Program-made: the position numbers and the translations under genes
Part shown: positions 1-37,316 of the stretch, piece by piece
How positions within the stretch are numbered: position 1 is the stretch's first letter
Layout: each line of letters opens with the position of its first letter
The notes under the pieces: generated by a model
Databases searched by the model: none
Told to the model about the DNA's origin: nothing
What the model saw: the letters and a program-made list of their open reading frames with translations, nothing else
From: an uncultured Muribaculaceae bacterium
GTDB taxonomy: Bacteria > Bacillota_I > Bacilli_A > RF39 > UBA660
Direction of reading: 5' to 3'
Assembly (NCBI GenBank): GCA_964415015.1
Contig: CAYPXM010000003.1
Coordinates: forward strand, 3,004 to 40,319
DNA: 37,316 bases

Positions 1-246
1 AGTGATGAACAAAAGACTATTGTCAATAACTATAAAGACTTAGTAACTGGTTTAAAAGCTGAAATTATAGACTTTAAGGAAATGGGTGAAAAAAAATTAG
101 CTTACCCAATCAAAAAAGAAATTAATGGTTATTACTTTGTTATGCAATTAAATGCTTCAGCAGATTGTATCAAAGAATTTGATCGTAAAGCTTCAATAGA
201 TGAAAAAATGATTAGACATTTAATTATTAAATTAGATGAGGAGTAA
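1..246 (+). CDS. rpsF: 30S ribosomal protein S6, C-terminal part (5' end lies outside the window)
   Basis: Frame 1 is open from the window edge to TAA at 244-246. The translation (...KKLAYPIKKEINGYYFVMQLNASADCIKEFDRKASIDEKMIRHLIIKLDEE) is S6-like. It lies directly upstream of ssb-rpsR, as in the canonical rpsF-ssb-rpsR operon. Confidence 0.85.
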   Translation, partial: SDEQKTIVNNYKDLVTGLKAEIIDFKEMGEKKLAYPIKKEINGYYFVMQLNASADCIKEFDRKASIDEKMIRHLIIKLDEE

Positions 247-249
247 TAT

Positions 250-699
250 ATGAATAAAGTTATTTTAATTGGAAGACTAGCAAGAGATCCAGAGTTAAGA
301 ACAACTTCATCTGGTATTGCTCAAACTAATTTTACGGTTGCCGTTAGTCGTAATTTTACGAACCAAGCGGGTGAACGTGAAGCGGATTTTATTGCCTGCA
401 CTGCATGGCGTAAACAAGCTGAGAATGTAAGTAAATATTGTAGTAAGGGTTCTCAAGTAGCAGTTGAAGGAAGAATTCAAGTAAGAAGTTATGATGGAAC
501 AGATGGCAATAAACGTTATGTAACTGAAGTAATCGCAGATAATGTAACATTCTTAGGATCTAAAGGTTCTTCTAATAATATGAGTTTTAATGAAAGTAAT
601 GATGGTAATAGTGACATCGTAGCAACTGACATGCCAAGTGATCCTTATAAGGATTTTGGTGAAGAAATTGCTTTGAGTGATGATGACTTACCATTTTAA
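250..699 (+). CDS. ssb: single-stranded DNA-binding protein
   Basis: OB-fold N-terminus MNKVILIGRLARDPELR..., canonical acidic tail DDDLPF, AGGAG RBS upstream. Confidence 0.95.
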   Translation: MNKVILIGRLARDPELRTTSSGIAQTNFTVAVSRNFTNQAGEREADFIACTAWRKQAENVSKYCSKGSQVAVEGRIQVRSYDGTDGNKRYVTEVIADNVTFLGSKGSSNNMSFNESNDGNSDIVATDMPSDPYKDFGEEIALSDDDLPF

Positions 700-714
700 A
701 AAGGAGGAAAACTA

Positions 715-930
715 ATGGCGGAATTTTATCGTAAAAAGAAAAAAATATGTCAAATGTGTGCTGGTAAAAGCGTTGATTATAAAGATGTAATGATTGTATC
801 TAAATATATAAATGAAAAAGGCAAAATCATGCCTCGTCGTATGACTGGTGCCTGTGCCAAACATCAAAGACATATTGCAAAACAAATTAAATATGCAAGA
901 TTTATGGCTTTAATACCATATGTAAAGTAA
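715..930 (+). CDS. rpsR: 30S ribosomal protein S18
   Basis: 71-aa basic protein with an S18 core (...YINEKGKIMPRRMTGACAKHQRHIAKQIKYARFMALIPYV), GGAGG RBS, operon position after ssb. Confidence 0.95.
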   Translation: MAEFYRKKKKICQMCAGKSVDYKDVMIVSKYINEKGKIMPRRMTGACAKHQRHIAKQIKYARFMALIPYVK

Positions 931-956
931 TCTTTTGATAGATTGCTTTTTTTTTT
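926..956 (+). terminator. rho-independent terminator after rpsR
   Basis: Stem AGTAATCT/AGATTGCT (one G-U pair), 6-nt loop, followed by a run of about 10 T. Confidence 0.6.
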
Positions 957-993
957 CAATTGTTTTATGATAAATTTGTAAAAGGGTGATTAG

Positions 994-2229
994 ATGAAAA
1001 TTATTGATTTATATGCTCGAGAAATCCTTGATTCTCGTGGTAATCCAACCGTCGAATGTGAAATTACTATCGAAGGCAATATTAAAGCTTTAGCTAGTGT
1101 TCCAAGCGGAGCATCAACTGGTAGTAAAGAAGCGATTGAATTAAGAGATAAAGATAAAACTCGTTATCATGGTATGGGTGTATTAAAAGCTGTTAATAAT
1201 GTTAATACTACTATTAAACATGCAGTTTTAAATAAAGAATTTAATCAACGGTCTTTAGATGAAACATTAATTAAATTAGATGGAACAAAGAATAAAGCCC
1301 TATTGGGTGCTAATGCGACTCTTTCTGTATCATTGGCTTTCTTAAAAGCAAGTGCTTTAAGTGAAAATAAAGAGTTATATGCGTATGTATCTGATGGTCA
1401 TGTTAATTTACCAATTCCAATGATGAATATTATTAATGGTGGAAAACATGGTTCAAATAATTTAGAATTCCAAGAATTTATGATTGTCCCAGTGGTTAAA
1501 ACATTTAAAGAAAGATTAAGATTAGGTAGTGAAGTATTTCATACCTTAAAGAATATTCTTAAGGAGGAAAACTTATCAACTGCAGTAGGTGATGAGGGTG
1601 GTTTTACACCTAATATAAAAGATATAGAAACGGCTCTTGATTATATAGTAAAAGCCATAAATAACAGTGGTTATAAACCAGGAATCGATTGTTTTATAGC
1701 CCTTGATGTGGCAGCAAGTGAAATGTATCAAGAAGCAGAAGATAAATATTTAGTTAACAATAAATTAATAACCAGTGATGAATTATTAATATTTTATGAA
1801 AAATTAGTGAAAGAATATCCTATTTATGCCATTGAAGATCCCTTTAATGAGACAGATTTTATTTCATTAGCAAAAATGACAAAATTATTAGGGAATAATA
1901 TTTTACTTGTTGGTGATGATTATTTTGTAACAAATAAAGAATTACTATTTATGGGAATAACGAAAAAAGCTGGTAATAGTATCCTTTTAAAAGCAAATCA
2001 AATTGGAACTATTACGGAAATGATGGACACAATAAAACTCGCTAAAGATAGTGGTTATCAAATGGTTATCTCACACCGTAGTGGAGAAACTGAAGATACA
2101 TTTATTGCTGACTTAGCAGTAGGATTATGTATTCCTTATATAAAGACTGGTTCGTTATCACGAATGGAACGAATTGCTAAGTATAATCGTTTACTTAGAA
2201 TAGAAGAGAGGTTTATTAAAAATGACTAA
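994..2229 (+). CDS. eno: enolase (phosphopyruvate hydratase)
   Basis: Motifs SGASTG..EA.ELRD, GGKHG, DEGGF, DDYFVTN, KANQIGT and SHRSGETED are all present. The C-terminal tail is shorter than in B. subtilis Eno. Confidence 0.97.
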   Translation: MKIIDLYAREILDSRGNPTVECEITIEGNIKALASVPSGASTGSKEAIELRDKDKTRYHGMGVLKAVNNVNTTIKHAVLNKEFNQRSLDETLIKLDGTKNKALLGANATLSVSLAFLKASALSENKELYAYVSDGHVNLPIPMMNIINGGKHGSNNLEFQEFMIVPVVKTFKERLRLGSEVFHTLKNILKEENLSTAVGDEGGFTPNIKDIETALDYIVKAINNSGYKPGIDCFIALDVAASEMYQEAEDKYLVNNKLITSDELLIFYEKLVKEYPIYAIEDPFNETDFISLAKMTKLLGNNILLVGDDYFVTNKELLFMGITKKAGNSILLKANQIGTITEMMDTIKLAKDSGYQMVISHRSGETEDTFIADLAVGLCIPYIKTGSLSRMERIAKYNRLLRIEERFIKND

Positions 2230-2644
2230 TCAAGATATGGAACTTATAAACCGTTTTTTTAGAATTGCTAATGCGATATACGAAGATCAATTGGATTTAG
2301 CAGCTAATAAATTAGATAGTAAAGCCTTGCGGGAAATAAAAGAAGATATTGCTGCATATGTTAGTAGTTTAAATGCGGTAAAACAAGAGATTACTAAACG
2401 CTTTGGTCAATTTGAATTAAATCGCTTAATGGCTTTAGTTGGTAAATCGAGAGAAGATTTTCAAGCTATTGTATTACAAAAACAAAATGAATACTTAGTA
2501 GAACAAAAATGTTATGAAGAAACAACTGAATATCATGCAAAGCAAGAAAATAAGCAAGATTATTTAAATGCTTTAAGGGATTATGAACTGTTTAATATGT
2601 ACTTTTTTGCTTGTTTCAACTATGAAACTAAGATAGTTAAATAA
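2222..2644 (+). CDS. hypothetical protein (140 aa, predicted helical), start overlaps the eno stop
   Basis: Long ORF. Its ATG lies inside ATGACTAA, which spans the eno stop codon (8-nt overlap). No recognisable motif. Confidence 0.7.
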   Translation: MTNQDMELINRFFRIANAIYEDQLDLAANKLDSKALREIKEDIAAYVSSLNAVKQEITKRFGQFELNRLMALVGKSREDFQAIVLQKQNEYLVEQKCYEETTEYHAKQENKQDYLNALRDYELFNMYFFACFNYETKIVK

Positions 2645-2650
2645 TTATAC

Positions 2651-2678
2651 TTGACAAATAGTAGTTTTTTAGTATAAT
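2651..2678 (+). promoter_or_regulatory. sigma-A-type promoter for the 2703 gene
   Basis: TTGACA at 2651-2656, 16-nt spacer, TATAAT at 2673-2678. Confidence 0.55.
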
Positions 2679-2702
2679 AAACTCTTGAAAAGTGGGGTTT
2701 TT

Positions 2703-3407
2703 ATGGAAAAAAGTCAAAAAAAAGTTAAGTTAGAAGTAGCTTACAAATTACAATCATTAATTGAATCTTATGCGAATGAGGAATTAATCTACGAGGCATC
2801 TCGTGCTATCGTGTATTATGAGTCAAATCAATTCAGTTGCGAGAACTTAAACATATTAGAACGTAAATTATTAGGTATTATTAAAAAATATCAAGAAAAC
2901 AATATTTGTGATAAGAGTTTTATTAATAATTTATTAGAAATAATTTCACAATGTCAAAAAGGATTACGTAATAGTGAGTGTTGGCATACTGAATATGCAG
3001 TATTACTAGAATTAGTATTAGTAATGATTAAAGACAAACCTAATCACATTTTAATGTGTGAAGAAATAAAGAAATTAAATCGTTTTAATCATCGTCGCTA
3101 TTTTGTTAAAGAAAATGGGGTTACTAAAGAAACTTTTACGGCTAAGAAACCGGAATGTTATACTAGTAAAAATAAAAAAGTATTTAAACAATTATGTTGG
3201 GATTGTCCATTGGAATCATTAACTCAATGTAAAAAGATGACTGATGGTGCTTTAAAAGCAATGATTAGCGATTATGATTTTATTACTGATGGATATCAAA
3301 TTGTAAATATTGCAAATGTTAGTCAAGAATTACTTGTTTCTAAATGTTCATTGTATGATGAATTTATAGCTAATAAAGAAGAAAAGTCTAAATATTTAGT
3401 TAAATAA
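2703..3407 (+). CDS. hypothetical protein with a Cys-rich C-terminal half
   Basis: The track ORF is 2685-3407 (TTG start). ATG at 2703 follows a GTGGGG RBS-like element. The product contains CWDCP...C and other Cys/His clusters. No family recognised. Confidence 0.7.
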   Translation: MEKSQKKVKLEVAYKLQSLIESYANEELIYEASRAIVYYESNQFSCENLNILERKLLGIIKKYQENNICDKSFINNLLEIISQCQKGLRNSECWHTEYAVLLELVLVMIKDKPNHILMCEEIKKLNRFNHRRYFVKENGVTKETFTAKKPECYTSKNKKVFKQLCWDCPLESLTQCKKMTDGALKAMISDYDFITDGYQIVNIANVSQELLVSKCSLYDEFIANKEEKSKYLVK

Positions 3408-3428
3408 AATGCGGTTGCATTTTTTTTA
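3407..3428 (+). terminator. weak rho-independent terminator
   Basis: AAATGC-GGTT-GCATTT hairpin followed by a T-run. The stem is AT-rich. Confidence 0.45.
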
Positions 3429-3468
3429 AAAGTAAGGTATATTATTAAATGAAATGGATGTGTTTTAA

Positions 3469-3687
3469 GTGCTAGAAACAATATTATTAGTAGTATCCGT
3501 ATTAATTATTGCTATTGTACTATTACAAAGTAATAAAGCCAGTGATGCTGGTCAAATAATTACTGGTGGTAATGAAGCATTATTTGCTCAAACTAAAGAA
3601 CGTGGTAGTGAATTATTTATTTCACGGGTTACGATGGCTTTAGGGGTAATATTTTTTGTTATATCTTTTATATTATTTATTAAATAA
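3469..3687 (+). CDS. secG: preprotein translocase subunit SecG
   Basis: 72 aa with two TM segments, and an LLQSNKASDAG...GG motif like the SecG LLQ.GKG..G signature. GTG start; the preceding in-frame codon is a stop. The eno...secG...rnr-smpB order matches Bacillus. Confidence 0.8.
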   Translation: MLETILLVVSVLIIAIVLLQSNKASDAGQIITGGNEALFAQTKERGSELFISRVTMALGVIFFVISFILFIK

Positions 3688-3688
3688 T

Positions 3689-3706
3689 AAGCCGTAAGGC
3701 TTTTTT
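3689..3706 (+). terminator. rho-independent terminator after secG
   Basis: AAGCC-GTAA-GGCTT hairpin followed by a T-run. Confidence 0.6.
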
Positions 3707-3708
3707 AT

Positions 3709-3735
3709 TTGCAATTTTTTATTTTATGATATAAT
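3709..3735 (+). promoter_or_regulatory. promoter of the pilin-like gene (extended -10)
   Basis: TTGCAA at 3709-3714 and TGATATAAT with TATAAT at 3730-3735. The spacer is only 15 nt, so the call relies on the extended -10 TG. Confidence 0.5.
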
Positions 3736-3755
3736 CATTATAGTAGGTGAACGAT

Positions 3756-6062
3756 ATGAAGAAGAATAAGGGTTTTACTTTAGTTGAATTATTAGTTACA
3801 ATCGGTATCATTGCAGTTATTGGAGTAGTAATAAGTGTTAATATCGTAGGGGTAGTAAAGAAAAATAATCAACAAGAATATGAAGATTTTAAAAATAAAT
3901 TAACTAAGAGTGCCTGTGCTTTTGCCGATTTAAGTGATACATTAAAAAATTGTACTAATCGCTGCTTAGTAACGGTTCAAGAACTTATTGATGAAGGTTT
4001 ATTAGAAAAAAATATGATTAATCCTAAAACTAAAAAACCTTTAGGACCTCAAGAAACTATTCATGTTTGTCATGAAGATAAAGAAAAAGTTTGCTATTAT
4101 AATGAAGAAAATAATTATGACTTTTATGGTCCGGAAATAACCTATACAAAAAGTATTGGTAAATTAAATATTACTTTAAATGATGAAAGTAATTTAGCGG
4201 GTTATGTAATTTCTACAAGCAATACTAATCCTGGTACATATACAAACATTACCGGTAATACCCATAGTTTTAGTTATAATCCACCTGGACCAGGAACTTA
4301 CTATGTTTACGCGATAGATGAATATAATAATGTTTCTAAGAAAGATATTACCTTAGTAAATAGTGACTTTGATTTAGAAAAACCAAAAATTAAAGTTATC
4401 CTAAATTTAAATATTGCGGTAGTTACTATTACGGATAATTACAATCTAGCTGGTTATTTAATTAGCACTAGTAATCTAGAAAACGTTACTTATAATAATA
4501 TAACTGGTAAAAATGTTGTTGTAACTTATACTATGGCTGGACCAGGAACATTTTATGTATATGCTATAGATCAATTTGGTAATAAAGAAAAAGTACATTT
4601 TATTGCCACTGCAGCTAATTTTGATACCACACCTCCATTAATAAGTGTAAGTCCCGCAACAGCTCAAGCTTCAATAACATTTAACGATCAAAATGGTAGT
4701 GGTCTTGCAGGTATATTGGTTAATAAAGACGTAAATGATCCCGTTAATTATGAAGCTGCTTCGGGTCAAGTGTTAACGAAAAATTTTACTTTTAATGAAA
4801 CAAATACATATTATGCTCATGCGATAGATGTGGCAGGTAATCGTTCAACGAAATCTTTTAGTATCACTATTTGTCCCTATGCTCCAGGTACGACATGGAC
4901 TTTTAATAATCCACCAGAAAATTTAAAAAGCTTTACTTTCCCCTGTACCGGAACTTATAAATTGAAAGCTCAAGCCGGTAAAAGTGGCTCATGGCGATGG
5001 GGTTCTTGGGGAAATCCTGATTCGGTTTTTCCCATTGTCAATGGTTCTTTTGTAACCGGTGATTTTTACTTTTATAAAAATCAAGGAATCTATATCGGGG
5101 TTGGTGGTAATGGTGGAGATGGTTTTTATCAAGAGTATAGTGGATATGCTGAAACTGGAGCAGTAGGATATAATAATCCAAATGGTACTGTTTTAGGTCG
5201 TTCTGGTGGTGGTGGAGCTACTCATTTTACGACTAGTAATACTTTATATAATGGCTCAGATACTGGCTTAGTTTTATCAGCCCAAGGTGGTAATGGTAGT
5301 AATAATGGTGGCCTTGGTGGTGGTACTAATTATATAAAAAGTGTTCATAATGGGTATTCAAGTGTTAATCATAATATCGAAGGTGCCATAGATAGTAATG
5401 GATATGCCCAAATAATTTTTGTTGGTGAAGGTATTCCTTCAGTAAGTTACTGGGAATATGGTTATACAGGTGGAATGCAAACATTTACCGCTCCGAGTAA
5501 GGGAATATATAAATTTGAAGTATGGGGTGCTAAAGGTGGTATGTCATATTATATGGATTTAAGTACCGGAGATTGTTCATATCATGGCATCGACGCATTA
5601 AATGCAACTCTTAATAATAGTTTATATCCTGGCTATGCCCAAGGACAATTTAATCTAAATGCCGGTGAAACAGTTTATATTAATGTCGGTGGTGAAGGTG
5701 GCTCTGGGGTTAAAGTAGCTGATGGTGTTAGTATTTGCGGTGGAGCTACTGGTGGCGGTGGCTATAATGGTGGAATAAGTGGTACTAACTTTGCAAGCGG
5801 CTCTGGTGGTGCTTCAACTGTTGCCTTACAATCAGGTAATTATTCCACTACCTTATATAATTCAGGTAAATTATTAGTTGCATCAAAAGGTGGCATTGGA
5901 ATTAGAACAAATGATTATATTCATCATGACTTAGTAAGTCAAGGTGGTGGAGTTAATTATGTTAATACTAGCCATGCTAAATATGTCGGTGGATCATTAA
6001 TTAATGAAAATGTTACTAATAAAAAAAGTATTATTCGAGTATACTTAATACAAAATACTTAA
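3756..6062 (+). CDS. modular type IV pilin/pseudopilin-like protein (768 aa): prepilin class-III signal + pilin head + 3 Ig-like repeats + 2 glycine-rich modules
   Basis: ATG at 3756 follows an AGGTGA RBS (the track ORF starts at GTG 3747). The N-terminus MKKNKG|FTLVELLVTIGIIAVIGVV carries the G-F-T-L-x-E prepilin cleavage/methylation motif. Three repeats of about 80 aa end in Y.YAID..GN. Two Gly-rich modules carry GGNGG/GGGG tracts. Confidence 0.85.
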   Translation: MKKNKGFTLVELLVTIGIIAVIGVVISVNIVGVVKKNNQQEYEDFKNKLTKSACAFADLSDTLKNCTNRCLVTVQELIDEGLLEKNMINPKTKKPLGPQETIHVCHEDKEKVCYYNEENNYDFYGPEITYTKSIGKLNITLNDESNLAGYVISTSNTNPGTYTNITGNTHSFSYNPPGPGTYYVYAIDEYNNVSKKDITLVNSDFDLEKPKIKVILNLNIAVVTITDNYNLAGYLISTSNLENVTYNNITGKNVVVTYTMAGPGTFYVYAIDQFGNKEKVHFIATAANFDTTPPLISVSPATAQASITFNDQNGSGLAGILVNKDVNDPVNYEAASGQVLTKNFTFNETNTYYAHAIDVAGNRSTKSFSITICPYAPGTTWTFNNPPENLKSFTFPCTGTYKLKAQAGKSGSWRWGSWGNPDSVFPIVNGSFVTGDFYFYKNQGIYIGVGGNGGDGFYQEYSGYAETGAVGYNNPNGTVLGRSGGGGATHFTTSNTLYNGSDTGLVLSAQGGNGSNNGGLGGGTNYIKSVHNGYSSVNHNIEGAIDSNGYAQIIFVGEGIPSVSYWEYGYTGGMQTFTAPSKGIYKFEVWGAKGGMSYYMDLSTGDCSYHGIDALNATLNNSLYPGYAQGQFNLNAGETVYINVGGEGGSGVKVADGVSICGGATGGGGYNGGISGTNFASGSGGASTVALQSGNYSTTLYNSGKLLVASKGGIGIRTNDYIHHDLVSQGGGVNYVNTSHAKYVGGSLINENVTNKKSIIRVYLIQNT

Positions 6063-6080
6063 GGGATTATTCCCTTTTTT
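6061..6080 (+). terminator. rho-independent terminator after the pilin-like gene
   Basis: AAGGGA-TTAT-TCCCTT hairpin followed by a T-run. Confidence 0.7.
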
Positions 6081-6179
6081 ATTTGTTTTAATAGGCTAAT
6101 TCTTTACATTAATAAGGAATATTACTTGAATAAATTTAAAAATATATCTATACTAAAAATAGATAAGGATAATAATATT

Positions 6180-8288
6180 ATGAAAGAAAGAATAATAGAA
6201 GCACTTAATAGTTTAACGGAACCAATTGATTTTATGGAATTATATCATTTGATCCATTTGGAGCATACTGATGAAATAAATGAACTTCAAGATGCTTTAA
6301 ACAATTTGTGTGATGAGTATATTGTTTATAAAACTAAAAAAGATAAATATATGTTAATGAAAAATAATCCGGGATTAAAAGTCGGGAAATTAACCTTAAA
6401 TAAAAAAGGATTTGGATTTATAATTTTACCAGAAGAAGAAGATTTATATATTGATAAAAAAAACTTAGGTAATGCTACTCATGATGATATTGTATTATGT
6501 GAAGTAATAAAAGTAGGTTTAAAGAAGGAAGGCCGTGTCTTAAAAGTAGTTAAACGAGATTTAAAACAAATAGTCGGAGAAGTATATTTTTATAATAATA
6601 AATGTTACTTAAAACTAGATGAAGAAAAACTTGATTTAATGATTGAAATAGATAATGATACTGGCTTAGTAGCTGGACATAAAGTACTAGTTAAAATTAT
6701 AAAAGAATTGGCCAAAAAGAAGTATCTAGGTCATGTAATTAAAGTAATTGGTCATAAAGATGATCCTGGTGTTGATATAAAAAGTATTGCCTATAAATAT
6801 GGAATATTAGATTACTTTAACGATAATGTAATCGAAGAATTAAAAAATATACCTGATGAAGTAAATGAACTTGATTTAGTTAATCGTCGTAATTTAACAA
6901 ATGATATTATTTTTACTATTGATGGTGATGATACCAAGGATATTGATGATGCTATTTCTTTAACTCGAGAAAATGATAATTACATATTGGGTGTTCATAT
7001 AGCGGATGTTTCTAATTACGTTTTAGAAAATACTGCCCTAGGTGATGCTGCTTATAAAAGGGGTACTTCTTCTTATTTAACTGACACTGTTATTCCAATG
7101 ATTCCTCATCAATTAAGTAATGGGATATGCTCACTAAATGAAAAAGTCATACGGCTTACTATGTCTTGTGTAATGACAATTAATAAAGCGGGAAAAGTAA
7201 TAAGTTATGATATTTTTCCAAGTTATATTAAAAGTGTTAAAAAAATGACTTATAATTGTGTTAATGATATCATTGTACGAAATAAAATTACTCCTGGTTA
7301 TGAACCATATGTTGATATATTAAAACAAATGAAAGAACTAGCCGATATTTTAAGAAATGAAAAGATTAGCCGAGGATACATTGATTTTGATTTAGATGAA
7401 GTAAAAATAAAACAAGATAAAGAAGGTATATGTATTGGTGTCGAAAGACGTCTACGAGAAGCTGGAGAAATGTTAATTGAAGACTTTATGATTGCAGCTA
7501 ATGAAACTGTTGCAAGTCATATATTTAATATGAATTTACCTTTTTTATATCGAATTCATGCTAATCCAAATACAGAAAAAATTGAAGATTTTACTAATTT
7601 AGTAAAACTCCTTGGTTATCAATTAAAAACAAAAACAAGTGAGATTACTCCAATAACTATGCAAAAGATATTAGATGAATTAAAAGATAAAAAGGAATTT
7701 GAAATTTTATCAAGTATGCTACTTCGTAGTATGAAAAAAGCAGAATATAGTAAGGATAATATTGGACATTTTGGTCTTGCAAGTAAATATTATACTCACT
7801 TTACTTCACCAATTCGTCGTTATCCTGACCTGACTGTTCATCGATTACTAAAAAAATATTTAATTGAAAATGATATGAGTATGACAACTATCAATTTCTT
7901 AGAAAGCCATTTGGTAGAAGTGGCTAGTCATTCTAGTGAACGAGAAGTAGCTGCAGTAAATGCAGAACGTGATGTTGATGATATGAAAATGGCCGAATAC
8001 ATGTCATTTCATGTAGGCGAAGAGTTTGATGGAATTATCTCTTCGGTTACTAGTTTTGGGCTTTTTGTTGAATTAGATAATATGATTGAAGGATTAGTTC
8101 ATATAAGTACTTTAAAAGGCGATTATTTTAATTATATTCCCGATTTACTTAGTTTAGTGGGTAAATCAACGAAAAAGACATATCGGATTGGGGCTAAGGT
8201 TCATATCAAATGTGTAGCGGCTAATAAGGATACGGCAACTATTGATTTTGAAATTTGTGAGGATAAAAATGAGCGAGATAAAAAATAA
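6180..8288 (+). CDS. rnr: ribonuclease R
   Basis: RNB catalytic-region motifs (FTIDGDDTKDIDDAIS, HFGLAS..YTHFTSPIRRYPDL) and a C-terminal S1 domain (GEEFDGIISSVTSFGLFVEL). ATG at 6180 follows an AAGGA RBS (the track ORF starts at TTG 6126). Confidence 0.93.
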   Translation: MKERIIEALNSLTEPIDFMELYHLIHLEHTDEINELQDALNNLCDEYIVYKTKKDKYMLMKNNPGLKVGKLTLNKKGFGFIILPEEEDLYIDKKNLGNATHDDIVLCEVIKVGLKKEGRVLKVVKRDLKQIVGEVYFYNNKCYLKLDEEKLDLMIEIDNDTGLVAGHKVLVKIIKELAKKKYLGHVIKVIGHKDDPGVDIKSIAYKYGILDYFNDNVIEELKNIPDEVNELDLVNRRNLTNDIIFTIDGDDTKDIDDAISLTRENDNYILGVHIADVSNYVLENTALGDAAYKRGTSSYLTDTVIPMIPHQLSNGICSLNEKVIRLTMSCVMTINKAGKVISYDIFPSYIKSVKKMTYNCVNDIIVRNKITPGYEPYVDILKQMKELADILRNEKISRGYIDFDLDEVKIKQDKEGICIGVERRLREAGEMLIEDFMIAANETVASHIFNMNLPFLYRIHANPNTEKIEDFTNLVKLLGYQLKTKTSEITPITMQKILDELKDKKEFEILSSMLLRSMKKAEYSKDNIGHFGLASKYYTHFTSPIRRYPDLTVHRLLKKYLIENDMSMTTINFLESHLVEVASHSSEREVAAVNAERDVDDMKMAEYMSFHVGEEFDGIISSVTSFGLFVELDNMIEGLVHISTLKGDYFNYIPDLLSLVGKSTKKTYRIGAKVHIKCVAANKDTATIDFEICEDKNERDKK

Positions 8289-8691
8289 AAAGGCTTATTT
8301 TGATTATTTCATTGAAAAAGAAATAGAAGCTGGAATCGAATTATTAGGAACAGAAATTAAAAGTATCAGAAATGGAAATTGTAATATCACCGATGGGTAT
8401 ATTATTATTAGAAATAATGAAGCATATATCTTAAATATGTTTATCGATACATATTTTGAAGGTAATCAATTTAATCATGATGAACGTCGTACCAGAAAAC
8501 TATTACTTCATAAAAAAGAAATCCTTAAGTTAAAAATGGAAGTTGATCGTGATGGTTATAGTTTAGTTCCCTTAAAAGTTTATCTCACTCGCAATAAAGC
8601 TAAAGTTTTAATTGGTTTAGCAAAAGGTAAAAAATTATATGATAAACGAAGAACGATTAAAGAAAAAGATATAGCACGAGAAAATCGATAA
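8269..8691 (+). CDS. smpB: SsrA-binding protein SmpB
   Basis: MSEIKNKKAYFDYFIEKEIEAGIELLGTEIKSIR... is a typical SmpB N-terminus. ATG at 8269 overlaps the rnr 3' end (the track ORF starts at 8242). Confidence 0.93.
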   Translation: MSEIKNKKAYFDYFIEKEIEAGIELLGTEIKSIRNGNCNITDGYIIIRNNEAYILNMFIDTYFEGNQFNHDERRTRKLLLHKKEILKLKMEVDRDGYSLVPLKVYLTRNKAKVLIGLAKGKKLYDKRRTIKEKDIARENR

Positions 8692-8694
8692 ATT

Positions 8695-8722
8695 AAAAAG
8701 TAATTTGAAATTACTTTTTTTT
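8695..8722 (+). terminator. rho-independent terminator after smpB
   Basis: AAGTAAT/ATTACTT stem flanked by an A-run and a T-run. Confidence 0.65.
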
Positions 8723-8768
8723 ATTATTTATACATGTTATAATTTATTAAAGAAGGTAGATGTAATAA

Positions 8769-9821
8769 ATGAAAAAGAAAAATAAAATTACGTTATTAGT
8801 AAGTGGATTATTATTAATAATACTATGTGGAATTGGTGCTTTTATTATTTTAGGTGGTAATAAAAAGGATGATGACAAAGATAAAGATAATAAACCATCA
8901 ACACCACCAGTTGTCGAAAAAAAATTAAGTATTGTTGATGTAAATAGTGATAGTAGACCATATGCTGTTATGTATAATAATCATGCAACTGCTCGAAAAT
9001 ATCATAGTGGCTTAGATGATGCATATATCGTTTATGAGCTTATTGTTGAAGGCGGTATGACTAGATATATGGCGGTATTTAAGGATCAAGAAACGGCCAA
9101 AATCGGTAGTGTTCGTTCTTCAAGACATTATTATTTAGATTATGCGATGGAAAATGATGCAATATATGTTCACTGGGGTTGGTCACCACAAGCACAAAGT
9201 GATATTAAATCATATAAAATTAATAATATAAATGGTCTTACATATGAAGGAATCTATTTTTATCGAGATAAAACATTAGGTATATCTTCTGAGCATACCG
9301 GATTTACCTCAATGGAATTACTTAAAAAAGGAGCAACAAAACTTAAATATCGCACTACAACAACCAAAGATTTATTACTAAATTATAGTGTAGATAGTGT
9401 TGATTATAGTGAAAAAGCTGGAGTTACTGATTGTAATAGTGTTCAAATTAAATACTCTGGTAGTTTAACAACCAGTTATGAATATGATGCAATAAATAAA
9501 GTATATAAAAGATTTGTAAATGGTAAAGCACATAATGATTATGTAACTAAAAATCAATATACTGCTAAAAATATAATTACTTATATAGTTAAAAATTCAA
9601 CTATATCTGGTGATGCAAAAGGACGTCAAGAATACTATAATACTGGAAGTGGAACGGGATATTTAATTACTGAAGGTAAAGCAATACCAATTAAATGGAG
9701 TAAAAAAGATCGTAAGAGTCAAACCGTATATACTTATAATGATGGAACAGAGATTAAAGTTAATGATGGAAATACATATATTCAAATACAACCACAAGGA
9801 CAATCATTAACAATTAAATAG
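8769..9821 (+). CDS. DUF3048 (YerB-like) membrane-anchored/secreted protein
   Basis: N-terminal TM/signal anchor. The core RPYAVMYNNH...GLDDAYIVYELIVEGGMTRYMAVF...VRSSRHYY resembles the B. subtilis YerB family, recognised by eye. Confidence 0.7.
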   Translation: MKKKNKITLLVSGLLLIILCGIGAFIILGGNKKDDDKDKDNKPSTPPVVEKKLSIVDVNSDSRPYAVMYNNHATARKYHSGLDDAYIVYELIVEGGMTRYMAVFKDQETAKIGSVRSSRHYYLDYAMENDAIYVHWGWSPQAQSDIKSYKINNINGLTYEGIYFYRDKTLGISSEHTGFTSMELLKKGATKLKYRTTTTKDLLLNYSVDSVDYSEKAGVTDCNSVQIKYSGSLTTSYEYDAINKVYKRFVNGKAHNDYVTKNQYTAKNIITYIVKNSTISGDAKGRQEYYNTGSGTGYLITEGKAIPIKWSKKDRKSQTVYTYNDGTEIKVNDGNTYIQIQPQGQSLTIK

Positions 9822-9833
9822 AAAGGGAAAAAC

Positions 9834-10070
9834 ATGGATACTATATTAAAGTTTTTAATGAATAATTATCTTATTTTCTTGATTATTTTTAGTGTTTTTT
9901 TAGTAATGTTAGCGGGCTATTTTTCTGATACCAAAATGCCTAAAAAAAATAAAAACTTTTTAACTGAAGAACAGGAAATGGAGAAAAAAATATTTGAACT
10001 TAAAAATAGTCCATTAGCCCAAACAACCTTAAATGGTGATAAAGAAACAGATCCAATAATTGGTGAGTAA
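9834..10070 (+). CDS. small membrane protein, hypothetical
   Basis: 78 aa, one TM segment (LIFLIIFSVFLVMLAGYF), AGGGA RBS, tightly packed after the DUF3048 gene. Confidence 0.6.
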   Translation: MDTILKFLMNNYLIFLIIFSVFLVMLAGYFSDTKMPKKNKNFLTEEQEMEKKIFELKNSPLAQTTLNGDKETDPIIGE

Positions 10071-10082
10071 AAAGGAGATTAT

Positions 10083-10481
10083 ATGAAAAATATTAATAAA
10101 AAAAAGATTATCATAATTATTGCTGGAGTAGTAGTATTAATAGGATTAGTAGTATCATTATTTCTAATATTTAAAAAGGATAGTAAAGATTACCAAAAAG
10201 ATCTAGAAACCGATATTAAAGTCTTAGTTGATAATTTCTATCAAAATATTTATTATGATCAAATGGATATAGAAACTTTAAAAAGTTTTAAAGATGAAGG
10301 AATTAAAATGACTTTATCAAGTTTAAAAATAGTAAATGATAACAAAGAAGATTTTATCAATGGCTTTGATGATACAAAATGTGATGAAGATAAAACATTT
10401 GTCTATATATATCCCAATAATGACTTTAAAAAAAGTGATTATAAAATAGAATATCATCTTGATTGTGGTGATTTTAAGTAA
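10083..10481 (+). CDS. membrane-anchored hypothetical protein with a two-Cys ectodomain
   Basis: 132 aa, GGAG RBS, N-terminal TM anchor. The ectodomain (...YQNIYY...MTLSSL...KCDEDKTFVYIY...YKIEYHLDCGD) resembles the juxtamembrane domain of the 25281-26717 protein. Confidence 0.65.
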   Translation: MKNINKKKIIIIIAGVVVLIGLVVSLFLIFKKDSKDYQKDLETDIKVLVDNFYQNIYYDQMDIETLKSFKDEGIKMTLSSLKIVNDNKEDFINGFDDTKCDEDKTFVYIYPNNDFKKSDYKIEYHLDCGDFK

Positions 10482-10498
10482 GCCGTTAAGGCTTTTTT
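10480..10498. terminator. bidirectional terminator between convergent genes
   Basis: AAGCC-GTTAA-GGCTT hairpin with flanking A/T runs. It overlaps the stop of the minus-strand gene. Confidence 0.55.
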
Positions 10499-10860
10499 AA
10501 TTGCTCTAATTCTTCTTGCATTTTTTTGATAACGCGTTTTAATAGTTCTAAATCATCATAATTGTCATCTTCTCGACTACTGTTGCAATTTGCACGTTTT
10601 TCGAGTGGTGGATTATTCATATAAGCACTTCCACCATTTTTATATTGTTTACTATTAATATTAATTGTATTTCCTTGTACTTTAGCTTCTAAAGCTTGTT
10701 GAACAGCACTATTAGCCTCTAATATTTGTGCAACGGTCATTAACCAGTTACCAATCGCATTTTGCTCATTTGCGGTTAAATCACCAATTAAAACGTAGCC
10801 AATAACTAAGCTGGCCAAGGTATATAATTTTGGATTAGGAACTCTATTATCATTATTCAT
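10486..10860 (-). CDS. hypothetical protein (124 aa)
   Basis: ORF with an AGAGG RBS. Hydrophobic/amphipathic N-terminal half (LASLVIGYVLIGDLTANEQNAIGNWLMTVAQILE) and an acidic/coiled C-terminus. No family assigned. Confidence 0.65.
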   Translation of the reverse strand: MNNDNRVPNPKLYTLASLVIGYVLIGDLTANEQNAIGNWLMTVAQILEANSAVQQALEAKVQGNTININSKQYKNGGSAYMNNPPLEKRANCNSSREDDNYDDLELLKRVIKKMQEELEQLKKP

Positions 10861-10888
10861 AGCAAGCCTCTAATTAATTATATTAATA

Positions 10889-10907
10889 TTGCAAATATGA
10901 TTTGCAA
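10889..10907. promoter_or_regulatory. perfect palindrome TTGCAAAT-ATG-ATTTGCAA in a divergent promoter region
   Basis: 8-bp arms with a 3-bp spacer. The right-arm TTGCAA lies 17 nt upstream of TGATATTAT (-10 at 10925-10930), which serves the 10969 gene. Confidence 0.4.
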
Positions 10908-10968
10908 ATAAATGGGCAATATGATATTATTTATTTAGAATAGAAAAGAATAAAAGGGTGTTATATTT

Positions 10969-12948
10969 ATGCGTCGAGAAGATTTTTTTGAAAAAATAGA
11001 ATTATTAGTTAAAATGACTGGGGCTAAAATGGCTAATGGGGAAAACCTAATAGCAGAATTAGACGAAATTAAGGATGAGTTATCTGTTATAAAAGCAGAA
11101 AAAAAAGCCTTGAAAGCGGAGATGAATGAAGACCGTTATTTTGACGCTGCAGCAGAAATAGTTGATCGTAACCTAGTAATTGGTTTAAAAAAACAAATCA
11201 ATCGCATAAAAGAGGAAATTGAAGCAACTAATAATATACTAAATGAAAGTATTAAAGCTGAAGAACAATTAAATGTTGAATTATTCAGTGTAGAAAATGC
11301 CCTTAATAATGATAATAATTACATAAATAGTTTAGAACAAAGAATTAATAAATTAAGTAAGAGTGGAGAAAGTGAAGATTTTAATCATTATAATGATTCA
11401 CTTAGTATCGCTAAAGAAAACTATAAAGAAGAAAAAGATAAAGTTAATGAGTTAAATAAACAATATAAAGAAGTTTTAGAAACTATTGATCAGAAGACTA
11501 CTTTAGTTGAATCATTAAAAGAAAAGCTAGAAGATTTAAAACATAAATTAAAAGATATCAATTCTTCATTAGAAAATAAAGATGCTTATGTTAATGTAGA
11601 TTTAAAAGCATTAGATGATAGTAAAATTGCTATTTTTGATGAAAAAATAGACACTTTAGAAGAGAAAAAACTTAAAATAATAAATGATCCTGTATATATG
11701 GCCAATGAAATTAAAGAATCATTAAGCGATGATGATGTTATTGGTGCAATGAAAAAAACCAAAGAATTAATTAAAGTCGTTAGTAAATTGCCATTTATGG
11801 ATGAAGATGATAATGATAAATTAATTGAATTAAAAGCATCTTTAGTAAGTGAAAAAGATGAATTTGTTAAATACATTGAAAATAAACGATATGATGAAAT
11901 AAATACGGAAGTGTTAAGTGATCGAGTTGTTTATTTAAATAACGTTATAAGTACTATTAATGAAGAAATTGATCTTATATGTAAAAAAATAGCTCGTGTT
12001 GATAATGGTGGCTCTAACATGGCTACATTACTTAAAAAAGCAACTAATGATAAAGAAGCAATCGAAACTGACATAACTTTATATGAAAATATTTTAAGTA
12101 CTGAAGAACATATGCCAATCCGTCGTCGTAATGCTATTACGACAATACTAACTAAGAAAAATGATCAATTAAAAGCGATAAATAAAATAATTGAAGCATA
12201 TAAAACAGAAGAATTTCAATATTTAGAAGAGATATATAACTTAGAAAATAGTGACTTAGCGTTATTAAAAGCTAAAATACAAGTAATTGAAGACGAAAAA
12301 GAGAGTATTAATAAAGTAATTAGTAACTTAAAAAGTAAAAATAAAGATGTTTTAGCTGAAGAAAGCGATAAAGAAGTATTAAAGGAATTTGATGAAAAAA
12401 TAAAAGCCATTGATACGCGCTTAGAATTTAGTGAATCATTATCTAGTATTAAAAATGATATTGAACAATATTTTGGTGAACAAGCTGATTTAAATGAAGT
12501 TGTATTAGATACCATAGAAGAAAAAAAAGAGCCAGTTGAAGAAGATAATAAAGAAGCAAATGAAATAGTCTTTAAATCAATCGATGATATTTTAACTGCT
12601 AATGATGATTTAGTTAAAGAAGAAACAATAACTAAAGAAGAAGAAACTCCTGAATTAGAATTTGTTGATTTTGATGATGATAAGTTCTTAGAAATACCAG
12701 AATCAAACGTTGTTAAACTTGATGATATCTTGGAAAGTACAAGTAATTTTGAACCTTTATATGATAATATTGAAGAAGTAAAACCATTATTTGAAAAAGA
12801 ACCAACTGATTATCAATTTGAATCTGTAACCAGCTTTAATCTTCCACAATTTGAATTTCCAAATAATTTAGAAGAAGATCCTGAATTATTAGAAGTTATA
12901 GAAGTAACACCGATTATTGTTGAAGATAAAAATGGAGAAGGTGAATAA
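10969..12948 (+). CDS. large coiled-coil protein with an acidic C-terminal tail, hypothetical
   Basis: 659 aa, heptad-like and rich in K, E, L, I and N throughout. The last ~150 aa are strongly acidic (E/D-rich). GGGTG RBS. Confidence 0.75.
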   Translation: MRREDFFEKIELLVKMTGAKMANGENLIAELDEIKDELSVIKAEKKALKAEMNEDRYFDAAAEIVDRNLVIGLKKQINRIKEEIEATNNILNESIKAEEQLNVELFSVENALNNDNNYINSLEQRINKLSKSGESEDFNHYNDSLSIAKENYKEEKDKVNELNKQYKEVLETIDQKTTLVESLKEKLEDLKHKLKDINSSLENKDAYVNVDLKALDDSKIAIFDEKIDTLEEKKLKIINDPVYMANEIKESLSDDDVIGAMKKTKELIKVVSKLPFMDEDDNDKLIELKASLVSEKDEFVKYIENKRYDEINTEVLSDRVVYLNNVISTINEEIDLICKKIARVDNGGSNMATLLKKATNDKEAIETDITLYENILSTEEHMPIRRRNAITTILTKKNDQLKAINKIIEAYKTEEFQYLEEIYNLENSDLALLKAKIQVIEDEKESINKVISNLKSKNKDVLAEESDKEVLKEFDEKIKAIDTRLEFSESLSSIKNDIEQYFGEQADLNEVVLDTIEEKKEPVEEDNKEANEIVFKSIDDILTANDDLVKEETITKEEETPELEFVDFDDDKFLEIPESNVVKLDDILESTSNFEPLYDNIEEVKPLFEKEPTDYQFESVTSFNLPQFEFPNNLEEDPELLEVIEVTPIIVEDKNGEGE

Positions 12949-12949
12949 T

Positions 12950-13195
12950 ATGACTTTAAAAGTAAATACTGTAATAAAATTAATTAATAAGGAAAGTTAT
13001 GTTATCCTAAATGAAATTAATTATGAAAACGAAAAATACTTCTTGGTTATGGGTGTAGATGATAATAAAGATGTAATTCCGGCTAAAGTGTTAATCATTA
13101 AAGAAGTGTTAAAAAATAATAAAGCTTTTGTTAAAATAGTTACTGATCAAGAATTAATTGTCAAGTTAACTAAAATATTAAAATCACAAATGTAA
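12950..13195 (+). CDS. small hypothetical protein (81 aa)
   Basis: ATG at 12950 lies 1 nt after the upstream stop and follows a GGAGAAGG RBS (the track ORF starts at 12917). Confidence 0.6.
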   Translation: MTLKVNTVIKLINKESYVILNEINYENEKYFLVMGVDDNKDVIPAKVLIIKEVLKNNKAFVKIVTDQELIVKLTKILKSQM

Positions 13196-13210
13196 TTTGT
13201 GATTTTTTTT
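13181..13210 (+). terminator. rho-independent terminator
   Basis: 10-bp stem AAATCACAAA/TTTGTGATTT, 5-nt loop, T-run. Confidence 0.75.
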
Positions 13211-13240
13211 GTTATAATAATTTTATGGAAGGATTTATTT

Positions 13241-13780
13241 ATGGAATTAAAAAATAGTAAAACGGAAAAAAATTTATTACAAGCTTTTGCTGGTGAATCA
13301 CAAGCCCGTAATAAATATACCTATTATGCTTCTAAAGCAAAGAAAGACGGCTACGAACAAATTGCAGCAATATTTGAAGAAACTGCTAAAAACGAATTAG
13401 AACATGCTAAAATATGGTTTAAAATATTACATGGTGGAAATATTCCTAGTACCATCGATAATTTAAAGGATGCGGCTAGTGGTGAGAACTATGAATGGAC
13501 AGAAATGTACCGTGAATTTGCGAAGACAGCCAAAGAAGAAAATTTTGATGAGATAGCTAATCTATTTTTAATGGTGGCAGATATTGAAAAACATCATGAA
13601 GAAAGATATTTAAAACTATTAGGTAATATTAATGATAATATTGTCTTTAGTCGTGGTGAAGAAACATTTTGGATATGCCGTAATTGTGGGCATGTATATT
13701 ATGGTAGGGAAGCTCTAGAAATATGTCCAGTATGCAACCATCCTCAGTCATATCAAGAAATTAAGAGTGAAAATTATTAA
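13241..13780 (+). CDS. rbr: rubrerythrin
   Basis: Ferritin-like di-iron domain ([16 protein letters not shown]...ELEHAKIW...EKHHEERY) plus a C-terminal rubredoxin CxxC...CxxC (CRNCG...CPVCN). ATG at 13241 follows a GGAAGGA RBS. An extended -10 TGTTATAAT lies at 13210-13218. Confidence 0.92.
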
Positions 13781-14346
13781 ATAATTTTATCTATAATGCC
13801 ATATTTTAAAGCATCGTTTGGAGATAAATAGTTATCTCTATCGGTGTCTTTTTCTATGTCTTTAATCGTTTTGTGACAATTTTTAGCGAGGATATGATTT
13901 ATCCGATCTTTTAATCTCTTTATTCTTTTAGTTTGAATCAATATATCACTTGCTTGACCACTAATACCTCCTAGTATTTGATGAATCATTATTTCACTGT
14001 TCGCAAGTGCATATCTTTTATTTTCTGCTCCACTAGATAATAATACGGCTGCCATACTAGCAGCTTCTCCAATTACGATGGTAATAACATCACTTTGAAT
14101 AAAATTCATGGTATCATAAATTGCTAATCCTGATATTACTTCTCCACCCCCACTATTTATATATAAAGATATATCTTCATGCGAGATACTATCTAAGTAT
14201 AATAACTCGGAAATAACTAAATTTGCAGCTACCATATTGATTTCACCATTTAAAAAAATAATTCGTTCATTTAACATTTTGGAATATAAATCAACACTAA
14301 ATTCATGGGTACTAGTGCTATCAATAATAGTTGGAATAATATTCAT
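13777..14346 (-). CDS. clpP: ATP-dependent Clp protease proteolytic subunit
   Basis: ClpP core with the catalytic Ser (GEAASMAA), His (IMIHQ) and Asp (DTDRDNYL). AGGAGA RBS. Confidence 0.95.
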
Positions 14347-14456
14347 AAAAGTCTCCTAATACTATTTTAGTAGTAAAAGATTTTTTTATACTTAAAATGT
14401 TGTGACAAAATGATATTTATTTGGTAAAATTAATATTAGAATAAAGGGTGTATAAA

Positions 14457-16121
14457 ATGATAAAAGTTACTTTTAATAATGGCAAATCTGAATCTTTTCC
14501 TAAAAATACGCCTATTAAAGCAATAGCAACATATTATGAACCATATATGGAAAACCCAATATTAGGTGCTGAAATTGATAATGAGATTGTAGCCATGAAT
14601 GAATTAGTTAATCATGACTGTATTATAAAGTTTTTAGATGTATTAGATATTAATGGATACAAGATGTATCAAGCCGGTTTAAAATTTATATTTGAAGTAG
14701 CATTAAAGGATACTTTTGGTAAACATACATGTGTCTATTACGAGCATTCTGTTGGTAAGGGCTTAATAGCTAATGTTTCTAATGGTACGATAAAAGAAAG
14801 TGATACTACTAAAATAAAAGAATGTATGGCTAAAATAATCGGTGATGATTTAGTTTTTGAACGACATTTAATATATAAAAAAGATGCCATAAATTATTTT
14901 AATAAAATAGGGTATCATGAAAAAGCATTAAATATTCAAAATATAAATAATGATATTATATCGTTATATAAATTAAAAAATAATATTAATTATTTTTATA
15001 GCAAAATGCCCTACAGTACAAAAGCTATTTCTAAGTTTAATATTAAATATTTAGGTAATAATAAATATGTACTATTATATCCATCTTCAAGAACTAAAGG
15101 CAGTGTTCCAGAGTATGTCCATTATGATAATGTTATTAAAACTTTTCAAATCGATAAGAATTGGTTACGTTTATTAAATGTTCCCTATGCAAGTGATATA
15201 AATAATATGGTGGCATGTAATAATATAAATACTTTTATTCGTACCAGTGAATTGGATTTTAACAATAAAATATTTAATATTGTAAATGATATAATGGATC
15301 GTGATGATGTCAAATTTATTATGATTGCCGGTCCATCAAGTAGTGGTAAGACAACAACGACAAGAAAATTATCTTTTAACCTTCGTAGTAGAGGTTTAGA
15401 TCCTGTAATAATTAGTGTCGATGATTATTTTGTCGATCGTGATAAAACGCCTCTAGATAATGATAATAATCCTGATTATGAAAGCTTACAAGCTATTGAT
15501 TTAGCATTCTTTAATGAACAGTTAAATAAAATGTTAAATGAAGAAGAAGTAACTATTCCATCATATAATTTTGTTACTGGCAAAAGAGAGTTTCGTCGTA
15601 AACCAGTTACTTTAAAAGAAAATAGTATTATATTAATTGAAGGATTACATTGTTTAAATAATGAATTAGTACCAGATATTCCACCTGAGTATATGTATAA
15701 AATTTATCTAAGTCCTTTTATTCCCTTAAATATCGATCGTCATAATTATATTTCTACTATTGATTTACGCTTTTTAAGACGGATGGTAAGAGATTATCAA
15801 ACAAGAGGTCGGAGTGTCGATGAAACTATTGATTCATGGCAAAGTGTAAGAAAAGGGGAAGAAAAATATATTTTCCCATATATTCATCAAGCTGATTGTA
15901 TTTTAAATACTGCATTACCATATGAAATTGGTGTATTAAAAGTATTTTGTGAACCATTATTATTTAATGTTGGTATTAATTCTATTTTCTTTGAAGAAAC
16001 AAGAAGATTATTAGATTTTTTAAAAATATTTTATTCAATAAGTGCTGAAGCCGTTCCAAATGATTCAATAATTCGAGAATTTATTGGTGGTTCAGTCTTT
16101 AGTGAGGAGAGTGTCAAATGA
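14457..16121 (+). CDS. uridine/nucleoside kinase family protein (PRK/udk-type P-loop) with a long N-terminal extension
   Basis: Walker A IMIAGPSSSGKTTT in the C-terminal half. The ~280-aa N-terminal domain resembles the large udk-like proteins of Clostridia. ATG at 14457 follows a GGGTG RBS (the track ORF starts at GTG 14448). Confidence 0.75.
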   Translation: MIKVTFNNGKSESFPKNTPIKAIATYYEPYMENPILGAEIDNEIVAMNELVNHDCIIKFLDVLDINGYKMYQAGLKFIFEVALKDTFGKHTCVYYEHSVGKGLIANVSNGTIKESDTTKIKECMAKIIGDDLVFERHLIYKKDAINYFNKIGYHEKALNIQNINNDIISLYKLKNNINYFYSKMPYSTKAISKFNIKYLGNNKYVLLYPSSRTKGSVPEYVHYDNVIKTFQIDKNWLRLLNVPYASDINNMVACNNINTFIRTSELDFNNKIFNIVNDIMDRDDVKFIMIAGPSSSGKTTTTRKLSFNLRSRGLDPVIISVDDYFVDRDKTPLDNDNNPDYESLQAIDLAFFNEQLNKMLNEEEVTIPSYNFVTGKREFRRKPVTLKENSIILIEGLHCLNNELVPDIPPEYMYKIYLSPFIPLNIDRHNYISTIDLRFLRRMVRDYQTRGRSVDETIDSWQSVRKGEEKYIFPYIHQADCILNTALPYEIGVLKVFCEPLLFNVGINSIFFEETRRLLDFLKIFYSISAEAVPNDSIIREFIGGSVFSEESVK

Positions 16122-17122
16122 TAAAAGTAGCAATTAATGGGTTTGGTCGTATTGGCCGACTAGCTTTTCGGGAGTTAATAACTAATCCGGAGTTTATTGT
16201 TGTAGCAATTAATGATTTATCAAGTTCGGAGGAATTAGCATATTTACTTAAATATGATACTAATCATCGAAGTTTTCATGAAGATATTATTACTTTCGAT
16301 GATAATAATATTATTGTTAATAGTAATATGAAATATCCTGTTTATAATGAGAGTGATCCTAGTAATTTACCATGGAGTAAATTAGAAGTTGATGTTGTAC
16401 TAGAATGTAGTGGACGATTTACAAAATATGAGGATGCTTATAAACATATTGATTCTGGGGCTAAAAAGGTTTTAATTAGTGCTCCTGGTAAAGGCAATAT
16501 GAAAACGATTGTTTATGGTGTTAATGAAGATATTTTAGATGGAACTGAACAAATAATTAGTGCAGCATCATGTACTACTAATTGTCTAGCCCCTCTTTTA
16601 AAAGTAATTAATGATCATTATCAAATTAATAAAGGATTTATGACTACAGTTCATGCTTATACTAATGACCAAGCTACTTTAGATATCGCTCATAAAAAAG
16701 GGATATATGCAAGACGTGGCCGAGCTTGTGCTCAAAATATTGTTCCAGCTTCCACTGGGGCTGCTAAAGCAATTGGAGAAGTAATTCCTTCTTTAAAAGG
16801 TAAACTAGATGGAATGGCATTTCGGGTACCAGTAAGTGATGGTTCGGTTATTGATGTTACTTTAGAGTTAAATTGTAATACTACCGAAGATGAAATTAAT
16901 AATTTATTAAATGCTAATAAAAGTATCGTATTACGAGTAACTCATGATCCTATTGTATCGAGTGATGTAATTGGTAAAAAATGTGGTACTTTAGTTGATT
17001 TACAATCAACCAATGTACTAAATGTTAATGATACTCAATTGGTTAAATTAGTTGCTTGGTATGATAATGAATTAGGTTATACAAGCCAAATGATTAGAAC
17101 TTTAGAATGTCTATTTAAATAG
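16118..17122 (+). CDS. gap: glyceraldehyde-3-phosphate dehydrogenase
   Basis: INGFGRIGR NAD-binding motif and the catalytic SCTTNCLAP. The start overlaps the upstream stop (ATGA). Confidence 0.96.
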   Translation: MIKVAINGFGRIGRLAFRELITNPEFIVVAINDLSSSEELAYLLKYDTNHRSFHEDIITFDDNNIIVNSNMKYPVYNESDPSNLPWSKLEVDVVLECSGRFTKYEDAYKHIDSGAKKVLISAPGKGNMKTIVYGVNEDILDGTEQIISAASCTTNCLAPLLKVINDHYQINKGFMTTVHAYTNDQATLDIAHKKGIYARRGRACAQNIVPASTGAAKAIGEVIPSLKGKLDGMAFRVPVSDGSVIDVTLELNCNTTEDEINNLLNANKSIVLRVTHDPIVSSDVIGKKCGTLVDLQSTNVLNVNDTQLVKLVAWYDNELGYTSQMIRTLECLFK

Positions 17123-17131
17123 ACATTTTTT
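17106..17131 (+). terminator. rho-independent terminator after gap
   Basis: AATGTCTA/TAGACATT stem spanning the TAG stop, followed by a T-run. Confidence 0.6.
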
Positions 17132-17176
17132 ACTGGAAATAATTGATACTTAATGCTATACTATTTAAGTATTAAT

Positions 17177-17253
17177 GGCCCGTTGGTGAAGTGGCTTAAC
17201 ACATAGCCCTCTCAAGGCTACATTCACGAGTTCGAACCTCGTACGGGTCACCA
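17177..17253 (+). tRNA. tRNA-Glu (anticodon CUC), CCA encoded
   Basis: Manual cloverleaf: acceptor GGCCCGT/ACGGGTC (identical to B. subtilis tRNA-Glu), anticodon stem TAGCC/GGCTA, loop CT-CTC-AA, T arm ACGAG-TTCGAAC-CTCGT. Confidence 0.9.
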
Positions 17254-17263
17254 AGTGGTATTT

Positions 17264-17287
17264 AAAGATGTTTTTACATCTTTTTTT
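17264..17287 (+). terminator. rho-independent terminator after tRNA-Glu
   Basis: AAAGATGT-TTTT-ACATCTTT hairpin followed by a T-run. Confidence 0.7.
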
Positions 17288-17291
17288 ATTA

Positions 17292-17314
17292 TTTTGCACA
17301 ATGATTGTGCAAAA
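17292..17314. repeat. palindrome copy 1: TTTTGCACAAT-G-ATTGTGCAAAA
   Basis: Perfect 11-bp arms around a single central G. It shares the TGCACAAT/ATTGTGCA core with copy 3. Confidence 0.8.
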
Positions 17315-17332
17315 TGGTGGTTAAATTAATAT

Positions 17333-17368
17333 AAAATGCACAGTTTTTTTAAAATACTGTGCATTTTT
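17333..17368. repeat. palindrome copy 2: AAAATGCACAG-N13-CTGTGCATTTT
   Basis: Perfect 11-bp arms with an A/T-only loop. The A-run/T-run flanks give it the look of a bidirectional terminator. Confidence 0.8.
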
Positions 17369-17423
17369 ATGAAAAATAATCTATAAAAATAACGATTACT
17401 ACCATTTTTTGACATAATATAAC

Positions 17424-17461
17424 AAAAAATGCACAATATATTGAATAAATTGTGCATTTTT
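17424..17461. repeat. palindrome copy 3: AAAAATGCACAAT-N11-ATTGTGCATTTTT
   Basis: Perfect 13-bp arms. A TTGACA hexamer (17409-17414) lies just upstream. Confidence 0.8.
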
Positions 17462-17526
17462 GTTTAATCTTTAAATTATTAATGATATATATGATGTGTT
17501 CGTGGGAATAAATAATTAGAAAGAAT

Positions 17527-17551
17527 CTCTAAACAATAGTTTAGAGTTTTT
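17527..17551 (+). terminator. rho-independent terminator-like hairpin upstream of the gltX promoter
   Basis: CTCTAAAC-AATA-GTTTAGAG hairpin followed by TTTTT. Confidence 0.6.
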
Positions 17552-17566
17552 AATTAATAATAATTA

Positions 17567-17575
17567 TGCTATAAT
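17567..17575 (+). promoter_or_regulatory. extended -10 promoter element for gltX
   Basis: TGCTATAAT lies 25 nt upstream of the gltX ATG, with AAGGAG in between. Confidence 0.5.
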
Positions 17576-17599
17576 ATAAAGCGATAAAGGAGTGTTTTT

Positions 17600-19246
17600 A
17601 TGACTAATAAAGATTTAGCAAATTTAATTTTTCCTAATATTAATAAAACTATTTTAGATTATGAAAAGATGTATCCAAGCCGTAATTTAGTTGATGGTGC
17701 TAAAGTTACTCGGTTTGCTCCAAGTCCGACGGGATTTGTACATATTGGTAACTTGTTTCAAGCCTTAACTGATTATTTTTTGGCTAAAAATAGTAATGGT
17801 ATTTTTTATTTGCGTAATGAAGATACTGATACAAAAAGAGAAGTTGATAGTGCTGTAGATAAAATTATGGAAGTATTAGATTATTCTCATTTACTACCAG
17901 ATGAATATGAATATAAAGATCAAGTAGTAGGTAATTATGGTCCTTATATTCAAAGTAAAAGAAAAGAAATTTATCATACTTTTATTAAGTATTTAATTGA
18001 AATAGGTCGAGCATATCCTTGTTTTTGTACAAAAGAAGATTTGGATATTATGCGTAAGAATCAAGAAGCTAATAAAGCAAGACTTGGTTATTATGGCCGT
18101 TATGCCCATTGTCGTAATTTAAGTATTGAAGAACAAATAGCAAAAATTAAAAATGGTGAAGAATACTGTATTCGTTTTAAATCAATGGGTAATTTTAATC
18201 ATAAAATTAAATTTAATGATTTAGTAACTGGAACCATTGAATTTCCGGAGAATGATTTAGATGTTATTATTATGAAATCTAACGATTTATTACCAACTTA
18301 TCATTTTGCTCATTTGGTCGATGATCACTTAATGCATACTACCCATGTTGTTCGTGGTGGTGAATGGTTATCAAGTGTACCAGTACACTATGAATTATTT
18401 CATACATTTAACTTTCAAATGCCTGAATATATTCATAATGCCTTACTTCTTAAACAAGAAGGGGATGTAAGAAGAAAAATATCTAAACGAAAAGATCCCG
18501 AAGCATTAATGACTTATTATATTGAAAAAGGTTATCCATATTTAGCAGTTATTGAATCATTAATGACGATATTAAATAGTAACTATGAAGAATGGCGAAT
18601 GAAAAATCCGGATGCTTCTTACTTAGAATTTAATTTTACTCCTAGTAAAATTAGTACTAGTGGAGCTTTATATGATTTAGAAAAATTAGATAATATATCA
18701 AAGAATATGATATCTAAAATGACTAAAGATGAAGTATATAGTGGATTACTTGAAAATACTTTAGTATATGATCAAGAATTTGCTCAAATAATTTCTAAGG
18801 ATGAAACATATACTAAAAATATCTTAAATATTGAACGAGAACAAAAGAAACCGCGAAAAGACTATGCCAATTTCTCTGATATAAAAAATTATATTTGGTA
18901 TATGTATGATGAACTATTTATTAATCCAAACTATGAATGGCAATCAATTACAGATATATCTGAAATTAAGAATATTGTTAATACTTATTTAAATAAATAT
19001 TATAGTGAATTAGATGATAAAGAAACTTGGTTTAATAAAGTTAAATTATTATGTGATGAAATGGGATTTTGTAGTGATATGAAGCAATATAAAGAAAATC
19101 CTGAAAATTATAAAGGTAGTGTAGCTGATGTATCAACTGTTATTCGAGTTGCTTTAACTAGTAAAGCTAATACGCCAGATTTATATGAACTATTAAAACT
19201 TATTGGTAAAGAAAGATTTATTAAACGAATAGAATTAATTAAATAG
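17600..19246 (+). CDS. gltX: glutamate--tRNA ligase (long, 548-aa form)
   Basis: Class I signature RFAPSPTGFVHIGN (HIGH), LRNEDTD, and the KMSKS equivalent KISKRK. Confidence 0.9.
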   Translation: MTNKDLANLIFPNINKTILDYEKMYPSRNLVDGAKVTRFAPSPTGFVHIGNLFQALTDYFLAKNSNGIFYLRNEDTDTKREVDSAVDKIMEVLDYSHLLPDEYEYKDQVVGNYGPYIQSKRKEIYHTFIKYLIEIGRAYPCFCTKEDLDIMRKNQEANKARLGYYGRYAHCRNLSIEEQIAKIKNGEEYCIRFKSMGNFNHKIKFNDLVTGTIEFPENDLDVIIMKSNDLLPTYHFAHLVDDHLMHTTHVVRGGEWLSSVPVHYELFHTFNFQMPEYIHNALLLKQEGDVRRKISKRKDPEALMTYYIEKGYPYLAVIESLMTILNSNYEEWRMKNPDASYLEFNFTPSKISTSGALYDLEKLDNISKNMISKMTKDEVYSGLLENTLVYDQEFAQIISKDETYTKNILNIEREQKKPRKDYANFSDIKNYIWYMYDELFINPNYEWQSITDISEIKNIVNTYLNKYYSELDDKETWFNKVKLLCDEMGFCSDMKQYKENPENYKGSVADVSTVIRVALTSKANTPDLYELLKLIGKERFIKRIELIK

Positions 19247-19256
19247 GAGAATAAAA

Positions 19257-19922
19257 ATGGAATTAGGATTATATTTATTAATTATCATTATTCCTGTAAT
19301 AGCCAGTATATTTATTAAAGTATCTTATAATAAATATAGTAATCAAGATAATGATATGAAGTTAACCGGTTATGATGTAGCAAGATTATACTTAGATAAT
19401 ACAGGATTAAATAATATTGATATTGTTGAAACTAGGGGAGAATTAAGTGATCACTATGACCCCAAAAGAAAAGTAGTAAGATTATCTACTAAAGTATATC
19501 ATGATTCTTCGATTGCTAGTATGGCAATTGCTGCTCATGAGTGTGGTCATGCTAATCAAGATAAAGATGGTTATTTACTGATGAAAATAAGAAGTTTATT
19601 GGTACCAGTAGTTAATTTATGTACCGGATTATCTTACATAATTATAATAATTGGAATTTTAGCTGAAGCGTTTAATATTATTTTAATTGGTATTTCACTT
19701 ACTGCTACAGGATTATTATTTCAACTGATTACGTTACCAGTAGAAATTAATGCTTCTAATAATGCTAAAAAAGAATTACAAAGATTAAATGTAGTATCTG
19801 ATAGTGATATCTCAGGAGTATCTAATATGTTATTTGCAGCTGCTATGACTTATGTTGCTGGAGTATTATCAAGTGCCTTACAAATACTAAGATTATTACT
19901 GGTATTTAATAGAAGAGATTAA
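19257..19922 (+). CDS. YugP-type membrane zinc metallopeptidase
   Basis: 221 aa with N- and C-terminal TM segments and an HECGHA zinc motif. Architecture resembles B. subtilis YugP (Zn_peptidase_2). Confidence 0.8.
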   Translation: MELGLYLLIIIIPVIASIFIKVSYNKYSNQDNDMKLTGYDVARLYLDNTGLNNIDIVETRGELSDHYDPKRKVVRLSTKVYHDSSIASMAIAAHECGHANQDKDGYLLMKIRSLLVPVVNLCTGLSYIIIIIGILAEAFNIILIGISLTATGLLFQLITLPVEINASNNAKKELQRLNVVSDSDISGVSNMLFAAAMTYVAGVLSSALQILRLLLVFNRRD

Positions 19923-19945
19923 AGTTACGTAAGTGACTTTTTTTA
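19922..19945 (+). terminator. rho-independent terminator
   Basis: AAGTTAC-GTAA-GTGACTT hairpin (one G-U pair) followed by a T-run. Confidence 0.6.
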
Positions 19946-19998
19946 ATTGCATAATTACTTTATTTGTACTATAATAAGCAATAAATTCAGGAGGATAT

Positions 19999-21528
19999 AT
20001 GAAAAAGAGTGAATTATTAGCATTACTAAAGTTATTTGATGAAAACAGTGTTATAAAACTTTTTTATGAATATTGTTTTAATAAAAAATTAACTTATAAA
20101 GAACTAGAGAGTATTAGTTCAGAGAAATTAATGAATATATTAAAAAGTGAAGAACCAACAATGGAATTACAAAGATATGTTATGTTGGAATTAAATGATG
20201 GATTACTTCCAAAAGAAATATATGATTTATTGGAAAGCTTTGAAAAAATAGACGATGTAACATATTATATTGCATATAATAAGGAACATCAAAAAAGACC
20301 AAATATATTAAAAGAGTTAGAGTTAATAAATCAAGGATTAAAATTTCCTATAAACGCATATTGGGTTATTGATGCTATTCTTTCGTTAACTAATGAAAAT
20401 AATATTATAAAGATATTGACTTCTGTACCAGACAATAAGCGTTTAGGGTCTTTATATAAAATATTTGATGCTAAAGCTAATCATCAACATACCGTTAAAA
20501 CACATGAAAATGAGTTTACAAATATAGGTATTGCTTTAATGAGTACTGATGATTGTAGTTTATATTATGATGTATTGATTAATATAGTATCTTTAGAAGA
20601 ATTACCGGAAGCATTTAAAAAAGTGGATAATGCACTAAAAAAGACAGATATAGTATCAAGCAGTATATATGATATTACTCGACTATTTAATTATGTAGTT
20701 GTTAAAAATATTATGGATTATAATCAAGCTATTTTATTTATTGATGATATAAACAAAATATTAAATAATTTTGAAAAAAGTAATAAACTAAAACGTGATT
20801 GTTTAATGAGATGTATTAGTTCTTCTGGTAAATACGATATTGAACTAATAAATCAAATTATGAATAGCGATAATGTATTAAAATTAGAATTATTTTATAA
20901 TTATTCAGATAAGTATAGAGACGAAAAATTTTCAAAAGATAAACTTAAATATATTCTTTCTTTAGAAGATTCATCATTCATCCTTTCAAAAATATCTCGT
21001 GATGTTTTTTTTCTAGAAAAATTACCACTTGATTTGTTTAAAAAAATAATTGTTCGAGAAGATTATGATAGTGTACTTGATTTATATTTAGAAATGCAAT
21101 ATGAATCCTGGAATATCCCTTTAAATGAATATTTAATTGAACATGGGGATTTGTATAACATCTTAAAAAAATTATCTAAAAAATCAATGACTATAAAGGA
21201 ATATCAAAAAATATTATCTTATAGTGGTAAAAACATTCAATTAGAAGATATAAAAGCATATTCCCTAGAAAATATTGATAAAGAAATATATGCAATTTTA
21301 TATACATATGATGTAATTATTAGTGATGATTATAAATATATGTATATTAAAGAAGATATTAAAATTGTTGATGATCCTAGTTATCGAATGGAATCACTAG
21401 AAAATATTTCTATTCCTAATTGTATGGAATACTATGACATGATTAACAGAATCAACATTAGCGATATTACTGATGATGAAGAAATAGATTTTACTAAAAA
21501 GTTAATACCGGTTAAAAAGCAAAATTAA
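19999..21528 (+). CDS. hypothetical protein (509 aa, predicted all-helical, cytoplasmic)
   Basis: Long ORF with an AGGAGG RBS, its own terminator (stem AAAGCAAAA/TTTTGCTTT at 21516-21543), no signal peptide or TM, and no recognisable motif. Confidence 0.75.
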   Translation: MKKSELLALLKLFDENSVIKLFYEYCFNKKLTYKELESISSEKLMNILKSEEPTMELQRYVMLELNDGLLPKEIYDLLESFEKIDDVTYYIAYNKEHQKRPNILKELELINQGLKFPINAYWVIDAILSLTNENNIIKILTSVPDNKRLGSLYKIFDAKANHQHTVKTHENEFTNIGIALMSTDDCSLYYDVLINIVSLEELPEAFKKVDNALKKTDIVSSSIYDITRLFNYVVVKNIMDYNQAILFIDDINKILNNFEKSNKLKRDCLMRCISSSGKYDIELINQIMNSDNVLKLELFYNYSDKYRDEKFSKDKLKYILSLEDSSFILSKISRDVFFLEKLPLDLFKKIIVREDYDSVLDLYLEMQYESWNIPLNEYLIEHGDLYNILKKLSKKSMTIKEYQKILSYSGKNIQLEDIKAYSLENIDKEIYAILYTYDVIISDDYKYMYIKEDIKIVDDPSYRMESLENISIPNCMEYYDMINRINISDITDDEEIDFTKKLIPVKKQN

Positions 21529-21544
21529 TACTTTTGCTTTTTTA

Positions 21545-21573
21545 TTGCTAAAATATTTTATTTATGATATATT
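21545..21573 (+). promoter_or_regulatory. promoter of the pheST leader
   Basis: TTGCTA at 21545-21550, 17-nt spacer, TG-A-TATATT with the -10 at 21568-21573. Confidence 0.5.
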
Positions 21574-21579
21574 AAGCCT

Positions 21580-21796
21580 AGTTAAGCGATGATTATACTA
21601 TTAAGTAATTTATTTATAAACCTAACTAGAAATTAAGTGCCATTGGCTGTAAGTACTTAAAGAAAATAAATAAATGAATTTCAGGTATATAGTTTACTCG
21701 GAGATTGACCGATATATCATAAATAGAGTGCTAGATTTCTAGAATTAGGGTGGTACCGCGGATAATATATTCGTCCCTATTTTTAGAATTTTTTTT
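21580..21796 (+). promoter_or_regulatory. T-box leader (Phe-specific) controlling pheS-pheT
   Basis: Conserved T-box core AATTAGGGTGGTACCGCG at 21743-21760. A GA/K-turn-like GCGATGA sits at 21586-21592. The candidate specifier UUC-A is at 21680-21683. A T-rich tract precedes pheS. Confidence 0.85.
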
Positions 21797-21811
21797 GTGG
21801 AGGGAAAAATT

Positions 21812-22867
21812 ATGGAAGAAAAATTAAGAAGTATATTAGATAATGCTAAGAATAAGTTATCTAATTGTACGAAAGAAGCTGATTTACTTAATATTAAAAG
21901 TGAATTACTTGGTAAAAATAGTGCATTACAAGAGCTTTTAACGGGGTTAAAAGATATGTCTATTGAAGATAAGAAAACATATGGATCAGTAATTAATAAT
22001 TTAAAAAATGAAATAAATGAGTTAATTACTAATAAAGCAAATGATATTGAACAAGCAAAAGTTAATGCTATTTTAGAAAAAGAAAGTGTTGATGTAACCT
22101 TACCGGCTACTAAAATAACTTCAGGAGCACCACATATTATCGAAAAAGTAATTGAGACTATTGAAGAAACTCTAATGAGTATGGGTTATGATGTATATGA
22201 TGGACCTGAAATTGAAGAAGATCGTTTTAATTTTGAATTATTAAATGTTCCTAAAGGACATCCGGCTAGAGATGCTCAAGATACTTTCTATGTTAAACGA
22301 GAAGAATTACTTCTTCGTAGTCAAACATCTGGGGTACAAGCCAGAGTAATGCTTGAAAATAATGGGGAGAAACCAATTAGAATGATTTGTCCTGGTAAAA
22401 CATATCGCCGGGATAGTGATGATGCTTCTCATAGTCATCAATTTACTCAAATTGAAGGATTATTAGTAGATAAAACAGCTAGTCTTACTGATTTAAAAGG
22501 AACGTTTGATATTATTGCTAAAAAGGTATTTGGGGATAAGGTTGAAACTCGTTTTCGTCCTAGTTATTATCCTTTTACTGAACCATCAGTTGAAACCGAT
22601 GTAAGTTGTTTCTCTTGTGGTGGTAGTGGTTGTCCAATATGTAAAAATACTGGTTGGATTACTATTAGTGGGGCTGGTATAGTACATCCTGATGTTCTAA
22701 GAAAATGTGGATATGATCCAGAAATATGGCATGGCTTTGCCTTTGGTTTTGGAGCAGAGCGAATGGCAATGTTAAAATATGGTATCAATGATATAAGAGC
22801 ATTCTATGAAAATGATTTAAGAGCAAATGCATTATTTGATCGAAAGGATAGTGATAATAATGATTAG
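21812..22867 (+). CDS. pheS: phenylalanine--tRNA ligase alpha subunit
   Basis: Class II motifs (HPARD..DTFY, FRPSYYPFTEPS, GFAFGFGAERMAML). ATG at 21812 follows a GGAGGG RBS (the track ORF starts at GTG 21797). Confidence 0.96.
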   Translation: MEEKLRSILDNAKNKLSNCTKEADLLNIKSELLGKNSALQELLTGLKDMSIEDKKTYGSVINNLKNEINELITNKANDIEQAKVNAILEKESVDVTLPATKITSGAPHIIEKVIETIEETLMSMGYDVYDGPEIEEDRFNFELLNVPKGHPARDAQDTFYVKREELLLRSQTSGVQARVMLENNGEKPIRMICPGKTYRRDSDDASHSHQFTQIEGLLVDKTASLTDLKGTFDIIAKKVFGDKVETRFRPSYYPFTEPSVETDVSCFSCGGSGCPICKNTGWITISGAGIVHPDVLRKCGYDPEIWHGFAFGFGAERMAMLKYGINDIRAFYENDLRANALFDRKDSDNND

Positions 22868-25232
22868 TTTAAATTGGGTTAAAGATTATCTTGATTTACA
22901 AAATGTTGATCTAAAAAAGTTAGCTGAAGAAACCACCAAAACTGGTGTTAATATTGAAAAAGTAATTACTAGTCATATCGATCACTTAGTAATTGGAGAA
23001 GTAACTGAAGTTATCGACCATCCTAATAGTGATCACCTACATATTTGCCAAGTTAATGTTGGTAGTGAGTCACTACAAATTGTATGTGGAGCCCCAAATG
23101 TAAGAAAAGATTTAAAAGTAATAGTGGCACTACCTGGTGCAGTATTACCTGGTGATTTTGTAATAAAAGTTGGTAAAATAAGAGATGTTGAATCAAATGG
23201 AATGATATGTGCTTTATTTGAACTTGGATTAGAAGAAAAAACGGAAGAAAACTATAATAAAGGAATTCATGAACTTGATAGTAATGCACCAGTTGGAAGT
23301 GACGCGCTTGCTTATTTAGGATTTGATGATACTTTTTATGAAGTAGATATTCATAAACATCGTAATAATGATTGTTATTATCATATTGGTTTTGCTTATC
23401 TTTTAGGAACTATTCTTAATAAAGAAGTTAAATTACCAGAAATGACTTACAGCGAAATAACTGATAATGTTAATAACTATATTAAATTAGATGTTAAAAC
23501 AAATAAATGCCCATATTATATTGGTAAAATGGTTAAAAATGTGGTTATTAAAGAATCCCCTGAGTTTATTAAAAAGAGACTATTAGCAGTAGGGATGAGA
23601 CCTATTAATAATGTCGTTGATATTAGTAACTATGTCATGCTTGAATATGGTCAACCAATGCATTTCTTTGATTATGATAAATTAGGTGGTAATGTATTAG
23701 TTAGAGATGCAATAGATACTGAAGTAATAAAAACATTAGATGGTGTAGAGAGAATATTAACTAAAGATGATATTGTAATTACTAATGGCGATAAACCAGT
23801 ATGTATTGCAGGTGTTATGGGTGGATTTAATACTGAAATAACTGATGATACTAAAACTATCTTTATAGAAAGTGCTATTTTTGATCCTATTAGTATTAGA
23901 AATACAGCTAATCGACTTAATTTAAAAAGTGAAGCATCAATTCGTTATGGTAAAGGATTAAACTATGAATTTACTGAGAATGCAATAAATAGAGCTTGTT
24001 ATTTACTAGAGAAATATGCTGATGCAACTATCTTAACCGATACAGTAATGCATGATAACTTAGATAAAACACCAAAAGTTATTACATTTAGTCCATTGAG
24101 TGTTAATAGTATCCTAGGTATTAATATAACTCCAGAAGATATGGCTAAAGAATTAAGAAGATTACATTTTAATTTTGATTATAAAGATGGTAATTTTATT
24201 GCTACTATTCCTAATTATCGTTTAGATATGGAATTAAATGTAAATGATATAGCAGAAGAAATAGGTCGGTTATATGGATATCATAATTTAATATCTACTA
24301 CTCCAGTATTACCTGTTAAAAAAGGAGAATATAAAGGAGATGTAGGATTAAAAAAACAAATATCTAAACGATTACGTTCGCTTCTTTTAAACGAAGTTAA
24401 GACATATACTTTAACAAGCATGGAAATGTCTAATACTTTTAAATATGATGATAAAGATGGTTTATTATTACCAAATCCAATGAGTAATGATAAATCAGTG
24501 ATAAGAAATACAATCTTACCATCATTAATAAATGTGTTTAACTATAATAAAGCAAGAAAAGTAAATGATATAAATATATATGAAATAAGTAAAACTTATG
24601 ATAGTAATTTAGTAGAAGATACTAAAATAGCTTTACTATTAAGTGGAAATTATATTGTTAATAACTGGCAACATAGTGGTCTTAAAGTAGATTTCTTTCT
24701 AGTTAAAGGCATAGTGGAAAACTTACTTGATTATCTTGGTTATAAGAATAGATATAGTTTTGTTAAAAATAATATTAATGATTTACATCCTGGTATAGGG
24801 GCTAATATAATATTAGATAAAGAAAATATTGGTATTATTGGTCGTGTTCATACGAATATTACTAAAGATGAAGTTTATGTAGTAGAATTATCATTAAATG
24901 CCTTAAATAAGCCCGTTAAAGCATTAAAGTATAAAGAACCGAATAAATACCCAGAAATTAAGAAAGACATGGCATTTGTGGTTAAAAATGATATTACAGC
25001 CAATGACATCATAAATGAAATAAAACATAGTGGTGGTAGATTATTAACTAATATTGATATCTTTGATGTATATACTGGTACTAATGTATTAGAAGGAACA
25101 AAATCAATTGCCTTTAATTTAACATTTAGTGACACTAGTAGAACATTAAGTGATGAAGAAGTAACTAAAGTATTTAATAATATAATTAGTAATGTTACAA
25201 CTAAATTTAATGCTGAATTAAGAGATAAATAG
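22860..25232 (+). CDS. pheT: phenylalanine--tRNA ligase beta subunit
   Basis: MISLNWVKDYLDL N-terminus with the tRNA-binding, B3/4, B5 and FDX-ACB regions recognisable. The ATG overlaps the pheS stop (the track ORF starts at 22827). Confidence 0.96.
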   Translation: MISLNWVKDYLDLQNVDLKKLAEETTKTGVNIEKVITSHIDHLVIGEVTEVIDHPNSDHLHICQVNVGSESLQIVCGAPNVRKDLKVIVALPGAVLPGDFVIKVGKIRDVESNGMICALFELGLEEKTEENYNKGIHELDSNAPVGSDALAYLGFDDTFYEVDIHKHRNNDCYYHIGFAYLLGTILNKEVKLPEMTYSEITDNVNNYIKLDVKTNKCPYYIGKMVKNVVIKESPEFIKKRLLAVGMRPINNVVDISNYVMLEYGQPMHFFDYDKLGGNVLVRDAIDTEVIKTLDGVERILTKDDIVITNGDKPVCIAGVMGGFNTEITDDTKTIFIESAIFDPISIRNTANRLNLKSEASIRYGKGLNYEFTENAINRACYLLEKYADATILTDTVMHDNLDKTPKVITFSPLSVNSILGINITPEDMAKELRRLHFNFDYKDGNFIATIPNYRLDMELNVNDIAEEIGRLYGYHNLISTTPVLPVKKGEYKGDVGLKKQISKRLRSLLLNEVKTYTLTSMEMSNTFKYDDKDGLLLPNPMSNDKSVIRNTILPSLINVFNYNKARKVNDINIYEISKTYDSNLVEDTKIALLLSGNYIVNNWQHSGLKVDFFLVKGIVENLLDYLGYKNRYSFVKNNINDLHPGIGANIILDKENIGIIGRVHTNITKDEVYVVELSLNALNKPVKALKYKEPNKYPEIKKDMAFVVKNDITANDIINEIKHSGGRLLTNIDIFDVYTGTNVLEGTKSIAFNLTFSDTSRTLSDEEVTKVFNNIISNVTTKFNAELRDK

Positions 25233-25245
25233 TTATCTCTTTTTT
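25221..25245 (+). terminator. rho-independent terminator after pheT
   Basis: AGAGATAA-ATAG-TTATCTCT hairpin followed by a T-run. Confidence 0.7.
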
Positions 25246-25252
25246 ATTACAT

Positions 25253-25279
25253 AAAAAAATAATGGCAACGCCATTATTT
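25253..25279 (-). terminator. rho-independent terminator of the minus-strand operon
   Basis: 10-bp stem AAATAATGGC/GCCATTATTT. The A-run on the plus strand is a T-run on the minus strand. It lies immediately after the stop at 25281. Confidence 0.65.
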
Positions 25280-25280
25280 A

Positions 25281-26717
25281 TTAATTTGTAACTGTTCTTG
25301 TTTTACCAGTTTTTACCCAACCACTTAAAGTAGTTTGAGAATTCCATGTATATGTAATAGTTAAAGTACATTTAGTCCATTTCTTTGCTTTAACAATTTC
25401 ATCATTATTAGTTTTATAACAATATTCACCATTTAAAGCAAATCCAGTAGGACAAGTATATCCAATAAATTCTTTATTTTGTGCTTTAGTGCAAGTATTA
25501 TTACTCTTATTATAAGTATAACTTGAATCACTACAATAGAAAGTATCATCAGTCTTAACTGTTTTATAACATATCATTGAAGCACCACTACCAGAAGAAA
25601 GGTATCCAGTTGGACAACTATATACTTTAGCAGTACTATATGATGGAGTACCATATTCAGTACTTGATGTATAACATGTTGAACCACCATTATTACTTCC
25701 ACCGTTAGGACAGTCATATGTAGTTACTATATTTCTTTTATATATACGATAAGTATAAGTAATAACTATACCAGGACAATTAGATGAACTAGTACATACA
25801 TATTTACTAGATGAACCAGTTAATTCATACTTAGTAGTATCATTACCAGTTAATCCTCTTGTAGATGATGTAGATCCAGCACCATACCATGCTCCATAAC
25901 CTTTACTACTACGAGCAGGATATGAACCATTAACATTTTTAGCACAACTATTATTTACATCTCCACCATTAGGACAACTTACAGTAGTAGCGCCATTACT
26001 TTCAATAACCGCAGCATATTCAGTTTTAGTATCACCAACAACTCGAACTGGAGTCATAGTAAGTACTTTACTTTCTGAATATTGTTTTGTGGCATTAATC
26101 TTAGTATCTTCAGTATATTTAACACAGTTAGTTCCTACTAATGAATAACCAGCCTCACAAATATAACTAGTATCTTTAATAACTCTTTCTTTCTTATATT
26201 GATATTGAACATAACTAGTTTGTTTTGTAGTTGTTTCTTCCTTCTTAGTTGTTTCTTCTTTTTTAGTAGTACTTTTCTTATCAGTAGTACAAACGCAATT
26301 ATTATTTGTACATACATTATAACATCCAATTGTATCTAAGATAAAATCAGACTCATTACCACAAGTTAAATCAATTCGTAATTGATATTCTTGATCAGTA
26401 ATTTTAGTTACTTTTACATAACTTTTATTTACATCACAAGCTTTATTATCTAAATCTTTTAATTCTCTTATAATATTTTTTTCAATCATCTCACGAAGAG
26501 TCATACTAGTAGAATCACCAATATTTTTTGGTAAACGATCTACGGTATAATAACTCTTAGCGGCATTTTGAAAACTATTAAAGTTATCACCAAAATTAGA
26601 ATTATTTGAAATGTTTTTATTTGGCATTGGAAATATCCATACTAGTACAAGTACAAATACAAAAATGGTAAGTGCACTAATAGCTAATTTTAACCAATTA
26701 ATTCTTTTTGTTTCCAT
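25281..26717 (-). CDS. membrane-anchored, cysteine-module-rich surface protein, hypothetical (478 aa)
   Basis: N-terminal TM anchor (WLKLAISALTIFVFVLVLVWIF), a juxtamembrane two-Cys domain, a TKKEET-repeat linker, then at least 7 short two-Cys modules such as YSCPTGYLSSGSGASMICYKT and YTCPTGFALNGEYCYKT. AGGGGGA RBS. Confidence 0.8.
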   Translation of the reverse strand: METKRINWLKLAISALTIFVFVLVLVWIFPMPNKNISNNSNFGDNFNSFQNAAKSYYTVDRLPKNIGDSTSMTLREMIEKNIIRELKDLDNKACDVNKSYVKVTKITDQEYQLRIDLTCGNESDFILDTIGCYNVCTNNNCVCTTDKKSTTKKEETTKKEETTTKQTSYVQYQYKKERVIKDTSYICEAGYSLVGTNCVKYTEDTKINATKQYSESKVLTMTPVRVVGDTKTEYAAVIESNGATTVSCPNGGDVNNSCAKNVNGSYPARSSKGYGAWYGAGSTSSTRGLTGNDTTKYELTGSSSKYVCTSSSNCPGIVITYTYRIYKRNIVTTYDCPNGGSNNGGSTCYTSSTEYGTPSYSTAKVYSCPTGYLSSGSGASMICYKTVKTDDTFYCSDSSYTYNKSNNTCTKAQNKEFIGYTCPTGFALNGEYCYKTNNDEIVKAKKWTKCTLTITYTWNSQTTLSGWVKTGKTRTVTN

Positions 26718-26738
26718 AATTTATATCCCCCTGATTTT

Positions 26739-28124
26739 CTACTTAACAATGGTATAAGAAATACCATCTTCATCAGTATATATTCCTGTATCAGCATCAT
26801 AGATTCCAGATTGTTTTTGTGTGACTATAGCATTAGCATCTATTACAGCTCCATTTAAGTAACCTGATAACATATTTAATTCGGTTTCACAAATTGGATC
26901 ATTTAATTCTGCAAATAATTTATCAATAGTATAATTATGATTAACACTAGTAGTAGTTCCATCTTCACTAACAATCGAAACAGTATTTGTTATTTTCATC
27001 TTTGGTGCAATAATATTAGCAAGTGGTTCCATAGCTGATAATTTAATAATATATAATACTCTTTCAGCGGAAGAATTATATTGAGTAAATAAGGAATGTT
27101 TTTCATTATTTACTAATACATCGTCAATTCTAGTTGCAGTAGTTGAATAGTTTTTTTCTTCAACAACCAAATTATTTAAAGCATATATATATTCTTTAGC
27201 ACCTTCATAACGAATCGTTTCGTTATCACTAAGTAATTTATCTTGAATAGCGTCTAAATATTCTAATTCTTCTTTAGCAACAGTATCTTCAACTAATAAA
27301 CTAGAAGTTTCAAAGTTTCCAATATCATAACCAGCTGTATTTTCAATTCCCATTAAATTATTAATTTGAGTAATTTCTTTATTTACTTCAGCATTAACGA
27401 TAGTTGAAACATATGTGTTTGCTTCATCAAATGTTATTGATTTATCATTACTACGATTAAAGAATTTCATCATATCAATTAATTCTTCTTTGGTAATATC
27501 CATTTCACCAGTATTTATTAATTCAGCTTGTTGATTGATTAAATCATTGATATTAATTGAGGCAATTTCTTCGACATCAATTACTTCTAATTCAATATCT
27601 TCACTTACTGGAGTAATACCATCTTCATCATTTATATGTGGAGTAATAATATTATTTTTACCACAACCTTTAAGCAAGGTTATCGCTAATAAAGATAGAG
27701 CACATATTGCAGATACTCCTGTAAAAATTAATAATCCGTTTAAAATAATTTCTTTCTTATCAGATTTATTATCAGTTTCTTCTTGGTTGTCATTATTAAT
27801 CTCATCAGTATTAATGCTAATAAATTCTTTACATTCTTCATCGTTAATTATTTCAAGTATTAACTTACCATACTCATCATTTAATGCATTAAATGTTGCA
27901 TCATCAATTGAATTATTATTAATATCATTAATATCTTTATCACAATTTTTTACAAAAATATTAAATAATTTAACATCATTAATTAAATTAGTATTATCAA
28001 TGTTATTAATAATGTTATTAGTAATAATTTTAGAATCCTTATCAATTTTTTTAAGAACTACTTTCTTAACTGTAGTAATTCTTCCAATTAATATATTTTT
28101 TTCTTCACTTGTAATCTTTTCCAT
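26739..28124 (-). CDS. bitopic membrane protein, hypothetical (461 aa)
   Basis: ATG at 28124 follows an AAGGGGGA RBS (the track ORF extends to 28184). One central TM (LNGLLIFTGVSAICALSLLAITLL) separates a ~145-aa N-terminal region from a ~290-aa acidic C-terminal region. Confidence 0.75.
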   Translation of the reverse strand: MEKITSEEKNILIGRITTVKKVVLKKIDKDSKIITNNIINNIDNTNLINDVKLFNIFVKNCDKDINDINNNSIDDATFNALNDEYGKLILEIINDEECKEFISINTDEINNDNQEETDNKSDKKEIILNGLLIFTGVSAICALSLLAITLLKGCGKNNIITPHINDEDGITPVSEDIELEVIDVEEIASININDLINQQAELINTGEMDITKEELIDMMKFFNRSNDKSITFDEANTYVSTIVNAEVNKEITQINNLMGIENTAGYDIGNFETSSLLVEDTVAKEELEYLDAIQDKLLSDNETIRYEGAKEYIYALNNLVVEEKNYSTTATRIDDVLVNNEKHSLFTQYNSSAERVLYIIKLSAMEPLANIIAPKMKITNTVSIVSEDGTTTSVNHNYTIDKLFAELNDPICETELNMLSGYLNGAVIDANAIVTQKQSGIYDADTGIYTDEDGISYTIVK

Positions 28125-28155
28125 AAAAAATCCCCCTTTTGTGAATATGGGGGTT

Positions 28156-28184
28156 ATTTTATCATAGACATAATAAATTGTCAA
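28156..28184 (-). promoter_or_regulatory. sigma-A-type promoter of the minus-strand two-gene operon
   Basis: On the minus strand: TTGACA, 17-nt spacer, TG-A-TAAAAT. It lies about 30 nt upstream of the 28124 start. Confidence 0.6.
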
Positions 28185-28341
28185 GCGACTATAAATGCTT
28201 ATTAAGTCGCCTGCTAGCCAAAACCCCTTTATTTCACTAACAAATAAATGTTATCATATATGTAAACATTTGTCAAGTACTAGTCAAACTTAGTTATTCA
28301 TGGTATATTATATGAGCAAATGTGATAATATATTTGTATAT

Positions 28342-28698
28342 GGGGCAGACTTGGTTTCGACAGGGTATTGTTACATATGATGGCAAGTGGTAGAGATACC
28401 TTAAATCTAAATTAAATATAAACGGAGAAAATAATTTTTCTTTCGCTCCATCATTTGCTTAATCTAATTTAAGTAAGGAGCACCTTAATATGTTTATATC
28501 TTTGGGATATATTTAGGATAATAAACAAGGATTATACTATTTGACTGTTTAGAGCCAAATAAAGAATAATATCTAATCTAGTTTATTAATAGGTGTGCCA
28601 GATCCGGTTGATAAATGAATTAATAATTCTGACTAAACTTGTAGAAATTGTATGATGATGTATCTTGGACAGGAGTTCAATTCTCCTCTGCTCCACCA
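28342..28698 (+). ncRNA. ssrA: tmRNA (SsrA)
   Basis: 5' GGGGCAGACTTGGTTTCGACAGGG and a 3' tRNA-like end GGACAGGAGTTCAATTCTCCTCTGCTCCACCA, with acceptor pairing GGGGCAG/CTGCTCC. The internal tag reading frame is GGA...GCT TAA (28424-28462). Confidence 0.93.
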
Positions 28699-28709
28699 TT
28701 TATTAAATT

Positions 28710-28735
28710 AACTAATCATTATTGATTAGTTTTTA
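28710..28735 (+). terminator. rho-independent terminator after ssrA
   Basis: AACTAATCA-TTAT-TGATTAGTT hairpin followed by a T-run. Confidence 0.7.
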
Positions 28736-28785
28736 TATGGCAATATATGATTTAAGGATTGTTTATTAAAAATTAAAAAGGAAAG

Positions 28786-29331
28786 TTAAATCTTTCCTTT
28801 TTTTTGTAAAATCATTTTAAATTCTTCAACATTATTTGCAACATCAAAATAATCATAAATAGAATCACTATTAAAATTTCTTTTTACTAAATCTTCTATT
28901 AATAAGAGTGTTGTATCAAAACTATGATCATAATTCCAAATAATTAGTATCTTATTAGCATCATTACTTCTTATTTCTTCTAAATGACCAAAAAATTCTG
29001 ATATCGTACCAGTGCCACCGGCTAACATAATGATAATATCACCACTATATAATATAGCTTTTTTTAGATCATATGTTGTATCAAACACTAAATGATCAGC
29101 TTCTGGTAAATTATTAATATCATCAGCATATTTTTTTGATGTAAAGCCATGCATTGGTAAATTGGCTGTTTTAAATGCTTCATAACATTGACCCATAATC
29201 GATATCGAGCATGACCCCCAGTTTAATTCGGCATCAGGTATAGTCACTAAATAATTTAGTAAAATATTAGCTGACTCTTTGTATACATTATCAATTTTAT
29301 CATTGGATGATGAACTAATTGTAAACTTCAT
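28786..29331 (-). CDS. LOG/TIGR00730-like Rossmann-fold protein (divergent)
   Basis: IIMLAGGTGTISEF matches the LOG-family PGGxGTxxE motif. The N-terminal GGGxxGxMG motif is degenerate (WGSCSISIMG). AAGGAAG RBS. Confidence 0.65.
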   Translation of the reverse strand: MKFTISSSSNDKIDNVYKESANILLNYLVTIPDAELNWGSCSISIMGQCYEAFKTANLPMHGFTSKKYADDINNLPEADHLVFDTTYDLKKAILYSGDIIIMLAGGTGTISEFFGHLEEIRSNDANKILIIWNYDHSFDTTLLLIEDLVKRNFNSDSIYDYFDVANNVEEFKMILQKKGKI

Positions 29332-29425
29332 AACTTTCTTCCTTTTCTGTTACAATTATATCATATTTTTTCTTGATTTATATTTCTTTTTATATTACTA
29401 TACATATTAAATCATGGAGATATGT

Positions 29426-30187
29426 ATGAAAAAAGAAGTAACCAAGGAATTATATTTATATATTAAGGAAATCCTTTTATTAAAAAAAGAAATTAGAATG
29501 TCTTATCATAATTTAAGAAAACAGACCACTGCAGTTGCAAAATGTTTAGATCCAAACCAATTACAGTATAAAAAATATGTTACCTTATTAAAAAGTAATT
29601 TAACCGATTATTATAACTTTGTTGATATTGTTAATACAATATTAACAATTATTCTTCAACATATAACTAAATTTGATGATTATGATGTTGTTGATCGGAT
29701 TTATGGTGAATTAACGGTTTATATTGATAATTATCATAATTTTTGTTTTCTAATACCAGAATATGTTTTAACTACTAGTAAAGATAATGGTTTATTGTAT
29801 CCAAAAATTAAAAATTTTTCCGAAATGAACGATGATACGTACTCCGAATATGTAAATATGATAATGTTTCATACCACAAAAATTGAAGAACATATAAAGT
29901 TATTAATAAAGAATAAAGATATTACTAAAAAACAATGGGATTTCATAAAAAATAATTTAGTAATTGATAATGATTGCCATGAGAAATCGTGGATTGAAGA
30001 TATTTTAGATAACGATGAAGTAGTGGATATTAAAATCCATCTTAATAGTATTCATGACTTGGAAAGTTATGAACTAGGAATGGATTGTTTATTATTAGGA
30101 TTGTTACTAAAAAAAGTGTTAAAAGAATATCAAAATATTAATGAAAAAGTATATATAAAAAAAGAGGATAAAGATAATGGAAATTAA
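29426..30187 (+). CDS. hypothetical helical protein
   Basis: ATG at 29426 follows a GGAGA RBS (the track ORF starts at 29414). No motif recognised. Confidence 0.7.
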   Translation: MKKEVTKELYLYIKEILLLKKEIRMSYHNLRKQTTAVAKCLDPNQLQYKKYVTLLKSNLTDYYNFVDIVNTILTIILQHITKFDDYDVVDRIYGELTVYIDNYHNFCFLIPEYVLTTSKDNGLLYPKIKNFSEMNDDTYSEYVNMIMFHTTKIEEHIKLLIKNKDITKKQWDFIKNNLVIDNDCHEKSWIEDILDNDEVVDIKIHLNSIHDLESYELGMDCLLLGLLLKKVLKEYQNINEKVYIKKEDKDNGN

Positions 30188-31043
30188 AGATACATCGACC
30201 TTTACAACTAAAAAGGAATATATTTATTATTTGTTTGATTTAATTAATTTAGCTAATGCTGATCATAAGTATTATCTTTCTTGCATTAGATCTCTTAATA
30301 AATTTATTGGGATATTTCCTCTAACTGACCTTCAAAATGGCTTAGATGATGTAAAAGATTTAAATGAAGTAATAAAAAATGAACAAAAAGCTGAAGATTA
30401 TATTTGTAGTATATCAGAATTGATTTCTGAAGAAAAAATGTTGTATGAAAATAATTATCAAAATATAGTAAATATTTTTTATGAGATAATCCAAATAATT
30501 GAACGAGGTAATGACTGTAGCCGAACTAATGGTGTAATTGATGATTTAACAAGTCGATATATAAAAACAATATCTATTGCTAGACAAAATATAGCAATTC
30601 TTTATAAAGGTTTAATTGAGTATCAAAAACCGGAATTAATAGGATATGATAATAAGTGTCTATATTTTCAATATTTTGAACAATGTATTGATGAATTATA
30701 TTATATTGATAATCCGTTAGATGATATTTATGATTATTTAATCCAAGAAAAAATATTAACCAAGAAAAAAATTAAATTCTTAAAGAAAAGAATGGAAATA
30801 ATTAAAGATGATGAATTAAAATCAACAAAAATAGAAAGTTATATTAATAATGGCTTGGTAAAAGATTTATTTATTGTTATTCCGAAAATTATTGATGAAA
30901 AAACCTTTAAAAATTGTTTGGAATTATTAGCAGGTGCTAGTTTATACTGTGATTATTTTAAAAAACCGGTAAACGAAGATGAAATCGATAATAAAATTGC
31001 TAAAATAATGATGAACGTTGAGGAAGAATTAAAAATAAAGTAA
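30177..31043 (+). CDS. hypothetical helical protein, possible paralogue of the preceding gene
   Basis: The start overlaps the upstream stop by 11 nt. AGAGGA RBS. Size and composition are similar to the preceding gene, and a similar motif is shared (LTKKKIKFLKKRMEIIKDD versus ITKKQWDFIKNNLVIDND). Confidence 0.7.
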   Translation: MEIKDTSTFTTKKEYIYYLFDLINLANADHKYYLSCIRSLNKFIGIFPLTDLQNGLDDVKDLNEVIKNEQKAEDYICSISELISEEKMLYENNYQNIVNIFYEIIQIIERGNDCSRTNGVIDDLTSRYIKTISIARQNIAILYKGLIEYQKPELIGYDNKCLYFQYFEQCIDELYYIDNPLDDIYDYLIQEKILTKKKIKFLKKRMEIIKDDELKSTKIESYINNGLVKDLFIVIPKIIDEKTFKNCLELLAGASLYCDYFKKPVNEDEIDNKIAKIMMNVEEELKIK

Positions 31044-31063
31044 TGAAATATTACTTTATTTTT
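31033..31063 (+). terminator. rho-independent terminator
   Basis: Perfect 12-bp stem AAATAAAGTAAT/ATTACTTTATTT, 5-nt loop, T-run. Confidence 0.7.
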
Positions 31064-31071
31064 GTTATAAT
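31063..31071 (+). promoter_or_regulatory. extended -10 promoter element for trpS
   Basis: TGTTATAAT lies 20 nt upstream of the trpS ATG, with a GAGGTGG RBS in between. Confidence 0.5.
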
Positions 31072-31090
31072 TAATTTGAGGTGGATATTT

Positions 31091-32137
31091 ATGAAAAATA
31101 TCATATTAACAGCAGATCGACCAACTGGTCATTTACATCTAGGACACTATGTCGGAAGTGTAAAAAAAAGATTAATGTTAGAAAATACTGATTTTGATAA
31201 AATGTATGTCATGATAGCTGATAGTCAAGCATTAACTGATAATTTTGATAATCCTAAAAAAGTAAGAGAAAATGTTTTTAATGTTGTAGTCGATTACTTA
31301 GCTTGTGGATTAGATCCAGAAAAAGTTACTTTTTTTATTCAATCTGAAGTATCAGAGTTAACTGAGTTAACATATTATTATATGAATTTAGTATCTTTCT
31401 CTCGACTTAAACGCAATCCAACTGTAAAACAAGAATTGAAATTACGAGATTTTTCAGAAACCTTACCAGTTGGATTTATGTGTTATCCAATCAGTCAAGC
31501 AGCGGATATAACTGCTTTTAAAGCAAATATTATCCCAGTTGGAGAAGACCAATTACCAATGATTGAACAAACTAATGAAATAGTTCATAAATTTAACAGT
31601 TTATATAAGACTAATTGTTTAGTTAAATGTGAAGCAATCTTACCTGATAATGAAGAAAGTATGAGACTTCCTGGTATTGATGGTAAGAATAAAATGAGTA
31701 AATCACTTGGTAATTGCATATATTTAAGTGATGATTCTGAAACGGTTAAAAATCAAGTTATGAAAATGTATACAGATTCTGAACATATCAATATAAATGA
31801 TCCTGGAAAAGTTGAAGGAAACATGGTGTTTACTTATCTTGCTGCTCTTTCTACAGATAAAGATTTTGAAAACTATTTACCCGAATATAAGAATTTAAAT
31901 GAATTAAAAAAAGCCTATAGTCATGGTGGTGTGGGTGATGTATATATTAAAAAATTCTTAATCAATGTTATTGAAGGAATATTAAGTCCAATTAGGGAAA
32001 AAAGAATAGAATTGTTAAAAGAACCAGATAAAATTATGGCTATTTTGGAAAAAGGAACTAAAGAGGCAAAACTGGTAGCTAAACAAACTGTAAGGGAAGT
32101 TAAAGATGCCATGTTACTAAACTATTTTAAAGACTAA
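31091..32137 (+). CDS. trpS: tryptophan--tRNA ligase
   Basis: PTGHLHLGHYVG (HIGH) and KMSKS motifs. ATG at 31091 (the track ORF starts at 31043). Confidence 0.95.
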   Translation: MKNIILTADRPTGHLHLGHYVGSVKKRLMLENTDFDKMYVMIADSQALTDNFDNPKKVRENVFNVVVDYLACGLDPEKVTFFIQSEVSELTELTYYYMNLVSFSRLKRNPTVKQELKLRDFSETLPVGFMCYPISQAADITAFKANIIPVGEDQLPMIEQTNEIVHKFNSLYKTNCLVKCEAILPDNEESMRLPGIDGKNKMSKSLGNCIYLSDDSETVKNQVMKMYTDSEHININDPGKVEGNMVFTYLAALSTDKDFENYLPEYKNLNELKKAYSHGGVGDVYIKKFLINVIEGILSPIREKRIELLKEPDKIMAILEKGTKEAKLVAKQTVREVKDAMLLNYFKD

Positions 32138-32152
32138 CAAATAGTCTTTTTT
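32129..32152 (+). terminator. terminator-like hairpin after trpS
   Basis: AAAGACTA/TAGTCTTT stem followed by a T-run, spanning the trpS stop. Confidence 0.55.
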
Positions 32153-32171
32153 GATAAGGAGATATTATTAT

Positions 32172-33029
32172 ATGTTAAAAATAAATAAATTGACTAAATA
32201 TTATGGTAAAACACTGGGGGTTAAAAATTTAAGTTTAGAAGTAAAAAAAGGTGAAATATTTGGTTTTATTGGTCCAAATGGAGCTGGTAAATCAACTACT
32301 ATTCGATGTATTATGGATATGATAAACAAAAGTAGTGGAAGCATATATATTGACAATACTTTAGTTACAAGAAGAAATCATAAAGTATTAGAAAATGTTG
32401 GATACCTACCGGGAGAAATTCATTTATATGAGGATTTTAAAGTATCAGAAATGATTAATTATAGTAAAAAGTTTTATCATAAAGACTTAGATAAACGGAT
32501 TAATTATTTAGTTAAAAAATTAAAGTTAGATACTACTAAAAAAGTCGAAGATTTATCTTTAGGTAATTTAAAAAAATTAGGAATAGTATTAACGTTAATG
32601 CATGAACCAAAACTTTTAATTTTAGATGAAGCCACTAGTGGTTTAGACCCGTTAATTCAAGAAATATTTTATGAATTATTATTAGAAGAAAAAAATAAAG
32701 GAACAACAATATTCTTTTCTAGCCATATTCTAAGTGAAGTAAAAAGAATTAGTGACCGAATCGGAATTATTAAAGATGGTGTATTAGTAAAAACGATAAG
32801 CTCCGATTTAATTAAAGAACAAAAAGAATATGTTATTACCGTATCAGGAAATATTAATAAACTTAAAAAAAGTTTTGAACATATAGTTAATATTGATGAT
32901 AATACCATAAAATTCATTTATGATGGTAATATAAATGATTTAATTAGTAACTTAAGTAACTATAAATTAAATAAAATATTGATTGAAGAGCCTTCTTTTG
33001 AAGACTTATTCATGGAATATTATAAGTAG
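32172..33029 (+). CDS. ABC transporter ATP-binding protein
   Basis: Walker A GPNGAGKST, signature LSLGNLKKL, Walker B LLILDEATSGLD. ATG at 32172 follows an AAGGAG RBS (the track ORF starts at TTG 32151). Confidence 0.9.
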   Translation: MLKINKLTKYYGKTLGVKNLSLEVKKGEIFGFIGPNGAGKSTTIRCIMDMINKSSGSIYIDNTLVTRRNHKVLENVGYLPGEIHLYEDFKVSEMINYSKKFYHKDLDKRINYLVKKLKLDTTKKVEDLSLGNLKKLGIVLTLMHEPKLLILDEATSGLDPLIQEIFYELLLEEKNKGTTIFFSSHILSEVKRISDRIGIIKDGVLVKTISSDLIKEQKEYVITVSGNINKLKKSFEHIVNIDDNTIKFIYDGNINDLISNLSNYKLNKILIEEPSFEDLFMEYYK

Positions 33030-33034
33030 GTGAA

Positions 33035-33829
33035 ATGATGTTTTTAAAAGAATTAAAAGTAAATTATAAATCTTTAATTATTTGGATATTAATTGCAAGT
33101 ATAACTTATGGAGCCATTTTATATATATATCCCTCAATAATTGAAAGTATGAATGTGGAGCAAATAGATGCAATGATGGCTTCTATGCCGGAAGCATTTT
33201 TAAAAACTGTTAATATGGATATAACCAGCATTACTTCCGCTTTTGGGTGGTTTAAATCAGAAGGAATGACCTTTTTATTGTTAATTACCAATTGTTATGC
33301 TTGTATTTTAGGGGCTAATATCATTTTGAAAGAGGAAAGTGATAAAACATATGAGTTTTTACTTTCAAAACCAATTACCCGTAATCGCGTATTAACAACT
33401 AAAATAATGACAGGAATTATTTATATTAGTTTATTAATAATTATTTCTGGAATATTTATTTGTATATCATTGGGAATAAATGAATCTTTTGATAAATCTC
33501 AATTCATTTTACTTATTGCTAGTCAATTTTTAAGTGCTATTCCTTCATTTTTATTTTTATTATTAATATCTTTATTTTTTAAAAAGAGTAAAAAAATCTT
33601 TGGAATAAGTATTGGAGTCGTATTTTTAAATTATTTCTTTTCTCTAATATCTACTATTAGTACTAAAACAGAAAATTTTAAATATCTTAGTCTATTTACG
33701 TTATCTAATATTAGAAACATTGTTGTTAATAATACAATTGAAATAAAATACGTTTTATTTGCGATAATTTTTTGTATCATTTCTATTGTATTAACATATA
33801 TTATCTATAACAAGAAAGAATTTGTCTAA
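33035..33829 (+). CDS. ABC-2-type transporter permease
   Basis: 264 aa with about 6 TM segments, immediately downstream of the ATPase gene. Confidence 0.75.
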   Translation: MMFLKELKVNYKSLIIWILIASITYGAILYIYPSIIESMNVEQIDAMMASMPEAFLKTVNMDITSITSAFGWFKSEGMTFLLLITNCYACILGANIILKEESDKTYEFLLSKPITRNRVLTTKIMTGIIYISLLIIISGIFICISLGINESFDKSQFILLIASQFLSAIPSFLFLLLISLFFKKSKKIFGISIGVVFLNYFFSLISTISTKTENFKYLSLFTLSNIRNIVVNNTIEIKYVLFAIIFCIISIVLTYIIYNKKEFV

Positions 33830-33872
33830 TAATTCTTTTTTATGATATAATTTTTTTGTAAAGAGGAATGAC

Positions 33873-34367
33873 ATGAAAAAAATAGATGAACAAAACTTTT
33901 TTAATATTGTTAGTGATATCATCGTAAACCCAGAATATATTAATTTACGTAATGAAAAGCATCATGGAATAAGTCGTTTTGACCATTCGATTAGAGTCGC
34001 AAAATTTACTTATCGAATGACAAAATATTTAAAACTAGATCAAGTAGCAGCGACTAGAGGAGCAATGTTACATGATTTTTATACTATGGCTGAAGTTGAC
34101 CAATCTGGTAAAAAGGGGAGTTGCATTCATCCATTAATTGCAGCAGAAAATGCGCAAAAATATTATAATTTATCAAAAAGAGACATAAATATTATTGAGT
34201 CTCATATGTTCCCGTTAGGTAAAGTACTACCTAAAAGTAAAGAAGCATGGCTTGTAGATGCTATGGATACTGCTATCGCGACATATGAATTAACTAAATT
34301 TAAATTAAATGGCGCTATTGCCTTATATATATTATTTTTTATTAATCTTATTATTTTTAAAAAATAA
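33873..34367 (+). CDS. HD-domain phosphohydrolase-family protein with a C-terminal TM segment
   Basis: H...HD pattern (HHGISRFDHSIRVA...MLHDF) and a hydrophobic C-terminus. Confidence 0.75.
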   Translation: MKKIDEQNFFNIVSDIIVNPEYINLRNEKHHGISRFDHSIRVAKFTYRMTKYLKLDQVAATRGAMLHDFYTMAEVDQSGKKGSCIHPLIAAENAQKYYNLSKRDINIIESHMFPLGKVLPKSKEAWLVDAMDTAIATYELTKFKLNGAIALYILFFINLIIFKK

Positions 34368-34376
34368 TTTTTTAAT

Positions 34377-34453
34377 GTCTCCGTAGCTCAGTTGGATAGA
34401 GCGATCCCCTCCTAAGGGATAGGTCGTTGGTTCGATTCCAATCGGGGACACCA
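34377..34453 (+). tRNA. tRNA-Arg (anticodon CCU), CCA encoded
   Basis: Manual cloverleaf: acceptor GTCTCCG/CGGGGAC, D arm GCTC-AGTTGGATA-GAGC, anticodon stem ATCCC/GGGAT, loop CT-CCT-AA, T arm GTTGG-TTCGATT-CCAAT. Confidence 0.92.
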
Positions 34454-34467
34454 GTTTATTAAAAAAC

Positions 34468-34496
34468 CTTAAGATTATTTTGTCTTAAGTTTTTTT
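34468..34496 (+). terminator. rho-independent terminator after tRNA-Arg
   Basis: CTTAAGA/TCTTAAG stem followed by a 7-T run. Confidence 0.65.
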
Positions 34497-34530
34497 ATAT
34501 GCTATAATCTAGTTAATTACGGAGGTATCT

Positions 34531-35655
34531 ATGAAATTTAAAACAGAAACAAAGGAAATATTAAAAGTAATAATATTTATCGCTATTCTTTATTTACTAA
34601 TTATTAATTTTGGCAATGTTATTAATATTATTAAATTTTTATTTAATATTTTCAGTCCATTTATAATTGGTGCTTGTCTAGCATTTATAATTAATATTCC
34701 GATGCGTAATATTGAAAAGTTCTTATGTAAATTCAAGAAAAATCATGAAGGTAATGGTCTTACTAGAGCTTTAGGTATTTTAGGCGCCCTAATATTTTTA
34801 GGGGGTATCCTTGTAGGAGTTTCCTTTGTAGTAATTCCCCAGTTAATTGATAGTATAGAATTATTAATTGATAAAATGCCAACTATAATTGACCATGTAG
34901 AAAAATTCACGGTTGATTTATTTAATCGATTCCCTGATATTCAAAATCGTGTTTCAGAATTGTTTGTAAATGATAATATGAACGATTATATTTCAAAATT
35001 CTTAAATTATACCATAAATGGGGTAGGTTCAATTATTACTGTTATTATAAGTGGTGCTGCTAATACCGTTATAGCTATTATCTTTGCAATATATTTATTG
35101 TGTCAAAAGGAATATTTAAGTAAAGCATTTAAAAAAATAATCTATGCTTATTTTAAAAAGCCAAATGCCGATAAAATTAAAGAAGTTGCTAAATTAAGTA
35201 ATAAAACGTTTGCTAATTTTATCTCGGGCCAATGTGTTGATGCAATAATTCTGGGGCTTATTTTATTTATCGCTCTTACCATATTTAGAATTCCTTATGC
35301 CCCACTTATTGCTGTCCTAACCTGCATTACTGCTTTAATTCCAATATTTGGTGCGTTTATTTCAATGGCTGTAGGAGCAATAATTATTGCGATTGAAAGT
35401 CCTTTTCAAGTAATTCTATTTTTCTTAATATTTATAATTATACAACAAATAGAAGGAAATTTTATTTATCCAAAAGTAGTTGGAAAAAGCGTTTCATTAC
35501 CAGCTATGTGGACATTATTATCAATTACAATAGGTGGAAGTTTATTAGGATTAGTTGGAATGCTACTGGCATTACCAATTACATCAATCATATATCAGTT
35601 GTTTGTATTAAAAACAAATAAATTATTGAAATTAAAAGATATTAGCATTAAATAA
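34531..35655 (+). CDS. AI-2E family transporter (PerM/UPF0118)
   Basis: Polytopic membrane protein with the family-typical segment QQIEGNFIYPKVVGKSVSLP. Confidence 0.85.
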   Translation: MKFKTETKEILKVIIFIAILYLLIINFGNVINIIKFLFNIFSPFIIGACLAFIINIPMRNIEKFLCKFKKNHEGNGLTRALGILGALIFLGGILVGVSFVVIPQLIDSIELLIDKMPTIIDHVEKFTVDLFNRFPDIQNRVSELFVNDNMNDYISKFLNYTINGVGSIITVIISGAANTVIAIIFAIYLLCQKEYLSKAFKKIIYAYFKKPNADKIKEVAKLSNKTFANFISGQCVDAIILGLILFIALTIFRIPYAPLIAVLTCITALIPIFGAFISMAVGAIIIAIESPFQVILFFLIFIIIQQIEGNFIYPKVVGKSVSLPAMWTLLSITIGGSLLGLVGMLLALPITSIIYQLFVLKTNKLLKLKDISIK

Positions 35656-35724
35656 TATCTTTTAATTTGACTTTTTTAAACCATTTATATATAATAACCC
35701 TTATTAAAAAAAGGGGATAGAGTT

Positions 35725-37191
35725 ATGGGAGAATTAATTTTAACTGATCAAGCATTTTTTGATGGTAGTAATTGTGAAGTATCATTAAGTAATTGTGATT
35801 TTGGATTATCATTATATGTTGATAATGATAATCCGTTAGATAAACAACTGTTAAAAACTGAAGAGATGCAAGCTAAAATAGATGAATATATCAGTTTTGG
35901 AGATTTACTAGAAGAAGTTGACAACTTAGAAGTGTATCGAGAATTAAGAAATAACCCAAAAAATTTATGGAATAATGTCTCATACATAAAATTATGTTTT
36001 GAAAATATAGATGAACTAGAATTTATTAAAAATAATAAAAATATCCTTAGTAAAAAAATCGTTATCAATGAGTTTATTGATATTATCGACCTAGATAAAG
36101 TTCTTGCTTTATTAGATAAATTTCATGATTATCGAGATATTATTTATGTTGGGATGGTAAATAATTTTGAATATGTTTCATTAAGTGAGTGCTATCAAAC
36201 GATTATGAAAATAAAAAATATATCTGATTATATTATGAGTAAAAATTTATCACCAGTGGAATTAATAATGTATACATATGATATAGTAAGAAATCGAGTT
36301 TATAAACAAGAAGAAAATGGAGAAAAATCAACTAAATCAAGGGACTTAAGCGGTGCTTTATCTGGCCGAGATATCGTATGCGTTGGTTATGCTAATATTT
36401 TAGAAGCGATATTAAAATACTGTAACATTACTTCCTTTTGTGCCGGTCTTACCGATAAGAATAATGAAATTAGTGGGCATGAAAGAAATATTATTTATGT
36501 TAAGGATGATAAATATAATATCGATGGTGTTTATTATTTTGATACTACTTGGGATAGTAAAACTATGGGAGATGAAAACGAATATTTAAATGGCTATTTA
36601 TGTTTTGCTAAAACTCGCTTAGAAATGGAAACATACGAAAAACGACAATTTATTTATGATGAATGTCCTTATTACTTTCTTGATTTACCGAATAAAATTA
36701 AAGAATTACTAGATCATAATGAGTTAGAAAAATGTTATGAATTGTATTATAAATCAATAAAATATATGACTAGAATAATTGGTAAAAAAATCATTGATTC
36801 TGAGTATTTTTTTCCGATATTACCAAAATATAATCAATTTGATCATGATAAGTTTGTAAATGACGTTTTAGAAGTTATCGATTATTTTAATCGTCCATTA
36901 TCAGCTGAAACATATTTATTAATCCTAAATAATGTCCGAAAAATCGAGTATTATGATGACCCGGATACTTATTTATATGATTTTAATACTATGTTCAAAA
37001 TATGTATCCAATCAGATTGGAAGTTTAAAAATGATCATTTATCAAAAGAACAACAAATAATGAAATATCTATTTAATCAGGATATAAAACAAACATTTAT
37101 TAATTATGTTAGACAAGAAGAATTACCTAGGGAAATACTTGAGACAAGATTAACTAAAGTATTACTAAATATTAGAAATAAAAAGAGTTAA
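35725..37191 (+). CDS. cytoplasmic protein with a transglutaminase-like (Cys-His-Asp) core, hypothetical
   Basis: RDIVCVGYANILEAILKYCNI...ISGHERNIIYV...GVYYFDTTWD reproduces the C...H...D spacing of the transglutaminase-like papain-fold core. No signal peptide. GGGGA RBS. Confidence 0.65.
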   Translation: MGELILTDQAFFDGSNCEVSLSNCDFGLSLYVDNDNPLDKQLLKTEEMQAKIDEYISFGDLLEEVDNLEVYRELRNNPKNLWNNVSYIKLCFENIDELEFIKNNKNILSKKIVINEFIDIIDLDKVLALLDKFHDYRDIIYVGMVNNFEYVSLSECYQTIMKIKNISDYIMSKNLSPVELIMYTYDIVRNRVYKQEENGEKSTKSRDLSGALSGRDIVCVGYANILEAILKYCNITSFCAGLTDKNNEISGHERNIIYVKDDKYNIDGVYYFDTTWDSKTMGDENEYLNGYLCFAKTRLEMETYEKRQFIYDECPYYFLDLPNKIKELLDHNELEKCYELYYKSIKYMTRIIGKKIIDSEYFFPILPKYNQFDHDKFVNDVLEVIDYFNRPLSAETYLLILNNVRKIEYYDDPDTYLYDFNTMFKICIQSDWKFKNDHLSKEQQIMKYLFNQDIKQTFINYVRQEELPREILETRLTKVLLNIRNKKS

Positions 37192-37208
37192 GGACGATTT
37201 ATTTTTTC

Positions 37209-37236
37209 TTGATAATATATATTGATATGCTATAAT
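37209..37236 (+). promoter_or_regulatory. promoter of tRNA-Thr
   Basis: TTGATA at 37209-37214, 16-nt spacer, TG-C-TATAAT with the -10 at 37231-37236. Confidence 0.55.
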
Positions 37237-37246
37237 TTTAATGGAT

Positions 37247-37316
37247 GCCGATTTAGCTCAATTGGTAGAGCAACTGAATCGTAATCAGTAGGTTGAGGGT
37301 TCAAGTCCTTTAATCG
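37247..37316 (+). tRNA. tRNA-Thr (anticodon CGU), 3' end truncated by the window edge
   Basis: Acceptor GCCGATT, D arm GCTC-AATTGGTA-GAGC, anticodon stem ACTGA/TCAGT, loop AT-CGT-AA, T loop TTCAAGT. The sequence ends within the 3' acceptor strand. Confidence 0.88.

Follow-up and report, generated by a model that had tools for sequence, protein, structure and literature searches.

The locus described here raises the question of what a 768-aa protein does that starts like a type IV prepilin, continues with a long stretch of non-pilus domains and is encoded alone between the housekeeping genes secG and rnr. The stretch of DNA analysed (the window, 37 kb in length) stems from a clade of low-GC, small-genome gut Bacilli. 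An earlier reading made from the letters of the DNA, the sequence-only reading, had proposed a modular prepilin with grafted domains, and the class III signal, the homology to small pilins, the predicted fold and the profile matches to the PDB all agree with this proposal. The genes which frame the question are the following.

3469..3687, + strand: secG (PF03840 SecG), upstream neighbour and left edge of the conserved slot
3745..3750, + strand: Shine-Dalgarno-like AGGTGA, 5 nt before ATG 3756, read from the sequence
3756..6062, + strand: whole coding sequence of the predicted 768-aa modular prepilin (ATG 3756, TAA 6060-6062, stop codon included)
6126..8288, + strand: rnr (RNase R; Pfam OB_RNB, RNB, S1), right edge of the slot
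8242..8691, + strand: smpB (PF01668 on L001), overlapping the end of rnr
28342-28698: ssrA, about 20 kb downstream of smpB

The start at ATG 3756 is preferred to the upstream GTG 3747 because of the ribosome-binding site AGGTGA. A protein identical to the 768-aa prepilin (P0001) occurs with the same synteny in two independent Logan assemblies. The neighbours were identified through labels on identical genes, namely PF03840 SecG on secG in L001 and L002, and OB_RNB, RNB and S1 on rnr in L001, where the product is called with 702 aa; the true start of rnr is likely ATG 6180. In Bacillales, the carboxylesterase YvaK/FphH occupies the place between secG and rnr in a secG-yvaK-rnr-smpB-ssrA cluster (PMC10644348), and the gene had been assigned to this slot. 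The position between secG and rnr was borne out, but ssrA does not adjoin smpB as it does in the Bacillales cluster. With YvaK/FphH, moreover, the window gene has only its position in common; the proteins are unrelated, and a Pfam scan of the 768-aa protein found no esterase domain.

The first part of the protein consists of two elements.

3756..3773, + strand: leader peptide MKKNKG, aa 1-6, with predicted prepilin-peptidase cleavage after Gly6
3774..4130, + strand: pilin module, aa 7-125, with Phe+1, Glu+5, a hydrophobic alpha-1N segment, the alpha-1 helix and a small beta head

The precursor starts MKKNKG/FTLVE (the slash marks the predicted cleavage site) and its class III signal reads MKKNKG/FTLVELLVTIGIIAVIGVV. 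In MKKNKG/FTLVELLVTIGIIAVIGVVISV a short basic leader runs up to Gly and is followed by Phe+1, Glu+5 and a hydrophobic stretch of about 20 residues, as is characteristic of type IV pilins, and cleavage after Gly6 by a prepilin peptidase is thus predicted. The class III signal with its Gly-Phe site and Glu5, as claimed before, is recognised by two curated models above their cut-offs, PF07963 N_methyl (30.6 bits, cut-off 21.2) and TIGR02532 IV_pilin_GFxxxE (23.2 bits, cut-off 16.3), and it is the sole class III motif in a six-frame translation of the window. Residues G6, F7, T8, L9 and E11 are invariant in the pilin-module alignment (A2), and G-1, F+1 and E+5 are at least 90% conserved in the alignment of pilins that carry a glycine-rich domain (GRD). 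The homology extends beyond the signal, since residues 1-117 align end to end, with 35-45% identity, with dozens of stand-alone class III proteins of 110-135 aa, which we take to be assembled pilins. This substantiates the small pilin-like head. It contains five cysteines (54, 66, 70, 105 and 113), four of which, 54, 66, 70 and 113, are conserved in the family. When the head alone was used as the query, five matches were retrieved, all on short contigs.

The structural evidence points in the same direction. The AlphaFold model of the pilin module (pLDDT 82.8) contains both elements looked for, a 49-residue alpha-1 helix (9-57) and a head with three strands (69-73, 101-107 and 110-115). In a sequence-profile search of the PDB, type IV pilins and pseudopilins account for 18 of 21 matches, including the top 17, with the matches running mainly through alpha-1; among them are Geobacter PilA, S. 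sanguinis PilE1 (8pfb), Thermus PilA, MshA, GspG, PpdD and PilE. With Foldseek, the module had no significant counterpart in the PDB (best E=1.4), so that membership in the pilin fold rests on topology and sequence profiles; for a long helix with a tiny sheet we treat this null result as uninformative and not as a sign against a pilin fold. It could, together with the shortness of the N_methyl motif, be read in favour of a chance N-terminal resemblance in an ordinary Sec-exported or membrane-anchored surface protein. This explanation is already disfavoured and very improbable, given that two independent curated models are exceeded, that the entire 117-aa module is homologous to small pilins with E-values down to 1e-29, and that the gene of relatives in the same slot encodes a bare pilin.

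A second explanation concerns the kind of pilus. In a monoderm-type Bacilli lineage, the protein could belong to a ComG-type competence pilus as a minor pseudopilin, serving DNA uptake rather than adhesion; related Erysipelotrichales keep comG operons (PMC12786226), and NCBIfam models of four ComG proteins match weakly. These matches cover the N-terminal helix only and their scores stay far below the equivalog cut-offs (ComGE 21.5 vs 49, ComGD 18.1 vs 70, ComGC 14.9 vs 75, ComGF 14.9 vs 80), as do those of the T2SS pseudopilins below the TIGRFAM cut-offs (GspH 16.7 vs 80, GspG 13.2 vs 88.85, GspJ 12.4 vs 64.85). Moreover, the gene lies outside any comG operon, no DNA-binding domain was detected in the 768-aa protein, and its cargo has the fold known from ligand-binding receptors and phage fibres. 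A role in competence is accordingly very improbable.

Comparison of the secG-rnr interval in relatives, which the sequence-only reading had suggested, says more about the slot than the correspondence with yvaK. In one relative (L039) the order is secG, a 124-aa pilin, rnr and smpB, and in another (L010) a 118-aa pilin (P0089) precedes rnr; a third (L014) has a 121-aa stand-alone pilin of this slot. The neighbouring genes of the window and of L039 correspond as well, with 82% identity over 40 aa for secG and 64% each for rnr and smpB. The slot pilins align with the window's pilin module over their full length (33-38% identity, E = 1e-20 to 1e-29) and share with it the Cys pattern and the place next to rnr and/or secG, but they end after the head, whereas the window protein is about 640 residues longer. 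Because the secG-rnr interval of relatives holds a stand-alone pilin of about 120 aa, the window gene is, as judged from homology and gene order, a cargo-extended form of the pilin that is normally located there in the clade, which is the new element of this analysis. The conserved occupant of the interval is a pilin, not a GRD-pilin. The idea that secG-rnr might be a general site for GRD-pilins was rejected, because GRD-pilins are located elsewhere, P0073 between nusG and rplK, P0055 in the rnj-ftsY interval and P0034 beside T2SSE and rpsU. The candidate locus L098, considered as rnr-smpB-[GRD pilin], was rejected as well, having no rnr or smpB match in tblastn. The GC content of the window gene (33%, against 27% for the window) had also suggested recent horizontal acquisition. 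This was discarded: its GC3 of 0.151 falls within the range of its neighbours (0.09-0.18), from which the gene is taken to be native, and its surplus of GC stems from codon positions 1-2 of a Gly/Thr-rich protein.

The intergenic regions bear on how the gene is expressed.

3689..3702, + strand: terminator-like hairpin after secG, 5-bp stem and T-run
3708..3735, + strand: promoter-like site, -35 TTTGCA 3708-3713, 16-nt spacer, TATAAT 3730-3735
6061..6076, + strand: terminator-like hairpin, 6-bp stem, followed by a T-run

The promoter-like site has 10/12 consensus matches and is flagged as TG-extended (TG at 3727-3728, read from the sequence). Such sites are not enriched in the region over shuffled sequences (17 found vs 18.6 expected), and the site is therefore regarded as a consensus match only; in this sense the proposed extended -10 promoter stands. 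As for the terminator ascribed to the gene, the hairpin at 6061-6076 is weak and short (-7.6 kcal/mol, z = -1.97), as is the one after secG (-6.4 kcal/mol, z = -1.74). Because both flanking hairpins are short and weak, a monocistronic gene is plausible and nothing stronger, and read-through past 6061-6076 into rnr could occur. In L039, the stop codon of the pilin overlaps the start of rnr, whereas in the window the weak terminator lies in between.

The location in the slot of a conserved stand-alone pilin, combined with a near-consensus promoter, is the reason for considering the protein as the major subunit, which would place the cargo on every subunit and produce a bottle-brush filament. The gene takes the place that the 118-124-aa pilins of relatives have in secG-[pilin]-rnr, its extended -10 promoter looks strong and its ribosome-binding site good, and no other class III gene occurs in the 37 kb. 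Yet type IV filaments have a rise of roughly 1 nm per subunit, into which about 640 cargo residues per subunit are hard to fit. The characterised modular pilins PilB and PilC of S. sanguinis are, furthermore, minor pilins with a predicted location at the tip (PMC8179133). We thus consider a major subunit very improbable.

The cargo itself consists of five modules.

4131..4376, + strand: beta-sandwich repeat R1, aa 126-207
4377..4628, + strand: beta-sandwich repeat R2, aa 208-291
4629..4871, + strand: beta-sandwich repeat R3, aa 292-372
4872..5435, + strand: GRD1, aa 373-560, divergent short GRD, assigned by paralogy to GRD2
5436..6059, + strand: GRD2, aa 561-768, ALK/LTK-type GRD (PF12810)

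The three repeats, each about 82 aa long, are clearly related to each other (R1/R2 43% identity, E=2e-22; R1/R3 32% identity, E=8e-10; R2/R3 E=1.5e-7). Their number was thus correctly read; the HYR type, for which a model search had been proposed together with Ig-like models, was not borne out. The window's own copies remain below thresholds, with PPC PF04151 on R1 at 22.2 bits (vs 25.9; E=2.7e-4) and the OmpL47-type domain NF047446 on R2, residues 250-281, at 24.2 bits (cut-off 40). Across the repeat family, NF047446 is matched by 7/14 units (best E=4e-8), and the family profile matches the ColH protein chain 3jqw at 6e-5. By these profile matches, the middle repeats are probably OmpL47-type/PPC-like beta-sandwiches.

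The two large glycine-rich modules, also noticed earlier, are paralogous (29% identity over 182 aa, E=9e-15). GRD2 matches PF12810 with 39.6 to 44.4 bits (cut-off 24.5), though over profile positions 6-134 of 243 only. GRD1 alone is not detected by Pfam and is assigned to PF12810 because of its paralogy to GRD2. In the predicted model, GRD2 reaches a pLDDT of about 88-97 over most of the module, with lower confidence for GRD1. A fold search of the GRD model against the PDB returned 21 significant matches, all of them TNF-like and glycine-rich domains of ALK, LTK or SCD-2; they have E<=1.3e-4 and probability 1.00, but TM-scores of 0.19-0.30 and an rmsd of 8-13 A. Among PDB sequences, GRD2 matches SCD-2, the ALK homologue of C. 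elegans, best (E=1.9e-4), and with SCD-2 the window GRD has the opening motif 'F.y.G..q.ftvP..G.Y..e.wGA.GG' in common. Profile and predicted fold thus assign the cargo to PF12810, the ALK/LTK glycine-rich domain. The likeness to the ALK/LTK domain (7nx1, 7nx4, 7lrz, 7lir) comprises the above-threshold profile match, the fold matches and the opening motif. The window GRDs differ in that they are shorter (about 190-208 aa, covering the stated part of the profile) and form a tandem pair on a bacterial pilin, whereas in ALK/LTK the domain is part of a metazoan receptor kinase ectodomain.

The GRD fold is also found in 62 viral proteins (BFVD, E<=1e-3), some of which are short tail fibre, tail-collar or minor tail proteins, for instance the short tail fibre of Synechococcus phage S-RSM4, the tail-collar protein of S-WAM2 and minor tail proteins of mycobacteriophages. 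These are virion and not cellular proteins and, unlike the window protein, lack a class III signal; in each setting, however, the domain is borne on a fibre-like structure, which for the window protein is proposed. Because the fold recurs in phage tail fibre and tail proteins, a head for adhesion or recognition would suit the GRD. The automatic name 'receptor protein-tyrosine kinase' that many of the viral entries bear is apparently an artefact of annotation. GRD2 is also matched by the PHROG families 5811, 7388 and 1589, whose function is unannotated. A search of the open-access literature on bacterial GRDs found nothing useful. We know of no function for the bacterial GRD family and, to our knowledge, none of the GRD-bearing pilins has been studied experimentally.

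The combination of cargo and signal, which the sequence-only reading did not recognise, is in fact catalogued. Raynaud et al. (2021) defined modular pilins and list 1,219 of them in Dataset S1, including two proteins with IPR012902-PF12810 and one with IPR012902-PF12810 x3, while Dataset S2 contains a PilY1 with PF12810 (PMC8179133). The window protein likewise carries the IPR012902 motif (PF07963) and PF12810 on one polypeptide, and like these modular pilins it begins with a class III signal and a small pilin module, to which non-pilus domains are attached; the modular-pilin concept is left unchanged by it. The differences lie in the cargo and the location. PilB and PilC of S. sanguinis carry a vWA and a lectin module, respectively (PMC8179133), whereas the window protein has two short GRDs behind three beta-sandwich spacers, and its gene lies alone between secG and rnr instead of within a pil operon. 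For PilB and PilC, processing and incorporation into filaments have been demonstrated; for the window protein both are proposed. The combination also recurs in many proteins of gut Bacilli MAGs. In a sample of 37 non-redundant GRD carriers, which is biased because it was seeded with a class III query, at least 23 have a class III signal.

Whether a filament is involved depends on the assembly machinery. Profiles of T2SSE, T2SSF and Peptidase_A24 had no match among the ten ORFs of the window without an evident function, in agreement with the earlier statement that the 37 kb contain no prepilin peptidase, assembly ATPase or platform gene; judged by their translations, the remaining ORFs are ordinary housekeeping genes, partly backed by Pfam labels in L001 and L002. 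This says little, because pilin and machinery genes of the clade are scattered among housekeeping genes. An ORF on the - strand (25281-26717) was considered as a further, degenerate pilin and dismissed because of an hhalign probability of 4.8%, and the match of its Cys-rich part to the Cys-rich tail of the pilin P0076 is not significant (E=0.067). Among relatives, one locus (L071) holds an A24 peptidase, T2SSF, T2SSE and pilins together, and in another (L037) T2SSE is divergent from a pilin. A 'Walker PilB-like' ORF (L055) proved to be a conjugative coupling protein (T4SS-DNA_transf).

The same evidence allows for surface display without a filament, in which the class III N-terminus, processed or not, would act as a membrane anchor or export signal, and the pilin module of the clade as a general carrier for a large adhesin repertoire, comparable perhaps to archaeal sugar-binding proteins with class III signals. 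In the nearest relatives, most pilin genes are orphans with no machinery gene beside them, and these genomes encode many large class III proteins (573, 745, 784, 1011, 1240, 1343 and 1582 aa) among housekeeping genes. The bulky cargo and the lack of machinery in the window would fit as well, as would the occurrence of GRD and beta-sandwich modules behind ordinary signal peptides or TM anchors. The Sulfolobus bindosome (PMC3047682) provides a precedent for class III signals on proteins that do not form filaments; even the bindosome, however, requires an assembly system resembling that of type IV pili. Stand-alone pilins share with the window protein Glu+5 and the complete alpha-1 helix and head, a conservation that a mere anchor would not need. 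In an abundant relative, the 504-aa GRD-pilin P0034 (signal G/FFLSE) is paired with a PilB-type T2SSE ATPase, which it adjoins in divergent orientation, and in L066 an A24 peptidase is located directly upstream of a 533-aa class III protein. We regard display without a filament as possible, though unlikely.

The gene thus probably encodes a modular type IV pilin, a cargo-extended version of the small secG-rnr pilin of the clade, and the 768-aa protein is most likely a minor or tip adhesin pilin. The precursor would enter the membrane via its hydrophobic alpha-1N segment, and a prepilin peptidase of the PilD/ComC type, whose gene would lie elsewhere in the genome, would cut after Gly6 and methylate Phe+1. 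The alpha-1 helix (about 9-57) with Glu+5 would then dock the subunit into a type IV filament of a PilB/PilC-type machine, most likely as a low-abundance subunit at the tip, a position suggested by the bulk of the protein. There, the three OmpL47-type beta-sandwich repeats would form a stalk and the two ALK/LTK-type TNF-like/glycine-rich domains a ligand-binding, adhesive head. Cleavage, incorporation into a filament, the location at its tip, the function as an adhesin and the existence of a ligand are what we infer from these features. Against the preferred reading stands that about 640 residues are a large cargo for one subunit of a filament and that the class III proteins of relatives, with up to 1582 aa, exceed typical minor-pilin sets; the large class III set of relatives fits a filament-free display role equally well.

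A broader and rather doubtful idea is that the pilin module of the clade carries a large, fast-diversifying set of adhesins, class III proteins of 400 to >1,500 aa within conserved housekeeping strings such as secG-rnr, nusG-rplK and tuf. The GRD, whose fold serves metazoan ALK/LTK receptors in cytokine binding and is carried by phages on tail fibres, would be the receptor-binding head, and the linkage of pilin and rnr would couple expression of the pilus or adhesin to the stress module of RNase R and SmpB.

There is already applied interest in pilins from uncultured gut clades with reduced genomes, as illustrated by the TANB77 pilin (PMC11680825). For locating pilins in poorly annotated MAGs, the conserved secG-[pilin]-rnr arrangement offers a modest but practical landmark, and it provides a clear case of a bare and a cargo-extended pilin at one locus. 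If the modular-pilin reading is true, an uncultured small-genome gut bacterium shows an ALK/LTK-type GRD on a type IV filament, the bacterial GRD would gain a testable role as an adhesin, and one fold would connect the ectodomains of metazoan receptors with phage tail fibres and bacterial pili.

The window gene is a real ORF, and candidate signals for its expression lie in its flanks:

3689-3702, + strand: terminator-like hairpin in the upstream flank, short and weak (-6.4 kcal/mol, z about -2)
3708-3735, + strand: near-consensus promoter-like site 5' of the gene (TTTGCA, 16 nt, extended -10 TATAAT)
5 nt 5' of the ATG at 3756, + strand: ribosome-binding site AGGTGA, from direct sequence reading
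ATG 3756 to TAA 6062, + strand: window ORF, 768 aa
6061-6076, + strand: terminator-like hairpin in the downstream flank, short and weak (-7.6 kcal/mol, z about -2)

The sequence-only reading had given the gene its own extended -10 promoter and its own terminator; the promoter match stands, and the terminator hairpin is present but weak. Since the hairpins are short and weak and promoter-like sites around the gene are not in excess over shuffles, a monocistronic gene is plausible at most. The protein begins with MKKNKG before and FTLVELLVTIGIIAVIGVV after the cleavage site, and the prepilin (class III) signal ascribed to it is supported by two models, both over cut-off, namely PF07963 (Pfam N_methyl, 30.6 bits against 21.2) and TIGR02532 (IV_pilin_GFxxxE, 23.2 against 16.3). 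In a six-frame translation of the whole window, this motif is unique to the gene.

The protein opens with a pilin module. When 1.84 billion representative proteins were searched exhaustively with phmmer, 1,126 matched at E<=1e-3, and dozens of stand-alone homologues, 110-135 aa in length, align end to end with residues 1 to about 117 at 35-45% identity; all stand-alone homologues inspected carry the class III signal and four conserved cysteines (54, 66, 70, 113). The AlphaFold2 model of residues 1-123, built with the stand-alone-pilin alignment (mean pLDDT 82.8), predicts a helix of 49 residues (9-57) and then a small sheet (strands 69-73, 101-107 and 110-115), which together make up the pilin 'lollipop'. 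Both the alpha-1 helix and the head, whose lack in a structure prediction the sequence-only reading had held to speak against a pilin, are present in this model. Its head is very small, and Foldseek found no significant match to the model in the PDB (best E=1.4). In a PDB-sequence profile search, type IV pilins or pseudopilins account for 18 of the 21 matches, including the top 17; Geobacter PilA-N, S. sanguinis PilE1, Thermus PilA, MshA, M. xanthus PilA, GspG, PpdD and Neisseria PilE are among the matches, and the alignments to pilins run mostly along alpha-1. That the protein is not a pilin at all is a weak reading, and an extremely improbable one. Because its scores against the ComG and Gsp equivalogs fall well short of the cut-offs, the protein is assigned to neither system, and the ComG scores argue against a competence pseudopilin, likewise a weak reading and very improbable.

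Behind the pilin module, self-comparison bears out the claimed counts of three repeats (R1-R3, ~82 aa each) and two glycine-rich domains (GRD1 and GRD2); the type of the repeats, described as Ig-like, was revised to probable beta-sandwich units of the OmpL47-type/PPC kind. R1 and R2 share 43% identity (E=2e-22), R1 and R3 match at E=8e-10, and GRD1 and GRD2 are paralogous (29% identity across 182 aa, E=9e-15). The window's own repeat units remain sub-threshold (NF047446, 24.2 bits against 40; PPC, 22.2 against 25.9); in the repeat-family alignment, NF047446 is matched by 7 of 14 units (best E=4e-8), and the family profile matches a ColH protein chain (3jqw, 6e-5). As such units recur in giant surface proteins that have an ordinary signal peptide, we regard them as serving generically as a stalk or spacer.

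GRD2 matches PF12810, the ALK/LTK glycine-rich domain, at 39.6 to 44.4 bits (cut-off 24.5) within profile positions 6-134 of 243, and GRD1 is assigned, as a putative member, to the same family via its paralogy to GRD2. The AlphaFold model of residues 365-768 (mean pLDDT 79.9, GRD2 mostly 88-97) yielded 21 Foldseek matches in the PDB (E<=1.3e-4, probability 1.00), all of them TNF-like plus glycine-rich domains of ALK, LTK or SCD-2, the next-ranked match having a probability of 0.07. The TM-scores are low (0.19-0.30), so the likeness is one of family level and not close; the top PDB sequence match, at the opening strand motif, is SCD-2 (E=1.9e-4). Among predicted viral structures (BFVD), the GRD model (md8bc45cdf328) has 62 matches at E<=1e-3, including a cyanophage short tail fibre, a tail-collar protein and mycobacteriophage minor tail proteins, and GRD2 is matched by three PHROG families without assigned function. 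These matches indicate that the GRD fold recurs on fibre-like recognition structures. Many of the phage and giant-virus proteins of this fold are automatically named 'receptor protein-tyrosine kinase', several being tail-fibre or minor tail proteins, and this naming appears to be an annotation artefact inherited from PF12810/ALK.

The window has a GC content of 27%. The gene is native, since its GC3 (0.151) matches the neighbouring genes (0.09-0.18), and Gly and Thr codons account for its higher overall GC. The identical gene, in identical synteny, is found on two independent Logan assemblies, and the nearest genomes among the matches listed, MAGs recovered from human, rabbit, mouse and ruminant samples, represent uncultured gut bacteria labelled 'Bacilli/Tenericutes/Mollicutes/Clostridium sp. 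CAG:524'. In Bacillales, the secG-rnr slot is occupied by the esterase yvaK/fphH (PMC10644348). The proposed location in the yvaK slot of a secG-yvaK-rnr-smpB-ssrA cluster is correct for the slot but not for ssrA, which adjoins smpB in Bacillales and lies apart from it here:

28342-28698, + strand: tmRNA gene (ssrA), tag peptide GENNFSFAPSFA, about 20 kb downstream of smpB (8242-8691)

The comparison of the secG-rnr interval in relatives, suggested by the sequence-only reading, was informative. MAG MGBC163973 (CAJUQG01; L039) has the order engB, secG, a 124-aa stand-alone pilin, rnr and smpB, with identities to the window of 82% for secG and 64% for both rnr and smpB, and its pilin stop codon overlaps the rnr start. 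A 118-aa pilin precedes rnr in a second locus (L010), and in a third (L014) a single gene separates secG from a 121-aa pilin downstream. These slot pilins share 33-38% full-length identity with the window module (E = 1e-20 to 1e-29), and the window gene is thus a cargo-extended version of the slot pilin. GRD-pilins also occur elsewhere (nusG-[661 aa][632 aa]-rplK; rnj-[413][179]-ftsY; three tandem paralogues on a Hadza-gut contig), so what is conserved at secG-rnr is the pilin and not the GRD cargo. In related MAGs, large class III genes are wedged into highly conserved translation-gene strings:

L039 2783-6933: fusA-tuf-[745 aa]-[634 aa]
L096 6406-10359: secE-nusG-[661][632]-rplK
L095 10001-11860: rnj-[413][179]-ftsY

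The class III signal is combined with one or two GRDs in many proteins of a large protein collection (P0004, P0005, P0008, P0011, P0017, P0050, P0051, P0055, P0073, P0078 and P0079, for example), with a middle region that varies between proteins, some having Flg_new and others OmpL47-type repeats; it was present in 23 of 37 non-redundant GRD carriers retrieved, a sample biased by the query. The three tandem paralogues of the Hadza-gut contig (L003 10001-16837; 799, 871 and 507 aa) have Flg_new repeats, with a match to a different glycine-rich family (PF21722 Gly_rich_2) in the third. The P0034 family (504 aa, one GRD) is highly abundant among gut proteins and appears in 535 indexed blocks of the contig collection; its variant signal, MKKEDKNG before and FFLSE after the cleavage site, retains Glu+5 and is missed by Pfam N_methyl (L093/L094 8461-11515). 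To our knowledge, no GRD-pilin has been studied experimentally.

The cargo combination had been thought unfamiliar, which did not hold. 'Modular pilins' were defined by Raynaud et al. (2021), whose catalogue lists 1,219 across 264 architectures, and GRD2 is a PF12810 domain, a combination already in their Dataset S1 (IPR012902-PF12810, 2 proteins; IPR012902-PF12810 x3, 1 protein), while Dataset S2 has one PilY1 with PF12810 (PMC8179133). The concept and the pilin-PF12810 combination are thus published, the latter as supplementary-table lines only. What is new is that the secG-[pilin]-rnr slot is conserved and comes in bare and extended versions, that a GRD-pilin is linked to a T2SSE assembly ATPase and that the GRD fold connects to phage fibres.

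As the sequence-only reading had stated, no ORF within the window matches a prepilin peptidase, T2SSE ATPase or T2SSF platform protein; ten ORFs without evident function were scanned against Pfam, and the others were judged housekeeping from their translations. The window includes:

10969-12948, + strand: 659-aa ORF, highly acidic and coiled-coil-like in appearance, its sole family match a weak TMF_TATA_bd; conserved in both Logan contigs
25281-26717, - strand: ORF of ~480 aa without Pfam match; N-terminal TM anchor, KKEETT-type linker, Cys-rich CP[NT]G repeats; probably a surface protein
26739-28184, - strand: adjacent ORF of ~480 aa without Pfam match
19999-21528, 29414-31043 and 35725-37191, + strand: ORFs of 250-510 aa without Pfam match among tRNA-synthetase and transporter genes; lineage-specific unknowns

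The ORF at 25281-26717 was rejected as a relative of the pilin head (hhalign probability 4.8%), and it resembles the Cys-rich tail of the pilin relative P0076 only at a non-significant level (E=0.067).

In the nearest relatives, pilin genes are mostly orphans. An Acholeplasmatales MAG (L071) has A24 peptidase, T2SSF, T2SSE and pilins clustered, in a Bacillales MAG (L066) a class III gene of 533 aa immediately follows an A24 prepilin peptidase gene, and in Clostridium sp. CAG:524 (L037) pilin and T2SSE are divergent. The P0034 gene is adjacent to, and divergent from, a T2SSE ATPase, with further N_methyl genes dispersed among housekeeping genes. With machinery scattered and pilins orphaned in this clade, its absence from 37 kb is the norm and no evidence of genome-wide absence.

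The main rival explanation, in which the pilin N-terminus serves surface display without filament assembly, is favoured by the large number of very large class III proteins in relatives' genomes; we consider this rival unlikely, as Glu+5 and the entire pilin module are conserved and the GRD-pilin P0034 lies next to a T2SSE ATPase. A role as major pilin is weak as a reading and quite improbable. We favour, with some reserve, a window protein that would be processed by a prepilin peptidase and then act as a minor pilin or tip pilin, with adhesion possibly mediated by its stalk and GRD heads.

What the first reader, a model, noticed from the sequence alone, without database searches (positions are those of the whole stretch)
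25281..28184. Self-contained two-gene operon encoding a cysteine-module surface protein and a bitopic membrane partner, between pheT and ssrA
A near-consensus promoter (TTGACA-17-TGATAAAAT, minus strand, 28156-28184) drives a 461-aa single-pass membrane protein and, 21 nt downstream, a 478-aa membrane-anchored protein. The unit ends at a 10-bp-stem terminator.

The second protein has four parts:
- a signal-anchor;
- the juxtamembrane two-Cys domain shared with ORF 10083;
- a CYNVCTNNNCVC knot and a charged TKKEET-repeat linker;
- at least seven short modules, each bracketed by one Cys pair and often of the form Y-x-C-P-x-G-(Y/F)...C-Y-K-T (YICEAGYSLVGTNCVKY, VSCPNGGDVNNSCAKN, YVCTSSSNCPG, YDCPNGGSNNGGSTCYT, YSCPTGYLSSGSGASMICYKT, FYCSDSSYTYNKSNNTCTK, YTCPTGFALNGEYCYKT).

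Disulfide-stapled mini-modules like these are unusual for an anaerobic low-GC Gram-positive. I cannot assign either protein to a family. Together with the modular prepilin, they point to an uncharacterised cell-surface apparatus.
Basis: partly seen in the sequence, partly recalled or inferred. Interest (0 to 1): 0.6.

Follow-up and report, generated by a model that had tools for sequence, protein, structure and literature searches.

The report
Pilin-derived cysteine-hairpin stalk protein with partner
The two genes are real and travel together. The cysteine-rich one is an offshoot of type IV pilins that has lost the pilin cleavage signal, carries a stalk of small two-cysteine hairpins, and is kept by almost every member of an order of small-genome gut bacteria, though its function is untested.

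Summary
In detail: the promoter, two genes 21 nt apart, shared terminator, membrane anchors and seven Cys-pair modules are all present.

The interpretation needs revising. The "juxtamembrane two-Cys domain" is a type IV pilin head (profile-profile 99.6%, E 3e-24 against genuine prepilins of related genomes). The pilin signal is degenerate: Arg replaces Gly-1 and Lys replaces Glu5, and Pfam N_methyl does not match. The protein therefore probably stays membrane-anchored.

Its stalk is a family-specific 25-28-residue repeat, Y-x-C-P-x-G-Y-x-L-x-G-x-x-C. This resembles the EGF/CCP central hairpin only at motif level.

The family was found in 189 of 201 genomes of the order (it includes GTDB RF39 members such as Candidatus Coprovivens), with one copy in this genome.

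The upstream partner evolves fast, but its ectodomain is homologous across two of the three clades. Its membrane attachment varies: J-like bitopic, lipoprotein or secreted. It matches no known fold.

No DsbA, DsbB or VKOR gene was found in 19 related genomes.

Function is inferred, not shown: most likely a membrane-anchored adhesive or display stalk plus a helper.

I class it as a new variant of the modular pilin design. The scan had already noted a homologue in another genome (e1-3771099).

The parts
28156..28184 (-). Sigma-70-type promoter, TTGACA-17 nt-TG-extended TAAAAT
   Evidence: 11 of 12 matches with TG, the best minus-strand site. It lies 32 nt upstream of the gene A start codon.
26739..28124 (-). 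Gene A, the partner (461 aa). It has a helical cytoplasmic N-terminal region, one TM, a lipobox-like Cys and an extracytoplasmic alpha/beta domain.
   Evidence: Homologous upstream genes occur in 7 of 7 close relatives. Its ectodomain is homologous to the upstream genes of the largest clade (hhalign 94%, E 1e-7).
27675..27743 (-). Gene A transmembrane helix (aa 128-150)
   Evidence: AF2 helix 128-150; hydrophobic stretch in the sequence.
27663..27674 (-). Lipobox-like L-K-G-C (aa 151-154) at the outer end of the TM
   Evidence: C154 is conserved in at least 90% of clade partners. Orthologues L042 and L044 carry a canonical lipoprotein signal, LTGC|ASN. lsp and lgt are present in the genome.
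26892..27557 (-). Gene A ectodomain core (aa 190-411), confidently modelled, with no known fold match
   Evidence: AF2 pLDDT mostly 80-95 (range 67-95) over this span. Foldseek against PDB gives a best E of 0.15. It holds the near-invariant C412 just after it.
26718..26738 (-). 21-nt intergenic gap carrying the gene B RBS (AGGGGGA)
   Evidence: A gap of about 20 nt is conserved in relatives.
25281..26717 (-). Gene B (478 aa): pilin-derived stalk protein built of Cys-hairpin repeats
   Evidence: There are 199 homologues. It was found in 189 of 201 genomes of the order and is single copy in this genome.
26628..26717 (-). Degenerate class III (prepilin-type) signal plus alpha1-N transmembrane helix (aa 1-30). 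R5 sits at the pilin Gly-1 position and K10 at the Glu5 position.
   Evidence: hhalign alignment to genuine prepilins. No N_methyl hit. 77 of 121 homologues keep Gly at -1 and 78 of 121 keep Asp/Glu at +5.
26325..26597 (-). Type IV pilin head (alpha1-C plus beta-sheet, C94-C119 pair), aa 41-131
   Evidence: hhalign of A3 against A8: 99.6%, E 3.3e-24. A canonical-pilin profile scores this region best in the whole genome, E 8.6e-19. AF2 gives helix 42-56 and strands 69-130.
26289..26324 (-). Four-Cys knot, GCYNVCTNNNCVC (aa 132-143)
   Evidence: The knot varies between relatives from 0 to 4 Cys and is modelled at low confidence.
26220..26288 (-). Thr/Lys/Glu-rich linker with TKKEET x2 (aa 144-166)
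   Evidence: pLDDT below 50. Replaced by Asn-rich linkers in relatives.
25389..26219 (-). Beta-rich stalk with seven two-Cys hairpin modules (aa 167-443)
   Evidence: AF2 models it as nearly all beta, pLDDT mostly 75-94 (range 55-94). C187, C198, C368 and C383 are invariant in 30 sequences.
25284..25388 (-). Conserved C-terminal segment, ...Y-x-W-x-S...L-x-G-W-x-x-T-G-K-T-R-T (aa 444-478), including the lone C450
   Evidence: Near-invariant Y456, W458, G466, W467, T470, G471 and T473.
25257..25279 (.). Bidirectional intrinsic terminator shared with the convergent pheT
   Evidence: 10-bp stem, 3-nt loop, T-runs on both strands.
10083..10481 (+). Related gene: 132-aa stand-alone pilin-head module behind a plain signal-anchor (ORF 10083)
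   Evidence: hhalign of A3 against this protein: 91%, E 9e-7 over 115 columns.
3747..6062 (+). Related gene: canonical modular prepilin (GFTLVE signal, Pfam N_methyl) with an ALK/LTK-type glycine-rich domain
   Evidence: Matched by the canonical pilin profile, E 7.8e-13.

Best explanation
Shown:
- Gene B encodes a derived type IV pilin-like protein. Its N-terminus is a pilin 'lollipop': a hydrophobic alpha1 helix plus a two-Cys globular head, homologous to the genuine prepilins of this lineage.
- The class III signal has decayed. In this genome Arg replaces the obligatory Gly/Ala at -1 and Lys replaces Glu5.

Inferred:
- The prepilin peptidase cannot cut it, so it stays in the membrane as an N-in signal-anchored protein and is not polymerised into a filament.
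- From the pilin head it projects a flexible linker, a rod-like beta stalk made of single-disulfide hairpin repeats (Y-x-C-P-x-G-Y-x-L-x-G-x-x-C) and a strongly conserved C-terminal tip.
- The stalk length is set by repeat number: 7 modules here, up to 17 in relatives.
- Gene A, translated from the same mRNA, supplies an extracytoplasmic alpha/beta domain held at the membrane surface. In this clade it is probably lipid-anchored after the TM via Cys154. It acts on or with the stalk protein, as a folding or assembly helper or as a co-receptor.
- The pair most likely forms a membrane-anchored adhesive or display structure that is a core feature of this order of small-genome gut Bacilli.
For: Pilin origin:
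- A profile of the N-terminal module finds canonical prepilins in related genomes (E down to 1e-20). The fetched hits begin KG|FTLVELL, and all 11 tested carry Pfam N_methyl.
- Profile-profile comparison gives 99.6%, E 3.3e-24 over 122 columns.
- A profile built only from canonical pilins scores the gene B head as the best hit in the window's own genome (8.6e-19).
- A tree separates the family from canonical pilins by one branch with 100/99 support.

Degenerate signal:
- The alignment places R5 at Gly-1 and K10 at Glu5.
- There is no N_methyl hit in gene B or in 9 other members.
- The requirement that the leader ends in Gly or Ala is taken from PMC10191384.
- Four homologues carry an extra C-terminal TM anchor, which does not fit a filament subunit.

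Stalk:
- AF2 gives pLDDT 77, all beta after residue 168.
- There are 1124 hairpin modules in 121 homologues. The Cys spacing is 11 in 895 of them and the period is 25-28 residues.

Core status: 189 of 201 genomes and 94 of 98 genera of the order.

Partner:
- A conserved adjacent gene with a gap of about 20 nt, also where the flanking genes differ (uvrA instead of pheT).
- The ectodomain is homologous across clades (94%, E 1e-7).
- The anchoring mode varies (J-like bitopic, lipoprotein, secreted) while the ectodomain is kept.
Against: - Function is entirely inferred.
- 64% of the family keep Gly at -1 and Asp at +5, so many members might still be processed. Prepilin peptidase is near-universal in the order (199 of 201).
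- Adhesins are usually variable and multi-copy. This gene is single copy in this genome, with strongly conserved ends, which fits a housekeeping envelope role as well.
- One clade of homologues has no adjacent partner.
- Disulfides are assumed, yet no DsbA, BdbD, DsbB or VKOR gene was found in 19 genomes of the family.
- Neither model has a significant structural neighbour.
Confidence: 0.6

Rival explanations
1. Gene B is still a working minor pilin. It would be processed at or near the degenerate site and built into type IV pili, probably as the tip subunit that starts assembly and displays the Cys-hairpin stalk. This would make it a true modular pilin like S. sanguinis PilB and PilC.
For: - It has a pilin head and an alpha1 helix.
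- The genome encodes a prepilin peptidase, assembly ATPases and 6-8 canonical pilins.
- Tip-capping pilins characteristically lack Glu5 (PMC10191384).
- 77 of 121 family members keep Gly at -1.
Against: - In this genome position -1 is Arg. Leaders are described as ending invariably in Gly or Ala (PMC10191384).
- Charged residues at +4, +5 and +9 (K-D...K in most members) interrupt alpha1-N.
- No family member passes N_methyl.
- The gene is not linked to the pilus machinery, which lies on another contig.
- Some members have a second, C-terminal TM anchor.
Confidence: 0.2
2. The protein is not an adhesin. It is a structural envelope component, a membrane-to-wall tether or spacer, whose conserved C-terminal tip binds a self component. 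The Cys pairs may remain reduced or bind metal in the anaerobic gut rather than forming disulfides.
For: - The gene is near-universal in the order and single copy in this genome.
- The conserved termini flank a middle of variable length.
- No canonical thiol oxidase was found in 19 related genomes.
Against: - Two Cys per module, placed at the base of a predicted beta-hairpin, match disulfide-stapled hairpins (the EGF/CCP motif and the single-disulfide insect peptide 6ee9). They do not match a four-ligand metal site.
- Stalk length varies 2-4 fold between relatives (4-17 modules), which is awkward for a spacer of fixed geometry.
Confidence: 0.12
3. One reading: the two proteins belong to no known family and, together with the prepilin at 3756, mark a wholly uncharacterised cell-surface apparatus.
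For: - There are no curated family hits for either protein.
- There are no significant structural neighbours.
- The partner fold is unmatched.
Against: - The anchor module is a type IV pilin module at E 3e-24, so gene B sits inside a known superfamily.
- The prepilin at 3756 is an ordinary modular pilin of a kind common in this lineage.
- The two loci are 19 kb apart, with housekeeping genes between them.
Confidence: 0.05

Closest known systems
Modular type IV pilins of monoderm bacteria, e.g. Streptococcus sanguinis PilB (vWA module) and PilC (lectin module) (PMC8179133, PMC9934059)
   Same: An N-terminal pilin module (alpha1 helix plus a small globular head) is followed by a large C-terminal functional part. 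It occurs in a Bacillota lineage with type IV pilus machinery. The presumed role is adhesion.
   Different: - The class III signal is degenerate: no Gly/Ala at -1, no Glu5, no N_methyl match.
- The gene is not in a pilus locus.
- It has a dedicated non-pilin partner gene.
- The grafted part is a family-specific two-Cys hairpin repeat, not a widespread adhesive domain.
- It is near-universal in the order, and single copy in this genome.
Canonical and giant modular prepilins of the same lineage (e.g. the window's ORF 3747-6062, and L063-L074 from related genomes)
   Same: The head domain is homologous, with the same two Cys and the same motif: AAK-x-YF...LPK...TL-x-x-L...D...C...S-x-V-x-V-T-K...Y...L-x-C. 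Many are also Cys-rich (17-44 Cys).
   Different: They keep KG|FTLVELL signals and N_methyl. None of the 12 examined has the Y-x-C-P-x-G-Y hairpin repeat. They are multi-copy and variable, and they lack the partner gene.
EGF-like / cEGF (PF12662) and CCP/Sushi (PF00084) modules, and single-disulfide EGF-subdomain-like peptides (insect stress-response peptide, PDB 6ee9)
   Same: The motif Y-x-C-x-x-G-Y-x-L-x-G-x-x-x-C is the central beta-hairpin of CCP modules and the C-terminal hairpin of EGF modules. The repeat profile hits CCP proteins (E 4e-7 summed) and 6ee9 (E 1.5e-4). A few long homologues cross the cEGF whole-protein threshold by summed score.
   Different: The repeat has only 2 Cys per 25-28 residues, against 6 per ~40 in EGF and 4 per ~60 plus an invariant Trp in CCP. 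Matches cover 12-16 residues. Gene B itself has no Pfam hit. The resemblance is at motif level; common descent is not shown.
Bacterial lipoproteins and J-domain membrane proteins (for the partner)
   Same: Orthologues of the partner carry a canonical lipoprotein signal (L042, L044) or an N-terminal J-like domain before the TM (L017, L018, L031-L047). The window's partner has L-K-G-C at the outer end of its TM.
   Different: The window's partner has about 127 cytoplasmic residues before the TM, which is far too long for a normal lipoprotein signal. The J-like domains lack the HPD motif, and the window's N-terminal region shows no J similarity.

Membership tests
Type IV pilin (prepilin with class III signal peptide, Pfam PF07963 / IPR012902) | Hydrophilic leader peptide ending in Gly or Ala (the cleavage site) | tested here: not met
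   hhalign places Arg5 at the Gly-1 position. The definition is from PMC10191384. 77 of 121 homologues do keep Gly.
Type IV pilin (prepilin with class III signal peptide, Pfam PF07963 / IPR012902) | About 20-25 mainly hydrophobic residues after the cleavage site (alpha1-N), often with Glu5 | tested here: inconclusive
   A hydrophobic helix is present (aa 11-29; AF2 helix 8-28). Position +5 is Lys, and in most homologues +4, +5 and +9 are K, D and K.
Type IV pilin (prepilin with class III signal peptide, Pfam PF07963 / IPR012902) | Match to the N_methyl / TIGR02532 profile | tested here: not met
   No hit for gene B at E <= 1. No hit in 9 further family members, including the most pilin-like ones. 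The control worked: all 11 canonical pilins of relatives hit.
Type IV pilin (prepilin with class III signal peptide, Pfam PF07963 / IPR012902) | Lollipop architecture: alpha1-C packed on a small beta-sheet head, homologous to known pilins | tested here: met
   hhalign 99.6%, E 3.3e-24. HMMER E 8.6e-19 with a canonical-pilin profile. AF2 shows a helix plus four strands. Foldseek gave only a weak local pilin hit (ComZ, probability 0.21).
Type IV pilin (prepilin with class III signal peptide, Pfam PF07963 / IPR012902) | Cleavage by prepilin peptidase and polymerisation into a filament | not testable with these tools
   The peptidase and ATPases exist in the genome. Processing needs an experiment.
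Modular pilins (S. sanguinis PilB/PilC type) | Pilin module fused to a C-terminal functional module | tested here: met
   Pilin module aa 1-131, then linker, stalk and tip aa 132-478.
Modular pilins (S. sanguinis PilB/PilC type) | The grafted module is a domain also found outside pilus biology, with a known binding activity | tested here: not met
   No Pfam or NCBIfam domain. The hairpin repeat resembles EGF/CCP only at motif level. It was not found in 12 canonical modular pilins.
Modular pilins (S. sanguinis PilB/PilC type) | Encoded in the pilus locus and incorporated into pili | tested here: not met
   Locus part only. The gene lies between pheT and ssrA, while the pilus ATPase and peptidase are on another contig. 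Incorporation into pili is not testable here.
EGF-like / cEGF (PF12662) | About 40-residue module with six Cys forming three disulfides; profile score above threshold | tested here: not met
   Two Cys per 25-28-residue repeat. Gene B has no hit. Two long homologues reach 29-30 bits, against a cut-off of 26.6, only by summing fragments that cover profile positions 5-20.
CCP / Sushi (PF00084) | About 60-residue module with four Cys (I-III, II-IV) and an invariant Trp | tested here: not met
   Only the 12-16-residue central motif aligns. The repeat period is 25-28 residues and the consensus has no Trp.
Bacterial lipoprotein (partner, gene A) | Lipobox [LVI][ASTVI][GAS]C at the end of a short N-terminal signal peptide, with Lgt and Lsp present | tested here: inconclusive
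   L-K-G-C154 follows the TM, and the Cys is conserved in at least 90% of clade partners. lgt and lsp are present. Orthologues L042 and L044 have a canonical signal. Here, however, the n-region is about 127 residues and position -2 is Lys.
J-domain protein (partner orthologues) | Four-helix J domain with an HPD tripeptide | tested here: not met
   Pfam DnaJ hits on orthologues are weak or faint in two and unmarked in one. The sequences lack HPD. Gene A itself has no DnaJ similarity.

The most novel reading that the evidence does not exclude
A type IV pilin has been converted into a permanently membrane-anchored surface organelle that is part of the core gene set of a whole order of reduced-genome gut Bacilli. 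It works as an obligate two-protein unit. The fast-evolving partner would be the dedicated factor that folds, oxidises or covalently holds the roughly ten-disulfide stalk, through the single conserved ectodomain Cys and the unpaired Cys seen in 94% of stalk proteins. This would operate in a lineage in which none of the four searched Dsb/VKOR families was found. It would be both a new route of pilin evolution, from filament subunit to anchor, and a new way of making extracytoplasmic disulfides in anaerobic Firmicutes.
Probability: 0.2. Interest if true: 0.7.

Novelty: new variant of a known kind. Interest (0 to 1): 0.5.

Why it matters
RF39-type Bacilli are common, uncultured members of human and animal gut communities. 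Their genomes are about 1 Mb, and almost nothing is known about how they interact with hosts or other cells.

This two-gene unit is one of the few lineage-specific surface features that nearly all of them keep, so it is a good candidate for whatever contact function defines their lifestyle.

Three further points matter:
- It shows that pilin modules can lose their processing signal and be reused as plain membrane anchors. Annotation pipelines that look only for the N_methyl signal will miss such cases.
- It defines a compact, abundant two-Cys hairpin repeat that no curated library holds.
- It raises a concrete question: how do these anaerobes, without recognisable Dsb or VKOR genes, fold proteins with 20-55 cysteines outside the cell?

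Tried and rejected
- Pfam and NCBIfam on both proteins gave nothing above threshold.
- A word-indexed homologue search for the partner found only itself. An exhaustive HMMER profile search found just 10 cluster representatives. The partner's wider family emerged only from gene neighbourhoods and profile-profile comparison.
- Foldseek found no significant match for the gene B model against PDB (best E 0.099). Against the viral library it gave one nominal hit (E 2e-4) with TM-score 0.07, so nothing meaningful. The partner model against PDB found no significant match. The long rod-like model attracts generic beta-rich hits (class II fusion proteins, tail fibres), which I disregard.
- A profile search of PDB sequences with the N-terminal module gave only E of about 1 to a geopilin.
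- The search for related loci with the diverse alignment A3 failed for lack of a conserved block. It was rerun with the closer set A4.
- I tested whether an intermolecular disulfide shows up as matched Cys parity between stalk and partner. The signal is mixed: 5 of 7 close pairs fit and 1 clearly does not. I keep this only as a hint.
- The downstream gene in L053 has the same architecture (long N-terminal region, TM, G-C) but no detectable homology to the partner.
- Co-occurrence with prepilin peptidase is uninformative, because both are near-universal in the order.
- I searched for Thioredoxin_4, DSBA, DsbB and VKOR genes in 19 genomes of the family. None reached the family cut-off (one sub-threshold Thioredoxin_4 fragment, 20.8 bits against a cut-off of 23.2).


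Full report
**1. Observation**

The region holds two minus-strand genes.
- Gene A runs 28124..26739 and encodes 461 aa from the ATG. The mechanical ORF list extends it to a TTG at 28184, which lies inside the promoter.
- Gene B runs 26717..25281 and encodes 478 aa.
- The two are separated by exactly 21 nt, and each is preceded by a G-rich ribosome-binding site.
- The promoter TTGACA-17-TG-n-TAAAAT at 28184..28156 is the best minus-strand match in the region, at 11/12 with an extended -10. Promoter-like sites as such are no more frequent than in shuffled AT-rich sequence (36 against 39).
- The 10-bp-stem hairpin at 25257-25279 has T-runs on both sides and also serves the convergent pheT (22827..25232).
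- The tmRNA gene lies at 28342-28698.

Gene B has 21 Cys:
- the pair C94/C119;
- a four-Cys knot (132, 136, 141, 143);
- seven pairs, 6-15 residues apart (187/198, 248/258, 308/314, 336/348, 368/383, 395/409, 422/433);
- a lone C450.

The motif Y-x-C-[PESDT]-x-[GS] occurs five times; none of 20000 shuffles reached that count.

**2. What gene B is**

Curated libraries give nothing, but the protein has at least 199 homologues in metagenomes. The few that are named come from 'Bacilli bacterium' and 'Candidatus Coprovivens'. Gilroy et al. place the latter in GTDB order RF39, family CAG-1000 (PMC8035907).
- In whole-genome searches, 189 of 201 genomes and 94 of 98 genera of the window's order carry a homologue.
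- The window's own genome (810 kb, 72% complete) has one copy.
- In a class-wide sample, the N-terminal module was found in all 34 genomes of the window's family and in only 2 of 265 other genomes.
- The two outside genomes have canonical prepilins in the four loci fetched from them (L071, L072 and L077).

That class-wide search gave the decisive lead. Many genomes had up to 10-11 extra, weaker matches at the start of ORFs of 119-1320 aa.
- I fetched fifteen of these. They begin with textbook class III signals (KG|FTLVELL...).
- They continue with the same head motif as gene B: AAK-x-YF...LPK...TL-x-x-L...D...C...S-x-V-x-V-T-K...Y...L-x-C.
- All eleven tested carry Pfam N_methyl.
- Profile-profile comparison of the gene B family's N-terminal module with these pilins gives 99.6% probability, E 3.3e-24 over 122 columns.
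- A profile built only from the canonical pilins scores the gene B head as the best hit in the window's own genome (E 8.6e-19). This is ahead of that genome's own 6-8 canonical pilins, including the 771-aa prepilin at 3747-6062.

The 'juxtamembrane two-Cys domain' is therefore a type IV pilin head, and C94/C119 is the usual pilin disulfide pair.

**3. The signal is degenerate**

The alignment puts gene B's Arg5 at the pilin Gly-1 position, Ile6 at +1 and Lys10 at Glu5. Class III leaders are described as ending invariably in Gly or Ala, and Glu5 is common but not universal (PMC10191384).
- Across 121 family members, 77 keep Gly at -1 and 78 keep Asp or Glu at +5, in a motif G|(I/F)-x-W-K-D-(I/L)-(I/L)-(I/V)-K.
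- No member passes N_methyl, not even the most pilin-like ones (EEKRG|LTIKDLLIRL).
- In a tree of N-terminal modules, the family is separated from canonical pilins by a single branch (100/99). The window's clade is a well-supported subclade.
- Four homologues have a second, C-terminal TM anchor.

I read this as a pilin lineage that has left, or is leaving, the filament. In this genome it most probably remains an N-in, uncleaved membrane protein. This step is inferred, not shown.

**4. The stalk**

AlphaFold2 with a 30-sequence alignment gives mean pLDDT 77.
- The model has a TM helix (8-28) and a helix plus four strands for the head.
- The knot and linker (132-166) are disordered.
- From residue 168 it is an almost purely beta, elongated structure, which explains the low pTM of 0.29.

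Family-wide I counted 1124 hairpin modules.
- The consensus is G-S-T-T-Y-T-C-P-S-G-Y-T-L-N-G-T-K-C-T-K-T.
- The Cys-Cys spacing is 11 in 895 of them and 15 in 133.
- The period is mostly 25-28 residues.
- The median is 9 modules per protein and the maximum 17.
- The window's protein is a short form, with 4 strict and 3 degenerate modules.

A profile of the module hits the central Y-x-C-x-x-G-Y-x-L-x-G motif of CCP/Sushi modules (summed E 4e-7). It also hits a 25-residue single-disulfide insect peptide with an EGF-subdomain-like hairpin (6ee9, E 1.5e-4). The alignments cover only 12-16 residues. A few long homologues cross the Pfam cEGF whole-protein threshold by summed fragments. With 2 Cys per 25-28 residues, the module is neither an EGF nor a CCP domain; it is a minimal hairpin that looks like their shared core.

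The motif is absent from 12 canonical modular pilins of related genomes and from the window's own prepilin, so it marks this family. After the head, the most conserved part is the C-terminal 35 residues...Y-x-W-x-S...L-x-G-W-x-x-T-G-K-T-R-T. This is the obvious candidate for the working tip.

**5. The partner**

Gene A has four parts:
- a helical N-terminal region of about 127 residues;
- one TM (128-150);
- L-K-G-C154;
- an ectodomain.

A word-based search found only itself, and an exhaustive profile search found only ten cluster representatives.

Gene neighbourhoods show more.
- All seven close homologues of gene B examined have a homologous gene about 20 nt upstream (BLASTP 2e-23 and 1e-17). 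This includes loci flanked by uvrA rather than pheT, so the pair moves as a unit.
- In the largest clade (VG|INWKD), 17 of 19 loci have an upstream gene of 411-595 aa at a gap of 6-32 nt. The other two are cut by contig ends.
- These upstream genes are homologous to gene A in the ectodomain (hhalign 94%, E 1.1e-7, 187 columns).

Their membrane attachment differs:
- most have an N-terminal J-like domain without HPD, then a TM;
- L042 and L044 have a canonical lipoprotein signal (LTGC|ASN);
- L048 and L049 have a plain secretory signal.

In the window's clade, the Cys just after the TM is conserved in at least 90% of members, and lgt and lsp are present. Lipid modification is therefore plausible despite the very long n-region.

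The ectodomain core (190-411) is modelled confidently (pLDDT mostly 80-95) as helices plus a three-stranded sheet. It has no significant structural neighbour.

A third clade of gene B homologues (RG|LTIKD) sits alone among housekeeping genes, without this partner.

**6. Cysteine chemistry**

114 of 121 family members have an odd number of Cys. The partner has a near-invariant single Cys near the end of its ectodomain (C412). A stalk-partner disulfide is therefore conceivable, but pairwise parity is only partly consistent with it.

Pfam models for Thioredoxin_4 (BdbD-type), DSBA, DsbB and VKOR found nothing above threshold in the 19 genomes of the family that were searched. They did ring in the control genomes. 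How these Cys-rich pilins and stalks are oxidised, if they are, is unexplained.

**7. Mechanism, with status**

Shown:
- the operon anatomy;
- the pilin ancestry of the anchor;
- loss of the signal hallmarks;
- the repeat architecture;
- order-wide conservation;
- co-conservation and ectodomain homology of the partner.

Inferred:
- N-in topology, with the ectodomain outside;
- no cleavage by the prepilin peptidase in this genome;
- disulfide-stapled hairpins forming a rod that holds the conserved tip away from the membrane;
- the partner acting outside the membrane as a helper or co-receptor;
- adhesion or contact as the purpose.

The main rival is that the protein is still a tip-located minor pilin. 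Tip subunits lack Glu5, and the peptidase is present in 199 of 201 genomes. I give this 0.2.

**8. Comparison and novelty**

The closest described kind is the modular pilin (PilB and PilC of S. sanguinis; PMC8179133, PMC9934059). This scan has repeatedly met giant modular pilins in RF39-like Bacilli. A first-stage note on another genome (e1-3771099) describes a homologue of this very pair: 'pilin-like segment', 'paired with a lipoprotein'.

What is different here:
- the decayed signal;
- the dedicated partner;
- the family-specific hairpin repeat;
- the core-gene distribution.

I therefore class it as a new variant of a known kind, of moderate interest. It is not a new apparatus, but it is an uncatalogued, lineage-defining surface system with a clear set of experiments attached.

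Noticed in passing
window 10083-10481 (+): The 132-aa ORF 10083 is a stand-alone pilin-head module (two Cys) behind a Lys-rich plain signal-anchor with no prepilin motif. It is a second, independent case in this genome of a pilin head without a class III signal (hhalign 91%, E 9e-7).
   Followed up: partly
window 3747-6062 (+): This canonical modular prepilin (GFTLVELL, Pfam N_methyl) carries an ALK/LTK-type glycine-rich domain (PF12810, E 8e-10) and repeated ~85-aa segments. It sits between two unassigned ORFs and rnr-smpB, far from the pilus machinery, which is on contig C10.
   Followed up: partly
19 genomes of the window's family (genome search): No Thioredoxin_4/BdbD, DSBA, DsbB or VKOR gene was found in any of the 19 genomes searched. 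Yet their pilins and pilin-like proteins carry 17-55 cysteines. The source of extracytoplasmic disulfides, if there are any, is unexplained.
   Followed up: partly
Homologues P0086, P0088, P0091, P0094 (alignment A2, columns 900-954): Four homologues of gene B have an extra acidic segment and a second, C-terminal transmembrane helix. Both ends of their stalk would then be membrane-anchored.
   Followed up: no
121 homologues of gene B; partner C412: 94% of the stalk proteins have an odd number of cysteines, and the partner ectodomain keeps one near-invariant Cys. This may mean an intermolecular disulfide or a free thiol. The pairwise parity test was inconclusive.
   Followed up: partly
L053 6684-8072 (+), immediately downstream of a clade-3 homologue: This 462-aa gene has the same layout as the window's partner: a cytoplasmic region of about 110 aa, a TM, then ...SLHG-C-GKK. 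It has no detectable homology to the partner, and it lies downstream instead of upstream.
   Followed up: partly
L019 5585-7978 (+): In one distant relative the upstream position holds two genes. One is a 411-aa protein with a better-scoring DnaJ-type domain (still without HPD). The other is a separate 378-aa single-TM protein, as if the J-like and ectodomain parts were split.
   Followed up: no
Partner proteins, C-terminus (alignment A7, last columns): Partners from both clades end in a similar tail (...S-L-S/T-K, here ...Y-T-I-V-K) with a terminal Lys. I found no explanation for it.
   Followed up: no
window 10969-12948 (+), 2222-3407 (+), 10486-10860 (-): Several ORFs in the window (659, 140, 240 and 124 aa) have no Pfam match at E <= 0.001.
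   Followed up: no
G000 contig C10: 18945-20090 (+), 20397-20726 (-), 2872-3693 (-): The genome's type IV filament machinery lies on a different contig from the window. It comprises two T2SSE-family ATPases and an A24 prepilin peptidase. Prepilin peptidase is present in 199 of 201 genomes of the order.
   Followed up: partly
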